From IMG/VR virus record IMGVR_UViG_3300014204_000003, positions 64,001 through 106,946 of that record: DNA of 42,946 nucleotides; one strand, given 5' to 3'. Origin of the DNA: a virus (Duplodnaviria; Heunggongvirae; Uroviricota; Caudoviricetes). Numbering within the stretch: position 1 is the first letter of the stretch; each line of letters starts with the position of its first letter. A model generated the notes under the pieces. That model was not told the origin of the DNA and searched no databases. It saw nothing but the letters and a program-made list of their open reading frames with translations. This document shows, piece after piece, positions 1 through 42,946 of this stretch. Made by a program: the position numbers and the translations under genes.

Positions 1-135
1 TACGGCTGCAAGTACCAAGTCCTTAGGGACAATACGCCCATGTTGACGTTTTTTAATCTTCTCAATTTCATGGGTCAGGACCTTAACATTGATCTTTTGC
101 CTTGCAGCCTTTTTTATCCCATAGTGGATATCCAT
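1..135 (-). CDS. Partial ORF running off the window end (MDIHYGIKKAARQKINVKVLTHEIEKIKNVNMGVLSLRTWYLQP...), hypothetical partner of the RAMP-like gene
   Basis: ATG at 135-133, 6 nt after the stop of the 142-819 gene; open to the window edge; not in the ORF track. Confidence 0.6.
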   Translation of the reverse strand, partial: MDIHYGIKKAARQKINVKVLTHEIEKIKKRQHGRIVPKDLVLAAV

Positions 136-141
136 AATTTA

Positions 142-819
142 TTACCTTTTGGATTTTTTAACACCTTGGTCATCAAACGCCTTAGTGTCCACATGGAAGG
201 CGCCATATTCTCCATTCTTTTCTTGGCGCCACTCTCCAACCCCGACAGCAAAACCCGCCGTGTTAAAAAGGTTGACAATCTGATCCCGGCTAAGGAGATT
301 AGCATTGAATGAAACCGCCAGAAGGCATTTCCATGGAAAGAACTGTCCGCGATATCGGATGTCGGCTACACCCATTCCTATGCGCACCATATCCTCGCGC
401 ATTTCAGGTTCCGATCCCTCAACAGCGACAAGATTAGTTCTCATTTCGGAACCGTTAAATACCGTTTTAACGGGAGCCATTTCTCCAATCACCCTAAATG
501 CTTGCCGGGCCGCAATCTTGGTTACTCCCGAAAGACTGGTACAAGCTGTTACGGCTGCATTCTTGAAAGCCACGGAGGGGAATCCGTATCTTCCATCAGG
601 CATCCTATAAAGAGAAGCTTCATAATCAGCAACAGGGTCCTTGGCTACTCTCCCGGCGTTAGGGTGTTTCATTTGCTTATCAAGCATTTCCTTAATAGCC
701 TTCTCGGCCCATCTGTGACAAATTAAAGCCGAATCTCCCACAATAGGGATCATCACGGTTTCGATATTCAATGTAGCTAATGAAATTCCAACGGCAACAT
801 CAGTTTTTTTAGCAACCAT
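142..819 (-). CDS. Stand-alone RAMP/Cas7(Csm3)-like RNA-binding protein (Vipr-like), ~225 aa
   Basis: Start reassigned to ATG 819 (GGGAG upstream). RAMP-like motifs in order: IPIVGDSALI (beta1), YGFPSVAFKNAAVTAC (cf. Csm3 IPGSSLKG), REDMVRI, IRYRGQF..W...L.V.F, and the C-terminal Gly-rich loop AGFAVGVGEWRQEKNGEYGAFHV. Confidence 0.75.
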   Translation of the reverse strand: MVAKKTDVAVGISLATLNIETVMIPIVGDSALICHRWAEKAIKEMLDKQMKHPNAGRVAKDPVADYEASLYRMPDGRYGFPSVAFKNAAVTACTSLSGVTKIAARQAFRVIGEMAPVKTVFNGSEMRTNLVAVEGSEPEMREDMVRIGMGVADIRYRGQFFPWKCLLAVSFNANLLSRDQIVNLFNTAGFAVGVGEWRQEKNGEYGAFHVDTKAFDDQGVKKSKR

Positions 820-844
820 AATTTTTAATTCTCCCGAAGTTATT

Positions 845-866
845 TTCCACAAGGTCCGCTGTGGAA
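845..866 (-). promoter_or_regulatory. Stem-loop between array and RAMP-like gene
   Basis: Minus strand TTCCACAG-CGGACC-TTGTGGAA: 7 Watson-Crick pairs plus one G-U; no U-tract. Confidence 0.5.
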
Positions 867-884
867 TCGCGGTACTACACTTAA

Positions 885-1593
885 ACTCCCAGACTGCCTC
901 GGCGCCCTTACCCCGACCCGCCCGAACTAAACTAGACTTTCCATAACCATCCTAGACTGCCATGCCTAACACACCAATCACAGACCAACCATCCTCTCCT
1001 CACTCAGCCTGTCCATGACTGCCTTGCCTGTCCCAGACGGTCCTTGCCGGTCCGTACCAATCCCCTCCGTACCTATCCATGACTGCCTTGCCTGCCATAC
1101 CAATCTCGCCTCGCCAATACGTTCCAGTACTTACCTTTCCTAGACTGCCTTGCCTATCCTCGCCGCACCGCTCGTCACCATAACTTCCTTGCCTGCCATA
1201 CCACGAAAATACCTCGCCACTTCGGGAATAGGCTTTATAGCCTGCCTAAACCCGCCCATCCAGTCCAGAACAAGAACCACCTTTCCTAGACTGCCTTGCC
1301 TCATCGCGCCTTGACACGACTATCCAATGAACGCCTTGCCTGCCCGGCCCGAACTTCCATTCCGCTACTCGCCACACCGGACCCTGACTGCCATGACTCT
1401 CCTCGCCGCCCTGACCGCTCCTAAACACACCCATCCCTGACTGCCAGACCAATGCTCGACCGGCCATGCCGTTACGCGCCTTAACGCTCCTCGCCGCACC
1501 TTGACTGCCATGCTGTTACCAGACAATCCCCACATTACCTCGACTGCCCGGACACGCCTCTCCATAACTGACCCCTCAATAACCTACCATGAC
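885..1593 (-). repeat. Noncoding array of 5-nt-periodic G[G/T][A/C/T]NN units punctuated by GGCA-GTC junctions (putative guide-RNA array)
   Basis: Ten exact GACTGCC (+ strand) at 892, 955, 1017, 1081, 1143, 1289, 1386, 1439, 1503, 1542; spacings 63, 62, 64, 62, 146, 97, 53, 64, 39. Example block 1083->1024: gtcat ggata ggtac ggagg ggatt ggtac ggacc ggcaa ggacc gtctg ggaca ggcaa. Confidence 0.9.
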
Positions 1594-1600
1594 AAAATAT

Positions 1601-3781
1601 TTATAAGATTGAAATATCCCCATTGCAAAGTTCTATCCGGGAATCCGCCAAATCCTTCAGCCGATCCTGATGGGCAATGAAACAGACTTTCTGGAAATTC
1701 CCAATCTCTTTTGCCCGGCGAAGCATCTGGATGTATCGAGGAGCATTTTCATCATCCAAGGCGCCAGTGGTTTCATCCCGGAAGAGAGTTTGCCAAGAAA
1801 CGCCGGATTTCATTTTATTGAAAACGGCAATTGCCAAGCTTACGGATTCAGCGATGACGACCTGTTCTCCCCCAGAGTATCCATCGATACTCCCTTCCCG
1901 GCCTTTCTCGGAATCGATAGCGATGATGTCAAATTCGTCCTTATATCCGTTCCCATCCGCCTTGAGAACCTGAGTGACGAATTTGATACTGAATCTTGGT
2001 CCGAAGCATGAGAATAAAAGGTCATTTGTAATACTACTCACAGTCGGTCCGGCCGCATCTATTTCCAATGATTGAATCCCGGAAGGGCCGAATGCGTCAT
2101 TCAGGAGGCTCCATTCCTTCTGGTCCCGTTCGAGAGCAGTAATATCTCTCATGATAGGCACTAACTTCTTGCTGGATGCCACAACTCTAAACTGGAGGTC
2201 TTCAGCTTGGGTTATCTGCTTATTAAGACTATTGACATCACCTTCAGCAACTACCTTCAATGCGGAGGCGGTACTGTAATCGTTATTGGCAATAACCAAA
2301 GATTCGTTATAAGAAACGATATTTTTGCCTTCTGATTTAGCTTTAATGATTGCCGCTTCGGCGTGATCCTTCCCTTCTTCAGCGGCAATCATTTGCTCTT
2401 TGATTTCTCCGACCTTGGCTTTCGCCTGCTCTACTTGGCTGGAGATTGAGACTATTTTCTCGAGAGTTTTAATTCGAGGTTCAATAATTGAGAGTTTCCT
2501 CTCCAATCCTTCTATTTGGAGGTCATAATTAGCAATTAGGTCGGCATTTGGCTTTGGAATAGCTTTCTGCTCATCCTGAATCTTGAGCATTGATTGAGTG
2601 GTATTCAGAAGGTCAACCTGAAAACCATCAAGATTTTCTCTGGCTTCCGTGGCGCGAAGGAGGAATTGGCATTTTGCAAAATCACCCTCAGCCTTGCATG
2701 GAACCTCATCAATAGTGGCAGAGGCTAATTGAGCGTCTGCAATTGATTTTTCACAGAGTTTCTTTGTACTTTGAAGCTGCAACCAGCGTTGCCGGAGTTC
2801 ATTAACCTGCCTGTCGTACTCCACTTTTTCCAATTGAAGGTCCCGGCGCTGGATGTTTAATTGATTCAGTTCTTTTCTGGTATCTGCCTGAGTGGTCCGG
2901 GCGACCGATAATTCCTGATTCGCCTGTTCTACCTGATCTGCGCTTTCCAGTAATTTTTGGGTAATATCCAATCGTGTTTTTAAACCAACGATCTTATTTG
3001 TAAACCCGGTATACTTTTCCGTCTCTGCGGCTATAAGGTCCTGAATCCCCTTTAACCCGGACACCTTGGATTTAAGGGACCCTATTAATTCTGCCAATTC
3101 ACATATTTTTTCAGATATTTTGCGGACATTCTCTTTGCTGGTATCCAGTCTAATTTTTAACTGCTCAATATCTGGCACTTCTTCTTTTGACTGTCTCTCG
3201 ATCGTTGCCGCTTCCGACCGCTTTGCTAGGAGTTCGGAACTGCATAACTGGTGTTCTTTGCGAAACTCCTCTGTTACGCGCTGGAGGAGTTCGAGATTGA
3301 GCATCTTAATAAATAGGCCTTTGCGCTCAATCTTTGCGAGTTTAATGAAGCTTCCACGCTTATTCTGGGCCGCGAAAGAACTCGCCATCACCATATCGGA
3401 GTTTCCGAATAGCTTGGCTACTATGGCATCGAAATCCTTTGTCTTTCCGGTTATTCCCGGAAGAGGATTCTGTTGATCGTCGTAGAGGAACGCCTCCATC
3501 TTCGAATACACAGCATCTATGTTGACTACCGCTTCATAAATCTTGCCGTGCCAGTCGAATTTGAAATCAACCAAAGCATCCCTGCCCTTGCAGAATTCAT
3601 AAACACCAGGCCTCGAGGGAAGCATCCGATACAGAGAGAGAAACATCGATTCCATCAATGATGTTTTCCCTTGGCCATTTTTCCCGGTAATAGCGATAAG
3701 CGATCCGGGGATATCTGAGAAATTCACATGGATGTCATTCAGAACAGTGACGCCCCTGACCTTCATTTCGATCGGTATCAT
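1601..3781 (-). CDS. sbcC: SbcC/Rad50-like SMC ATPase
   Basis: Walker A GKNGQGKT, long coiled coil, signature YSGGE, Walker B FRDE, H-loop IAHQ. Start reassigned to ATG 3781 (ATGA overlap with upstream gene). Confidence 0.9.
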   Translation of the reverse strand: MIPIEMKVRGVTVLNDIHVNFSDIPGSLIAITGKNGQGKTSLMESMFLSLYRMLPSRPGVYEFCKGRDALVDFKFDWHGKIYEAVVNIDAVYSKMEAFLYDDQQNPLPGITGKTKDFDAIVAKLFGNSDMVMASSFAAQNKRGSFIKLAKIERKGLFIKMLNLELLQRVTEEFRKEHQLCSSELLAKRSEAATIERQSKEEVPDIEQLKIRLDTSKENVRKISEKICELAELIGSLKSKVSGLKGIQDLIAAETEKYTGFTNKIVGLKTRLDITQKLLESADQVEQANQELSVARTTQADTRKELNQLNIQRRDLQLEKVEYDRQVNELRQRWLQLQSTKKLCEKSIADAQLASATIDEVPCKAEGDFAKCQFLLRATEARENLDGFQVDLLNTTQSMLKIQDEQKAIPKPNADLIANYDLQIEGLERKLSIIEPRIKTLEKIVSISSQVEQAKAKVGEIKEQMIAAEEGKDHAEAAIIKAKSEGKNIVSYNESLVIANNDYSTASALKVVAEGDVNSLNKQITQAEDLQFRVVASSKKLVPIMRDITALERDQKEWSLLNDAFGPSGIQSLEIDAAGPTVSSITNDLLFSCFGPRFSIKFVTQVLKADGNGYKDEFDIIAIDSEKGREGSIDGYSGGEQVVIAESVSLAIAVFNKMKSGVSWQTLFRDETTGALDDENAPRYIQMLRRAKEIGNFQKVCFIAHQDRLKDLADSRIELCNGDISIL

Positions 3782-4047
3782 AATCTCGTAACCTTTCCGT
3801 TGTTTTCCGGATACCAGAAAATAGCATCCCGGCCGGCTTCTTTTAAAATTAAGGGTCCATGAGGGACAAAGAACCCATTCAGAAGCCCAATAAGTTGGGC
3901 AGTTCCCCATATGGATACTTTATCTCCGTCATTTTCGTAATAACCTCCCGCGGACCCGCAATCACAAGTCCTTGGGTCCGGCTTTCCGGATTTGAATCCA
4001 CGGAGTTTTATTACATCATGGCATTTGGTGCAGAAGATCAGTTTCAT
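3778..4047 (-). CDS. Small Cys-rich, probably Zn-binding protein
   Basis: CTKC and CDCG motifs; ATGA overlaps with both neighbours. Confidence 0.7.
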   Translation of the reverse strand: MKLIFCTKCHDVIKLRGFKSGKPDPRTCDCGSAGGYYENDGDKVSIWGTAQLIGLLNGFFVPHGPLILKEAGRDAIFWYPENNGKVTRL

Positions 4048-5186
4048 CGACAGCGTTGCTCCACAACTGATAATTTCTGTTTCATCCGGATAACAGTCTC
4101 CTCGCTAGGACGGTTATTATTAGCCAACCAATACGCTTCGAGTTTTTCCTCGAGACTCTGAGCTTTGGATATCTCCACCGAACGGACCAATTCCTTGGGT
4201 ATGGTCTGCGGCTCTATCTTTACCTCAAGGGCGCCGGCCGCCAGAAGAATCTTTTCAAGTTCCTCCCGGGCATGCGCAAGATCATCGCCTTCTTCTATTT
4301 TGAGGAGTGCCCGGACTCTGGCGCCTTTCGCTCGAGCCAGCATTTCATTGAATTGCTCGCCTGTCATGGATAACTGGAGAGGCCAGATGCAGTCGACGCT
4401 GAATCGATCGACAGTTTTTAGTTGATACCATTGGGTACTTCCTTCGTCGGTATCCAGAATGACGCAATATTTTTCGGGGTCTTCTCCATAATTCATTGCG
4501 GCCGGAGATCCAGGATATGAGAAAAGATCGCTCGCCGTAAGAGGCTGATGAAGATGAATATGCCCGAAGATCCCGCCATAGAGTCCGGATTCGGAGAGGT
4601 CGTTTAGTCCAAACCCAATCCCTTCTCCGATTAATGGTTGGTGGTTCTGTGCCTGAGCTCCAGCCACAGAGAGATGGCTTATCAGAATATGGGCAATACC
4701 GGGATACTTCGCACTGTAGAGCATGACATTATTCTTCACGTATTGGAGGCCCATTTGGGAAACGGTCTTATCCCCTTCATCTTTGGACATTCCAATATTA
4801 TGAGATTGCCATGTTGCCTTTGTGAACCATGGCAGGACGTGGAAAAGGTATCTGTTGGTTCCCGGGTCCGGGAAATATATATGAGGGCTATCGAATATCA
4901 GGATAGGGTGCTTGACCTCGAGATGCCCGAAGATATCCAAGTCTCCGGGCTGATCATGATTCCCGTAACATCCGATGACCGGAGCAACCGAGCATAATTC
5001 TTGGATAAGCCGTTGAAGTAGATTCCGGCCGTCCGCGGTGCTCTTATGATCGAATAGGTCTCCGGGAAGAGCGATATAATCTACTTTATGATCCCGGAAG
5101 ATTTGAGCTATTTGCAGGACGGATGATTCCACGTCCGCGTCCATTCCGGCGCCTATATGCCAGTCTGCTGTTCCACCAATTCGCAA
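4044..5186 (-). CDS. sbcD: SbcD/Mre11-like metallophosphoesterase nuclease
   Basis: DWH, GDLFD, GNHD, SH and GHIH motifs, YPGSP; TTG start with AAGGAG RBS; adjacent to sbcC. Confidence 0.9.
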   Translation of the reverse strand: MRIGGTADWHIGAGMDADVESSVLQIAQIFRDHKVDYIALPGDLFDHKSTADGRNLLQRLIQELCSVAPVIGCYGNHDQPGDLDIFGHLEVKHPILIFDSPHIYFPDPGTNRYLFHVLPWFTKATWQSHNIGMSKDEGDKTVSQMGLQYVKNNVMLYSAKYPGIAHILISHLSVAGAQAQNHQPLIGEGIGFGLNDLSESGLYGGIFGHIHLHQPLTASDLFSYPGSPAAMNYGEDPEKYCVILDTDEGSTQWYQLKTVDRFSVDCIWPLQLSMTGEQFNEMLARAKGARVRALLKIEEGDDLAHAREELEKILLAAGALEVKIEPQTIPKELVRSVEISKAQSLEEKLEAYWLANNNRPSEETVIRMKQKLSVVEQRCR

Positions 5187-5203
5187 GGTTCTCTCCTTTT
5201 TAT

Positions 5204-5231
5204 GGGGAGCCTATCTCTCCCCTGTTTTTTT
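5204..5231 (+). terminator. Intrinsic-terminator-like hairpin on the antisense (+) strand
   Basis: GGGGAG-CCTATCT-CTCCCC followed by TG and a T7 run on +; no U-tract on the minus (coding) strand. Confidence 0.5.
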
Positions 5232-5348
5232 CAAGTATCATGATTTCAATCTAGGGTTTTCTCTCTCCGGCACTCCTTTGAATAGAAATATGAACATAAG
5301 CCAACACCATGTTGGCAGTTTTCTCCCCGGATAGGATCAGGGAAACTT

Positions 5349-6389
5349 TTACTGAATATCTGGTAACTTAGAGAGAGAATCTTCGATAGCGAATAATTCG
5401 CCATCATTTAACTCTGACAGAGGAGGCCGCCCGGGAGATAGTTCTTCCCGTGTTTTGCCTTTCTTGGTGGCATAGAGCTTGGTGATTCTCTCAATTTGGT
5501 CATCACGATCAACCCAATATCTCCGCTCCATCTGTTCATCAGGATCCAATGATTCCAATGGTTCAATATTGGCAGCGGGGAGCGCAACCGGAGGCGGAAC
5601 CTCTGGAAGCTGCGGGTTTTGTGCTGCATCAATCTGGCTGGCAGTATCGGCCTCCAGCCTCATGACCTTAAACAGTTCATTCTCAATTCCCATCTGCTTT
5701 GCGGCCATAATGGTAATGAGTTTTGATTTGATAGCCGGATCGATTGCATCAATGTTGAATGCCATACGCAAAACGACAAACGGCTTTTCCAATTCTTCAG
5801 GGAAATAACTGCTCTGGATACCGAGAAGGCCTCGGAGAACCCTAAGCTTTGCCTTAGTGATAGTTAGTTGCTCAATATTTTGCCGGGCCTTCGCCAGTTG
5901 CTCGGGGTGCCCAACCATTGAGACCGCCTGAGGAGAATCTTCGCGCAGGTCATATCCGAACCCATCGCTTTGGGACCTTACTTGACCATCGATATCCCGG
6001 ATATAACCAGTGGCTTGATATCGGCATACATGAGAATTCTTCCCATCATCTACCCTATGGATGGTAGACTTCCCGCTTTTGGGATCTTCCCATGACACTC
6101 CTGCCAACTGTTCGAGGCGCCATAATCCAATTTTTGTCAGGCCGACCTTTCTGGTCCCTTTGATAGGATAGAGTTCTTGGTCGACATAATCCCCTTTGGC
6201 ATTTGTCTTTGTGCTGATGAGATATTGGTGGATGAAAACATTCCATCCTTCAGGAAGGTAAGGCACAGAGGACCGGCAGAAGGGAGTTAGAATATGAGCC
6301 CTGTCTCGGGCGGCAGTAAGTTCTTTTTGAACTGTTTCTAAATCGTGGAAAACTGAGCTACGCAGGACTAACGACTGATTTGATGCCAT
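5349..6389 (-). CDS. Hypothetical protein, possibly a single-strand annealing/recombination protein
   Basis: Strong RBS (GGAGGG). First gene of the operon containing sbcD/sbcC. GLTKIGLWRLEQLAGVSW motif and Pro-rich linker before a small C-terminal domain. Function inferred from context only. Confidence 0.4.
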   Translation of the reverse strand: MASNQSLVLRSSVFHDLETVQKELTAARDRAHILTPFCRSSVPYLPEGWNVFIHQYLISTKTNAKGDYVDQELYPIKGTRKVGLTKIGLWRLEQLAGVSWEDPKSGKSTIHRVDDGKNSHVCRYQATGYIRDIDGQVRSQSDGFGYDLREDSPQAVSMVGHPEQLAKARQNIEQLTITKAKLRVLRGLLGIQSSYFPEELEKPFVVLRMAFNIDAIDPAIKSKLITIMAAKQMGIENELFKVMRLEADTASQIDAAQNPQLPEVPPPVALPAANIEPLESLDPDEQMERRYWVDRDDQIERITKLYATKKGKTREELSPGRPPLSELNDGELFAIEDSLSKLPDIQ

Positions 6390-6460
6390 AATACCCTCCA
6401 ATGCTTCTATTATTCTCCAGGGACTTCCATAAAATCTCCGGAGGGTGTGTTGACCGAGCC

Positions 6461-6489
6461 AATATAGATAGTTAATTATAGGATGTCAA
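6461..6489 (-). promoter_or_regulatory. Sigma70-type promoter
   Basis: TTGACA (6489-6484), 17-nt spacer, TATATT (6466-6461), in an AT-rich intergenic gap upstream of the recombination/array operon. Confidence 0.8.
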
Positions 6490-6513
6490 TAATAAAAACT
6501 ATCCATTTATAAC

Positions 6514-6822
6514 CTAATTATAACTGATTGTAATATTTGGTTTTTGGGGTTGTGATAGTTTCCCTACAACAGCAAAAGCGTTTGTCGCATCAGCTTTGGC
6601 TCCTACCACTCCTGAGATTGCGCCAACTGAAGAGTTTACGATTGCAAATAACCCTTCGAACTCCGATTGATTCATTGCAAATATAATGACACGCTGCGCC
6701 CCATCAACAGGACTTGATACCAAATCCTTGCTGATTCCGGGCGCCAATGTGATTTTGCCCGCGGTTTCCACGTCCAATTGGAGCGAAGAGACCGCGGGCG
6801 ATACGTAGAGATTGGTCCGCAT
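6514..6822 (-). CDS. Hypothetical beta-rich protein
   Basis: Coupled to upstream gene (2-nt gap); no recognisable motif. Confidence 0.65.
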   Translation of the reverse strand: MRTNLYVSPAVSSLQLDVETAGKITLAPGISKDLVSSPVDGAQRVIIFAMNQSEFEGLFAIVNSSVGAISGVVGAKADATNAFAVVGKLSQPQKPNITISYN

Positions 6823-6824
6823 GC

Positions 6825-7085
6825 TTACCCAATGGTGATTTTAATAGTAATGATTCCAACCTTTGTGCATGCTTTGGGAGTGGTTCCAGGGTCCGATTTT
6901 GGACCTTCTCCCCACGCCTCATTAATAGCTGCAATCTCAAAAACATGAGCTCCTGGGACAACATCCGGGATTTCCACGGATGTACCGGCAGGGGATGAAA
7001 CTAACGCGCCATCTTGATAGACAGCATACGCAATCACGTTCTCATCGGCGGGGTTAGCCGGCCAAGACAATGAAACAGTTGCCAT
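6825..7085 (-). CDS. Single FN3/Ig-like domain protein
   Basis: VSLSW...VIAYAVY...HVFEIAAIN..GEGPKS pattern; RBS GGGAG. Confidence 0.7.
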   Translation of the reverse strand: MATVSLSWPANPADENVIAYAVYQDGALVSSPAGTSVEIPDVVPGAHVFEIAAINEAWGEGPKSDPGTTPKACTKVGIITIKITIG

Positions 7086-7096
7086 ACTTCTTCTCC

Positions 7097-7192
7097 CTAG
7101 AAGGGCAGCTTAATGCCCTTTTTTCGTAAATAATAAATTCCAACGCATGTTCCAATAACGCCAATCAGCAATCCTACGAAGAATCCGATCAT
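7097..7192 (-). CDS. 31-aa single-pass membrane peptide with glycine zipper (MIGFFVGLLIGVIGTCVGIYYLRKKGIKLPF)
   Basis: AGGAG RBS 6 nt upstream; fills the intergenic gap; hydrophobic helix followed by a basic tail; missed by the ORF track. Confidence 0.75.
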   Translation of the reverse strand: MIGFFVGLLIGVIGTCVGIYYLRKKGIKLPF

Positions 7193-7201
7193 ATACTACT
7201 C

Positions 7202-7687
7202 CTATGGGCATGGCCTTTTCCCCAGTAAAACATTAACCATAAGTTGGATATCCAGAGAATTAACAGATCCATCCCCATTGATATCTCCGGCAAGCAATGG
7301 GGGTTTTTGAATGACAGCATTTGCAACGCCTTGAAGATCGAGGGTGTTAATATTGCCATCGCCATTATAATCACACCGAGAAGTCGGCACGAATGCAATG
7401 ATTTTACTCACTTCGTTGGAATAATCGCTTTCATTGCCAGCGGCATCAAAGGCAGTAACGGCGAAGTAATAAGTGCCGAAGGTCAGGCCGGTTACTATGT
7501 AATTGGTTTGATTGCCAATAGAGATAGGGGGGCCGTAAACTCTGCTTTCAGTTCCAGTGTATATGCGGTATCCTGCTATATTCTGGCTTACGCTAGAATC
7601 CCAAGCGAGAGGGACATCTGCTGCTGCGAGGATTGGGATTATTAACAGCGAGACAAGCCAGCCGTAAAGAATCGTTTTAAAAAGCAT
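7202..7687 (-). CDS. Secreted FN3 + dockerin-like (paired EF-hand) protein
   Basis: Signal peptide; FN3 (LAWD..AGYRIY..GTYYFAVTAFDAAGNESDYSNEV); two Ca-binding repeats DYNGDGNINTLDL and GDINGDGSVNSLDI. Confidence 0.85.
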   Translation of the reverse strand: MLFKTILYGWLVSLLIIPILAAADVPLAWDSSVSQNIAGYRIYTGTESRVYGPPISIGNQTNYIVTGLTFGTYYFAVTAFDAAGNESDYSNEVSKIIAFVPTSRCDYNGDGNINTLDLQGVANAVIQKPPLLAGDINGDGSVNSLDIQLMVNVLLGKRPCP

Positions 7688-8067
7688 TTGAAGCCACCTG
7701 GTTTCTTCTTACAGCAGGCATTATACAAGCTTTCCATCAAATCAGCTTTTTCTTTTTGCAGTTTTTCTCTTTCTTCCGCCAAAGCGGTTCTCTCTTTTTG
7801 AAGATCGAGTGCTCCCTGCCAGTTTTCTCGTTCCTTCTGATCCTGCTCTTTCTCTCTCTGGACGTATTCTTCATAACCAATTACTACCGGCCGGGTAGTT
7901 TGTAATTCGCGCAACTGGTCAAGGATTTGTCTTTTTTCTGGGACCGTTAGTGGCGGAGGGGCATCCGATTTTATCGATGTTACTTGGTCTTGAGCATTCG
8001 AGATCGTTGGATACATCCCGAAGACGAGCATCAAGCATATAATCAGGTACAGCCTGATCTTGGGCAT
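7642..8067 (-). CDS. Exported coiled-coil protein, outer-spanin (Rz1) position
   Basis: Start reassigned to MPKIRL (8067); signal peptide, coiled coil, Cys-rich amphipathic C-terminus; overlaps the 3' end of the i-spanin-like gene out of frame. Confidence 0.5.
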   Translation of the reverse strand: MPKIRLYLIICLMLVFGMYPTISNAQDQVTSIKSDAPPPLTVPEKRQILDQLRELQTTRPVVIGYEEYVQREKEQDQKERENWQGALDLQKERTALAEEREKLQKEKADLMESLYNACCKKKPGGFKCFLKRFFTAGLSRC

Positions 8068-8419
8068 GGTTAGTTGCTCCAATAATTTTAATATTTGTCA
8101 GGGTTTTATTGAGAGAAGAGACAATCGATTCCCGGCTACGGACTAAAGAATCATTTGCCAACTGGAGTTCAACAGCCTTTTCCTCGAGGGATTTGGCTTG
8201 GTCCTCAAGTTTTTTATATTTCAGCTTCCATCTGGCTTCGGCATCCTTGCGAACCTCTTCCGTAACTTTTATACGGGATTCCGCTTCAATCTTATTGTCA
8301 TGAGGATTGAGCCAGAAAACCTTAAAGGCCCATAAGGCGGCGCCGGCCAATGCAGCATACATTAATCCTTTTTTCACTGGACCGGGAATCATTCCCAAAA
8401 CTGCGGCGACGGCAATCAT
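7919..8419 (-). CDS. Inner-membrane spanin (Rz)-like protein
   Basis: N-terminal TM segment then coiled coil; follows holin and endolysin. Confidence 0.6.
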   Translation of the reverse strand: MIAVAAVLGMIPGPVKKGLMYAALAGAALWAFKVFWLNPHDNKIEAESRIKVTEEVRKDAEARWKLKYKKLEDQAKSLEEKAVELQLANDSLVRSRESIVSSLNKTLTNIKIIGATNHAQDQAVPDYMLDARLRDVSNDLECSRPSNIDKIGCPSATNGPRKKTNP

Positions 8420-8427
8420 AAGTTGGT

Positions 8428-8793
8428 CTACCCCTTTTTGGTGAACATGGAGACGACTTTTTTAAGCAAGTCTGGCGCTACCATTTCCGCTGCCCATCCT
8501 AAGACAACTGCTATTGGAACTGCAACAGGTAATGACTGAAAGACTGGCCCAAGATATCCAGCGACATCAACCACTCGCTCGATATAGATATAACCCAAGG
8601 TCCAAACCACACCTATGGTTCCTACCCATGAGCTTGCGTTTTCCAGTGTTGGATCCAGAAACCATTCCTTCAAACAGGTTCTTAGGCTCTTACCGAGATT
8701 TATCCCTATGCTCGCATAGATATAAAGCTTGCTGGCCAAGGTAAGCACGGCAGCCAGTATGTACGCTATCCACACGAAAAGATGATGGGTCAT
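8428..8793 (-). CDS. Putative holin (about 3 TM segments)
   Basis: Start reassigned to MTHHLF (8793, GGGAG RBS); hydrophobic segments and basic C-terminus; next to endolysin. Confidence 0.65.
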   Translation of the reverse strand: MTHHLFVWIAYILAAVLTLASKLYIYASIGINLGKSLRTCLKEWFLDPTLENASSWVGTIGVVWTLGYIYIERVVDVAGYLGPVFQSLPVAVPIAVVLGWAAEMVAPDLLKKVVSMFTKKG

Positions 8794-8804
8794 TGAACTT
8801 CTCC

Positions 8805-9227
8805 CTATAATGAATTCATTAACCGGTCCCACGGGAACAGTTTCCCCGGGCACGATTTATAAGAAGCGTAATCATGATGCTTCTTGATGTTTTCCTTCGG
8901 AATCCCCCATGTTGCCATAATCGATCGCACCAAGCGAACCAGTTGCTTCATGGCGGCATCCGGCAATGTGTCTTCATCGAAATTCCCCACCATGCAAATT
9001 CCGATACTGACATGGTTCATACCCTGTTCCTTGCAATGGGCGCCTTCTTCCGTTTCCGGCCGGCCGACGAATATCTCGTAATAGTTACCGACAAGTTCGA
9101 TCCCATAATGGTATCCGATGTCTCTCCATCCTTCGGTCTCAACGTGGTATTTCCTGATAGCGCCCCAAGATACTGTTGCGCCATCTTTCGTGAGGGAATG
9201 ATGGATTATTATGCGTGTTGGCTTCAT
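8805..9227 (-). CDS. Endolysin, N-acetylmuramoyl-L-alanine amidase (Amidase_2/PGRP-like)
   Basis: IIIHHS, WRDIGYHY, GAH, SIGICMVGNFD, HHD..YKSCPG. Confidence 0.92.
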   Translation of the reverse strand: MKPTRIIIHHSLTKDGATVSWGAIRKYHVETEGWRDIGYHYGIELVGNYYEIFVGRPETEEGAHCKEQGMNHVSIGICMVGNFDEDTLPDAAMKQLVRLVRSIMATWGIPKENIKKHHDYASYKSCPGKLFPWDRLMNSL

Positions 9228-9631
9228 ATTGTTTTTCCGTTCCCAGTTTTAAATATTTCTCCCAAACTATTCAACTGGTCGCATAGCCTCTTCTCGGTTG
9301 CCTCTATACTCTTTGAGAAATCAGCTTTAAGATCAGCTATGCCCTTCTCCAGTACAGCGTGTCGAAATTCCTCGAGGGTGATATCCCGATGAACGCTGGC
9401 GTCCCGGAGATGGTTCATTACGTCTCTTTGACAACCTTCGTGACTCACTCTACACTCCCTGATCATTGTTGCGTTCTGAGAAATAGCTTTCTTTAACTCC
9501 TCTCGAAAATCGCTAACCTCAGAAGAATATTGTTCTGTTGTTTTAGTGAATTTCCAATATTTTAAAGCACCAATAATTGTTGTAAGCATCAGGAGAAGCC
9601 CAACTACTATTTCGATTATATCCTTCACCAT
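9224..9631 (-). CDS. Membrane-anchored coiled-coil protein (holin/antiholin-like)
   Basis: Single N-terminal TM segment followed by coiled coil; ATGA-coupled to endolysin. Confidence 0.5.
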   Translation of the reverse strand: MVKDIIEIVVGLLLMLTTIIGALKYWKFTKTTEQYSSEVSDFREELKKAISQNATMIRECRVSHEGCQRDVMNHLRDASVHRDITLEEFRHAVLEKGIADLKADFSKSIEATEKRLCDQLNSLGEIFKTGNGKTI

Positions 9632-9657
9632 CTTGTGATCTCCACACGGGTTTTTCC

Positions 9658-12600
9658 TTATTGGTTTGGTGGGGGCTCAAGTCCCGAGCCGGGGGGAGAC
9701 GGCAACGACTCCGACTTTTTACTTAGCATATTTTCATAATGATCAAGAGCTCCGGCGGCGATACCATCCATTACTTCTTTGATCTCTTTAATTCGAGCAT
9801 CTTTAAGATCGGTTGGTATATTGACATCACCCCTGAGGGACCACAGCCGTCGTTCTTGATTAGAGAGGTTCCGGCTTGTCCGCGCAAACCTTCCTTTCAG
9901 CTTGGCCAAAGGATACCGCTCTAGTAATTTTTTGCGGTCTTCTCCTTTATTGATCCTATCTGCGACTATTGTGGATTGCCTTTGGACATCCTGATTGGCG
10001 TTAGCAAATCTCCGTGTGTTATCCCCAATATTTCGTTTTTCCCTGGATCGATCCTTAGACGCTTCTCTGATAATACGGGCTTCTTTCCTTTCCCTTTCTA
10101 TTGTTCCATAACCTCCAATCTTAACTACCCTTCCGGCAAATTTCCCGAAAACCGGATCATATTGAGTCCATGTCTGATACCAATTCTGGTCAGAATTATC
10201 GAACGTCTGATATTGACCTAACCCCAATTGATTTACAGAGAAGAGAAACATCCTCCAGTTAGCTTCCAATGACAATCTGCCTTCTTCGGCAACATCTGGA
10301 GGAAGAACATTTCTTCCCCGGAATCCATCCTTTGGGTTCCTTCCCTTGAGATAGAACTCATAATAGGCAGAACCTAACTGTCCGATTGGGGACAGACTTG
10401 GAAGCAGCGCCGTCATGAAATCGACAACATTTTGCCATGTATTTGGATCATTGGCTTCCATGCCCCTGAGTATTGTGGACATAATCCCAGTAGAAAGCCG
10501 GGATCCTTCATCCAAAGGCATGGAGAAGAATATGGGTTTACCGTCCTCTGTCTCTGCAAATGGGACATTCAGGTAATTCGATTCCATGTAATCGGAAATC
10601 TGCCCATATTTATCCTTAAACCAATCGCTAAGTTCATCTCCTAAAAAGCTCTTAAGAGCGCCGGCCGCCAGTAAAGCTGCAAGCACTTTAAGGAAGGCAA
10701 TCTTGCCAGCACGGAGGATATACCCTCCTCGAGTATTCGGATTGGCGAAGGTCTGATATTCACTCACCCACCCTTGGAGGAACATGGTTGCAAACGGGAA
10801 GATTCGGTTCATGTATCTTCCAGCCTTGCCCTGCCGGTACCATGCCGGAGTGCTGGTAAACCGTCTCATGTTGAAAGCGAGCGTTTTCCCTTTTTCCCCG
10901 GCGCCTACGCGAACGATGTGTCCAGCCGTTTTGCCCATCAATTCGAATAATTGGCTTGGGTAAGAAAGCTTTTGGAGGATCCACATCGCTCCCCGATACA
11001 TCTTGGCTGCCGACCTGGGATCGATATCGCCATTATCAGTTATAACCCCGACTCTCTTAAGCAAATGATGATAAGGATCATTTTCTTGGGACACTACATT
11101 GGAAACTGACACCGACCATTCATAGGAAGAAACCATTTCCTTAATCATGTCATCGCCCTTGCCAGCCAGCCAAGAACGGACATGTGGATAGGCTTGGCCA
11201 TAAGCGCGAAGTAATTGAATAAAGTCTCCGAAAAAGACTGTATTCTTGAGAGGAAGCTTTTTGTAATTACTCCAGAAGTCTCTATTGGGATTTCCCCATC
11301 CTCCGAACCCTAGATTATAGAGAATAACTATCTTCCACCACACTTCATGGAAATGGTTAAGCCATTTAAAGCCATTGGCAATAGGAGTGGGACCTCTCTG
11401 GTTGATGGAATCAGCGATGTATGGGTCCATTTGGTATCCAACCGTTTTGCCGTTCTCGAGAATTTCCACAACTTTCTTGTCAGGTTCGGCTCTCCAAGTC
11501 GGAATTACATCGGTGGTTACGATAGGTTCAGCTTTGGATACAGCTCCGTGCTCATAGCTTCTGAAGAAATCGATGGTAGCCCGTTTGGCTTCTTGAATGG
11601 TAATGAGATCAATCAAGGCCAGTCTCATTTTGATATCTGAGATAATTGGATTCTCAACATCCCCAGCAAACCCGATCTGAGCCCGGACCATAGGGCTAAC
11701 ATATTTCGATATATGTTCTGCTGATACAAACTTCACGTAATTGTATTTATTTTCCTCGAAGCTTTCCTTGGCCCGTTCGGGATATATCCCCACTTCAAAT
11801 GCTTTCTCAACCAGTGGCCAATAGGCATCCGTGTAGGCATGGGCGGTATCTTCCAAAGCTTTGAATTTGACATCCCCCATTCTCTCGCGCAGCCGGTCCA
11901 GCGTTTCGGTCGCGTAGGCGCCACCGGCTATTTTGGGGTTCGCCACATTTGCTCTCTGAGTGGAAGAGCGGTGCAGAAACATATAAATCCCTAAAGCCAT
12001 ATAGGGACTGAAAGGCTCATTATTCTTAATAATGGAAGTCTTTCCGCTGGGGCTTTCCACAACCAGAGATTCAAATTTATCGTATCCAATGTCTTGTGCG
12101 GTAATCTTTGCCGGAAGAAGATATTTTTCGAAAACATCTTTCTGGAGCTTATCCATGAAGAGCCATCGATTGTTGTAGCTCTTGAAATTAAGTTCATCCC
12201 AGAGATATTTAGGATTCTTGGTTTCCGGGATAAGACAGCCGGCCTTTTGAGCTCTATTAACGCGCTGCTCGGTTTCCCATCTCATATCAAAAACATAGTC
12301 CTTAATACTCCCCCAAAATGCCCGATGAAGCTCATGGACTTCCTGTTCGATATTTCTGGAGATAGCTTCCGCCTTCTGGATCATTCCTCCCACCAGATTA
12401 ATTCTATTGTCCAGGTAATCTTCCGGAGTGTTACCGGACATCATCATCCTCAACTTGACATAGGCGTCCTTGAATTCCGGTTTCCGGTCAAGATAAGCAT
12501 GGAACTCCCGGGTAAACTTCGGAGCCAGCCGACGAGCGGTTCCCGGAGAATTGAGCATCACGGACACAAAATCAGCGTAGAGCTCTCGAGGGCTTCGGCG

Positions 12601-15600
12601 ATACTTAATATATCCCTCAGTTTCCTTCTTGGGGTCGTAAGGCTTCCAGTATTCACTGAGAGCGATAAGTTCATCTTTGAATTCCTTGGCAGCGGGGATT
12701 ACCTTATCCCAATGTTTTTTGCGCATACGGCGAAGAGTAAGCAACCGGCCAAGTAAATTGCCCCGGTTGAGTGTCTTGTCTGGAAGCCAATCAGCCAAAT
12801 GGCCAATTTCATGAGCCATAGTACGAGCTAATTGCTCTCGATTCTCAGCCTTAAACAGGTCCGGACGGATTTCGATCTTTCCTTCATCGATTCCCGTAAA
12901 CCGGCCAAGACTTGAGCTCAGTCTTTTATTGAGCATGATTGGCTTGCCGGTAAGTTCATGAACGATATTCATTAACTCCGGAATTTCAATTCTTCCCCAC
13001 ATGTCCTCTTCGGTGACATCCGAGGTTCCGTCACCATAGGAAATAATCCGGAATTGGTGGGACTGATCATCTATAGTCCATCCTTGAGTAACCGGCTTCA
13101 CTACCGCAGTTATTGGGTCCAAGATAATGCCGGCCTTACTTTCAACCTCATCGATAATTTCCTGAGGGATCCTGCCTTGAGAAAGCCGCGGGGATATCGT
13201 TTTCGTTTCAATAGTGGCGATATGGTTGGGGCCCTTTTCCTCTTCTCTCGCCGATGCGTACATCTTTTTCCCGACCTTGGCTTCGGCAATATCAGTGCCC
13301 CATCCAGACCTTGTAGTAATGGAAGGAACTTCATAATCACTTGCCGTTTCTGGCTGTTCTCCAGGAGTGGTTTCCATATCCTCTGGAGGAGTGGGTAGCC
13401 CTTCTTCTTTCTTTGGGCGGACCTTTGCTTTTCTTGGCTTGATATCCAATCCGCTGACAAATGCCCTGTCTCCTAACTGTTCTTCTCCTATACCGCGTTC
13501 CCGGGCCAGTTCTTCAATGGTTTTATCGAGACGTTTGGCGTCTTCATATAAAGTAACGAAGTCAGTTGCTTTCTTGAATTCGCTATTTAAGGTATCCAGC
13601 CGCTCCATTAACTTAGTGATTTCCTCTTGAAGCTCATCCCTTTCCGCATACGTTTTCTGGATATTATCTTTATGCCCCTGATATCTCCGGCGAAGGCTAT
13701 CGCTTGCTTCTCCTCTTGCAAAGGCTTGCTCTATGTCGTTGATACTTTTTTCGCGCCATTGGACATCATCAAGAACATTCTTTAAATGGCTGTGTTTTCT
13801 TTCGACAATGGCGGTTATTTCCTGTTTCGCCTTCACTACTGAGGTTATTGCATGTTTCGCCCGGAAGTAATCCAGAGTATCGGTATTAATTCCGGCCGAA
13901 TCCGAAAGCTCTTCGAAGTTTCGCCCATCCTGATCAAAGTCTAAAACCTCATCGGCTTCTCCTGTCCAGAGTTCCAATCCCCATTGATACTTTCTCGCTA
14001 TGAGGTCATACATTTTTGCATCACTGGTTCCTCCGACGAGGAAGCGATAGATTTTAACACTATCGTTTTTATTCCCCTGCCGGAGTCCACGGCCGTCCGC
14101 CTGTTCCATTGCTGCAAAGTTATATGGGACATCAATATGATAAATGGCATTGGTGGAGGTCTGAAGGTTCATCCCTTCGCCCATAGCCGCCCGACTGCCA
14201 ATAAGGAATCGTATCTTTCCTTCGGCATTTAACTGCTGAAGCTTGAACTTTGCTTTGGCGCCGGAATTAACCTGCCCATTTACGATTGCAATTTGATCCT
14301 CTGGGATCCCACTTTCGACAAGGCGATCTTTAATAACCTGGTGCAGGTTTACCAATTCAACAAAATGCTCGTTTTTCTGCTCTTGCTGGAGGTCATCGTC
14401 GTTATCTCCCGTTGCAGCTTTGCCGGAGTCAGGATCATCTTCTTCGGTGATTCCACCACGATATAGATCAAGAAAGACTAATTGAGTGTTTTCGCCCGTA
14501 TCATTGTCGATCATGAGCCTAACGACTTCGGCTATCTTGGTCCCGGGTTCACCAACTTTATCTTTAAATTCCTCAGCATCATAGATAGCCGCATCCGCAG
14601 CTAGTTTCCGCGCTCTGGTAAGAATTGACAGATGATTGATCCCATCCATTTGAGCGGCGATGGGATCACTCTTCAGATAATCCTCGAGCCATGCGATGTA
14701 GCCGGCCGCTTCCGTTATCGGGCCAGTCGGGGGAAGTTTGATGTCGATATATTCTGCATCCGGACGTTTGATTCCAAGCATCTCAATAGTGCGGAAATCA
14801 ATATAACGCCGGAAGATATTGCGCAACTCAGTCAGGTTTTTGTATCCTGCCCATACTGTTTTGGATGTTGGAACGCCTAAGGCGCCCTTAACTTCCCTGG
14901 TTTCCATTCTTCCAAACTGCTCAATAAAATCTCCCGCATTATTAATGCCGCGATTCGTCCATTCATCCGGAGCTACATACTGCATCATGACGTAGATTTC
15001 TGCTGGATGGTTTGGGGTAGGAGTAGCGGTCATCATCCAAACATTCTGACCTTTTCGGCCGCCCCGGCGCTCATGAATGTAACGGGTTTTATAAATCATA
15101 TCATCAGCGCGTTGTGCGGACTTGGCCTCCCGAACGTATTCCGCCATATCCGCATAATCACGTGAGGCATTTTTATAGTTGTGCCCTTCATCGATCATGA
15201 TGGCGTCAACTCCAAGATCCTCAAAATACATGGTCTTGGTTTTCTTCATCTGTTGCAGTTTAGTGAGTTTTTCCTCGAGACGAAGAAGAGCATTCTGAAT
15301 ATCCTGCTCATGTTTCTTTGCTCTCTTGTCTGATTGCTTTGCTGACGCTTCCTGCGCTGCCCGGAGGCGGTCCTCGAGTTTTTTGATATCCTCTTGGATA
15401 TATTCCTCTGACTTTCGAAGAGGAATCTCTTTCATTCCTTCAAATGTTGCGAGAACAAAATCCGCGTCACTGACAGCAAGCCGCTGGAGCATCTTGTATC
15501 TATTATTAGCATCCATCCCGGACATATCTACGATTTTTGCATCCGGAAGAGCTTGAGATATTTCATAGGCCCAGTTTTTGACAACCTTGGACGGGACAAT

Positions 15601-18600
15601 AATTAATGGCTTTTTAACCTTATTCCTGTTTTTTAAATGAGCCGCCAAGAGAATGGCTGTTAAGGTTTTACCTCCTCCGACTGCATAGGAGATAATTCCG
15701 CTGCCTTGGTGCGTCATTCTGCCAACGCCCTGCCATTGGTGAGGATTTATCGTTAAGAGCTTACCCTTGAATACCGCACTCAGCCCGGGGATATCCAACT
15801 GCTTAGGAGAATAGAACCTTTCCCTGAATGATCTATAGGCACGGTTATATTTTGGAGTGATGCTTTCAAATTTATTGAGATTTTCGTTTCCCCACTTCCT
15901 GAATTGCTCAGAAATGGCGGTATATATCTTCTCTCCTGTCTGGTCGTAAATCTTTTTCATAGTCGGCCGTCCGCGAGAATCAGTCCTCCCTGTAGGGACT
16001 TCTTTTTGGGGCCGATTATGATTCAGGTAATCCTGGATGAATTCTGTTGAAAAACTTTTAACCTTTTCAACGGAACGAGTCCTTTCAATTCCAAGGTCGT
16101 CTTTGTATTGCTCATCCTCCATGACTTTGGTTTCCTGCTGGCCGCCATAACTGGATTTAAGTTCCCAAAAATATCTGCCTTTAATAGGGTCCAGTTCCTT
16201 GGAAACTTTATCAATCCATGGAGCATATGAATGAAGGAAATCAATTACAATACGGTCCTCAATATAAGCTGAAAATGGGTCTGATCTTCGGACAACTTCT
16301 GCGGAATCGGCCTGCGGAGGAAGAACCTCACTCAGTTTTGCCAACTGATTCTTTAATGCAGCAATAATCCTATCTTTCTCTGGTCCTTCAGGATGGTCTC
16401 CGCGCACTTGGTCTAGCATCTGTACGGTCTGATCTATTTTGGGATGGATGTCACCAAACAGATATTCATCGTTGATTTGCATGATTGGCGCTGAGGACCC
16501 ATCCAAGGCTTCAATGCTGAAATCCGGGTTCCCTACGAGCCGGGATGCCATCTTATTAATAACATCCGGAGTCATTTGATCTGGACCGATCAGGCCTTCC
16601 CCGTTATATCTCGCGGCAACTTCAGCCCAATCCATATCTCCTGTGTATTCATAAATGAATTTTGCCGTATCCACCAAATCCGTAGCATCAAACTCCCGGG
16701 GTTCCGGAGGAGGAAGGTACAGATTATTCTCAGAAAATATTTTACTCAGGCTGCCATCTGATTCAGTTAAAGCGGCAAGCTTCCACACTCGAGGATCAGC
16801 GAAAGGATACGGGCTGGCCGCAGGTCCTCCATTCAGATATTTCCATAAGTTTGGATCCGATGCCGGCGAACCGGTCGGATTCTGTTTATCGGTTGCCCAT
16901 TTCTTCTGATAAGCTGCCAAGAGAGGCTTTATCTGCGCTCTTAGGCTATCAGCGGTATCGACATCGTTATTTCTGAGAGACTTAAATAGATCATCGGCAA
17001 GTTCTACTAATTTAAGACCTTCTCTAACTCGATGATATGGCGAATCTTCCTTTTTGGTTTTCTTTGTGGAAATCTTTGGAAGCTCGGTTGCCTCGAGAAT
17101 TACCCCAGTTCCAGACTGAGCAAATCCCCATTTGCCTAATTCATCCATCCAGACGATAGTTCCGGGCACCATCCCCTGAGGAGTTTCTCCAAGGACATCC
17201 CGAATCTGCAATTCTTCATCTTCTTCAATCTTTGCAGTTGTCTCTTTGGCTTCATACCGGACATCATCGAGGAGAGCATTCTCTAACATTTCGGCATATC
17301 TTTCCTTGTCCATGACTACGCCGACTCTAGTTTCCTGCCCGGCCCGTACTCCATGTCCGGGCTTTAATTCCCCCCAAGCTTTCTCAGGGTGCTTTACGTA
17401 CCATTGGGAGAGATGCCCTCCGATGGGATTCTCATCTCCATATAAGGAGTTTATAAAGTCATCCTGATAATCGTCTTCTTTCCAGTTTTCAATTTCCTCC
17501 GGAGTGCGCTTTCTCAGGAAGATAATATCCGTGCTTCCATCGTATTGAGTATTGGCATGGTATTCTCCGGCTGGAGTTCGATAGGCGCCCAAGAACTCAG
17601 CCTTCCGGTTAATGCGCTTCCGGACATCAACCTTGCCCTTGCTAACACCGTCCATAGTCCCGGTACTGGTAATGAACATGACAACACCATTGGGCCGCGT
17701 CATATCCAGGGACTTCACAAAGAAAAAGTCATGAAGGGCTTTTATGTCTTCGTATTCTTTAGCTTCTTCTGCGTACCTCGAGGCGCCGCGGGCAGCATTG
17801 AATGGGACATTGCTCGCCATTACATCAAGATCTCTGCGCGGCATGAATTGCTCGAAGGGCAATTCCCTGATATCGGCATCCGGATAAAGAAGCCGGGCCA
17901 CTCTTACCGCGGTGGGATCAATTTCAGTCCCAAATAGTTTTGCATCGGCCGGCGCAAATCCCGGGATATTACCAATTCCGAATGCAGGGTCCATGACTTT
18001 GAGATTATCCATGGGGAATCCCATAGACCGGAGCTTGTCCCATTTCCAAGCGCAAATCCTGTAAGAGGTATAGTGTTCATAAAGGACACCCCTCTCCTGT
18101 TCTGTACTTCCAAGTCCGCCAGAACCGGTGTATCTCCTGAGGAGTTCAGTTTCCTCCTCTGTGAGGGGGTCTCCGGGCTGTTTTTTCTCTACGAGCTCTG
18201 CAACCTTGGCATTAATTTCACGCCGCTGGGTTTTAGTGAGGACTACGGATTTTCGCCCTCGAGGGGAGAATCGGGCCCCTTTTCTGGATTCTGCTTCAAT
18301 ATCTGATTCTTTAGCAGCTCCTCCAATTCCTTGCTCGGGGGGTAGCCCAAGAGAAGATCGTGTGTCAGGTCGCTCAGTAGGTTCGATTCCCCCAGTTTTG
18401 CCACCACCTTCGGGAATGATTCCTTCACCTTGCTCACGATCTCCTTTGCTCGCTTCTCCGCCTGATAAATCCGCGCCAACTCTGTCGAATGCTGCATAGA
18501 CTCCTCCGGTTCCACCGACGTAATCTTCCTCGCCGGTTATAGCCGACCATATTTTCTTGAATAATGGTTCGAGGACATCTCCGAGACCTTCCGCAATGTC

Positions 18601-21600
18601 CTCTGCCTCGTCATAAATAGACGCATGCCATTCTGACCGATCGGTTATGCCACTATTGTAATATTCATCCCCTAAGTCCACCAACATGCCAAATACTTCT
18701 GGGTCCGCAAGCATACCCTTAACGTCGGGACCAGCTTGCTTGCCGCCAGGTTCAATTTCTTCCGCAGTCTCGAATCCAGCCTCTTGGCTTTTCTTTTTCA
18801 GGTTCTTCCGGATCTCGTCCAGTTTGGAACTCTTAATCCGGGCGGGAGGCTTGCCTATCGGCGCCGATTCTCTAATAGACTGCGGACCGGTAATTATAAT
18901 TTCTTCCTGCTTCTGAGGCTTTGATTCCTGAGGAGGAGGAGCAAGCTCTCTCTTAACTTTTGATATCCCGGATTTTGCAATAAAGGCATCAATCTTGGTT
19001 GGGTCGGAAGGAATACCTTTCAAATCTGCAACCGCCCGGACAATCATCCGGATTCTGGTAGGCTTCATCCCGGCCATATCCTTGGATATTGATTGGGCAA
19101 TTTCACTCACCGGTCGCCCATCCAAGAGTTCGTTCACTATCTGATTGGCGACCCCAAACTTCACTGCATCATTATATTGCGCCCTGACTACCGGAGTCTC
19201 CACGGGACCTAAGTCCATATCTGGAAGCTTGCTTAAAATATCCTCAGGCGGAGCTTCGAGAGACGAAGGAGGTTCCGGCTTCTCCATTTTTTCAGGAACA
19301 GGGGGTATACCAGGTTCAATAATCTCCGGAGTTGGAGGAGATTCCAGCCCTTCAGGGAGTTCTCCTCCTCTCTTTTCCATAGTGCCGGCAGCGATATCTT
19401 CGGCCTTACCGGTGAGGAAGCGGAAAGTATCCGGAAGAGATTCCGTCTGAGTCTTAAATGAGTTGATTTGAGATTGCAAGTTCTCGGGGCTGACAACCGC
19501 GGTTGCAAATTCCTCCCATTTATTGGTCTCGGGATTCCATTTCTCTGCACGTACCCCAATTGTGGCTTTGTCGGATTTTGGTTCGACAATCCCCATAAGC
19601 TCGTGGTCCGTACCTTCTTCAACTGCCCGGGAGATATCGTCTTGGCTTATTCGGTCAGGTCGATAGAAATAAGTTCCCTTGCCGGCTATTTCTACTCTTT
19701 CCGCCCCGGTCATTCCGGAACGGATATTGAAGTTATTTAAGGCATCCGATTGTCCCCATGCGTCCATTGTCGTCTCGGGAACGAAGACAACTTTTCGGGT
19801 ATCCGAATCGATCGCATCAAGTTGAGACAGGATCGTCTCAGGTTTCTCTGGAAACGTCTCTTGAATTTCCTTCGGCACTCGGGCGCCCGGGATCTTGGGA
19901 ACATTCTGGCCCTCATAAAGATGGTCCATCCACCGTTGAGCTTCATTTAAAACTTCCTGAGAAGGTCCCAACCCTTCTTCAGATGAAATCACCAATTGGA
20001 CTTGGGGATTATCCGGACTCCCTCCAATCTGTGCTCCAACATGGAAAGCCGTTTCGGGAATATCTCCCATATTCTCAGAGAGGTAATGGGTAATCTCATT
20101 GGCAATTCTACCAACACCCCTTGCGGCATCCTTCTCATTCTCGGGAAGATTTTCTTCCCTGAGTGCGGCCATGACATCGGCTTGCGCGAGATTACGGACA
20201 AATGATGTCCTGGTAGCCGGATCCGGAATTAGAGATTTAAACTTCTCGCTAATCTCATCCACATTCCGATCGACCTCATCTTTGTCAATCTTGTCCCGTT
20301 CGGCATAGAGGCTGCGCAATACATCTAATTCCTCGTCAGGAATGACGCCTATTTCCTTACTTAACTCGGGGAACGCACTTGGATAAATGGGCGCTTGCAT
20401 GACGGCATCTTCACCATATTTCGCTGCCAAGGCGTCTTCTGCCGCGTCTATTTCCTTCTGTACCTCATCATAGGTTTTGGTGGAAGGCGGAGCAGTCTCA
20501 GGAGTCATAGCCGGAGCCACTGAGGGGGGAGGCGTAAGTTTTGCATCCAATTGTTTCTTGGCGTCAGAGAGTTTTTCTGATAGCTCGATATAACGAGTGG
20601 GGTCGCTTTCTCCCGATGCTTGTTCTAGTTGGGCATCAAGCTCCTTAATAGCATTGTCAAGTGCGTCAATCGTAAGGTCTGGGCCTACGGGAGTTGGAGG
20701 TAGCCCCGCTTCAATCGGTGGCGCTGGAACGGCTTCAGTTGGAGGAGGCACTACGGCTGGGGCTTCCGGAGCGGCTGGCTTCCCTTTGGCTGGGGTTTTT
20801 GCTGGCCCTCCGGTTGTCTTTGTAGGCCTCTCCACTGGAGGCGCCGGTTGTCGGCCGGGAGCATTATTAATATTGTCGACCGCATTCTTAATATCAGTGG
20901 GAGCGATGGTTTGCGCCAGTTCCTTCTTCTCTTGAGGCGACATGTTATTGTAAGCAATAGTCGCTTCGGCCGCGTCGACCTTACGGCCCATCTTTGTAGA
21001 TATAGTCTCAATGACGGAAGGGAGATGCATGGCGCCGACTGCGACAAATGTTTGAATGCCTGATTCGCCACCGGCTGCCAATCGTTGTCGGATATCTCCA
21101 TCTGTCATGGCCGCAGTAATACCGGCCGCAGCAATCCCATATCCGACCGCAGATTGCAAAGCCCGGCCTACCGCATATTCAGCCGGCGCAGCCGCATATT
21201 GATTAAGGTATTCCCTAAAAGCTCGATATTCGGCACTCTGGCGTGGGATGCCTTTTGAAAGTTCAGTAATTACTTTAGAAAGATTAGGGTTCCGCAAATC
21301 TATCTTAAACTTAGTTCCAAGAGCTCGGATTACCGGAGCCGCCCTCATCATTTCCCCAAGGAAGGCGATGGAATAAGAATGAATGATAGCATCCTTGGGT
21401 TTCTCTCCTTTGGCTATAGCCTCAATCGTGCTGGCAGTGGCCATTACCGTTCCGGCTTCTGTGCCTTGCATTACAGGAGAGATCACGTGATCTATAAGCT
21501 TTGGATGTCTGAGAACGAAATCCAATGTCTTGCCAAATTCAGGATAATTCTTTGCCAAACTTTCAATAGTACTCCCAGCGATTTCAGCAGATGCCGGCGC

Positions 21601-22728
21601 CGCTTCTTCTCCAGCTTTAACTGCGGTTCGCACCTTGCGTATATTGTCTAGGTTCCTAATCCATTTACCCATGACCGGGATATTCCTGGCTTGGCTAAAT
21701 ACTGGGGCCAGGACCTCTCCCAAGAATCCGAATGCTGGTATCGATCCTACGAGTTTGCCTACCTCGTATGCCGCCTTATCAGTCTTTGTGTCGTCGACAT
21801 TGGCTATTTTCTCTCCCAATCCATAGGTAAGCCCAGTACCGATCCCTTGGCTAAAAGAGGACATGATTCTTACAGCTAGAGGTTCTCTTATTCCAGCATA
21901 AGGAATGGGCGTAGCCATTCCCCGAGCGGCTTCTTGTGGGGTTGCTGCTCGCATTGAAGTTTTGCCCGGCTTGAGAGGGAGTAGCGCAGGTTTTATTTTC
22001 CCTGATTGATAATCATTATGAAGGATTTGGGCATAAGCTGTAGCCGTATCGGGATTATCAAAGATTCCAAGATGCTGGCCAGTCTTTTTGTAATATTCGA
22101 ATGCCGGGTCCGGGTCCTTGGGATTCTTTGGTGGATAAAGGATCCTCCCATCAGGAGTTACTCTCGACACAAGAACCTCTTTGCCGTTATCACTGAAGCT
22201 TGCTGACCAAACCGTGCTCATTCCACCTTCCTGCTTATTGGGGACGGAAGGCTGTTTGGTGAGGTCAATATTCCCCGGTGTAATCATCCCGGCAAAGTTT
22301 TGTACCGATGGAGGAGTAGTATTTGGTTTTATATCCAAGACCTTCATGCTTCCGGAATATCCCGGGATCTTGGAGATATCCTTGGGAGTAAAAGAAACCG
22401 GTGGGGGCGGAGGGATCGAAGGAGCGAATGCTCCGCTGATTGCCGATACCACATTCTCTTTGAACGTAGTCGGCTTCGGTTTTGCCGCTGTATCCTTGGC
22501 GGTATAATATTCCTGCCAATGCTTTAACCCTTTGGACAAATCCTTGTCTTGGGTTGCGGCATCATATTCATTAAAGCCGGGGTATATTTCTCCAAGTAAT
22601 TGCCTCTTCACTTCCATGTCTTCAAGAGCATGGAAATTGGGATCGGTCAAAAGGTCCCGGGCAGTCTTATACTTCTGCTTGAACGGATCAGGTTGAGGGT
22701 CCGTAGGCTTTGGAGGATTAGTAGCCAT
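9658..22728 (-). CDS. 4356-aa polyvalent, probably virion-ejected protein: DarB-like adenine MTase + SF2 (SNF2-like) helicase + zincin metallopeptidase-like domain + LPD38-like C-terminus
   Basis: MTase motif I DPAFGIG and motif IV SNVPF (~17500-18140). Helicase AVGGGKT, DEGH, TATP, GEGMNLQ, QADGRGLRQGN (~14000-15750). HEIGH...ELYA (12799-12813). Last gene of the ejection-protein block. Confidence 0.88.
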   Translation of the reverse strand: MATNPPKPTDPQPDPFKQKYKTARDLLTDPNFHALEDMEVKRQLLGEIYPGFNEYDAATQDKDLSKGLKHWQEYYTAKDTAAKPKPTTFKENVVSAISGAFAPSIPPPPPVSFTPKDISKIPGYSGSMKVLDIKPNTTPPSVQNFAGMITPGNIDLTKQPSVPNKQEGGMSTVWSASFSDNGKEVLVSRVTPDGRILYPPKNPKDPDPAFEYYKKTGQHLGIFDNPDTATAYAQILHNDYQSGKIKPALLPLKPGKTSMRAATPQEAARGMATPIPYAGIREPLAVRIMSSFSQGIGTGLTYGLGEKIANVDDTKTDKAAYEVGKLVGSIPAFGFLGEVLAPVFSQARNIPVMGKWIRNLDNIRKVRTAVKAGEEAAPASAEIAGSTIESLAKNYPEFGKTLDFVLRHPKLIDHVISPVMQGTEAGTVMATASTIEAIAKGEKPKDAIIHSYSIAFLGEMMRAAPVIRALGTKFKIDLRNPNLSKVITELSKGIPRQSAEYRAFREYLNQYAAAPAEYAVGRALQSAVGYGIAAAGITAAMTDGDIRQRLAAGGESGIQTFVAVGAMHLPSVIETISTKMGRKVDAAEATIAYNNMSPQEKKELAQTIAPTDIKNAVDNINNAPGRQPAPPVERPTKTTGGPAKTPAKGKPAAPEAPAVVPPPTEAVPAPPIEAGLPPTPVGPDLTIDALDNAIKELDAQLEQASGESDPTRYIELSEKLSDAKKQLDAKLTPPPSVAPAMTPETAPPSTKTYDEVQKEIDAAEDALAAKYGEDAVMQAPIYPSAFPELSKEIGVIPDEELDVLRSLYAERDKIDKDEVDRNVDEISEKFKSLIPDPATRTSFVRNLAQADVMAALREENLPENEKDAARGVGRIANEITHYLSENMGDIPETAFHVGAQIGGSPDNPQVQLVISSEEGLGPSQEVLNEAQRWMDHLYEGQNVPKIPGARVPKEIQETFPEKPETILSQLDAIDSDTRKVVFVPETTMDAWGQSDALNNFNIRSGMTGAERVEIAGKGTYFYRPDRISQDDISRAVEEGTDHELMGIVEPKSDKATIGVRAEKWNPETNKWEEFATAVVSPENLQSQINSFKTQTESLPDTFRFLTGKAEDIAAGTMEKRGGELPEGLESPPTPEIIEPGIPPVPEKMEKPEPPSSLEAPPEDILSKLPDMDLGPVETPVVRAQYNDAVKFGVANQIVNELLDGRPVSEIAQSISKDMAGMKPTRIRMIVRAVADLKGIPSDPTKIDAFIAKSGISKVKRELAPPPQESKPQKQEEIIITGPQSIRESAPIGKPPARIKSSKLDEIRKNLKKKSQEAGFETAEEIEPGGKQAGPDVKGMLADPEVFGMLVDLGDEYYNSGITDRSEWHASIYDEAEDIAEGLGDVLEPLFKKIWSAITGEEDYVGGTGGVYAAFDRVGADLSGGEASKGDREQGEGIIPEGGGKTGGIEPTERPDTRSSLGLPPEQGIGGAAKESDIEAESRKGARFSPRGRKSVVLTKTQRREINAKVAELVEKKQPGDPLTEEETELLRRYTGSGGLGSTEQERGVLYEHYTSYRICAWKWDKLRSMGFPMDNLKVMDPAFGIGNIPGFAPADAKLFGTEIDPTAVRVARLLYPDADIRELPFEQFMPRRDLDVMASNVPFNAARGASRYAEEAKEYEDIKALHDFFFVKSLDMTRPNGVVMFITSTGTMDGVSKGKVDVRKRINRKAEFLGAYRTPAGEYHANTQYDGSTDIIFLRKRTPEEIENWKEDDYQDDFINSLYGDENPIGGHLSQWYVKHPEKAWGELKPGHGVRAGQETRVGVVMDKERYAEMLENALLDDVRYEAKETTAKIEEDEELQIRDVLGETPQGMVPGTIVWMDELGKWGFAQSGTGVILEATELPKISTKKTKKEDSPYHRVREGLKLVELADDLFKSLRNNDVDTADSLRAQIKPLLAAYQKKWATDKQNPTGSPASDPNLWKYLNGGPAASPYPFADPRVWKLAALTESDGSLSKIFSENNLYLPPPEPREFDATDLVDTAKFIYEYTGDMDWAEVAARYNGEGLIGPDQMTPDVINKMASRLVGNPDFSIEALDGSSAPIMQINDEYLFGDIHPKIDQTVQMLDQVRGDHPEGPEKDRIIAALKNQLAKLSEVLPPQADSAEVVRRSDPFSAYIEDRIVIDFLHSYAPWIDKVSKELDPIKGRYFWELKSSYGGQQETKVMEDEQYKDDLGIERTRSVEKVKSFSTEFIQDYLNHNRPQKEVPTGRTDSRGRPTMKKIYDQTGEKIYTAISEQFRKWGNENLNKFESITPKYNRAYRSFRERFYSPKQLDIPGLSAVFKGKLLTINPHQWQGVGRMTHQGSGIISYAVGGGKTLTAILLAAHLKNRNKVKKPLIIVPSKVVKNWAYEISQALPDAKIVDMSGMDANNRYKMLQRLAVSDADFVLATFEGMKEIPLRKSEEYIQEDIKKLEDRLRAAQEASAKQSDKRAKKHEQDIQNALLRLEEKLTKLQQMKKTKTMYFEDLGVDAIMIDEGHNYKNASRDYADMAEYVREAKSAQRADDMIYKTRYIHERRGGRKGQNVWMMTATPTPNHPAEIYVMMQYVAPDEWTNRGINNAGDFIEQFGRMETREVKGALGVPTSKTVWAGYKNLTELRNIFRRYIDFRTIEMLGIKRPDAEYIDIKLPPTGPITEAAGYIAWLEDYLKSDPIAAQMDGINHLSILTRARKLAADAAIYDAEEFKDKVGEPGTKIAEVVRLMIDNDTGENTQLVFLDLYRGGITEEDDPDSGKAATGDNDDDLQQEQKNEHFVELVNLHQVIKDRLVESGIPEDQIAIVNGQVNSGAKAKFKLQQLNAEGKIRFLIGSRAAMGEGMNLQTSTNAIYHIDVPYNFAAMEQADGRGLRQGNKNDSVKIYRFLVGGTSDAKMYDLIARKYQWGLELWTGEADEVLDFDQDGRNFEELSDSAGINTDTLDYFRAKHAITSVVKAKQEITAIVERKHSHLKNVLDDVQWREKSINDIEQAFARGEASDSLRRRYQGHKDNIQKTYAERDELQEEITKLMERLDTLNSEFKKATDFVTLYEDAKRLDKTIEELARERGIGEEQLGDRAFVSGLDIKPRKAKVRPKKEEGLPTPPEDMETTPGEQPETASDYEVPSITTRSGWGTDIAEAKVGKKMYASAREEEKGPNHIATIETKTISPRLSQGRIPQEIIDEVESKAGIILDPITAVVKPVTQGWTIDDQSHQFRIISYGDGTSDVTEEDMWGRIEIPELMNIVHELTGKPIMLNKRLSSSLGRFTGIDEGKIEIRPDLFKAENREQLARTMAHEIGHLADWLPDKTLNRGNLLGRLLTLRRMRKKHWDKVIPAAKEFKDELIALSEYWKPYDPKKETEGYIKYRRSPRELYADFVSVMLNSPGTARRLAPKFTREFHAYLDRKPEFKDAYVKLRMMMSGNTPEDYLDNRINLVGGMIQKAEAISRNIEQEVHELHRAFWGSIKDYVFDMRWETEQRVNRAQKAGCLIPETKNPKYLWDELNFKSYNNRWLFMDKLQKDVFEKYLLPAKITAQDIGYDKFESLVVESPSGKTSIIKNNEPFSPYMALGIYMFLHRSSTQRANVANPKIAGGAYATETLDRLRERMGDVKFKALEDTAHAYTDAYWPLVEKAFEVGIYPERAKESFEENKYNYVKFVSAEHISKYVSPMVRAQIGFAGDVENPIISDIKMRLALIDLITIQEAKRATIDFFRSYEHGAVSKAEPIVTTDVIPTWRAEPDKKVVEILENGKTVGYQMDPYIADSINQRGPTPIANGFKWLNHFHEVWWKIVILYNLGFGGWGNPNRDFWSNYKKLPLKNTVFFGDFIQLLRAYGQAYPHVRSWLAGKGDDMIKEMVSSYEWSVSVSNVVSQENDPYHHLLKRVGVITDNGDIDPRSAAKMYRGAMWILQKLSYPSQLFELMGKTAGHIVRVGAGEKGKTLAFNMRRFTSTPAWYRQGKAGRYMNRIFPFATMFLQGWVSEYQTFANPNTRGGYILRAGKIAFLKVLAALLAAGALKSFLGDELSDWFKDKYGQISDYMESNYLNVPFAETEDGKPIFFSMPLDEGSRLSTGIMSTILRGMEANDPNTWQNVVDFMTALLPSLSPIGQLGSAYYEFYLKGRNPKDGFRGRNVLPPDVAEEGRLSLEANWRMFLFSVNQLGLGQYQTFDNSDQNWYQTWTQYDPVFGKFAGRVVKIGGYGTIERERKEARIIREASKDRSREKRNIGDNTRRFANANQDVQRQSTIVADRINKGEDRKKLLERYPLAKLKGRFARTSRNLSNQERRLWSLRGDVNIPTDLKDARIKEIKEVMDGIAAGALDHYENMLSKKSESLPSPPGSGLEPPPNQ

Positions 22729-22739
22729 TTATCACTCTC

Positions 22740-24281
22740 TTATGGAGGACTGGTGGTTTGTCCGGATCGTTTAGACGCCGCAGGTTTGCCACCACCTTTA
22801 TTTGGAACAGGTGGGGTCCCGGATGTCGGCGGTTTCAGAAGGCTGTCCTTCGCCGCTTTAACTCTATCCGATATTGCTGGAGCCGAAGTGGGCTTCTTTT
22901 TGATTATCTGCCTAATTTCATCTCGGTTTAATCCAACATTATTTTGAAGCCAAATATTAGATTGGGACAATAAGGCGCCGTGAGCTTCGTCGGCATCCAT
23001 ATTATCCAAATCCAAGCCTAAATCAACCCGTGCCATAGCATCGGCATGGTTCAAAACACTGATTGCCTGTGCCGGAGTCATATCTTTGCCGGCCGTCTTT
23101 GCTTCCTGAGCTTCCTTATAGAACTTGGTCCTGAGCCCGCGGTAACTCGCAAGTTCGGAATCGCTGATAAGTTTGAAGTTCGAAGACTTCATCTTATTAT
23201 CGAGAATCTTCTGTTCATTCTTACGGACTTGGAGAAGGGCATTCTCTGCGTCAGTGACCTCCGGATGTGCCGCCATAAAAGTCTGGACCTTCTCATCCAT
23301 CTTTGCGGACAAATTGAGAGAGGAAGTCGGCGGACCGGTTTCAACTGGAGTCCCTTCCGTATATTGCCCGGTGGTCTGGTCCCATATTCGGACATGCTTG
23401 TACCATTTTTTATCCGCGCCCTGATAAGGACGATTGTCGACAATAGGCTTTACCTCAGCCCCGAGGAGTCCCTTTTCTCCGGTCATATAAGAAAGCTTGG
23501 CAGCTTCTATCCTCTTGTCGTCATAACCGGCTGCCTTTAGACCAGGCGCGAATTTCTCCCATTCTTTTTCTCTAAGGGTTTGCTCTTGAGCATGAATTTG
23601 GCTCGCTTCATCCAATTTCTGTTTGGTTTGAAGTGGCCCAAGGGCTTCCATTCGTTCCTTTTCGCTTTGGATGGCAAGTTTATTCTTGGAAGTAATTAGC
23701 GGATTAACATATTGCCCAGGAAGCAATCCGGTCATGGATGATGGGGCTACAGGCGCCGGAGTTTGCGCTGGCGGTACTGTTGATACTGGAGGGGCAGGTA
23801 AAGCCGCCGCGGGCATATAGGCCTCAGTGGGCATACCTCGAAATTCAGCCGGAAGGTTCTCATCGTTAGATGGGCCTTTAGGCATAAAAGATGGTTGAGG
23901 CATCGCAGCGGGAGTCGATGGCCCAGCTCCCTCTGAGGGTGCTTCCCCCTGTCCAGATGGGGCGCCTTGCCCCTCTCCCCCTTGTCCTTTACCTATAAGT
24001 CCCTTTATGAGACCTCCGAGCTTATTAAGGCCACCAATTTTATTATTCATGGCCTTTTCGGCGTCCATAACTGCTTTATGGGCATTCTGCTCTGCTTCAC
24101 TTATGATGGTTTGGGAATTCTGATCTTGGACAGGCTTCTCCCTTTCACGATCGGCCACGTCACGATATTTTTGCGCCAATCCCAGAAGGTTCTGGAATTG
24201 CTGCTGTCTTTGCTCATGACGCTCAGACATCGTTTTGCTATAGCCTTGGAAGAATCCGCCTAATCCCGCTCCCCAACCCAT
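22740..24281 (-). CDS. Putative DNA-ejection / internal virion protein
   Basis: Gly-rich amphipathic N-terminus MGWGAGLGGFFQGY, helical and Pro-rich body; position after the tail genes. Confidence 0.6.
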   Translation of the reverse strand: MGWGAGLGGFFQGYSKTMSERHEQRQQQFQNLLGLAQKYRDVADREREKPVQDQNSQTIISEAEQNAHKAVMDAEKAMNNKIGGLNKLGGLIKGLIGKGQGGEGQGAPSGQGEAPSEGAGPSTPAAMPQPSFMPKGPSNDENLPAEFRGMPTEAYMPAAALPAPPVSTVPPAQTPAPVAPSSMTGLLPGQYVNPLITSKNKLAIQSEKERMEALGPLQTKQKLDEASQIHAQEQTLREKEWEKFAPGLKAAGYDDKRIEAAKLSYMTGEKGLLGAEVKPIVDNRPYQGADKKWYKHVRIWDQTTGQYTEGTPVETGPPTSSLNLSAKMDEKVQTFMAAHPEVTDAENALLQVRKNEQKILDNKMKSSNFKLISDSELASYRGLRTKFYKEAQEAKTAGKDMTPAQAISVLNHADAMARVDLGLDLDNMDADEAHGALLSQSNIWLQNNVGLNRDEIRQIIKKKPTSAPAISDRVKAAKDSLLKPPTSGTPPVPNKGGGKPAASKRSGQTTSPP

Positions 24282-24283
24282 AC

Positions 24284-24604
24284 CTACCTCCCACTGCCTC
24301 TCCGGTTGGACTTACGAACTCCGGTTCGTTTACCTTTTATGCGCTTCTCGATAGATTTCACAAGCCCGGCGGGAACGACGATTTCTCCCTTTTTCATCCT
24401 ATAAACCCCAGTCTTCTTTATCCGGCCGCCTTTATGGGCTTCGGTTAAAGTATCAGGGGATGTCGATCCCGTGGCATCAGAATCGGAGTTTTGAGGGACA
24501 TCCCGGCCAAAGGATTTTTTTAATCGATTAACTATACCCCGCTCTTCTTTATCCTTCATTCCCTTGGCGATTCCACCTGTAAGTCCTCCAAGAAAAGCTC
24601 CCAT
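24284..24604 (-). CDS. Small putative internal virion protein
   Basis: MGAFLGGLTGG N-terminus; HKGG..KKTG.Y....GEIVVP motif; GGAG RBS. Confidence 0.55.
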   Translation of the reverse strand: MGAFLGGLTGGIAKGMKDKEERGIVNRLKKSFGRDVPQNSDSDATGSTSPDTLTEAHKGGRIKKTGVYRMKKGEIVVPAGLVKSIEKRIKGKRTGVRKSNRRGSGR

Positions 24605-24614
24605 GATGTCTCCT

Positions 24615-24629
24615 GTAAACCGGGTTTAC
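24615..24629. promoter_or_regulatory. 15-bp palindrome GTAAACC-G-GGTTTAC (copy 1), operator-like
   Basis: Perfect 7-1-7 inverted repeat at a gene junction; identical to 42530-42544. Confidence 0.6.
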
Positions 24630-25144
24630 TAAATCATTCCTACTAACGACCCAATGCCGGCACCTAATCCTGCGGCATTCTGCTGTCCTAATTGAGCCAG
24701 ACTTGTATATTGGCTTCCGGCGCCTCCCCATGCATTGGCGCCTCCGGACATTCCGGATAAGCCTGTTTGGGTTCCAAGATTAGCCTGGTTGGCAAGTCTT
24801 GCGAGGGCATCGTTGATCCCTCCTGAGTATATTGAAGATTTCGTTCCAGCTTCTCCCAAACGGAGATTCCTCATCGAAACATCCCGGGACCCACCCAGTG
24901 GCATCTGGGAGACAGCATTTTTAGCGGTTGCAAATTGCCGTGATACTGAATTTATCTGAGGCGCAACTGATGCTTGAAGAGCTTGGCCTCCTTTGAGTAT
25001 ATTCGACCAGTATTGTGAAGTTTGCTGTCGATAAGGAGCGGCTTCGTTCCATTGACCCTGAGCGAAGTCGACAAGTTTATTGCCGATATCCCCCTGCGTC
25101 TTGGCTGTCGCTCTGGCTGCTTCAGTATCTCCGCCCTTGCCCAT
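24629..25144 (-). CDS. Putative ejection/pilot protein (P22 gp7-like position)
   Basis: Gly/Ala/Gln/Asn-rich, helical, Gly-rich C-terminus; follows the GNAT-like gene. Confidence 0.6.
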   Translation of the reverse strand: MGKGGDTEAARATAKTQGDIGNKLVDFAQGQWNEAAPYRQQTSQYWSNILKGGQALQASVAPQINSVSRQFATAKNAVSQMPLGGSRDVSMRNLRLGEAGTKSSIYSGGINDALARLANQANLGTQTGLSGMSGGANAWGGAGSQYTSLAQLGQQNAAGLGAGIGSLVGMI

Positions 25145-25146
25145 AA

Positions 25147-25746
25147 TTAACTCCTTTTACGAGCTCGATAGCCCTCTTTGGTGAGACAAGAGACAATTCC
25201 CGCACAAACTTTGCCATCAAAGGTGGTGTATTGCGGGATCCGGCATATTTCATCCATGCCATGTCTCTTAATGAAAATTGACGATAGCCGGTTAGGCTCA
25301 GGCGTGAGTCCGACAAGCGTATCTATGCCAAGAGTTTCGAACCAATAATTAAAAGCCAGATCACAGAACGGGTCCGTATAGGCTGGCTTTTGATAATCCT
25401 TGAAGAAGACAAAACTGCCAATTGCCTTAGTCATAAGGCCGCTGCATGAAGTAATGTCAGAAAGCCATGCCATACCGCAGACATCCATTAGTTTCCCGGC
25501 ATCATCTTGTAATCCAAATACTTGGAGAAGAGACCTTTGAGAAGAAAAGATGTTCATGAACTCCAGCAATGAGATATTAGGCTGTTCATGAAAAACAGTC
25601 TTATCAAGTCTTTCGGCTTTGAGCCTAAAGAATAGGTTTATCAAGGCTTCCTGCGCCGCAGTGCCATCCTCCGCAATATACGGGATGATAATATAAGGTC
25701 CATTTTTAAGACGAGCCTGTTCTTCTTCCATAACTATTTCTTCCAT
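25147..25746 (-). CDS. GNAT-fold (RimJ/RimL-like) protein
   Basis: LVGLTPEPNRLSSIFIKRHGM..I.RIPQY pattern; position between tail and ejection genes as in many podoviruses. Confidence 0.6.
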   Translation of the reverse strand: MEEIVMEEEQARLKNGPYIIIPYIAEDGTAAQEALINLFFRLKAERLDKTVFHEQPNISLLEFMNIFSSQRSLLQVFGLQDDAGKLMDVCGMAWLSDITSCSGLMTKAIGSFVFFKDYQKPAYTDPFCDLAFNYWFETLGIDTLVGLTPEPNRLSSIFIKRHGMDEICRIPQYTTFDGKVCAGIVSCLTKEGYRARKRS

Positions 25747-25809
25747 GACGGTTTTCCCCTTAAATTAATACCTATACTTTAACATTTCGGTGTCAAGCGA
25801 CCGATTCCG

Positions 25810-26190
25810 CTAAATATACCCAAAGAAATCGAACGTCAGTCCACCAATCGGAGGCAATGGTTGTGGATCTCCACCAAAGAGAATAGATTGCACACTCCCA
25901 GCCATCACATCATCAATCAAAATCGTATCTGGCGTCTCAACCGTGTCCTGTAAATCAACAAACTGTGTGACAATCGAAACACTTGGTATGAGTATCGGAT
26001 TCTCGCGCCCAGTGTACAATACTGGTTTGGTTTGTGTGCTCTCAAAATAAATAGATTGCACGCTTCCAACCATTGCATCATCAAGCAGCATTGTGTCCGG
26101 CGTTTCATCTATGTCCAACAAATCAATAAATTTCGCATCAATACTTACTGCTTCTTGCAACAGATCGGAAAATAAAGGTTCAAATGCCAT
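25810..26190 (-). CDS. Acidic hypothetical protein with an internal 29-aa duplication
   Basis: FIDLLDIDETPDTMLLDDAMVGSVQSIYF vs FVDLQDTVETPDTILIDDVMAGSVQSILF. Confidence 0.7.
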   Translation of the reverse strand: MAFEPLFSDLLQEAVSIDAKFIDLLDIDETPDTMLLDDAMVGSVQSIYFESTQTKPVLYTGRENPILIPSVSIVTQFVDLQDTVETPDTILIDDVMAGSVQSILFGGDPQPLPPIGGLTFDFFGYI

Positions 26191-26194
26191 ATAG

Positions 26195-26983
26195 TTATCC
26201 TACCCGGAAGGCTTGTCCCCAACCAAACGTACCACCAGCACCCCAGACATGCATAAAATAGCCCATCGTTGCACCATCAATTGGCACTTTTAGGATTTGG
26301 CCATAGTCGAAAATCAATGGCACGAGGATGCACTGATAACAACGACCAGCATAAGTCATCAAAGCAGCGTTTACGCTCACCATTAATTCTTTTGGATGGT
26401 AATTAATGTTCCTATTGAGTGTGAATAAAGGATAATAATTACCACCGGGCGACACATACGAGTTCATTCGGTGGCGCGAACTAATGCCAGCGACATCAGC
26501 CATCCACGCATAGTCTATTTGAGCGCCTGACACAGTGGTGACTTCCCTCGTACCCTTCACATAGGTATGACGCTGATGTGCTGTTTGAGGTTCTGGCGTC
26601 AGGTCTAACATTCCGCCACAAAGAAATTCCGCACTTGCCGATGCATTATAAATGTCAACATGAAAACTGAACGGCGTAGTAAAGATATGCGCTTGTCCTG
26701 AACCTGCCGTTAAATATGCCCGTTGAGCCGTAGTGGCAAGCAATAAATTATTCATGTCCCTGACATTCAGTTCTAAACTAGTTGCTGATATCCGAGTGAA
26801 AATAAGTTTATAAAATCGGTTGTCAGCATCAATCGGAGAACAGTAAACACCGGAACCCTCATCGGTATAATTATGCGCTAGAAGTTCAACAATAATCTCA
26901 TCCAATATTTGCTGGACATCAGTAAGAAATGGCCCTACGTATTTGTATCGGTATGCACACGCGAGAAATGTTGGGACTGCCAT
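26195..26983 (-). CDS. Tail-associated paralogue D
   Basis: Start reassigned to MAVPTFLA (26983); homologous to 26985, 35133 and 35942 genes. Confidence 0.7.
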   Translation of the reverse strand: MAVPTFLACAYRYKYVGPFLTDVQQILDEIIVELLAHNYTDEGSGVYCSPIDADNRFYKLIFTRISATSLELNVRDMNNLLLATTAQRAYLTAGSGQAHIFTTPFSFHVDIYNASASAEFLCGGMLDLTPEPQTAHQRHTYVKGTREVTTVSGAQIDYAWMADVAGISSRHRMNSYVSPGGNYYPLFTLNRNINYHPKELMVSVNAALMTYAGRCYQCILVPLIFDYGQILKVPIDGATMGYFMHVWGAGGTFGWGQAFRVG

Positions 26984-26984
26984 A

Positions 26985-27785
26985 TCAAGCCACCCTGATT
27001 GCAAATTTTCTATAGTAGTTAGTAGTTAAATACATTACGCGGAATGTTCCTGTCAAGCCATTGTCTATTGGAAATACTTGTGTAACACCAAAAGCCAAGC
27101 CATCATCAACCTGCAAACATTGAGGTAATCTGCCAAGCACCGTGGATTGGACGCGATCAATATAATCAATTGGGAATCCAATCCACGCTCCAGCAGCCGA
27201 TCTAGTCATATGAGAAGCATTATAACTAGAATACACTCCCCGCAAGGACCAATTTGATGATGGTGATATATATGCTGTTTGACCAATATCTCGAATATAA
27301 CAGTCTGTTACATACTGGTATTGGAGAGTTCCTGCATCATTGCGTGGCCCCCTAGAACAAACAATAAAAGTCCGAACTTTCGATGGATCTTCAGGCCACA
27401 TATTTAACATTGCTATCCAGAAACATTCCGGGACAGCTCTGGATGATTCAATGCAGCAATAATCCGGTCCTGTGAAATAGAGGACAGGCGTACCACCTGC
27501 ATCAATATCGACATTGGTTGATATCTGATTATTTACAAGCACTCCGGTATCATCATAGCATTGAAATTGCAGACGTGTTGCGCTGGTAGCCGTCAGTGTG
27601 ATCGACATATAGGTGCCAAAAGCTGTTACTGGGCTTTTGAAAGGTCCAGTACCGACACCACTCAGATCAGTCCACCCATTAGCCACCAACTCCACAGCCA
27701 AATCCGCGATGATCGTAGCCACATCGGTCACAGACGCACGAAGGAAATATCGAAATGCTCCAGCCAAAAAACTTGGAACTGCCAT
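26985..27785 (-). CDS. Tail-associated paralogue C
   Basis: MAVPSFLA...DV.TI...L..EL.ANGW; C-terminal GLTGTFRV. Confidence 0.7.
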   Translation of the reverse strand: MAVPSFLAGAFRYFLRASVTDVATIIADLAVELVANGWTDLSGVGTGPFKSPVTAFGTYMSITLTATSATRLQFQCYDDTGVLVNNQISTNVDIDAGGTPVLYFTGPDYCCIESSRAVPECFWIAMLNMWPEDPSKVRTFIVCSRGPRNDAGTLQYQYVTDCYIRDIGQTAYISPSSNWSLRGVYSSYNASHMTRSAAGAWIGFPIDYIDRVQSTVLGRLPQCLQVDDGLAFGVTQVFPIDNGLTGTFRVMYLTTNYYRKFAIRVA

Positions 27786-27786
27786 T

Positions 27787-28614
27787 TTAAACTCCGTATA
27801 TTTCGGTTAAGAATCCCGTAATAATAAATTTGCTATTCGATGCATTAAAAATGAGTTGAACCATGTCTGTAGACCCAGGTGTTGAGGTAAGCACGATATC
27901 AGAGACATTTGACGGTTTAATGATATTATTCCCCATCGTAATAGTTCTGCCCCCAGTGCCATCTTGTGTAAATTCAAATCGCAACTGTTGACCATCGTAA
28001 GCATTACTTGGTGTACCTAGCGTCCGATTACCACCAAGTGTCACGCGAAAGTGATTGCCCAATGATGCGTCAACGGATATCGTGGCGGCATCGACCAATG
28101 CAACACAGGATGGTCCAAGATGACCGGTCATTGCCCGACTGCCGGCGATCGGTAAATATTGAGTATGGTCATCGGCAGGACTGACCAATCCTGACAATGC
28201 GGAATGAGCATGGCTATGAACTACTGGAGCGAAAGCAGCAGCATGAGATCCATCCACGGTATCAGCATCCAATCCGGCAGTAACTAATGAAAGAGTAAGA
28301 TCACCGCTGAGTGCTCCTCCTCCCGCCAAAGGAAGCGTGGTATTTATCAACCTCGTGACAGGAACATTCTCTGGATGCAAATGGGATGTTGGGGCGAAAC
28401 CGGTGTGACCGGATGCAGCATATGCCAAATGGGTAAGGAGAGCGTGATCCATTGTACCGGAACCGCCACCAGACGTACCATCACTAGCGGTTTTTTGATC
28501 CAAGGTAGCGAAGATTCTCCTCAGGGCAAAATTTACCCTTTCCCACTTATCAGAATCTTGGGAATGGCGATCGTAATCAACTTGGTACAATTCCCCAGCT
28601 TGTCTATTTGCCAT
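27787..28614 (-). CDS. Tail fibre-like protein
   Basis: Fibre-type repeats LDADTVDGSHA and His-rich HSHAH/DDHTQY; C-terminal beta domain; directly after the nozzle-like gene. Confidence 0.7.
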   Translation of the reverse strand: MANRQAGELYQVDYDRHSQDSDKWERVNFALRRIFATLDQKTASDGTSGGGSGTMDHALLTHLAYAASGHTGFAPTSHLHPENVPVTRLINTTLPLAGGGALSGDLTLSLVTAGLDADTVDGSHAAAFAPVVHSHAHSALSGLVSPADDHTQYLPIAGSRAMTGHLGPSCVALVDAATISVDASLGNHFRVTLGGNRTLGTPSNAYDGQQLRFEFTQDGTGGRTITMGNNIIKPSNVSDIVLTSTPGSTDMVQLIFNASNSKFIITGFLTEIYGV

Positions 28615-28622
28615 ACCCTACC

Positions 28623-31600
28623 TTAATACGTTGCCGGAGGCGCCGGTTCTGGTCGGCGGTGAGTCTCTTCAGTATTCACGTCTCTGAGAACTATATTGGT
28701 CTTTGCCCAATCGATCTCGAATGCCTGGTTGGAACTGAAGCTATATCGGAATAATTTGCCTTTATACCCTCCCGGAAAATCCATTCTGCGAACTGAATAT
28801 TTGGGGTAAATATCCCCATTGGCCGGAATCGTGAAAGTATTTTTAAATGTGTTATCTATTAAAATATCCAATTGAACATCTTCATTTGGATTCTCAATCA
28901 CATAAAACATTTGCTTAAGAATCTTCTTCCGGGCATAAGCCAAGACTTGCTCGAAACTATCCGCAAGAGTTACATCCGGATTTCTTTGATCGGTAATGTA
29001 GTTTGGGGCAGTATAGAGCCTTACCCCTTGAGGGAGACCATCAGAACCAACTTCATCCACATCAACCGTGATTCTTCCTATTTTACCGAACGACTCAGCG
29101 GCAAGAGATTGAACGATTCTCTGGCGAACATCAGCAACAACTTGAAATGTCTGTGAGACCTGGTTATCAAGCCAGAAAGAGAATTCAATAAGTTTCCCTT
29201 CTGTGTCGATATCCAATTCAACGTGCTTCCAAAGTTTTCTGTAAGGGAATCCGTTATCAGTCCAAGGCATTTGAATGGTATTGAGAAGAGGAGGTTCAGG
29301 AATACATTCAAATCCAAATCCATAAATCTTAACTTCCCAATCTCCATCAGTATAGAATTTGAGTCTGGAAATTATTCCTCTCTGATCTATTCCAAGGCCA
29401 TAATAGAGTTTCCTCCTGCCATCAGCGGTAATATTATCGACAATCGTTTTTATAATCTGATGATCGACTTCGACCTCAATCTTCTCGAGAGGATGCCCAA
29501 AAGTATCCATCTCCACCCAAAATTGATGGAAATATTTGGGGCCCGGAGTCCCGCAATAATCCCAATCAGTAACGTGGGTGCGTCGGCGTTGTGGCTCGAC
29601 AAGGACTCTGTGGATTATTTTGTAGATCCGGGTAGAGGCATCGGCATTGGGGTCTGATTCGAATTGCATCCGGACGCTCATGCGAACGGCGAATCTGCTA
29701 TTCTCTTCTCCCATAACTATTGCGAAGGGTATCCTTTGTCGGCCGAAAGTCTGGATCGTACCAACAGGTTCGAATTCTCCGCCATCGAAACTTACTTGGA
29801 GCGTAACTGGATATCCTTGGGTGTCAGCGTCGACTACTAATTCAATGAATTGCTTCTCCTGATCCGGGAATCCAAGGTCATATTCTTTGGTATCAATAAT
29901 GCAGGGAATCCCATAAGTGACGAGGGCGCCGGTAATCGGAGCCGAACATTCATCCCCATTCCCATAATCAAGATGCATGGGATAATTTCCGGACCTGCGC
30001 ACATCAACTGGAACTCCCGGGACTACCGCATACCATTGAGTGAGATTATCGCCAATCAGAAGATTGGTCTCCGGCTCGAAGAACAGGTTTTGAGCCCCGT
30101 ATATCCTCCAACTCCATCTCTCGTAAAGGGTGTCCCATACAAGCATCCTGTCATTACGGATTAATGGATCAGTAGTTGAGCAATAAGAGAACATGAGTTT
30201 TGAATCAGAGAATCCCATGGACTCTTCCGGCTCCCGGCCGGCAGCAATTGCCTCAATTCCATTTACCTCTTCTCCGAAGAATATTGGATTTATCGGCTCG
30301 GAAATCTTCCTGCCATTGGGAAACTCATAAATACCATCATAAGCCCGCATAAATAGTCCGCGGGTTCCCCGGCATGCGCAGAACTTATTAGACAGCCCTT
30401 GGTTTACGGATGTGCTCTGGGCTCGGTAAACCCCATCTTGGCCGACAATCCGATATACCTTTGTCGTCGTGAAGATAAAGAGTTCTCCGTCATGCTCGAG
30501 AACTCTTTTGATTTCTTCGTTTCCAGACCCAACATAGATATAGTTTTCCGCGGGGAAGTGCTCAATCCTTGTGCCTTTGGAATATCGCAGGCGGTTAAGA
30601 GGTTCGGCAATGCCATCGAGGGATATTCCACCCCATGTCCACATACGATTATCCCAGATTTCGCATCCTTCTACTCCTTCTGGGGAAAGCTGGTTGTCTT
30701 CCTCGATAACATCGCCGGCGTCGATATCAGAAACATTGTCAATCCACGAGAACGCGAACCCTTCGATATAATCGATTTCAGCTATTCTCTGGAATTGAGT
30801 CAGAGTTCCGCCCATTCGGTAAATACGAATCTTATCTGGATTCGATAGTGGCGGCGCAGTCGATGGAGTCGGAGGAAAATTCAGTTGGATCTGCTGATCT
30901 GTTAGGGCTCCAAGATTATTAATAAATGGATCCGCGAAATCGCTTTCAGTATCGGTCTTGCTGTTGTAGAAGGTATAGGTCCACTGGAAATCACTCCCAT
31001 TAAGCTTGCCCACGGGAGAATAAAGAAGGTTATCGAAACTGACGATACAGGTATTGGCACCCACTCCTGGGTCCGCTGTGACTATTTCAACTATTACCGC
31101 CGTTACTGTCTGCCATCCGAGATTAGGAAGAGTCGTACCACTATTATTCGTGAACGCGAAATCAGACTTATAAAATCGAATCTGAGAAAAAACTCCTCCG
31201 GTGAACCCGGAAAGGTCTGTTTCTTCGGCTACAGCAAAGTATTTATATTTTCCTCCAGCATCTCCCGGAGTGTCACTCAATACAAACTTTAACCTTACCT
31301 TGGTGCAATTTGATATAGAATCTGCATCGGCGAACTTTACTGATATCTTAAAAGATTCTGCGGGGTCCAAGCCTCCGAAGTCTTTTACAATTTGATCTCC
31401 ATCACTATTCACAAATATCTTTAATGCACTTCCAAGTTTGGCAGCACCAACTACTGTCATCTTTAATGCATTAGCCGTTTCTCCGGAAGCATCATTTGAG
31501 AGGACTCCAGCATTGGGGATTAAGGGCTCAATGGTTGAATATACAAACCCATTCACTGGTTCATCGTATATTGTCGCCAAAGCGATCGGAACATCATTTA

Positions 31601-32945
31601 CTTTAACCACGCTATCGGCTGTTGGCCCAACATACAAATTCCATGCTATTGCTGTTGCCGGTGCAGCAGAGGTATCGTCATAAGAATCCCATCTGACCAC
31701 AAACCCAAATCCGGTAAGAATGGCTGATGACTGATCAGCTCCTTTATTTGCTTTCCCACTCAGTCCTATTAAACATGGAGAGCGAAGCAATTCCGATGCC
31801 GGCATGGTAATGCTGTAATCATGATTTCCCCCTGTTCCATACACCTGTGATTCTCTTTTATTTGTGACGATCGTCAGAGAATCAATATAGGTATCTCCAT
31901 ATTTTCCTTTAAATTCTGTAATATATTCATCTGAATCAAGGGTGAATTTATACGATGTCCCTCCCGTCCCTCCATGGACAGGTCCATTAACTAATGTCCC
32001 GCTGGCAGTCTGCCATATGAATTGAAGCCTATCGATTCTGGAACCGGCGCCGATTCTAACTTCACTAACCCTTGCGCCCACCGGGATACTCGGATAGACC
32101 GCATCATCAAAGAAGGTTCCAAACCAATTAGTGGGATGAATCGTTGGAAGAGCCTCATAATCGTACTTGGCTTTCTTCCAAAACATCCTGGCGCCCTTTT
32201 GCCTGGGAATATATCCTGGATAGTTTGCGGCACTACAGAATGTCTCTGAATTATCATTCAACACGAATGAATATTTTGCGTAATACCATCTCGAGCTTAA
32301 GTTGCTGACAGGATTAAACCATATCGAAGGATAGTCCTGAGCGGAAATGATAGAGCTACTTCCTCCAGACCATTCCGTGTAATCCTCAAATCCCTCTTCG
32401 AGGATATCTACTGTTACAATCTTCTCAATGCTGATAATTGCGCTGGAAGGCATCGGGATTCCAACTCGCCTGGCAGAATCCAAACCTCCAGAATGTTTAA
32501 GGAATGCAATCCCATCAGCCATAAAAATATAGGGGCGCATCTCTGTTCCTTGGAGTGCGAAGGTGGCCCATAGGGCTCGAGGATCAGTTTCGGATGATAA
32601 ATTATTTCCCCCAATCACTATCCCGAAGTCAGTTCCGCTGGCTATTGGCCAAATGCTCGCATCATTGGGATCAACTATCGGGGCGACATATAATTGTCCA
32701 TTCGTGATGGCATAACGCCATTGGCGATTAACGTAATCCTTGAGGTAATAACTGGAATATGGCGGCGTCGGCAGCCCGGCATTCAACCGGACGAATCCCT
32801 TGCGCACGGAGACCGAGTTCTCTCGATCGGTGTGCGCATTGGAAAGCATCTTATATGCTGTCAGAGGAATTTCATCAGGGGATGATTTGAGAATAATCCC
32901 GGTGTTCGCAAACGTGACAGGTATCGATTGAATTTCCCGAGCCAT
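28623..32945 (-). CDS. Tail nozzle/stabilisation protein (P22 gp10 / T7 gp12-like role) with inserted jacalin-like lectin domain
   Basis: Large beta-rich protein after the adaptors; propeller-like motifs (NRLRYS, GLSNKFC, FMRAYDGIY, WDTLYERWS); jacalin motifs at ~31700-32085. Confidence 0.75.
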   Translation of the reverse strand: MAREIQSIPVTFANTGIILKSSPDEIPLTAYKMLSNAHTDRENSVSVRKGFVRLNAGLPTPPYSSYYLKDYVNRQWRYAITNGQLYVAPIVDPNDASIWPIASGTDFGIVIGGNNLSSETDPRALWATFALQGTEMRPYIFMADGIAFLKHSGGLDSARRVGIPMPSSAIISIEKIVTVDILEEGFEDYTEWSGGSSSIISAQDYPSIWFNPVSNLSSRWYYAKYSFVLNDNSETFCSAANYPGYIPRQKGARMFWKKAKYDYEALPTIHPTNWFGTFFDDAVYPSIPVGARVSEVRIGAGSRIDRLQFIWQTASGTLVNGPVHGGTGGTSYKFTLDSDEYITEFKGKYGDTYIDSLTIVTNKRESQVYGTGGNHDYSITMPASELLRSPCLIGLSGKANKGADQSSAILTGFGFVVRWDSYDDTSAAPATAIAWNLYVGPTADSVVKVNDVPIALATIYDEPVNGFVYSTIEPLIPNAGVLSNDASGETANALKMTVVGAAKLGSALKIFVNSDGDQIVKDFGGLDPAESFKISVKFADADSISNCTKVRLKFVLSDTPGDAGGKYKYFAVAEETDLSGFTGGVFSQIRFYKSDFAFTNNSGTTLPNLGWQTVTAVIVEIVTADPGVGANTCIVSFDNLLYSPVGKLNGSDFQWTYTFYNSKTDTESDFADPFINNLGALTDQQIQLNFPPTPSTAPPLSNPDKIRIYRMGGTLTQFQRIAEIDYIEGFAFSWIDNVSDIDAGDVIEEDNQLSPEGVEGCEIWDNRMWTWGGISLDGIAEPLNRLRYSKGTRIEHFPAENYIYVGSGNEEIKRVLEHDGELFIFTTTKVYRIVGQDGVYRAQSTSVNQGLSNKFCACRGTRGLFMRAYDGIYEFPNGRKISEPINPIFFGEEVNGIEAIAAGREPEESMGFSDSKLMFSYCSTTDPLIRNDRMLVWDTLYERWSWRIYGAQNLFFEPETNLLIGDNLTQWYAVVPGVPVDVRRSGNYPMHLDYGNGDECSAPITGALVTYGIPCIIDTKEYDLGFPDQEKQFIELVVDADTQGYPVTLQVSFDGGEFEPVGTIQTFGRQRIPFAIVMGEENSRFAVRMSVRMQFESDPNADASTRIYKIIHRVLVEPQRRRTHVTDWDYCGTPGPKYFHQFWVEMDTFGHPLEKIEVEVDHQIIKTIVDNITADGRRKLYYGLGIDQRGIISRLKFYTDGDWEVKIYGFGFECIPEPPLLNTIQMPWTDNGFPYRKLWKHVELDIDTEGKLIEFSFWLDNQVSQTFQVVADVRQRIVQSLAAESFGKIGRITVDVDEVGSDGLPQGVRLYTAPNYITDQRNPDVTLADSFEQVLAYARKKILKQMFYVIENPNEDVQLDILIDNTFKNTFTIPANGDIYPKYSVRRMDFPGGYKGKLFRYSFSSNQAFEIDWAKTNIVLRDVNTEETHRRPEPAPPATY

Positions 32946-32946
32946 A

Positions 32947-33582
32947 CTATCCTCTCAAACCGTTTTCAGCGACACCTTTGACTAGACGTTGGGCCAGTTG
33001 GACCCCCACCATATATCTCTGATTGGCATAATTGCTTCTTCCGATATCCTGATCTTCGCAATCTTTAGCCAGAGCCAGAGCCAACACCTTCCACCTTAAA
33101 TAAGGTTCCCAACAGTCTCTAAGATGCAAGCTATCGAAAACCGTCGCGTAGGCATTTGGGAGATAATCTGCTATGACCCTGAGGGTTCCTCCGGCAAGAG
33201 GGATCTTATTAAGTTCTATCTTCGTTATGGCAATATTATCTTCATGCCAATAAGATGGATATCCGGTCGAATTAACCCTCCAATTGCGGTCCTCCAATTC
33301 CAGATTCATTGAACTCTGGCGCAGGACACGTTTGCCGTTTAATGACACTCGATCGATATCCATGGTATTGGCCGGTCGGTCTATCAGGATCCCAGCTCCG
33401 GGAGCAAGCACAACTGATACGTCATATTTCATTGAACCCGTTTGGATGAGGAAATCTCTTTCGGCATAATTCAGATATCCGATCATCTCAGTCCTTGTCC
33501 ATGCTCCGGACAGAAAATCGCTACTGGTCTCGGACAGGTCGGTAGCAATTCTGGAGAGAACAGTATCCACACTAATCGCCAT
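32947..33582 (-). CDS. Head-tail adaptor/ring-like protein (paralogue)
   Basis: N-terminal helix then WTRTEMIGYLNYAERDF; C-terminal helices; similar to the 33572 gene. Confidence 0.65.
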   Translation of the reverse strand: MAISVDTVLSRIATDLSETSSDFLSGAWTRTEMIGYLNYAERDFLIQTGSMKYDVSVVLAPGAGILIDRPANTMDIDRVSLNGKRVLRQSSMNLELEDRNWRVNSTGYPSYWHEDNIAITKIELNKIPLAGGTLRVIADYLPNAYATVFDSLHLRDCWEPYLRWKVLALALAKDCEDQDIGRSNYANQRYMVGVQLAQRLVKGVAENGLRG

Positions 33583-34252
33583 CTTGCTTTTCTCCGGTAG
33601 CTGACTGTTCTCTTAAGCCATCATCGGCCACAACCCCAACCGAGAATCTCGGGAACATACGGATGACATTCCGGCCGCTTTCTGCCTGAACTTTATCCAA
33701 GAAATTTTTATACAGATTGCCGACTTGGCTGATTTCAGATGGGCCTTCCTTGAAGGTTGCTCTTTCTACGCAATAGTCTTCGATTGCGCTTTCGAGTTCT
33801 GCTCTTACCGGCAGTGGGTCGCTATTATCAGTAACCGGAGTGTGTTCTATTATCCCTTCCACATATGCTGTTTTGGCAACCAAGGGACGAGGATAAATCA
33901 GAAGTTTATTTAATCCCAATGGGCACCAGGTCTCGACATTATTGCGATTCTCTCCCGCGGAGTCCCATTTAGCTTCCAAGTCCAAATTATAAAGGGTTTC
34001 CCTTCTTAGATAATTTGGGCACCGAACTCCGGTAGCTGCAATTATTCCGGCCGGCTGATCATAAACATTGTCTATTGTGGTTAAGGCTAATGCCTTTGAT
34101 CCTTGGAATATCCAAGACGCCAGGTTTAATTCAGTGAGGGCATCATTAACGAAGACGAGGATTTCCTCTCGAGTCCAATGGACTGGAACTGTAGTGCTCA
34201 ACTCGTCTAATCTTCTCAGCACTTGGCTGATTATTTCTGCGACTGTTGCCAT
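33572..34252 (-). CDS. Head-tail adaptor/ring-like protein (paralogue)
   Basis: TVAEIISQVLRRLDE...WTREEILVFVNDA; LLIYPRP motif. Confidence 0.7.
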   Translation of the reverse strand: MATVAEIISQVLRRLDELSTTVPVHWTREEILVFVNDALTELNLASWIFQGSKALALTTIDNVYDQPAGIIAATGVRCPNYLRRETLYNLDLEAKWDSAGENRNNVETWCPLGLNKLLIYPRPLVAKTAYVEGIIEHTPVTDNSDPLPVRAELESAIEDYCVERATFKEGPSEISQVGNLYKNFLDKVQAESGRNVIRMFPRFSVGVVADDGLREQSATGEKQDGD

Positions 34253-34602
34253 TATATATTTGTAACATCCGGATTAACGACCAAGTTCCCCTGCGCGAGA
34301 GTGTATATCTTCCCGCTGCCGTCCTGTAATTGCAGGTCCCATACCAAAATAGTTTTTACTTTTGATAATGCCGCGGTGTCCAGAGGAGCAATCGCAACGG
34401 TGAAAAGTCCTTGCGTTGGATTGGTTATCGTTATCCCTGATCCCACTGATTTTTGGAAGATAGCCGCAGAATCGGCATCTGTATATTGGCGCTTTGCGGT
34501 GAAATAGAGCAGGCAACCCGCAAGGTCATAAGGCTCCCCTTCCAAAGTGGCATTCCCACTGAATCCGACATTATCGCCTCTAGTCATTATGAAATTTGCC
34601 AT
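34252..34602 (-). CDS. BppU-like / fibre-attachment beta-sandwich protein
   Basis: Start MANF (AAGGAG RBS); RGD...YDLAGC..FTAK...G.F.V.I...DT..L...WDLQL.D..G..T...G.L.V..DVT pattern. Confidence 0.7.
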   Translation of the reverse strand: MANFIMTRGDNVGFSGNATLEGEPYDLAGCLLYFTAKRQYTDADSAAIFQKSVGSGITITNPTQGLFTVAIAPLDTAALSKVKTILVWDLQLQDGSGKIYTLAQGNLVVNPDVTNI

Positions 34603-34614
34603 ATTCAAAACTCC

Positions 34615-35133
34615 TTATTGGATTACCTTGCACACCATAGTCGCAAGAGGCGCTGCATCTTGGGCAAGATCGGCAAGAGGGGCTTCATCCATCGCTATAA
34701 TCGCAATTGGGTACGCATCCATTTCCAAAATCGCCAATGGCTTACAGGAGGCCGATGTCACAGCGTGACAAACTGGGTCTTCTCCGGGGATTACTTTGGA
34801 ACCTTTAGTCCACAATCCCGCAATCACAGTTAAATTCAGGGTATGGGATACTTCTGGTGCCGATTCGAGGTCTACTGGAGCATAGAAAGACTCTCCGGCC
34901 CTTGAAAACGTCTCAAACATGTCCAATATACTGTCTGGAGTAGGCTGTGTTGCCCGATTGGCATAATTTAGCGGTACATGGGATTCGTAATGCTCATATG
35001 TCCTTTCATAAAAGAGCGAGAATACTGGGGAATTTCTTCCCTCCCAATCTGTGAATACAGACGGATCGGTAGCATCATACTGCGACACAGTAAGCGGAAC
35101 CGCCTGATAATCATGGATAGGGTTCTCTGCCAT
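34615..35133 (-). CDS. Hypothetical protein with C-terminal 10-aa repeats
   Basis: PLAILEMDAY/PIAIIAMDEA/PLADLAQDAA/PLATM; TAATG-coupled to the upstream gene. Confidence 0.65.
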   Translation of the reverse strand: MAENPIHDYQAVPLTVSQYDATDPSVFTDWEGRNSPVFSLFYERTYEHYESHVPLNYANRATQPTPDSILDMFETFSRAGESFYAPVDLESAPEVSHTLNLTVIAGLWTKGSKVIPGEDPVCHAVTSASCKPLAILEMDAYPIAIIAMDEAPLADLAQDAAPLATMVCKVIQ

Positions 35134-35939
35134 TACGGAACTCTCATGACTACTTTAATATCGTAATCGGGATAAGTAGGAACGCTTAACACACGAAATG
35201 TTCCCGTCACTCCAGCATCTACGGGCGCCGATATCTCAGCACCATTCGCTCCCACATCAGAAGGAGCCCATAGCATTTGATAAGCCCGGCCGGCATAAAG
35301 CCTCCGGGCGTCCCCGGGCGTAAGAGCCCACAATCCATATGGAAGGAAGATTCTATATCCCGAGGTATCTCTTTGCGGGCATGGTTGCTGGCTGACCTGG
35401 ACATTATAGGAAGCTACGCGATCAAGTAATGCCGGGGTTCCACTGTCTGACATAAATACCCATCGCATGTACCCGATCGTATTTGTATCTGCCGTATCCC
35501 TGGAACCAAAACCCCAAACATAGTTTGAATGGGAATTATTGGCTTCTGGGGCCATATCGACTATCCCACCGATAAGAATCTGGCCATTTACTGTAAAGTC
35601 ATCCACGTCGATGCAGAAATGGAATTGACCGGTATAAATTCTAACGGAACACCCACTGGTCGAGGGGATAATGATCCTTCGCGCCATGATCGTCAGACCG
35701 TTCTGGTCCTTCAAGGTCATCGTCAATTTGTATTGATCGGTTCTCGTAAATTCAAGATCCATGAATCTCCCGTACCCATCTACCGGAGAGACATATCTTG
35801 TCCCAGAAGGATTTGTCCAAACTGGAGAATTCGTCGTCAGGATCTCAGTGGCGAAGTCGTCCATAATAGTTTGAACATCGGTCACATTATCTCGAGAGAA
35901 ATAGTAATAACTTGAAGCAAGGAATGAAGGGAGTGCCAT
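35133..35939 (-). CDS. Tail-associated paralogue B
   Basis: MALPSFLA...DVQTI; C-terminal GVTGTFRV. Confidence 0.7.
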   Translation of the reverse strand: MALPSFLASSYYYFSRDNVTDVQTIMDDFATEILTTNSPVWTNPSGTRYVSPVDGYGRFMDLEFTRTDQYKLTMTLKDQNGLTIMARRIIIPSTSGCSVRIYTGQFHFCIDVDDFTVNGQILIGGIVDMAPEANNSHSNYVWGFGSRDTADTNTIGYMRWVFMSDSGTPALLDRVASYNVQVSQQPCPQRDTSGYRIFLPYGLWALTPGDARRLYAGRAYQMLWAPSDVGANGAEISAPVDAGVTGTFRVLSVPTYPDYDIKVVMRVP

Positions 35940-35941
35940 TT

Positions 35942-36745
35942 TTATGCCTTTCTCATGCAGAGGCTATGGGCATATGTGTTATAAGGGACAAATCCCAAGA
36001 CTCTAAATGTCCCGGTCACCCCTGTGTCGAGAGGAACCGTTAAATCAGTTCCGGGAGCAATGCCGTAATCAGTCATGAGCATATGAGGGACGCGGCCAAG
36101 CATCCATCCATCTTTACATAATTCGAATGGGCAGAACATATTCGCGCCACTCATAGTCTTAAATCTGAAATTGTTGGTAGTTCCCCCATAGGGCTGTCGA
36201 CCATAACAATAACTTGAAGTATTATAGGCAGCATCACCTGGGGCCCTTACAAATACATACATCCATAACGTGGCAGATGAATCAGGACCTCCACTGCAAT
36301 AATAGAATGGATATGGTTCGGCAAGTGATGCTGATGGCGCGTTGTCCAGAACAGCACAATTCCAAGATGTAGCAGCAACACTTTTTCTGGAATTGATGCA
36401 GCAATGTAGGGCACTCGTGTACAACTCAACATCTGTCGGAGCGGCGTCGATCGTAATATAATATACTGAAGCCCCAGCATCATTGATCCAGATACCATTA
36501 TCGTCATATGCATAGAGGTCTAATCTGGTTGCTGACGACCTCTCAAAAGTCAGGGTTAATCTGACGCGATCCGCACGAACAGGGGAAACCATGGTTGTGG
36601 GTGTTTGTCCTGTGCCTCCAACTGTGCAGGTCCATCCATTCGCAATCAGTTCGGTATAAAGTCCATCGATGATGGTCTGGACATCGACAACTCCGACGAG
36701 GTTCAGATACCTAAATGCACTCGCTAAAAACTGCGGAACGGCCAT
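35942..36745 (-). CDS. Tail-associated paralogue A
   Basis: MAVPQFLA...DVQTI...ELIANGW; C-terminal GVTGTFRV. Confidence 0.7.
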   Translation of the reverse strand: MAVPQFLASAFRYLNLVGVVDVQTIIDGLYTELIANGWTCTVGGTGQTPTTMVSPVRADRVRLTLTFERSSATRLDLYAYDDNGIWINDAGASVYYITIDAAPTDVELYTSALHCCINSRKSVAATSWNCAVLDNAPSASLAEPYPFYYCSGGPDSSATLWMYVFVRAPGDAAYNTSSYCYGRQPYGGTTNNFRFKTMSGANMFCPFELCKDGWMLGRVPHMLMTDYGIAPGTDLTVPLDTGVTGTFRVLGFVPYNTYAHSLCMRKA

Positions 36746-36747
36746 GT

Positions 36748-37134
36748 TTATGTCCCTCGAATGAACTGAATTCTGAAATAAAAGACTCCTACCTGCCCAA
36801 GCTGGTAAATTTCTCCGGGGATGATAGATTCATGAAGCAGTAAGTTGCCTCCAACCGCAGCATCAAAAACACCCCAGTTGGTTATCGTTTTAAGGGCATT
36901 GGCTACTATCGCACCTGTCAGTTTATAGGAGTCTCCGACAGAACTTACCGTATCGATCTGACTCGTCATGACCGGACGGGCTTCTGACGCTTCGGTGAAA
37001 AGAGTCAGATCAGCAGGAGCAGCATTGCCGGCACCTGTACCCCATGCAAAATACAGCGGTTCATTTCCAATGCCTTTTAAGCGATTGGCAATGATATTCA
37101 ACCCTTCATCAGTGACACAGGAAATTGATGCCAT
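36748..37134 (-). CDS. Tail-fibre attachment-domain-like protein
   Basis: TDEGL...YFAWGTG....D.TL.TE...ITNWGVFDA..GGNLL pattern typical of fibre N-termini and collar proteins. Confidence 0.6.
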   Translation of the reverse strand: MASISCVTDEGLNIIANRLKGIGNEPLYFAWGTGAGNAAPADLTLFTEASEARPVMTSQIDTVSSVGDSYKLTGAIVANALKTITNWGVFDAAVGGNLLLHESIIPGEIYQLGQVGVFYFRIQFIRGT

Positions 37135-37152
37135 TTAACCCTCTTGAATGGA

Positions 37153-37449
37153 TTAATGTTCTTCGTACAGTCCTTGAACACCCTCTCCGGCTGTGCCAAT
37201 GACATAAATCGAACTCAAATCCATCCCATTCCCAAAATCTTCGCTGAGAGTAATCTTTTCAACCGGAGTTGTCGCATTTGCTGGCGGGATTAATTCAATC
37301 CCGGTTGCCGCAGATGGCCCAAGGTAAATCGCATTACTATTTGTCCTCATAGGAGAAATAATAAGGGTTTTTGCCTTTGTCCCTTCCACTGTGATAGGTT
37401 CCGGCATTTCAGTTTCGCTCAATATTTTACTGAATCCTTTCCAACCCAT
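37153..37449 (-). CDS. Hypothetical protein (98 aa)
   Basis: Start reassigned to MGWKGF (37449, AAGGAG RBS). Confidence 0.7.
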   Translation of the reverse strand: MGWKGFSKILSETEMPEPITVEGTKAKTLIISPMRTNSNAIYLGPSAATGIELIPPANATTPVEKITLSEDFGNGMDLSSIYVIGTAGEGVQGLYEEH

Positions 37450-37459
37450 TACATTCTCC

Positions 37460-37684
37460 TTAGTGACCCTGACGATTACAGACAACAGTTCCGGGGAGGT
37501 CTTCATCATCCAAAATAAATGGCGTGATAAATTGCCCGCCGGCCTTAACTCCACAATCCGGGACTGAGAAATCCATCGATGGATCATCCGCGGACCTTCC
37601 ATCGGGAATTTTGTGTCCAGTCGGCGCCTGGTTGAAAGTAGAACAGGGCCGTTGATCATTTGGTTTTATTTCATTGCGACTCAT
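37460..37684 (-). CDS. Hypothetical protein (74 aa)
   Basis: GGAGG RBS; fills the gap between neighbours. Confidence 0.65.
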   Translation of the reverse strand: MSRNEIKPNDQRPCSTFNQAPTGHKIPDGRSADDPSMDFSVPDCGVKAGGQFITPFILDDEDLPGTVVCNRQGH

Positions 37685-37697
37685 AATTCCTCCATCT

Positions 37698-38363
37698 CTA
37701 TCTTACAATGGTACTGTCAAGCTTTCCTTTAAGGCTCATATTCAGAAAATCTATTTCTCCAACCGGTCGAGCCATTCCCATTTGGTTCACAACCAAACTG
37801 GAATCACACCAGACCGTAAACCCCTTATCGATCGCCCTCATGCAGAAGTGTAAATCTGCACCCCGGGTGGTATTCGGCGGATAGTAGAAGTAAGGAGGCT
37901 TCATGGCCTCGAGAACCGCTCTCTTTATCAACATGACGCCGGTTCCAACTCCTCCATTTACCTGGAACACTTCTTTTTGGGGATAATTCATAATGGGATG
38001 AGGCTCTCCATCCCCATTGATATTGAATACCAGAGGATCGAAGTTCCCAGACGATCGGAAGAATAAGGGGGAAACGATGTCTTTATCTAACGCCAGAAGC
38101 TTGCCAATGATGTCCGGAGGCGAGATAAGCATGTCATCATCAATGAAGAGCAAATGCGAAGCTCCGCCCTTTAAGGCGGTTACACAGGATATATTACGGA
38201 CGTTCTCCGTTTTTACCTTGGGGCCACCTATGAGCCATCGAACGGAATATTCCCCTCTGGCTTCTGCGCGGCCGGATTCTTGGGAGACAAGCATAAAATT
38301 CATTAGCGGTTCCGGTTCCATTGCATGATAGCAAGGAACGGAAACTAAAACTTTTGGCGGCAT
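37698..38363 (-). CDS. GT-A fold (GT2-like) glycosyltransferase
   Basis: VLVSVP, HLLFIDDDM (DxD), GVGTGVMLIKRAV, GADLHFC.RA...G..VWCD. Confidence 0.8.
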   Translation of the reverse strand: MPPKVLVSVPCYHAMEPEPLMNFMLVSQESGRAEARGEYSVRWLIGGPKVKTENVRNISCVTALKGGASHLLFIDDDMLISPPDIIGKLLALDKDIVSPLFFRSSGNFDPLVFNINGDGEPHPIMNYPQKEVFQVNGGVGTGVMLIKRAVLEAMKPPYFYYPPNTTRGADLHFCMRAIDKGFTVWCDSSLVVNQMGMARPVGEIDFLNMSLKGKLDSTIVR

Positions 38364-38371
38364 AGAACTCC

Positions 38372-39562
38372 TTATACATAGCCGAAAACACTATCAACGT
38401 CATGGCTTTGCCAATAATTGGCGCCGTGCTGCGTGAAGGGATATCTTGAATAAGCCCATTGTAGATTTTGCATATAAATGGAATCGTCCGCCATCATTGC
38501 CGAATCAAGATCATCCTTATACTGGGCTTCAAATTTTGCCGCGGCGGCCGGACTGTAATATGGGCTTTTCGGATTATGGATCAGAATGTCACTCAGGGTT
38601 CCATTAACCAAGACGTGACTCGGTATCGCCGGAGGAGGCGTGTCCTCTGGATCCATTAAATTTGGAGGGGTTGAATAAGCAATATATGGGAATCCCTGTT
38701 GCATGCTTGGGGTTGGATAAAGCTCATATTGGAATCTTCCAATTTCATCCGGGACCCAATCGGCCATCATATAAACGAATCCGGTAGTCTGTCTCCAAGT
38801 ATCGTATGTATTCAGGACCTCCTGTGGCATATTCAGGCGCAGGCGCCATCCCTGCTTATTATTGACTACGCTCCAAACCATCCTGAGATTTTGCTCGAGG
38901 CTGACGTATGCCTTCATGATTTGATAAGCAGAGGCGGTAAAATCGGCATGACCCCAAACCAAATCGAGTTTTAATTTAAGAGCTCCATCATTGTAGACGC
39001 CGATAATCCCATAAAATGAAGTTGTCGTCCCAATCCTGAACTGTCGGCGAGACAAAGAACTCTTGGTAATAGTTTCGGCAGCCAGATGAGTCTTTGCCGG
39101 CTTTGCTTTGAAACTGGTTGCCCCAACCGATATTACCAACAAAAATTCAATGTTGGCTCCGGCTTGATCCAATACTATCCAGTCTCCAGCCGCTATCCCC
39201 ACCATGCTTGCCGGGAAAACATCTTGGTACTCGTTAATCATGGTTATTGGCTGGCTGAGGGTGGTACTCACAAGGTCATCAACCGGCCAAAGCGTAGCGG
39301 TGCCTGTAACGGCATCTGACCCTTGGACCACAGTGGCGGTCCCGGTTGTGTATACAGCAGGGATTACAATCTGCCCACGGACAAGCAGACCGGCCCACAT
39401 GCGCTTATCAAGAACCTGGCGCAGACGGGTATTGATTCTTCTCTTTATTAGTTGTGGAGGGGCATCTGGGGCATAAGAGAGGACATGATTAACCATGCCA
39501 TCAAAGTTCTCTTGAACCGCCCCTCCTCCAGCATAGGGCTGGATAGGGCCGACAACTGACAT
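38372..39562 (-). CDS. Adaptor/tail-tubular-like virion protein with inserted beta domains
   Basis: Start reassigned to MSVVGP; N- and C-terminal helices flank a beta core; YELYPTPS motif. Confidence 0.6.
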   Translation of the reverse strand: MSVVGPIQPYAGGGAVQENFDGMVNHVLSYAPDAPPQLIKRRINTRLRQVLDKRMWAGLLVRGQIVIPAVYTTGTATVVQGSDAVTGTATLWPVDDLVSTTLSQPITMINEYQDVFPASMVGIAAGDWIVLDQAGANIEFLLVISVGATSFKAKPAKTHLAAETITKSSLSRRQFRIGTTTSFYGIIGVYNDGALKLKLDLVWGHADFTASAYQIMKAYVSLEQNLRMVWSVVNNKQGWRLRLNMPQEVLNTYDTWRQTTGFVYMMADWVPDEIGRFQYELYPTPSMQQGFPYIAYSTPPNLMDPEDTPPPAIPSHVLVNGTLSDILIHNPKSPYYSPAAAAKFEAQYKDDLDSAMMADDSIYMQNLQWAYSRYPFTQHGANYWQSHDVDSVFGYV

Positions 39563-39583
39563 GGCATTACCCCACAAGATTTT

Positions 39584-39609
39584 GCCCGGGCAGGATTAAC
39601 TGCCCGGGC
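39584..39609. promoter_or_regulatory. 10-bp GC-rich stem-loop after the head genes
   Basis: GCCCGGGCAG-GATTAA-CTGCCCGGGC; no U-tract on either strand. Confidence 0.55.
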
Positions 39610-39617
39610 GATTCCAA

Positions 39618-39872
39618 TTACGCGAGACCGATTGCTAGAATTTTAGCATTCGGGAAACTCCCTCCCGTGGTGTTGAAAGTCACCATGCCACCTGAATAGG
39701 TAGCTCCGATAGTTATTCCGGAGCCACTTGCAGTTGCAAAGATAGCCTCAACTTTACCCAAGCCTGTTTCCCATGTATCTCCGTCATCGATCTCAGGAGA
39801 AAAGGTCGCAAGCACTCCTACTCGGTTCCCAAGACTCAGTTGAATCTTGCTGGCCGGTATAATAGCTGGCAT
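39618..39872 (-). CDS. Hypothetical small virion protein
   Basis: GGAGG RBS; within the head operon. Confidence 0.65.
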   Translation of the reverse strand: MPAIIPASKIQLSLGNRVGVLATFSPEIDDGDTWETGLGKVEAIFATASGSGITIGATYSGGMVTFNTTGGSFPNAKILAIGLA

Positions 39873-39883
39873 TGGCTACCTCC

Positions 39884-40414
39884 TTACCAGATCAGGTTTT
39901 GCAACAGAACACTGTTGGTTCCTGCCGTGGTATTGCGAGCAGTGAGTGCAATACCAAAGCACTGATTAATGAAACTGCCGGCAGCCATGCGACCGAACGT
40001 GTTGTCGGTTCCATGGCAACATCCGTCCCCGGCCGCAGTCGAAGCTGCGGTAAGAGCCGTAACCACTCCACCCACCTGAATCCAGGTATAATGAAGATCG
40101 GTTACAATGACTCCGGTGACTCCAGCGACCATGTTCACGCCTGAGGCTATGCCAGATTCGATGTCACTGGTAACAGTGAACAAAGGAAGCAGTTCATTGT
40201 TGGGGTCAAGGGCCTTCCAATAAACCACTCCGCCCACAACCGCGGCAACATTGCCCGCTCCATTGTCGAACAGGACATAACGATAGACGTTCCCCTTGTG
40301 GCGATACAGGACGCCCAGAGGCGCCTTAGCTACTGCATCGTTTGCTACTCCCGGACCCGCATAAGGGATCTCTACGGTTTCCAGGGTTCCGAATGTAAAA
40401 AGTCCTTCACTCAT
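39884..40414 (-). CDS. Capsid decoration/cement-like protein
   Basis: Start reassigned to MSEGLF (AAAGGAG RBS); immediately after the MCP; beta-clip-like YTWIQVGG..TALT...AAGD pattern. Confidence 0.6.
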   Translation of the reverse strand: MSEGLFTFGTLETVEIPYAGPGVANDAVAKAPLGVLYRHKGNVYRYVLFDNGAGNVAAVVGGVVYWKALDPNNELLPLFTVTSDIESGIASGVNMVAGVTGVIVTDLHYTWIQVGGVVTALTAASTAAGDGCCHGTDNTFGRMAAGSFINQCFGIALTARNTTAGTNSVLLQNLIW

Positions 40415-40438
40415 GGAATTACTCCTTTCGAGTCCCAA

Positions 40439-41413
40439 TTACAGGGTTTGAACTCCGGAGAGAACGAAGAAAAGTCTTGGCGCCGGAATCAGAAGATTCC
40501 CGGAGAAAAGATACTGGCCAGCAACGTCATCCGTGTTCTGTGCTTCCTTGAACCCCGTGAACCCGAATTGATACTTCGGAAGAGTGGAGATCCAGAATTG
40601 GATGTATTTGGTATTCAGGCCGAAAATGTATCCGGCAGGGGCATACTGGTCGACGGTGATCGAAGAGCCATTCCATCGCAATGACTGGAATCCGACCTTG
40701 GCGACATCGGTGCTCTCTTCGAGGAACCGTTGCTGAGGTTGGATTTTATTCCAGATCATGTCCCAAATAAGCTGGGTGGTAACGATTAGGTCGACATGCT
40801 CATTGCCGAACCATGAGGCGCCGTAAGCAGCTTGCAGGCCAAGCATTGTGAATGGATTCAGGGCATTGACGTATGCGTTAATTCCCTGATTATTGGTTCC
40901 GTTCACAATCCCGAGGTCGGATCGGGTGATCCCGCCATAGGACGCGAAGGTATTTCCATTGTCCAAGGCTTGCTGGAAACCATCGATATTGATGGTTGCG
41001 GAATTTACTCCGGTTCCATCAAGAAAGATGTCGGTTCCGAGCAGTTTGGCCATTTTGCCGGAAGCGTTGACCATCTTGCTTTCGACATAATTCATTGCCG
41101 CATCCGGTCCACGGGCCAGTACGTTGTCAGTCCCGAACAGTGTCACATTGACATAGTAAAACTTCGGGTTGACTTCCAGAGCCGTATCGGTCTGGACATA
41201 AGTGATGTTGAAGGTTCCACCACGCTGGAACGCTCCACCATTCAGTTCGGCATACGCGATTGGGTGCCGGATCGTGGTACCGCCTTCGAAGCGTTCCGCA
41301 TTCCGGGTGCGCAGCCGGGTGAACACCGGGCTGGACTTGTAGACGTTATCGACAAGTCGGGGGACGATGTGTTTATTTACCTTACCTGTAATGTCATCCC
41401 AAGTAAGAGCCAT
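40439..41413 (-). CDS. Major capsid protein (HK97-like)
   Basis: 324 aa after a scaffold-like gene; VDNVYKSSPV, GG.TIRHPI, IDGFQ, YGGITR, VDQYAP, YLFSGNL patterns; GGAG RBS. Confidence 0.85.
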   Translation of the reverse strand: MALTWDDITGKVNKHIVPRLVDNVYKSSPVFTRLRTRNAERFEGGTTIRHPIAYAELNGGAFQRGGTFNITYVQTDTALEVNPKFYYVNVTLFGTDNVLARGPDAAMNYVESKMVNASGKMAKLLGTDIFLDGTGVNSATINIDGFQQALDNGNTFASYGGITRSDLGIVNGTNNQGINAYVNALNPFTMLGLQAAYGASWFGNEHVDLIVTTQLIWDMIWNKIQPQQRFLEESTDVAKVGFQSLRWNGSSITVDQYAPAGYIFGLNTKYIQFWISTLPKYQFGFTGFKEAQNTDDVAGQYLFSGNLLIPAPRLFFVLSGVQTL

Positions 41414-41446
41414 AATTTGAACTCCATCAATTAAAGGTTACAAGTT

Positions 41447-41615
41447 TCCGCTAATGCGGATCTTCCGGCTAACGCTTGCTAGTCGGTTAATCTACACTTG
41501 CCTCTGTCTTGCTGCCTTCCATCGATGGGTCCCCGACTACTGCTCTCGGTTCCATTTCTGGCTCGGGCGCCGCCATTGGGGCACGTGCCTGAGAGGCCGG
41601 CTGATCCGGCCTCTC
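41447..41615 (-). ncRNA. Structured leader upstream of the major capsid gene (candidate cis-regulatory RNA)
   Basis: 10-bp hairpin 41591-41615; 7-bp pairing 41533-41539/41480-41486 competing with hairpin 41465-41486; 5-bp hairpin 41447-41460. Confidence 0.4.
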
Positions 41616-41630
41616 TCCTGCTAAAGGCTA

Positions 41631-42473
41631 TTAACCTTTTCCTTCTGCCCGGAATTCATTTCCGATGAGACTGGCCAACCGGCCACTTCCGTCTGCTGGC
41701 ACATCATCAGGGATCCCAGTGTCCTTCTTAGCCAAGCGGGCTTGCAGAGGTCCGAGATTTGGTTCTCCGCCACTACCTTGGTCAATAGGAAGGTTCGCAG
41801 CCTTTACACGATCGTTATACTTCTGTTCATACTCTGCCTCGAGTTCTGTCCGGCGCTTCTCGATCCTAAAGTCACCGGTAAGAGCCTCGTAAGCTCCCTT
41901 TAAGTCACCGTTTCGCCTTTGCGCTTCGGCAATCAACTGGGTTCGGTCCAAAGACTTGCCGAATTCCTGTTGGCATTTCTGCTGCAAATCAATAACTTCA
42001 AAGATGGCCGCTCCAAGGTTGTCGCCCTGTTTAGCCAGTTCTTCCTGAAACTTTGTGGCTGTGAGGAGCTCTCCCTTTTCAATCTTCTGATTGACCTCAT
42101 GAACAGTCTGTTCAAGAAGCGATTGCCGCTCTTTTGCTAGAGCCAGTTCAGTTCTGGCTTCCCTGAGGGCTTTCGTAATGGCCGCATCCTCATCTCCCGA
42201 AAGATCATCTTCGATCGATCCGGCCGCCTTGGCTTTTTCGAGTGCTGAGATCGTTTCTTTCAGCGACTTTACTTCGGTCATTGCGGCTTTGTATTGAGTG
42301 TCCGCGCTGGTGTGCCATGTCGTCCACTCTTTTTCCTTCGCGGTTAATTCATTCATTTTCCGCGAATAATCCTGCTGTCGGAGGACTCCCTCTTCCAGCA
42401 TTTTTCGCGTCCCTTCTCTGTCGGCTTCCGGCAGTGTTGCCACAAGCTTTTCGAGTTCCGGTGATAACGCCAT
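41631..42473 (-). CDS. Capsid scaffolding-like coiled-coil protein
   Basis: Highly charged, helical; directly upstream of the MCP. Confidence 0.7.
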   Translation of the reverse strand: MALSPELEKLVATLPEADREGTRKMLEEGVLRQQDYSRKMNELTAKEKEWTTWHTSADTQYKAAMTEVKSLKETISALEKAKAAGSIEDDLSGDEDAAITKALREARTELALAKERQSLLEQTVHEVNQKIEKGELLTATKFQEELAKQGDNLGAAIFEVIDLQQKCQQEFGKSLDRTQLIAEAQRRNGDLKGAYEALTGDFRIEKRRTELEAEYEQKYNDRVKAANLPIDQGSGGEPNLGPLQARLAKKDTGIPDDVPADGSGRLASLIGNEFRAEGKG

Positions 42474-42529
42474 ACATTTAATCCATTGCTATCTACCCTG
42501 ATTCGACATTTTCCCGAAGTCCATCAGGT

Positions 42530-42544
42530 GTAAACCGGGTTTAC
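42530..42544. promoter_or_regulatory. 15-bp palindrome GTAAACC-G-GGTTTAC (copy 2), operator-like
   Basis: Identical to 24615-24629, extends to 8-1-8 here; intergenic, right after a stop codon. Confidence 0.6.
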
Positions 42545-42545
42545 A

Positions 42546-42941
42546 TTAAGCCATTGGCGGCCCTTGGCCAACGCCTCCCCTACCTTGCGGAGGAGGGTTT
42601 CCTTGAGCGCCGGGCCCTATATCGCCCGCATTACCTTCAGAGGTTTGCGGTGATGACCTGACGGCTGACAATCCAGAATCCAATACCGCGGTAGCACGAG
42701 CGGCAAATGGAGCCATCATCGGCTCGGTTTTCGCCATCTCTTCAAGAACTTTCTTGATCGCTTCAACCTGAGTCGTTACCGCTCCATGAGGGTCGGGGGC
42801 GCCGGGGGCTGGTTGTCCACCCGGTCTCTGTGCCGCAATAGCCCCGAGACCACGCCCCGGAGGGGCAGCTTGTGGCGTCCCTTGCTGACTCGTTATCGAC
42901 GGGTCCGGCATGGGAGGCATATCCAACCCTGGCGCTGGCAT
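42546..42941 (-). CDS. Pro/Gly-rich hypothetical protein
   Basis: Disordered termini with a short central helical hairpin; usual position between portal and scaffold (portal not in window). Confidence 0.65.
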   Translation of the reverse strand: MPAPGLDMPPMPDPSITSQQGTPQAAPPGRGLGAIAAQRPGGQPAPGAPDPHGAVTTQVEAIKKVLEEMAKTEPMMAPFAARATAVLDSGLSAVRSSPQTSEGNAGDIGPGAQGNPPPQGRGGVGQGPPMA

Positions 42942-42946
42942 AGTTA

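What the first reader, a model, noticed from the sequence alone, without database searches (positions are those of the whole stretch)
142..1593. Candidate non-CRISPR RNA-guided system: stand-alone RAMP/Cas7-like gene plus a pentamer-periodic guide array (VIPR-like)
Seen: a ~710-nt noncoding tract with strict 5-nt periodicity starts 7 nt after the sbcC stop and ends ~65 nt before a ~225-aa gene on the same strand. That gene has RAMP-like motifs, and there is no cas1/2/3/5/6/8/10 and no direct-repeat/spacer array in the window. Established: Cas7/Csm3 RAMPs polymerise along RNA with a fixed nucleotide footprint per subunit. Inference: the constant 3 nt of each pentamer bind one protomer and the variable NN are displayed for target pairing, a non-contiguous guide code. 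From memory and unverified, this matches VIPR (Viral Interference Programmable Repeat) systems, reported to bind gapped dsDNA targets (every third base skipped) and act against competing phages.
Basis: partly seen in the sequence, partly recalled or inferred. Interest (0 to 1): 0.97.

Follow-up and report, generated by a model that had tools for sequence, protein, structure and literature searches.

The report
VIPR guide-RNA system in a phage
An uncultivated 107-kb phage carries a compact cassette of the recently described VIPR kind: a Cas7-like protein, a small partner gene, and an array of five-base repeats that most likely encode gapped guide RNAs used against rival phages. This is a new member of a kind published in 2026, not a new kind of system.

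Summary
VIPR is real and was published as three bioRxiv preprints in 2026.

- **Array.** Window 885-1593 (minus strand) is a 709-nt array of G-[G/T]-[A/C/T]-N-N pentamers, punctuated by 4-nt GGCA register resets. The parse scores far above shuffled sequence.
- **Protein.** The 225-aa gene (142-819) folds as a RAMP. Its five best AlphaFold DB matches are exactly the five founding Vipr accessions of the discovery paper. Its only PDB sequence match is the SUSP1 Vipr protein. The residues that hold the GGY bases in SUSP1 align with residues conserved here.
- **Partner gene.** A 156-aa gene directly downstream is conserved at that position in about 75 of 80 related viral loci, so it is a vap-like partner.
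- **Cassette.** Two related 109-kb phages have sbcC directly next to ssb. Array, vipr and vap are therefore one accessory unit, and sbcC is only a neighbour.
- **Code.** In relatives' arrays the published one-base-skip rule gives matches that shuffled guides do not, including a guide against another phage's vipr gene.
- **Targets.** For this phage only one candidate was found: guide U2 matches 23 of 24 positions in a baseplate-hub gene. That is suggestive, not proven.

Expression and processing are untested.

The parts
885..1593 (-). vrRNA array: about 13 guide blocks of G-K-H-N-N pentamers separated by 4-nt GGCA register resets. The constant boundary reads GGCA-GGCAA-GGCA-GTCNN.
   Evidence: Period-5 autocorrelation. 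Viterbi parse with log-odds 82.8 against shuffles of at most -25.7, and per-position composition. Boundary repeat family at 62-64 nt spacing. No Rfam family, sigma-70 promoter or terminator.
1446..1505 (-). Guide block U2: 12 perfect pentamers. It is the only guide with a candidate natural target.
   Evidence: Under the one-base-skip rule, 23 of 24 NN positions match two DNA-diverged baseplate-hub genes in IMG/VR contigs (L082, L084).
1024..1083 (-). Guide block U9: 12 perfect pentamers. No target found.
   Evidence: Parse. No exact 9-NN core hits in IMG/VR. One metagenome hit at chance level.
142..819 (-). vipr gene: 225-aa minimal RAMP (Cas7/Csm3-like) protein. G-loop G193-V-G-E-W-R198, thumb hairpin about residues 139-160, RBS at 829-835.
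   Evidence: AF2 model with pLDDT 81. Foldseek PDB top hits are Csm3 (E 2e-5), and VIA Z is 9.7 and 9.3 to Cmr and Csm3. AFDB ranks 1-5 are the five founding Vipr accessions. Profile hit to the PDB chain of SUSP1 Vipr at E 1.1e-6. Self-association model scores 0.52 against a best control of 0.00.
1..135 (-). 5' part of the vap-like accessory gene. The full gene is 156 aa at genome 63,665-64,135 (L001:1021-1491, minus strand) and starts 7 nt after the vipr stop.
   Evidence: Conserved directly downstream of vipr in about 75 of 80 related viral loci. phrog_15946, function unknown. AF2 model with pLDDT 89 and only weak winged-helix-like resemblances.
1601..3910 (-). sbcC-like gene: upstream neighbour that marks the cassette's edge. 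It is not part of the system.
   Evidence: phrog_77. In related phages L118 and L119, sbcC is followed directly by ssb with no array, vipr or vap. SbcC, SbcD and SSB are absent near vipr in 80 relatives.

Best explanation
Window 1-1593 (minus strand), together with about 340 nt beyond the window's left edge, is a VIPR (Viral Interference Programmable Repeat) cassette inserted between sbcC and ssb of a complete 107-kb phage with direct terminal repeats.

Most likely mechanism, by homology with the SUSP1 and P. fulva systems:
1. The array is transcribed on the minus strand, probably by read-through from the sbcD-sbcC operon.
2. Vipr protomers polymerise head-to-tail along the RNA, one per pentamer. 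Each protomer clamps the G-K-H bases through the conserved His35, Arg157 and Glu196-Trp197-Arg198, and displays the two variable bases.
3. The displayed dinucleotides pair with double-stranded DNA in which every third base is skipped. Binding silences transcription of a rival mobile element.
4. The vap-like protein assists at the DNA.

The 4-nt GGCA resets break the 5-nt register and so delimit individual guides of up to 12 repeats.

Shown here: the anatomy, the family membership, the cassette boundaries, and the validity of the skip rule in this clade. Inferred: transcription, processing at the resets, DNA rather than RNA targeting, repression as the outcome, and the identity of the targets.
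For: **Literature.** VIPR is defined by a Vipr RAMP, GGY/NN vrRNAs, a vap gene, viral loci and a one-base-skip code.

**Protein.**
- Foldseek against AFDB clusters returns A0A0F9A1L0 (E 3e-14, TM 0.69), X1U2U4, A0A661D0E2, A0A2D6XG06 and A0A1F4YLN4 at ranks 1-5. These are the five founding Vipr hits named in the paper's methods.
- The only PDB sequence match is 36pp_D, 'SUSP1 Vipr protein', at E 0.024 with the single sequence and 1.1e-6 with the family profile.
- In the significant stretch of that alignment, SUSP1 R138, D177, W178 and R179 (the GGY contacts) align with R157, E196, W197 and R198. All four are invariant in 37 homologues.
- In the stretch that is not significant on its own, SUSP1 H17 and K33 align with H35 and K51, which are nearly invariant (90% or more) in the same alignment.
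- The fold is Csm3/Cas7-like.
- A three-copy model supports head-to-tail contact: score 0.52, best of 3 controls 0.00, runs agree in at least 68% of contacts, partner pLDDT at least 76. In the tool's calibration the mark was reached by 20 of 30 proteins solved as pairs of one chain and by 1 of 23 solved as single chains. Solved RAMP filaments exist, so the pass may reflect likeness to them.

**Array.** The grammar and its statistics are. NNNGG runs lie on the vipr strand in nearly all of 80 related loci.

**Cassette.** vap is conserved. The related phages G003 and G004 lack the array, vipr and vap, and their sbcC abuts ssb.

**Code in this clade.** Of 191 unique guides from 62 related arrays, 3 reach at least 0.9 NN match under skip 1. 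None do in 8 shuffled sets, in a reversed control, or under skip 0 or 2. One of the three covers the G-loop codons of another phage's vipr gene.

**This phage.** There is no self-target, as published. U2 matches 23 of 24 positions in two diverged baseplate-hub genes whose differences all fall on skip bases.
Against: - No RNA data exist for this phage, so transcription, processing and Vipr binding of the array are untested.
- Only 2 of about 13 blocks are perfect 12-pentamer runs. Others hold extra 4-nt steps and one non-periodic AT-rich insert, so part of the array may be decayed.
- Position 3 is A in 32% of repeats. The SUSP1 pocket excludes purines.
- Targets are not established. Five other guides gave no hit or chance-level hits. 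No guide hits the related VIPR-less phages or the family loci.
- The U2 hit is weak statistically. All 25 core hits in bacterial genomes were also in-frame peptides, so codon phasing is not independent support. By my hand estimate, a 5-of-6 extension has a chance of about 0.02 per independent core hit. That is about 0.05 within IMG/VR but about 0.4 over all databases searched.
- The candidate targets have 62% G+C against 47% for this phage.
- The vap-like protein has no significant structural match.
Confidence: 0.88

Rival explanations
1. The cassette is a genuine VIPR by descent but a decaying or idle one. The protein genes are intact, yet most guides have drifted out of register and no longer direct silencing.
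For: Only U2 and U9 are perfect 12-pentamer blocks. Extra 4-nt steps and a non-periodic insert occur in other blocks. G2 is relaxed to T in 33% of repeats and position 3 to A in 32%, against 14% and 6% in relatives. Most guides have no target above chance.
Against: vipr and vap are open, and every aligned contact residue is kept. Positions 1-3 remain far from random. The array is letter-for-letter identical in contigs from a 2018 landfill sample and 2022 groundwater samples. The searches could find exact cores only, so imperfect targets were missed. Internal degeneracy of vrRNAs is described as frequent in the discovery paper.
Confidence: 0.12
2. The complex targets RNA, or cleaves its target, as type III Cas7/Csm3 backbones do, rather than silencing double-stranded DNA by binding.
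For: The closest solved folds are the RNA-targeting Csm3, Cmr4 and Cas7-11. This clade is distant from SUSP1: the profile match covers only the C-terminal third. The function of its vap is unknown.
Against: Clade-level matches follow the one-base-skip geometry that was solved for DNA. The best hits in related loci lie on either strand of the genes. The discovery paper reports DNA recognition as the common logic of all seven types. I did not test for the catalytic Asp of the Csm3 type.
Confidence: 0.05
3. The pentamer tract is not a guide array but structural DNA, such as replication-origin iterons, a G-quadruplex tract or a recombination hotspot, that sits between the sbcCD and ssb genes.
For: It lies inside a replication and recombination gene block. 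It is G-rich on one strand (42% G). Its 62-64-nt boundary repeats resemble iterons.
Against: Related phages with the same sbcC-ssb block lack the tract entirely, and they lack it together with vipr and vap. The same grammar accompanies vipr homologues in dozens of unrelated contexts that have no sbcC or ssb. Guides from those arrays find xNN matches beyond shuffles.
Confidence: 0.02

Closest known systems
VIPR systems as a family (bioRxiv 10.64898/2026.04.26.720920), in particular the cluster of founding hit A0A0F9A1L0 and the 'staggered vrRNA array' architecture (legend of fig. S18)
   Same: A minimal RAMP with G-loop and thumb, whose best structural matches are the five founding Vipr accessions. 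A pentamer array with two hypervariable positions lies on the same strand. A two-gene vipr-vap core. A viral host genome. No self-targets. The 4-nt resets equal a 1-nt overlap between successive pentamer registers, as the fig. S18 legend describes.
   Different: The consensus is relaxed from GGY to G-[G/T]-[A/C/T]. The boundary holds two resets (GGCA-GGCAA-GGCA). The array lies upstream of vipr, whereas most of the 80 relatives place it after vap. The published type (I-VII) could not be assigned, because the tree and the supplementary data are not held.
Type II VIPR of Escherichia phage SUSP1 and the P. fulva prophage (structures in 10.64898/2026.04.26.720927; PDB 36pp)
   Same: The C-terminal third is homologous at profile E 1.1e-6, and the GGY-contact residues are conserved. 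One protomer per pentamer is expected. The one-base-skip code holds in this clade too.
   Different: Only distant sequence similarity (single-sequence E 0.024). No invariant 3' tail or pseudoknot, and no vrRNA units of about 100 nt. The accessory protein belongs to another, unnamed family.
CRISPR-Cas class 1 backbone RAMPs (Csm3, Cmr4, Cas7)
   Same: RRM core, glycine-rich loop and thumb hairpin. Foldseek E 2e-5 to Csm3 in 6xn3_F. VIA Z 9.7 (rmsd 3.5 over 147 residues) to the Cmr subunit 6s6b_I, and Z 9.3 (rmsd 3.5 over 150 residues) to the Csm3 chain 9g9a_D. Predicted head-to-tail self-association.
   Different: No repeat-spacer array. No other RAMP or cas gene sits next to it: its neighbours are sbcC and the vap-like gene. 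The footprint is 5 nt with three bases sequestered, instead of 6 nt with one base flipped. About 10% sequence identity.

Membership tests
VIPR (Vipr + vrRNA + vap) | The Vipr protein is a minimal RAMP: RRM core, glycine-rich loop, thumb, no second RRM. | tested here: met
   AF2 model with pLDDT 81. All top PDB matches are Csm3, Cmr or Cas7. G-loop GVGEWR at residues 193-198 and a beta-hairpin at about 139-160. A single domain of 225 aa.
VIPR (Vipr + vrRNA + vap) | Homology to published Vipr proteins. | tested here: met
   AFDB cluster ranks 1-5 are the five UniProt accessions listed as founding Vipr hits. The only PDB sequence hit is SUSP1 Vipr, at profile E 1.1e-6.
VIPR (Vipr + vrRNA + vap) | Residues that clamp G1, G2 and Y3 and the skip-base phosphate (SUSP1 H17, K33, R138, D177, W178, R179). 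| tested here: met
   They align to H35, K51, R157, E196, W197 and R198. R157, E196, W197 and R198 are invariant and H35 and K51 nearly invariant in 37 homologues. The H35 and K51 part of the alignment is not significant on its own.
VIPR (Vipr + vrRNA + vap) | An adjacent same-strand tract of at least 4 tandem YNNGG (GGY/NN) repeats, or a related consensus, with conserved GGY and hypervariable NN. | tested here: met
   129 pentamers. Position 1 is G in 90%, position 2 is G or T in 93%, position 3 is not G in 99%, and positions 4-5 have about 1.93 bits of entropy. The consensus is relaxed to G-K-H. The paper allows related consensuses.
VIPR (Vipr + vrRNA + vap) | A vipr-accessory (vap) gene in a two-gene operon. 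| tested here: met
   A 156-aa gene starts 7 nt after the vipr stop and is conserved at that position in about 75 of 80 loci. Whether it equals one of the published vap1-6 is not testable here.
VIPR (Vipr + vrRNA + vap) | Non-CRISPR context: no CRISPR array and no cas operon; mostly viral genomes. | tested here: met
   The record is a complete virus genome with direct terminal repeats. No repeat-spacer array in the window. The cassette is bounded by sbcC and ssb. I did not screen every ORF of the 107-kb genome against Cas profiles.
VIPR (Vipr + vrRNA + vap) | vrRNAs are expressed, processed and co-purify with Vipr. | not testable with these tools
   No RNA run holds this phage. The DNA contigs only show that the sequence is present.
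VIPR (Vipr + vrRNA + vap) | Guides match natural targets by the one-base-skip (xNN) rule, and there are no self-targets. | tested here: inconclusive
   This locus has no self-target, and U2 matches 23 of 24 positions in baseplate-hub genes, though with weak statistics. Other guides found nothing above chance. At clade level the rule is met: 3 of 191 guides reach at least 0.9, against 0 in all controls.
VIPR type II (SUSP1 / P. fulva architecture) | vrRNAs of about 100 nt made of 9-16 repeats followed by an invariant structured 3' tail (a pseudoknot in the SUSP1 clade). | tested here: not met
   Blocks are 39-64 nt. They are separated only by GGCA resets and a constant stretch of about 15 nt that is itself pentamer-like. 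No conserved structured tail and no Rfam match.
CRISPR-Cas type III / class 1 effector | A repeat-spacer CRISPR array plus cas genes (Cas10 or Cas5, Cas6, small subunit) with the Cas7 backbone. | tested here: not met
   No CRISPR array. The neighbours are sbcC, a vap-like gene and ssb. No PADLOC or NCBIfam model matches the two proteins.

The most novel reading that the evidence does not exclude
In this Vipr clade the 4-nt 'reset' (GGCN, here GGCA) may itself be the punctuation that makes guides. By breaking the 5-nt register it would stop the Vipr filament and expose the RNA for trimming, so guide length (up to 12 repeats) would be set by a protein ruler without a Cas6-like nuclease, ribozyme or structured tail. 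This phage's Vipr may also tolerate a purine at repeat position 3, which would be an altered pocket and a looser G-K-H handle.
Probability: 0.3. Interest if true: 0.55.

Novelty: new member of a known kind. Interest (0 to 1): 0.35.

Why it matters
VIPR was described only in 2026, and no curated profile library tested here (Pfam, NCBIfam, PADLOC) recognises either protein; PHROGs lists both only as families of unknown function. So loci like this are still annotated as 'hypothetical'.

This case adds four things:
- A clean natural insertion/deletion comparison that defines the minimal cassette as array + vipr + vap, about 1.9 kb.
- A member with a relaxed repeat handle and reset-punctuated guides.
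- Independent computational support that the one-base-skip code holds in a clade far from the characterised type II systems. That support includes a guide aimed at a rival's vipr gene.
- Compact native guides (U2, U9) for testing how staggered arrays are processed.

It does not open a new category.

Tried and rejected
- **Curated libraries.** Pfam, NCBIfam and PADLOC gave nothing for Vipr or the vap-like protein. PHROGs gave only families of unknown function.
- **Phage DNA similarity.** blastn of window 1-6000 against named phages found no match.
- **RNA families and signals.** The Rfam E-value scan of 1-2000 found nothing, so there is no hammerhead between units. Consensus promoter and terminator scans found nothing on the minus strand.
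- **Target scans, exact cores only.**
  - U9 3' and 5' cores, U11 and U0: 0 hits in IMG/VR.
  - U4: three exact 18/18 hits, at the chance-expected number. The two identical ones (L085, L086) lie out of wobble phase in a tail gene.
  - U9 10-NN core in metagenomes: one hit in a GNAT gene at 21 of 24, not in wobble phase, judged chance.
  - U2 core in bacterial genomes: 25 hits, all short in-frame peptide look-alikes, best 22 of 24.
- **Convergence of guides.** No other guide hits the whole 22.6-kb contig that carries the U2 site, the 80 family loci, or the two complete related phages.
- **RNA holders.** No RNA holder is listed for this stretch. Laying DNA contigs showed no variants in the array, so NN turnover could not be read from strains.
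- **vap homologues and fold.** The word-based homologue search for the vap-like protein found only itself. Its fold searches gave no significant PDB match, only weak winged-helix look-alikes at Z of 5.6 or less.
- **Second array.** A weak pentamer-like stretch at genome 41,517-41,571 lies inside a 404-aa ORF and was dismissed.
- **Type assignment.** VIPR type I-VII could not be assigned, because the paper's supplementary data are not held.
Full report
**Observation**

The window is the right-hand 42.9 kb of a complete 106,946-bp virus record with direct terminal repeats. Around the finding every gene is on the minus strand. In order they are sbcD-like (4044-5186), sbcC-like (1601-3910, phrog_77), a non-coding tract, and a 225-aa ORF at 142-819. 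This ORF has a GGGAGAA ribosome-binding site 9 nt before its ATG. Next comes a gene whose first 45 codons lie at 135-1.

The tract begins 7 nt after the sbcC stop, at 1593, and ends near 885. It shows period-5 autocorrelation with drifting phase. A phase-tracking parse resolves it into 129 complete pentamers covering 645 of 709 nt, with log-odds of 82.8. Shuffled sequences reach at most -25.7.

The repeat reads G (90%), G/T (60/33%), A/C/T (32/41/26%, G 1%), then two positions at nearly maximal entropy (1.93 and 1.92 bits). The register is reset by a 4-nt GGCA before each GTCNN. This gives about 13 blocks of 39-64 nt with the constant boundary GGCA-GGCAA-GGCA-GTC. Two blocks, U2 (1505-1446) and U9 (1083-1024), are perfect runs of 12 pentamers. 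Others hold extra 4-nt steps, and one holds a non-periodic AT-rich insert.

**What is known**

It is described in three bioRxiv preprints of 2026.

- The discovery paper defines VIPR as a minimal, early-branching RAMP (Vipr) together with vrRNAs of alternating GGY/NN motifs and usually one accessory gene (vap).
- The systems are mostly in phages and proviruses, without CRISPR arrays.
- Each NN pairs with double-stranded DNA while one target base is skipped.
- Seven types are described, with variant consensuses (NNNGG and others).
- Array architectures include 'staggered arrays' whose vrRNAs overlap by 1 nt.
- The structural paper shows one protomer per repeat. SUSP1 residues H17, R138, D177, W178 and R179 hold the GGY bases, and K33 contacts the backbone next to the skipped base.

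**The protein**

Pfam, NCBIfam and PADLOC do not recognise it, and PHROGs places it in a family of unknown function. It belongs to a very large family. The word-indexed search found 4,432 proteins, and the exhaustive search found 3,299 representatives at 50% identity. Where named they are almost all called hypothetical, and one AFDB cluster representative carries an automatic Cmr6 label. Members occur in Mycobacterium and Gordonia phages.

An AlphaFold2 model built on 37 homologues (pLDDT 81) matches only CRISPR backbone RAMPs in the PDB. Foldseek gives E 2e-5 to Csm3, and VIA gives Z 9.7 and 9.3.

Against AlphaFold DB clusters the five best hits are A0A0F9A1L0 (E 3e-14, TM 0.69, 28% identity), X1U2U4, A0A661D0E2, A0A2D6XG06 and A0A1F4YLN4. 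These are exactly the five accessions that the discovery paper lists as its founding Vipr hits.

By sequence, the only PDB chain found is 'SUSP1 Vipr protein' (36pp_D). The E-value is 0.024 with the single sequence and 1.1e-6 with the family profile.

In that alignment the SUSP1 contact residues map as follows:

| SUSP1 | This protein | Alignment stretch |
|---|---|---|
| R138 | R157 | significant |
| D177 | E196 | significant |
| W178 | W197 | significant |
| R179 | R198 | significant |
| H17 | H35 | not significant on its own |
| K33 | K51 | not significant on its own |

R157, E196, W197 and R198 are invariant and H35 and K51 nearly invariant across the 37 homologues.

A three-copy model supports head-to-tail contact between the thumb and G-loop face of one copy and the helical face of the next. 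The score is 0.52 and the best of 3 controls is 0.00. The runs agree in at least 68% of their contacts, and the partner's pLDDT is at least 76. In the tool's calibration the mark was reached by 20 of 30 proteins solved as pairs of one chain and by 1 of 23 solved as single chains. Because RAMP filaments have been solved, this pass may only reflect likeness to them.

**The cassette**

The gene immediately downstream of vipr has 156 aa and starts 7 nt after the vipr stop. Most of it lies outside the window, at L001:1021-1491 (minus strand). tblastn finds it directly after vipr in about 75 of 80 related IMG/VR loci. It belongs to phrog_15946 (function unknown) and folds confidently (pLDDT 89). It has no significant solved relative. 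The weak matches, at Z of 5.6 or less, are mostly winged-helix DNA-binding domains.

In nearly all of those loci, runs of NNNGG repeats lie on the vipr strand, usually just after the vap-like gene and rarely upstream as here. Their guides are 9-14 pentamers long and are separated by single 4-nt GGCN resets. Their position 3 is C or T in 93% of repeats.

Two complete related phages of 109 kb (SbcC 64-65% identical, SSB 70%) have the sbcC stop followed within about 11 nt by the ssb start. They have no vipr, vap or array anywhere in their genomes. Conversely, no sbcC, sbcD or ssb lies near vipr in the 80 relatives.

Array, vipr and vap are thus one accessory unit of about 1.9 kb, and sbcC is only a neighbour. 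A G+C-rich hairpin follows the vap stop.

**Does the code apply?**

The guides of this phage have no match in its own genome under skip 0, 1 or 2, as the paper reports for its systems.

Public collections could be scanned only for exact cores.

- The 3' nine dinucleotides of U2 gave three IMG/VR hits. Two of them (L082, L084) extend to 23 of 24 NN positions. They lie in homologous 492-aa baseplate-hub genes (phrog_184, DNA_circ_N). These genes share no blastn-level DNA similarity, and at the site they differ only at skipped bases.
- The same core in 596 Gb of bacterial genomes gave 25 hits. All were in-frame A[KN]AT[IM]R[DE][FL]L peptides, and they extended by at most 4 of 6 bases. Codon phasing is therefore not independent evidence.
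- From those hits I estimate by hand a per-base match rate of about 0.35. That makes the chance of a 5-of-6 extension about 0.02 per independent core hit. This is about 0.05 within IMG/VR and about 0.4 across everything searched.
- Other guides gave nothing above chance. No guide hits the related VIPR-less phages or the family loci.

The target of this array is therefore unresolved, and U2 against the baseplate hub is only a lead.

At clade level the result is clearer. I parsed 220 guides (191 unique) from 62 related arrays and scanned them against 730 kb of the family's own flanks, with the arrays masked. Three unique guides reached at least 0.9 NN match under the one-base skip. None did in eight shuffled sets, in a reversed control, or under skip 0 or 2.

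The three top matches were:
- 18 of 18 positions in a major tail protein gene;
- 22 of 24 in a ParB-methyltransferase gene;
- 20 of 22 over the G-loop codons (GVGEWRPEK) of another phage's vipr gene.

The last echoes the published finding that some vrRNAs target rival VIPR systems.

**Mechanism and rivals**

The best-supported reading is a functional VIPR. The array is transcribed with its operon, since no promoter or terminator consensus separates it from sbcC or vipr. Vipr then polymerises on the RNA in 5-nt steps, the NN dinucleotides read gapped DNA, and a rival element is silenced.

The role of the resets as guide boundaries is inferred from three things:
- the fig. S18 legend, which describes vrRNAs overlapping by 1 nt;
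- the fact that the U2 match spans exactly the 12 pentamers between two resets;
- the 9-14-repeat spacing of resets in relatives.

The rivals are a decaying array, RNA rather than DNA targeting, and structural DNA. Each is weighed in its own section of this report. None explains the co-inheritance of the array with vipr and vap as well as the VIPR reading does.

**Novelty**

This is a new member of a known, very recent kind. What is particular to it:
- the relaxed G-K-H handle, with A at position 3 in a third of the repeats;
- the double-reset boundary;
- the array placed upstream of vipr;
- the clean insertion/deletion comparison with sister phages.

The same phage, with an identical array, is present in contigs from a 2018 landfill run and from 2022 groundwater runs. 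The first of these may be the source of the record. Two other first-reader notes in this scan cover this same stretch and agree with the grammar and the Cas7-like reading.

Noticed in passing
L038:5212-5266 and L041:5212-5266 (guides); L003:2710-2742 (target): A guide in two related viral contigs matches 20 of 22 NN positions over the G-loop codons (GVGEWRPEK) of the vipr gene of a third contig. This looks like an anti-VIPR guide in a clade distant from SUSP1.
   Followed up: partly
own genome 63,625-63,655, minus strand (outside the window; L001 about 981-1011): A G+C-rich inverted repeat (9-bp stem, 6-nt loop) lies directly after the vap-like stop and before the ssb ribosome-binding site. 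It may be the terminator or the 3' edge of the cassette.
   Followed up: no
window about 1215-1246, minus strand: This is the only non-periodic interruption of the array. It is AT-rich and holds a small palindrome (AGGCT-ATAA-AGCCT) and a TATAAA box, so it may be an internal promoter or an insertion scar.
   Followed up: no
window 9658-22728 and 28623-32945, minus strand: Two giant ORFs of 4,356 and 1,440 aa lie in the structural region. The 1,440-aa ORF had no PHROG match at E up to 1e-5; the 4,356-aa ORF was not searched.
   Followed up: no
L118 and L119 (G003, G004): Two complete 109-kb sister phages lack the whole VIPR cassette, and their sbcC abuts ssb. They are useful natural minus-VIPR comparators.
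   Followed up: yes
phage records (for example NC_023580.1 at 36991-37560 and MW534375.1 at 10364-10942): 27 Mycobacterium phage records, five Gordonia phage records and one cyanophage record encode homologues of this Vipr (26-42% identity). All are annotated as hypothetical proteins.
   Followed up: no
own genome 41,517-41,571, plus strand (outside the window): A short pentamer-like G-K-H stretch (score 12.9 against 20.3 for the array) lies inside a 404-aa minus-strand ORF. It is probably chance.
   Followed up: partly

Follow-up and report, generated by a model that had tools for sequence, protein, structure and literature searches.

The minus-strand gene at positions 142–819 of the window raises the question of what a protein resembling a single Cas7 subunit is doing in a phage genome. 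The window, meaning the whole stretch of DNA analysed here (42,946 nt), covers the right-hand 43 kb of the record of an uncultivated phage, which is complete at 107 kb and has direct terminal repeats. DNA of the same phage is present in a landfill metagenome, probably its source, and in the groundwater metagenomes of another study. The sequence-only reading had described the gene product as an orphan phage protein with the motif order of a RAMP (Cas7/Csm3-like) protein and had offered an anti-CRISPR role as an alternative. The evidence presented below indicates that the locus is very probably a VIPR system, composed of the RAMP protein Vipr, a staggered guide array upstream of its gene and a candidate accessory gene (vap).

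VIPR (Viral Interference Programmable Repeat) systems combine a minimal RAMP protein (Vipr) with guide RNAs termed vrRNAs and, in most cases, a single accessory gene, vap (10.64898/2026.04.26.720920). The same preprint describes vrRNAs as carrying 9–16 YNNGG repeats, in which the NN dinucleotide reads double-stranded DNA and one base is skipped per repeat, and distinguishes seven VIPR types, including 'staggered' arrays and repeat variants such as NNNGG. The preprints on VIPR date from April to October 2026, and the bench work in them concerns type II only, in E. coli and Pseudomonas phages.

The vipr gene and the predicted fold of its product

The gene begins with an ATG at position 819 and is preceded by a ribosome binding site, read from the sequence as GGGAGAA (829–835, minus strand), approximately 10 nt 5' of the start codon. 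The identical 225-aa product is given by the ENA and JGI gene callers on three independent contigs, and the ORF proposed in the sequence-only reading is thereby confirmed. All five motifs quoted in that reading occur in the protein in the order claimed: IPIVGDSALI at residues 24–33, YGFPSVAFKNAAVTAC at 78–93, REDMVRI at 141–147, IRYRGQF at 154–160 and GVGEWRQEKNGEYGAFHV at 193–210.

The label 'orphan' proved wrong, as the family is very large: 4432 matches were found among 90%-identity clusters, and at 50% identity the matches form 3299 clusters, 1943 of them with E<=1e-10. The corresponding PHROGs entry is phrog_4652 (E=3e-26), annotated as 'unknown function', and the protein has no family match in Pfam, NCBIfam or PADLOC, Cas7 family models included. 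A phmmer search of the PDB sequences with the single protein sequence returned one weak match (E=0.023), the Vipr protein of Escherichia phage SUSP1 (36pp_D). With a family profile built from 62 members, the same chain is matched at E=5e-13, with profile positions 21–200 aligned to residues 3–189 of the 202 in the chain, and the second-best PDB sequence lies at E=0.35.

SUSP1 carries a type II VIPR system (Vipr PDB entry 36pp, vrRNA and vap1), and the structures of its Vipr have one protomer per repeat, with the first guanine held by H17 and D177, the second by R138 and W178, and a pyrimidine pocket that includes R179 (10.64898/2026.04.26.720927). These five residues (H17, R138, D177, W178 and R179) align to H35, R157, E196, W197 and R198 of the present protein, four being identical and the exchange of D for E conservative; R157 and R198 are invariant among the 62 family members. 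Like the SUSP1 system, the locus therefore features one small RAMP protein of approximately 200–225 aa that retains the guanine contacts (H, R and D/E-W-R) together with the RRM core, thumb and the loop rich in glycine (G-loop). The two proteins are distant in sequence, as the pairwise E value above indicates, and tblastn of the phage collection misses SUSP1. Further differences are an extra residue (E71) in the Y-pocket helix of SUSP1 Vipr and the replacement of its M72 by F85. As judged from this homology and from the structural model described next, the product of 142–819 is Vipr, the Cas7-like subunit of phage VIPR systems.

The AlphaFold2 model of Vipr (pLDDT 92.3, pTM 0.86) is of the stand-alone RAMP type. 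It features strand 1 at residues 19–28, the first RRM helix at 82–95, a thumb β-hairpin formed by 139–147 and 151–160, and a helix at 178–191 followed by the G-loop. The quoted motifs fall on strand 1, the first RRM helix, the thumb hairpin and the G-loop. According to the model, Vipr has the minimal RAMP architecture, in which a single RRM core is accompanied by a thumb and a glycine-rich loop, and its length of 225 aa leaves no room for a second domain. In the PDB, each of the 50 best Foldseek matches is a Cas7-family subunit from a type III, type VII or type III-E complex, with E values from 2.6e-5 and a probability of ~1.0. VIA-align was run on the model against 48,161 chain representatives; its top chains, with Z scores of 11.0, 10.8 and 10.1 over 139–154 residues, belong to type III complexes and include the type III-B Cmr-beta subunit 6s6b_I (Z 11.0), a subunit of the Enterococcus italicus Csm complex, 9g9a_D (Z 10.8), and Csm3 (6ae2_B). 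The RAMP assignment that had been made by pattern matching, which placed strand 1, a helix, the thumb and a G-rich loop in that order, is thus borne out by the structure prediction and fold search it had called for: the predicted fold is of the RRM type and its best matches are Cas7 proteins only, so the earlier structural guess was correct.

The likeness to the Cas7 backbone proteins (Csm3, Cmr4 and the Cas7-11 domains of types III, VII and III-E) extends to the fold and to the order of the RNA-binding elements, with Z of 9–11 over 126–180 aligned residues, a Foldseek probability of 1.0 and an identity of 8–15%. In contrast to the Cas7 systems, the protein matches no Cas7 profile, has no cas neighbours in view, and lies in a genome with no CRISPR array; the RNA period of those systems is 6 nt, whereas a period of 5 nt is found here.

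A pentamer array, probably of guides, upstream of vipr

Approximately 700–750 non-coding bases separate vipr from the stop codon of an sbcC-like gene at position 1601. Within this region, the minus strand of positions 892–1550 holds a non-coding array with pentamer periodicity (G-G/T-N-N-N), detected through the autocorrelation of GG at a lag of 5 nt. GG recurs at this lag 49 times, compared with 20.6±4.2 in shuffled sequences, and 0 of 500 shuffles reach 49. The rhythm is confined to the coding strand of vipr, and nothing comparable occurs elsewhere in the window or at any other site of the 106,946-bp genome. Among 80 IMG/VR loci encoding a Vipr homologue (37–68% identity), a pentamer array lies beside the vipr homologue on the same strand in 73 and, at an equal threshold, on the opposite strand in 7 of 80, six of the latter being copies of one locus. 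The related arrays are composed of GGC/GGT-NN pentamers with GGCA junctions; most follow a small ORF downstream of vipr, which is a homologue of the 156-aa gene described below, and a minority lie upstream, as here.

The array contains ten copies of the junction motif GGCAGTC (at 1548, 1509, 1445, 1392, 1295, 1149, 1087, 1023, 961 and 898) and is divided into about ten units, all on the minus strand. Five of these are regular, with a length of 62–64 nt made up of twelve pentamers (10–12 as parsed) and a 4-nt GGCA: unit 2 (1442–1505, 64 nt, 12 pentamers and GGCA), unit 6 (1084–1145, 62 nt), unit 7 (1020–1083, 64 nt), unit 8 (958–1019, 62 nt) and unit 9 (895–957, 63 nt), the last of which is followed by the final junction and a 40-nt trailer ahead of the ribosome binding site. 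Unit 7 is the best formed, with 12 pentamers, 10 of them GG-initial, and a terminal GGCA. Units 1, 3, 4 and 5 are irregular. Unit 1 (1506–1544, 39 nt) is degenerate, with two GG-initial pentamers out of seven, and unit 3 (1389–1441) has 53 nt. Unit 4 (1292–1388, 97 nt, 18 pentamers) is probably two fused units, and unit 5 (1146–1291) is a 146-nt composite, in which a periodic part is followed by an insert that lacks the rhythm and contains a small AGGCT/AGCCT hairpin, then by a degenerate junction (GGAAGTT) and a short unit. The conserved junction spans 16 nt, GGCA(A/T)-GGCA-GTC-WW-GG, and the approximately 46 nt between junctions are variable. At the end of a unit, the 4-nt GGCA moves the 5-nt register by one. 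This resembles the 'staggered' vrRNA arrays (10.64898/2026.04.26.720920, fig. S18 and Methods), which consist of guides that abut without spacers or ribozymes; where one guide ends the next begins, offset in register by 1 nt, as the GGCA provides here. In this array GGCA is followed by GTC, whereas in the relatives it is followed by GGC.

In the 114 pentamers parsed from the array, the first position is G in 89% and the second is G in 67% and T in 28%. The GG-phased pentamers carry a pyrimidine at position 3 in 56% and A in 31%, compared with 86% and 5.5%, respectively, in the arrays of 70 related loci. The array therefore departs from the published GGY rule, under which position 3 is a pyrimidine, and with three free positions its repeat resembles the NNNGG-type repeats described for other VIPR types (10.64898/2026.04.26.720920). 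A comparison of alignment columns between Vipr proteins with high-A and low-A arrays found no residue that cleanly tracks A at position 3. In SUSP1, a change of GGY to GGA abolishes silencing. Either the Vipr protein of this phage tolerates A at position 3, or a good share of the pentamers are weak; given the effect in SUSP1, some units of the array may be weak or dead. The relaxed third position bears on the subtype and leaves membership in VIPR intact.

The layout also separates the locus from type II. The vrRNAs of SUSP1 are approximately 100 nt long and each has a structured pseudoknot tail, whereas the regular units here have 62–64 nt and a 16-nt junction, about ten units are contiguous, the whole array lies upstream of vipr, and position 3 of the repeat extends beyond pyrimidines. 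No Rfam family was found anywhere in the window, and no structured 3' tail on the array units. Assignment to type II (the SUSP1 and Pseudomonas fulva clade) was considered and ruled out based on the lack of a structured tail, the units of approximately 63 nt rather than approximately 100 nt, and the distant protein. What is shared with SUSP1 is the presence beside vipr of guide genes built from 5-nt repeats with a constant GG, a small accessory gene directly downstream, and a phage as the carrier.

A scan of the minus strand found no sigma-70-like promoter and no intrinsic terminator, and a look-up of RNA-seq runs returned none that contains the stretch. The pair of nuclease genes directly upstream of the array (window 1601–5186, minus strand) encodes SbcC-like (769 aa) and SbcD-like (380 aa) proteins. 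No promoter could be recognised in the interval from sbcC to the array, which may be co-transcribed with these genes.

The array varies between strains of the phage. A contig from JGI 3300037067 encodes an identical Vipr protein, is 99.6–99.95% identical in the flanks, and lacks exactly 101 nt of the array, corresponding to positions 1077–1177 of the window (minus strand), which hold the short unit at the end of unit 5 (5b) and unit 6. The other 720 nt of the compared stretch contain 0 mismatches. Each edge of the gap lies just past a junction, with an ATGG microhomology at both ends; as the gap runs from junction to junction, two whole guides have been lost or gained as a cassette. Contigs from a groundwater metagenome break inside the array, at 1112–1156, although they agree perfectly with the window elsewhere. 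This break overlaps the 101-nt cassette polymorphism, and array variants may coexist in that sample.

The same polymorphism bears on a different interpretation of the G-rich tract, namely that it is a DNA-level element (prone to G-quadruplex formation, or a replication or recombination site beside sbcCD and ssb) or a set of small G-rich ORFs, in either case unlinked to the RAMP gene. The tract does lie within a replication and recombination module, and gene callers place ORFs of 66–67 aa in it. The G-rich ORFs called there are not coding, given that 101 is not a multiple of 3 and the indel would shift their frame, and none has a Pfam family on record. As for a DNA element, the rhythm is strand-specific and tied to vipr in 73 of the 80 contexts, which are unrelated to one another and among which is Mycobacterium phage Saal with its immunity region. 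This interpretation is extremely improbable, and the tract is treated in what follows as a vrRNA array.

It is conceivable, if on balance doubtful, that the Vipr subclade represented here uses a looser scaffold (G at position 1, G or T at position 2 and any base at position 3, where A is common) and that its arrays behave like miniature CRISPR arrays, in which the 16-nt quasi-repeat GGCAW-GGCA-GTC-WW-GG alternates with blocks of approximately 46 nt and recombination between junctions adds or removes whole guides, as between the two strains compared above. If this is true, recombination between junctions would be a simple route of guide turnover without Cas1.

The candidate vap gene, genomic context and relatives

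The gene directly downstream of vipr is a candidate vap. It starts 7 nt past the vipr stop codon, and the 5' part of this 156-aa gene occupies positions 1–135 (minus strand) before running off the window; the full gene spans 63665–64135 of the genome. The product matches PHROG 15946 at E=1e-20 and has no Pfam family. Its AlphaFold2 model (pLDDT 92) consists of an N-terminal domain weakly similar to winged-helix proteins (Z 5.6) and a 40-residue C-terminal helix, a predicted fold that is compatible with the vap class described as 'predicted DNA-binding', without proving it. A Foldseek search gave no significant match for this protein, and a word-based search for homologues returned the query alone. 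A homologue of the gene adjoins vipr, immediately downstream, in 73 of the 80 related loci.

On the minus strand, the order of the cassette is guide array, vipr and vap, within a compact 1.6 kb. The cassette is located inside a replication and recombination module, with the SbcD-like and SbcC-like genes upstream and genes for SSB, HNH, DnaD-like, IstB-like loader and DnaB proteins downstream. The DnaB protein exhibits 37% similarity to those of cultured phages, which is uninformative with regard to the host. Further from the cassette, a 350-aa protein (window 5349–6401, minus strand), whose gene has the sbcD-like gene on one side and the genes for lysis and structure on the other, matches phrog_13782, 'unknown function', and no Pfam family. 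The gene at 7202–7687 (minus strand) encodes a 161-aa phage protein in which a fibronectin type III domain is combined with a dockerin type I repeat (E=6e-11); such a pairing is unusual in phages and may be a clue to the host or to binding of a cohesin-like partner. The structural region contains a single ORF of 13 kb (9658–22728, minus strand) that encodes 4356 aa.

The genomic context also bears on the alternative that had been offered for the gene, in which a stand-alone Cas7 protein would act as a phage anti-CRISPR by poisoning or hijacking the class 1 complexes or crRNAs of the host. In its favour are the Cas7-like fold and the phage-borne gene. The failure of Pfam, NCBIfam and PADLOC Cas7 models to match argues against it, as does the finding that the closest solved relative by sequence is a Vipr protein and not a Cas7. 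Beside the gene lie a pentamer array that belongs to it and an accessory gene, each present in 73 of 80 relatives. No CRISPR-type repeat was detected in the phage (no 20-mer occurs at least three times in the 107-kb genome), and the surroundings of the locus showed no further cas genes. The anti-CRISPR role thus found no support and is very unlikely.

The preferred reading of the locus as a VIPR system is supported by homology to a characterised Vipr, a minimal RAMP protein, conserved guanine contacts, GG pentamers on the same strand and a neighbouring vap gene. The locus belongs to the known VIPR kind and is no new category; the staggered upstream array, the relaxed repeat and the guide-cassette polymorphism are features of subtype.

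Among cultured phages, 33 records (27 Mycobacterium phages, 5 Gordonia phages and 1 cyanophage) carry homologues of vipr and vap alike, all of which are annotated as hypothetical. In Mycobacterium phage Saal (Cheoctovirus, NC_023580), a phage of the cluster F type, gp51 and gp52 are approximately 40% and 28% identical to Vipr and Vap, respectively, and are adjacent in the same order. As here, the array of Saal lies upstream of vipr and its units are joined by GGCA. It holds four 59-nt units (~1590–1860) of almost pure GGC-NN repeats beside the immunity genes of a temperate phage, whereas the present array, set among replication and recombination genes in a 107-kb phage, has about ten looser units. 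The annotated start of Saal gp51 (locus position 1833) falls inside the array and is probably approximately 150 nt too far upstream. In the closest viral relative, IMGVR_UViG_3300038675_000499 (68% identity), the array is found at 3599–4071, directly after vipr; no vap homologue is detectable within the locus, and its GGC(C)AGTC-like junctions resemble those of the window. Two other relatives (L032 and L033) carry very long arrays at ~4124–5398, which cover approximately 1.3 kb and contain more than 180 GG-phased pentamers.

Guide targets, proposed mechanism and implications

Potential targets were sought with exact gapped patterns in which 1 nt is skipped per repeat, taken from units 7 and 2 (each with 12 and with 10 dinucleotides) and from the latter half of unit 4 (10 dinucleotides). 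These patterns gave 0 matches in IMG/VR and 0 in genome contigs, and the 12-dinucleotide pattern gave 0 in the JGI metagenomes. A 10-dinucleotide pattern had a single metagenome match, within a GNAT acetyltransferase gene on an unrelated contig (20/20 positions, or 21/24 with the flanking dinucleotides included), where the skipped base is codon position 1 and not the wobble position. This match is compatible with chance, approximately one being expected at this pattern size, and it was not counted. Two guides of Saal likewise gave 0 exact matches in IMG/VR. In a search tolerant of mismatches over the phage's own genome and the 80 related loci, the best guide matches were no better than those of guides with shuffled dinucleotides. 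No guide thus matched the genome of its own phage above these controls, and the VIPR preprint likewise reports no self-targeting for its systems (10.64898/2026.04.26.720920).

The blank in the target search is one of the points in favour of a variant reading, in which the locus is truly a VIPR system but one whose guides serve to regulate genes of the host or as decoys, or whose array has decayed in part and retains few working units. Many pentamers lack the canonical GGY, units 1, 3, 4 and 5 are irregular, and a further preprint describes decoy guides of satellites that are directed at sites in the host (10.64898/2026.10.15.759431). The blank itself means little, as only exact matches were counted and the host and co-resident elements of a landfill and groundwater phage lie outside the searched data. 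With regard to decay, the array is free of mismatches in a second sample except for a clean cassette indel, which argues for maintenance, and degenerate repeats are reported to be frequent in working vrRNAs (10.64898/2026.04.26.720920). This variant is unlikely, if less so than an anti-CRISPR role, and a VIPR system directed against competing elements is favoured.

By analogy with SUSP1, the array would be transcribed and processed, and one Vipr protomer would bind each 5-nt repeat. Each protomer would grip the constant G-G(-Y) through the RRM sheet, the thumb and the G-loop, with H35, R157, E196, W197 and R198 as the predicted contacts, and would leave the variable bases of the guide exposed. 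A unit of approximately 12 pentamers may then form a short helical filament that reads double-stranded DNA by a gapped code, two bases being read and one skipped, and that silences transcription of a competing mobile element. At the ends of the units, the 4-nt GGCA hiccup in GGCA(A/T)-GGCA-GTC would break the 5-nt register and so delimit neighbouring guides, as in a 'staggered' array. The 156-aa protein encoded downstream would serve as the accessory protein Vap. In this scheme transcription, processing, filament formation, the skip rule and the nature of the target are carried over by analogy from SUSP1.

The locus lies in a Vipr clade different from that of the type II systems studied at the bench, a very large one that includes cultured mycobacteriophages and Gordonia phages. 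For annotation, PHROG 4652 and PHROG 15946, both of 'unknown function', become readable as Vipr and its accessory protein, respectively, and small G-rich ORFs that gene callers place in arrays of this sort are artefacts. One compact cassette combines a contiguous multi-guide array, a relaxed consensus, and natural gain or loss of a guide cassette. It thereby offers a natural test case for the strictness of GGY, for how guides without tails are delimited and for how guide repertoires change, and Saal-type mycobacteriophages could be a tractable model for this Vipr clade.

What the first reader, a model, noticed from the sequence alone, without database searches (positions are those of the whole stretch)
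885..1593. Array grammar is G[G/T][A/C/T]NN with 4-nt GGCA resets and 12-pentamer blocks
Seen in the two cleanest blocks. 1505->1446 reads gtcaa ggtgc ggcga ggagc gttaa ggcgc gtaac ggcat ggccg gtcga gcatt ggtct; the other is 1083->1024. In both, position 1 is G in 12/12 and position 3 is never G, while positions 4-5 vary freely. Each block is 12x5 + GGCA = 64 nt. GGA and GTH units are common, so the constant motif is broader than the GGY I recall for VIPR. Readable dinucleotide strings: aa gc ga gc aa gc ac at cg ga tt ct (1505); at ta ac gg tt ac cc aa cc tg ca aa (1083); ta tg at aa ta ta cg gg gg aa (957); ta aa aa ct ac tt ga ga (1145). Inference: each block is one guide for a ~35-bp gapped site, and this may be a distinct sub-type.
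Basis: seen in the sequence. Interest (0 to 1): 0.85.

Follow-up and report, generated by a model that had tools for sequence, protein, structure and literature searches.

The report
Phage VIPR guide-RNA array, staggered type
The five-base repeat tract is real. It is the guide-RNA array of a phage VIPR system, a CRISPR-related RNA-guided DNA-silencing device first described in 2026 preprints, so it is a new example of a known kind and not a new system.

Summary
The pentamer grammar is real. On the minus strand of 853-1600, a cyclic 5-phase model finds 131 in-register pentamers. Position 1 is G in 89%, position 2 is G or T in 94%, position 3 is never G, and positions 4-5 are free. Lag-5 G autocorrelation is 0.35 (z = 9.3).

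Fourteen GGCAG[T/G]C boundaries each shift the register by -1, through a 4-nt GGCA unit. Only two units are clean 12-pentamer, 64-nt blocks. The others measure 39-63 nt, and five in the middle are 48-49 nt.

The gene just downstream (142-819, minus) is a Vipr RAMP protein. Its family profile hits the solved SUSP1 Vipr (E = 4e-7) with the G-loop and thumb contact residues kept. Its model matches the reference Vipr X1U2U4 and Cas7/Csm3.

In 84 related loci the same grammar recurs: GGCA resets, blocks of mostly 9-10 pentamers, and a conserved small partner gene. Substitutions between related arrays concentrate at positions 4-5.

This fits the published 'staggered vrRNA array' architecture. The looser G[G/T]H motif follows low GC as a continuum and is not a discrete new sub-type.

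No target was found and no RNA data exist. The scan has already found such arrays in at least six other genomes.

The parts
880..1598 (-). vrRNA array: about 130 pentamers of G-[G/T]-[A/C/T]-N-N, cut into about 14 units by 4-nt GGCA register breaks. It starts 3 nt after the stop codon of the upstream SbcC-like gene and ends about 60 nt before the vipr start codon.
   Evidence: No Rfam family, promoter or terminator match.
1446..1509 (-). Clean 64-nt unit: GGCA plus 12 pentamers. 11 of 12 fit G[GT]H; the exception is GCATT. Its NN string is AA GC GA GC AA GC AC AT CG GA TT CT.
   Evidence: No stable fold (z = +1.4).
1024..1087 (-). Clean 64-nt unit: GGCA plus 12 pentamers, all 12 fitting G[GT]H. 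Its NN string is AT TA AC GG TT AC CC AA CC TG CA AA.
   Evidence: Fold z = -1.1.
899..961 (-). 63-nt unit: GGCA plus 10 in-register pentamers, then an internal -1 slip (GGGC).
1150..1392 (-). Five shorter units of 48-49 nt (GGCA plus 9 pentamers), with boundaries at 1392, 1344, 1295, 1246 and 1197. Three of these boundaries use the family-typical GGCAGGC form.
1198..1246 (-). Degenerate, largely non-periodic unit (3 of 9 pentamers fit) holding a small AGGCU/AGCCU hairpin. Its role is unknown.
   Evidence: fold z = 0.02.
142..819 (-). vipr gene: a 225-aa stand-alone RAMP/Cas7-like protein. Its G-loop GVGEWR (E196 W197 R198) and thumb R157 align with SUSP1 Vipr D177 W178 R179 and R138.
1..135 (-). 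5' part of the partner gene (candidate vap). The full gene is 156 aa and runs beyond the window start, to genome position 63665. It belongs to phrog_15946.
   Evidence: A homologue lies on the same strand next to vipr in 77 of 84 related loci.

Best explanation
The tract is the guide-RNA (vrRNA) array of a phage-encoded VIPR system with the 'staggered' architecture.

It is most likely transcribed on the minus strand, together with or just ahead of vipr. By analogy with the solved SUSP1 complex, one Vipr protomer binds each pentamer. Protomers sequester positions 1-3 (here G, G/T, not-G) and present positions 4-5.

The presented dinucleotides pair with double-stranded DNA, skipping every third target base. 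A 9- to 12-pentamer unit would therefore read a 26- to 35-bp gapped site and silence it.

Each unit ends in GGCA followed by G. The final pentamer GGCAG shares its last G with the first pentamer of the next unit. This -1 register break most likely stops one Vipr filament and starts the next, and so defines the individual guides without a structured tail, a ribozyme or a Cas6-type repeat.

Shown here: the grammar, the Vipr homology, the family-wide co-occurrence of array, vipr and partner gene, and the concentration of variation at positions 4-5.

Inferred: transcription, processing at the break, filament punctuation, the 1-nt-skip rule for this clade, and the targets.
For: 1. Period-5 grammar far above chance, and present only here in the genome.
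2. The adjacent same-strand gene is a Vipr.
- The family profile hits PDB 36pp_D 'SUSP1 Vipr protein' at E = 3.9e-7. GVGEWR aligns with GVGDWR, and the thumb arginine is conserved. These residues are invariant in 59 homologues.
- In the cryo-EM preprint they contact G1, G2 and Y3.
- The AF2 model (pLDDT 84.6) matches AFDB X1U2U4 at E = 5.6e-10 and TM 0.62/0.77. X1U2U4 is the reference Vipr used in 10.64898/2026.10.21.760802.
- The model also matches Csm3/Cmr4/Cas7.
3. All 4 annotated phage loci and 78 of 80 IMG/VR loci encoding homologues carry a period-5 G array on the vipr strand. GGY outnumbers RCC 4391 to 569.
4. Family grammar over 5557 pentamers:
- G 0.89; G 0.75 / T 0.14; C 0.57 / T 0.31 / A 0.08 / G 0.045; positions 4-5 free.
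- 502 of 637 register breaks are 4 nt, and 331 are GGCA.
- 256 distinct blocks bounded by resets hold 7-13 pentamers, with a mode of 9-10. NN entropy is 1.8-2.0 bits at all but the first pentamer.
5. Between related arrays, mismatches rise from 1.8% at position 1 to 22-23% at positions 4-5 (chi-square p about 1e-40).
6. A partner gene of phrog_15946 sits beside vipr here and in 77 of 84 loci.
7. The closest long relative, L091 (Vipr 67% identical), has the same array-vipr-partner order and GGCA-GTC boundaries.
8. The published description fits: staggered arrays with 1-nt overlapping vrRNAs, 9-16 repeats per vrRNA, and alternative consensus motifs.
Against: - No RNA evidence exists for this phage.
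- The preprint states that the other two array architectures were confirmed by sRNA-seq. It does not say this of staggered arrays.
- No convincing target was found. Own genome and 84 related loci show no match above shuffled guides. Exact gapped patterns gave no hit in IMG/VR.
- The single hits in JGI metagenomes and in GTDB genomes equal the number expected by chance.
- About a third of the units are degenerate: internal slips, and one non-periodic unit.
- Position 3 is A in 31% of pentamers. In SUSP1 the Y3 pocket excludes purines, so binding details must differ.
Confidence: 0.88

Rival explanations
1. The array is a largely decayed or orphaned remnant. The grammar persists from ancestry, but most units no longer make working guides, and the locus has little present function.
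For: - Only 2 of about 14 units are clean.
- Several units have internal slips, and unit 1246-1198 is non-periodic.
- No targets were found.
Against: - vipr and its partner gene are intact, with all invariant family residues.
- Position 3 never carries G in 131 pentamers, and the boundary motif is kept 14 times. Both argue for ongoing selection.
- The identical array occurs in samples of two separate studies.
Confidence: 0.05
2. The repeats act at the DNA level and not as RNA guides. They could be iteron-like binding sites or a G-rich structural element tied to the neighbouring replication and recombination genes (SbcCD-like, SSB, DnaD-like loader).
For: - The tract lies between SbcC-like and SSB/DnaD-like genes.
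- GG every 5 nt could in principle form two-tetrad G-quadruplexes (my own inference).
Against: - In 84 loci the array follows vipr and not the replication genes. Its neighbours differ: methyltransferase, Gp3-like, integrase, tape-measure contexts.
- It is always on the vipr strand.
- Variation is concentrated at two of the five positions. That is the signature of a code, not of a binding site.
Confidence: 0.03
3. The array is a true Vipr-bound RNA array but follows another targeting rule: RNA targets, a different skip length, or position 3 contributing to specificity.
For: - Position 3 is only semi-constant (A/C/T), and its substitution rate is intermediate at 10.7%.
- The 1-nt-skip rule was established on type II systems and applied to types III and V. 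It was not tested on staggered arrays.
- No 1-nt-skip target was found here.
Against: - The G-loop and thumb residues that set the SUSP1 geometry are conserved.
- The four best cross-matches of family guides to rival vipr or partner genes all lie on the coding strand with the skipped base at the wobble position, as published. This is weak: 3 guides with 2 or fewer mismatches, against 1.3 expected.
Confidence: 0.04

Closest known systems
VIPR systems with 'staggered' vrRNA arrays (bioRxiv 10.64898/2026.04.26.720920, text and fig. S18 legend)
   Same: - Phage-encoded stand-alone Vipr RAMP gene plus a small partner gene.
- Same-strand array of pentanucleotide repeats with three scaffold and two variable positions.
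- Consecutive guides offset by one nucleotide, so the end of one is the start of the next. Here this is GGCA|G.
- No structured tail and no ribozyme.
- 9-12 repeats per guide, within the published 9-16.
   Different: - The scaffold is G-[G/T]-[A/C/T]. Only 36% of pentamers are strict GGY.
- The array lies upstream of vipr, whereas 72 of 84 relatives have it downstream.
- The first pentamer is usually GTC.
- Which of the seven published types this clade belongs to could not be determined, because the supplementary data are not held.
- The preprint does not say that staggered processing was confirmed by sRNA-seq.
Type II VIPR of Escherichia phage SUSP1 (Vipr + vap1 + vrRNAs; structures in bioRxiv 10.64898/2026.04.26.720927; PDB 36pp)
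   Same: - Homologous Vipr: profile E = 3.9e-7 over the thumb-to-G-loop region, with [D/E]-W-R and the thumb Arg kept.
- 12-repeat guides.
- Presumed 1-nt-skip reading of about 35 bp.
   Different: - Similarity is detectable only over about 70 C-terminal residues.
- SUSP1 vrRNAs are about 100 nt, with an invariant 3' tail and pseudoknot, and are separately spaced. Here there is no tail and the units abut.
- SUSP1's position-3 pocket excludes purines. Here A makes up 31% of position 3.
Non-canonical VIPR repeat clusters found by Evo-PIN entropy periodicity (bioRxiv 10.64898/2026.10.21.760802, section 2.3, fig. S10)
   Same: Period-5 arrays next to Vipr-like folds whose fixed trinucleotide departs from GGY or is degenerate at one position.
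   Different: - The motifs named there are GAC, CAC, WGT and TGH. G[G/T]H is not among the examples quoted.
- Those clusters are described as 10-repeat units.
Class 1 CRISPR-Cas (Cas7/Csm3 backbone filaments on crRNA)
   Same: - RAMP fold (Foldseek E about 5e-5, VIA Z 8-9.8 to Csm3/Cmr4/Cas7).
- One protomer per fixed RNA step.
- The thumb flips out bases periodically.
   Different: - No CRISPR repeats or spacers, no cas1/cas2, no Cas6 and no large or small subunits.
- A 5-nt step with 2 of 5 bases read, compared with a 6-nt step with 5 of 6 read.

Membership tests
VIPR system | A stand-alone Vipr protein: minimal RAMP with RRM core, glycine-rich loop and thumb. | tested here: met
   - Profile hit to PDB 36pp_D 'SUSP1 Vipr protein', E = 3.9e-7.
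- AF2 model pLDDT 84.6.
- AFDB X1U2U4 at E = 5.6e-10, TM 0.62/0.77.
- Csm3/Cas7 top hits in PDB.
VIPR system | Residues that hold the scaffold bases: SUSP1 D177, W178 and R179 in the G-loop, and R138 in the thumb. | tested here: met
   They align with E196, W197, R198 and R157, which are invariant in 59 family members. D to E is the only change. H17 and the helix-1 pocket residues could not be aligned.
VIPR system | Tandem pentanucleotide repeats (GGY/NN or a related consensus, at least 4 units) beside vipr on its strand. | tested here: met
   131 pentamers. 108 of 130 fit G[GT]H and 47 of 130 fit strict GGY. The array ends about 60 nt upstream of the vipr start, on the same strand.
VIPR system | Scaffold positions conserved and NN positions hypervariable across related arrays. 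| tested here: met
   - Mismatch rates of 1.8, 6.1, 10.7, 22.2 and 23.2% at positions 1-5 in 8 related array pairs.
- NN entropy of 1.8-2.0 bits at all but the first pentamer.
- This was tested on relatives. No variant of this phage's own array was available: the copies in two studies are identical.
VIPR system | An accessory vap gene next to vipr. | tested here: inconclusive
   - A conserved 156-aa partner (phrog_15946) follows vipr here and in 77 of 84 loci.
- Its identity with any published vap1-6 could not be checked.
- It has only weak winged-helix-like structural leads, TM 0.34-0.37.
VIPR system | vrRNAs are expressed, processed and bound by Vipr. | not testable with these tools
   The test needs an RNA data set or an experiment. 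The public runs that hold this DNA are assembled contigs recorded as DNA, and those cannot show RNA or its ends.
VIPR system | Guides match natural DNA targets by the 1-nt-skip (NNx) rule. | tested here: inconclusive
   - No match above shuffled guides in own genome or related loci.
- Exact patterns gave 0 hits in IMG/VR.
- One hit each in JGI metagenomes and GTDB genomes, about the number expected by chance.
- Collection scans allow no mismatches.
VIPR, staggered-array architecture | Abutting vrRNAs whose pentamer frames overlap by 1 nt, without tail or ribozyme. | tested here: met
   - 14 boundaries GGCA|G[T/G]C, each a -1 register shift.
- 502 of 637 register breaks in the family are 4 nt, and 331 are GGCA.
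- No Rfam hit. Units have no stable fold.
VIPR type II (SUSP1-like) | Each vrRNA ends in an invariant structured 3' tail (pseudoknot). | tested here: not met
   The only constant sequence between units is about 12 nt, GGCA[A/T]-GGCA-GTC. Fold z-scores are -1.1 to +1.4.
VIPR, ribozyme-interspersed arrays | Hammerhead ribozymes between vrRNAs. | tested here: not met
   cmscan against Rfam 15 at E up to 1 on 700-1800 found no match.
CRISPR-Cas | Array of 23-50-nt direct repeats with unique spacers, plus cas1/cas2 or a multi-subunit effector. | tested here: not met
   The period is 5 nt. The only RAMP gene stands alone between an SbcC-like gene and a phrog_15946 gene.

The most novel reading that the evidence does not exclude
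In this clade the -1 register break (GGCA|G) may itself be the punctuation mark. Vipr filaments would assemble pentamer by pentamer and stop where the register breaks, and the unprotected junction would then be cut. Guide length (7-12 repeats here) would thus be written into the array without any tail, ribozyme or dedicated nuclease.

In addition, this low-GC sub-clade's Vipr would read a looser scaffold code (G, G/T, anything but G) than the GGY code solved for SUSP1.

Neither point has been shown experimentally for staggered arrays.
Probability: 0.35. Interest if true: 0.5.

Novelty: new member of a known kind. Interest (0 to 1): 0.3.

Why it matters
It adds a well-resolved, low-GC example of the least-characterised VIPR array architecture.

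It also supplies family-wide numbers that the preprints do not state in their text:
- 4-nt GGCA breaks in about half of all register shifts.
- Blocks of mostly 9-10 pentamers.
- G excluded but A tolerated at position 3.
- Scaffold composition that follows genome GC.

These numbers give concrete hypotheses for how tail-less guides are delimited, and for how strict the scaffold code needs to be. That matters for engineering minimal RNA-guided DNA binders. It does not reveal a new kind of system.

Tried and rejected
- **Fourier power at exactly period 5.** Not significant over the whole tract, because of the -1 phase resets. I used autocorrelation and a phase-aware HMM instead.
- **Single-sequence structure prediction of Vipr.** Unusable at pLDDT 39. 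I replaced it with an alignment-based model.
- **tblastn of Vipr against phage records.** It found Mycobacterium, Gordonia and cyanophage homologues but not SUSP1.
- **Self-targeting.** No guide matches its own 107-kb genome above shuffled guides.
- **Exact 1-nt-skip patterns in IMG/VR.** Units 1509 (12 and 10 dinucleotides), 1087 (10) and 961 (10), plus one mycobacteriophage Saal guide, gave 0 hits.
- **JGI metagenomes, unit 1087.** One hit in a GNAT acetyltransferase gene. The flanks do not extend it and the skipped base is not at the wobble position, so I judged it chance.
- **GTDB genomes, unit 1087.** 0 hits.
- **GTDB genomes, unit 1509.**
  - One 22/24 match in a Paludibacteraceae MAG, in a tra-like region with the skip at wobble.
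  - About 1 hit is expected by chance in 596 Gb.
  - No other guide hits that contig above shuffles, and the one other guide tried on the whole MAG (unit 1087, up to 3 mismatches) gave 0.
  - I treat it as unresolved and probably chance.
- **Cross-targeting among 84 related loci.** No overall enrichment. Restricted to vipr and partner genes, there were 3 guides with 2 or fewer mismatches against 1.3 expected.
- **L091 guides against this phage.** Nothing.
- **RNA evidence.** No RNA holder is listed for this DNA. Contigs from two studies are identical over the array, so they give no variation to analyse.
- **Rfam, sigma-70 promoter and terminator scans.** Nothing found.
- **VIPR type number.** The supplementary tables are not held, so the type could not be assigned.

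Full report
**What is in the sequence**

All genes in the window lie on the minus strand. The flagged tract sits between an SbcC-like ATPase gene (1601-3910, phrog_77) and a 225-aa gene (142-819, phrog_4652, unknown function).

On the minus strand, G recurs every five bases.
- Lag-5 autocorrelation over 885-1593 is 0.353, against -0.002 +/- 0.038 in Markov shuffles (z = 9.3).
- Windows inside 821-1680 give the 32 highest values in the window. In the 107-kb genome, a single viral contig, all 39 highest windows lie in the array.
- A Fourier test at exactly period 5 fails over the full tract. The phase slips back by one base at each unit, which is also why the autocorrelation peaks drift from 5/10/15 to 19/24/29.

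**Grammar**

A cyclic five-phase HMM with a penalty for register jumps places 131 pentamers in register.
- Position 1 is G in 116.
- Position 2 is G in 79 and T in 44.
- Position 3 is A 41, C 56, T 34 and never G.
- Positions 4-5 are close to uniform.

The fitted model carries 2.17 bits, against 0.14 +/- 0.06 for the same procedure on shuffles. Started neutrally, 108 of 130 pentamers fit G[GT]H and only 47 fit the canonical GGY.

**Units**

Exact GGCAGTC occurs ten times, and four more boundaries read GGCAGGC. At each one the register moves back by one base: GGCA is a 4-nt unit, or equivalently GGCAG shares its last G with the next pentamer.
- The boundaries lie at 1548, 1509, 1445, 1392, 1344, 1295, 1246, 1197, 1149, 1096, 1087, 1023, 961 and 898.
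- The spacings are 39, 64, 53, 48, 49, 49, 49, 48, 53, 9, 64, 62 and 63 nt.
- The 64-nt, 12-pentamer block therefore describes only two units exactly. Five middle units hold nine pentamers.
- Several units carry extra internal -1 slips, and unit 1246-1198 is mostly non-periodic.
- The periodic tract starts at about 1598, three bases after the upstream stop codon.

**The neighbouring protein is a Vipr**

VIPR (Viral Interference Programmable Repeat) systems were described in 2026 preprints. A small stand-alone RAMP protein, Vipr, coats a vrRNA made of GGY/NN pentamers. The NN dinucleotides then read double-stranded DNA while skipping every third base (10.64898/2026.04.26.720920 and .720927).

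The evidence that the 142-819 gene encodes a Vipr is as follows.
- A profile of 59 homologues of this protein hits the solved 'SUSP1 Vipr protein' (PDB 36pp_D) at E = 3.9e-7.
- GVGEWR aligns with SUSP1 GVGD177-W178-R179, and R157 aligns with the thumb R138.
- In the cryo-EM work these residues hold G1, G2 and Y3. They are invariant in the family.
- An alignment-based AlphaFold model (pLDDT 84.6) matches AFDB entry X1U2U4 at E = 5.6e-10 and TM 0.62/0.77. X1U2U4 is the reference Vipr used in 10.64898/2026.10.21.760802.
- Among solved structures, the model matches Csm3/Cmr4/Cas7 backbone subunits.

**Relatives**

The family is large: 4432 proteins at E <= 1e-5.
- All four annotated phage loci examined carry period-5 G arrays beside the gene on its strand. 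These are Gordonia phages ODay and Pipp, Mycobacterium phage Saal and cyanophage Cy-LDV1.
- So do 78 of 80 IMG/VR loci.
- Across 96 arrays and 5557 pentamers the composition is G 0.89; G 0.75 / T 0.14; C 0.57 / T 0.31 / A 0.08 / G 0.045; then two free positions.
- Of 637 register breaks, 502 are 4 nt and 331 are GGCA.
- 256 distinct blocks bounded by such breaks hold 7-13 pentamers, with a mode of 9-10. Twelve is in the tail, at 15 of 256.
- Between related arrays, mismatches are 1.8, 6.1, 10.7, 22.2 and 23.2% at positions 1-5. The pairs are not fully independent, but every pair shows the same direction.
- A 156-aa partner gene (phrog_15946) follows vipr here and in 77 of 84 loci.

**Is it a distinct sub-type?**

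Use of T at position 2 and of A/T at position 3 falls as locus GC rises (Spearman -0.40, -0.30 and -0.69). This phage, at GC 0.47, sits at the low-GC end of a continuum.

The nearest long relative (L091, Vipr 67% identical, GC 0.49) shares three features with it: array-upstream order, GGCA-GTC boundaries and 9-12-pentamer blocks. There is thus a sub-clade, but the grammar is that of the whole family.

The preprints already report much of this:
- A 'related consensus' in some types.
- NNNGG, YNNNG and NNNNG repeats.
- Other non-GGY motifs.

The locus is not type II. There is no conserved structured tail, and no ribozyme or other Rfam family. The type number could not be assigned because the supplementary tables are not held.

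**Mechanism**

Shown here: the grammar, the Vipr homology, the co-occurrence of array, vipr and partner gene, and the concentration of variation at positions 4-5.

Inferred from the published type II work: one protomer per pentamer, scaffold bases buried, NN presented, and DNA read with a one-base skip. Under that rule 12 pentamers span 35 bp and 9 span 26 bp.

My own inference is that the -1 break ends one Vipr filament and begins the next, and so delimits guides. The preprint says that the ribozyme-interspersed and single-vrRNA architectures were confirmed by sRNA-seq. It does not say this of staggered arrays.

Position 3 accepting A but never G suggests a pocket that differs from SUSP1's purine-excluding one.

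**Targets**

None was established.
- Own genome and related loci give nothing above shuffled guides.
- Exact gapped patterns gave no IMG/VR hit.
- One hit fell in a GNAT gene of a metagenome contig, with non-extending flanks and the wrong frame.
- One 22/24 hit fell in a tra-like region of a Paludibacteraceae MAG, with the skipped base at the wobble position.
  - About one such hit is expected by chance in 596 Gb.
  - No other guide converges on that contig.
- At family level, the four best matches of guides to rival vipr or partner genes all lie in the coding frame with the skip at wobble (for example an L040 guide matches 19 of 20 positions in a vap homologue). The excess is small: 3 against 1.3 expected at 2 or fewer mismatches.

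**Expression and occurrence**

No RNA run holds this DNA. Contigs from a landfill study and a groundwater study carry the array with no differences.

**Verdict**

This is a genuine VIPR vrRNA array of the staggered kind, and so a new member of a known kind. Earlier follow-ups in this scan reached the same classification for similar arrays in at least six other genomes.

Noticed in passing
window 9658-22728 (-): A single 4356-aa ORF with an SNF2/ResIII helicase domain around residues 2327-2533 and no other Pfam assignment over most of its length. It may be a giant virion-associated or anti-restriction protein.
   Followed up: partly
window 7202-7687 (-): A 161-aa protein with a fibronectin type III domain and a C-terminal dockerin type I repeat. 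This is unusual for a phage and may be a clue to the host or its environment.
   Followed up: no
window 28623-32945 (-): A 1440-aa protein with a jacalin-like lectin domain (residues 276-400), probably a tail fibre or receptor-binding protein.
   Followed up: no
window 1198-1246 (-): One array unit is replaced by non-periodic sequence with a short AGGCU/AGCCU hairpin. It might be an internal promoter, a terminator remnant or an insertion scar. The fold is no better than shuffles.
   Followed up: partly
L087 3987-4015 (= G001:C8:27984-28018), Paludibacteraceae MAG: Guide unit 1509-1446 matches 22 of 24 coded bases, with the skipped base at the codon wobble position. The site is in an ORF next to a weak CTnDOT TraJ-like gene. 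About one such hit is expected by chance, and no other guide hits the contig.
   Followed up: yes
L040 4182-4231 versus L014 3891 and L037 3915 (vap homologues): A guide of one IMG/VR phage spells 19 of 20 coded bases of the conserved ...QARGLIRSV... motif of the partner gene of other VIPR loci, in frame with the skip at wobble. This may be VIPR-against-VIPR targeting, as reported for other clades.
   Followed up: partly
L091 1853-2928: Three 'genes' called on this Logan contig lie entirely inside its pentamer arrays and are almost certainly spurious ORFs. Annotation pipelines miscall vrRNA arrays as proteins. Window ORFs 1246-1467 and 1365-1565 are spurious in the same way.
   Followed up: partly
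window 1-2200: The identical sequence, with 0 differences over the array, is assembled from a landfill metagenome and from groundwater metagenomes of a different study. The phage is therefore not confined to one sample.
   Followed up: partly
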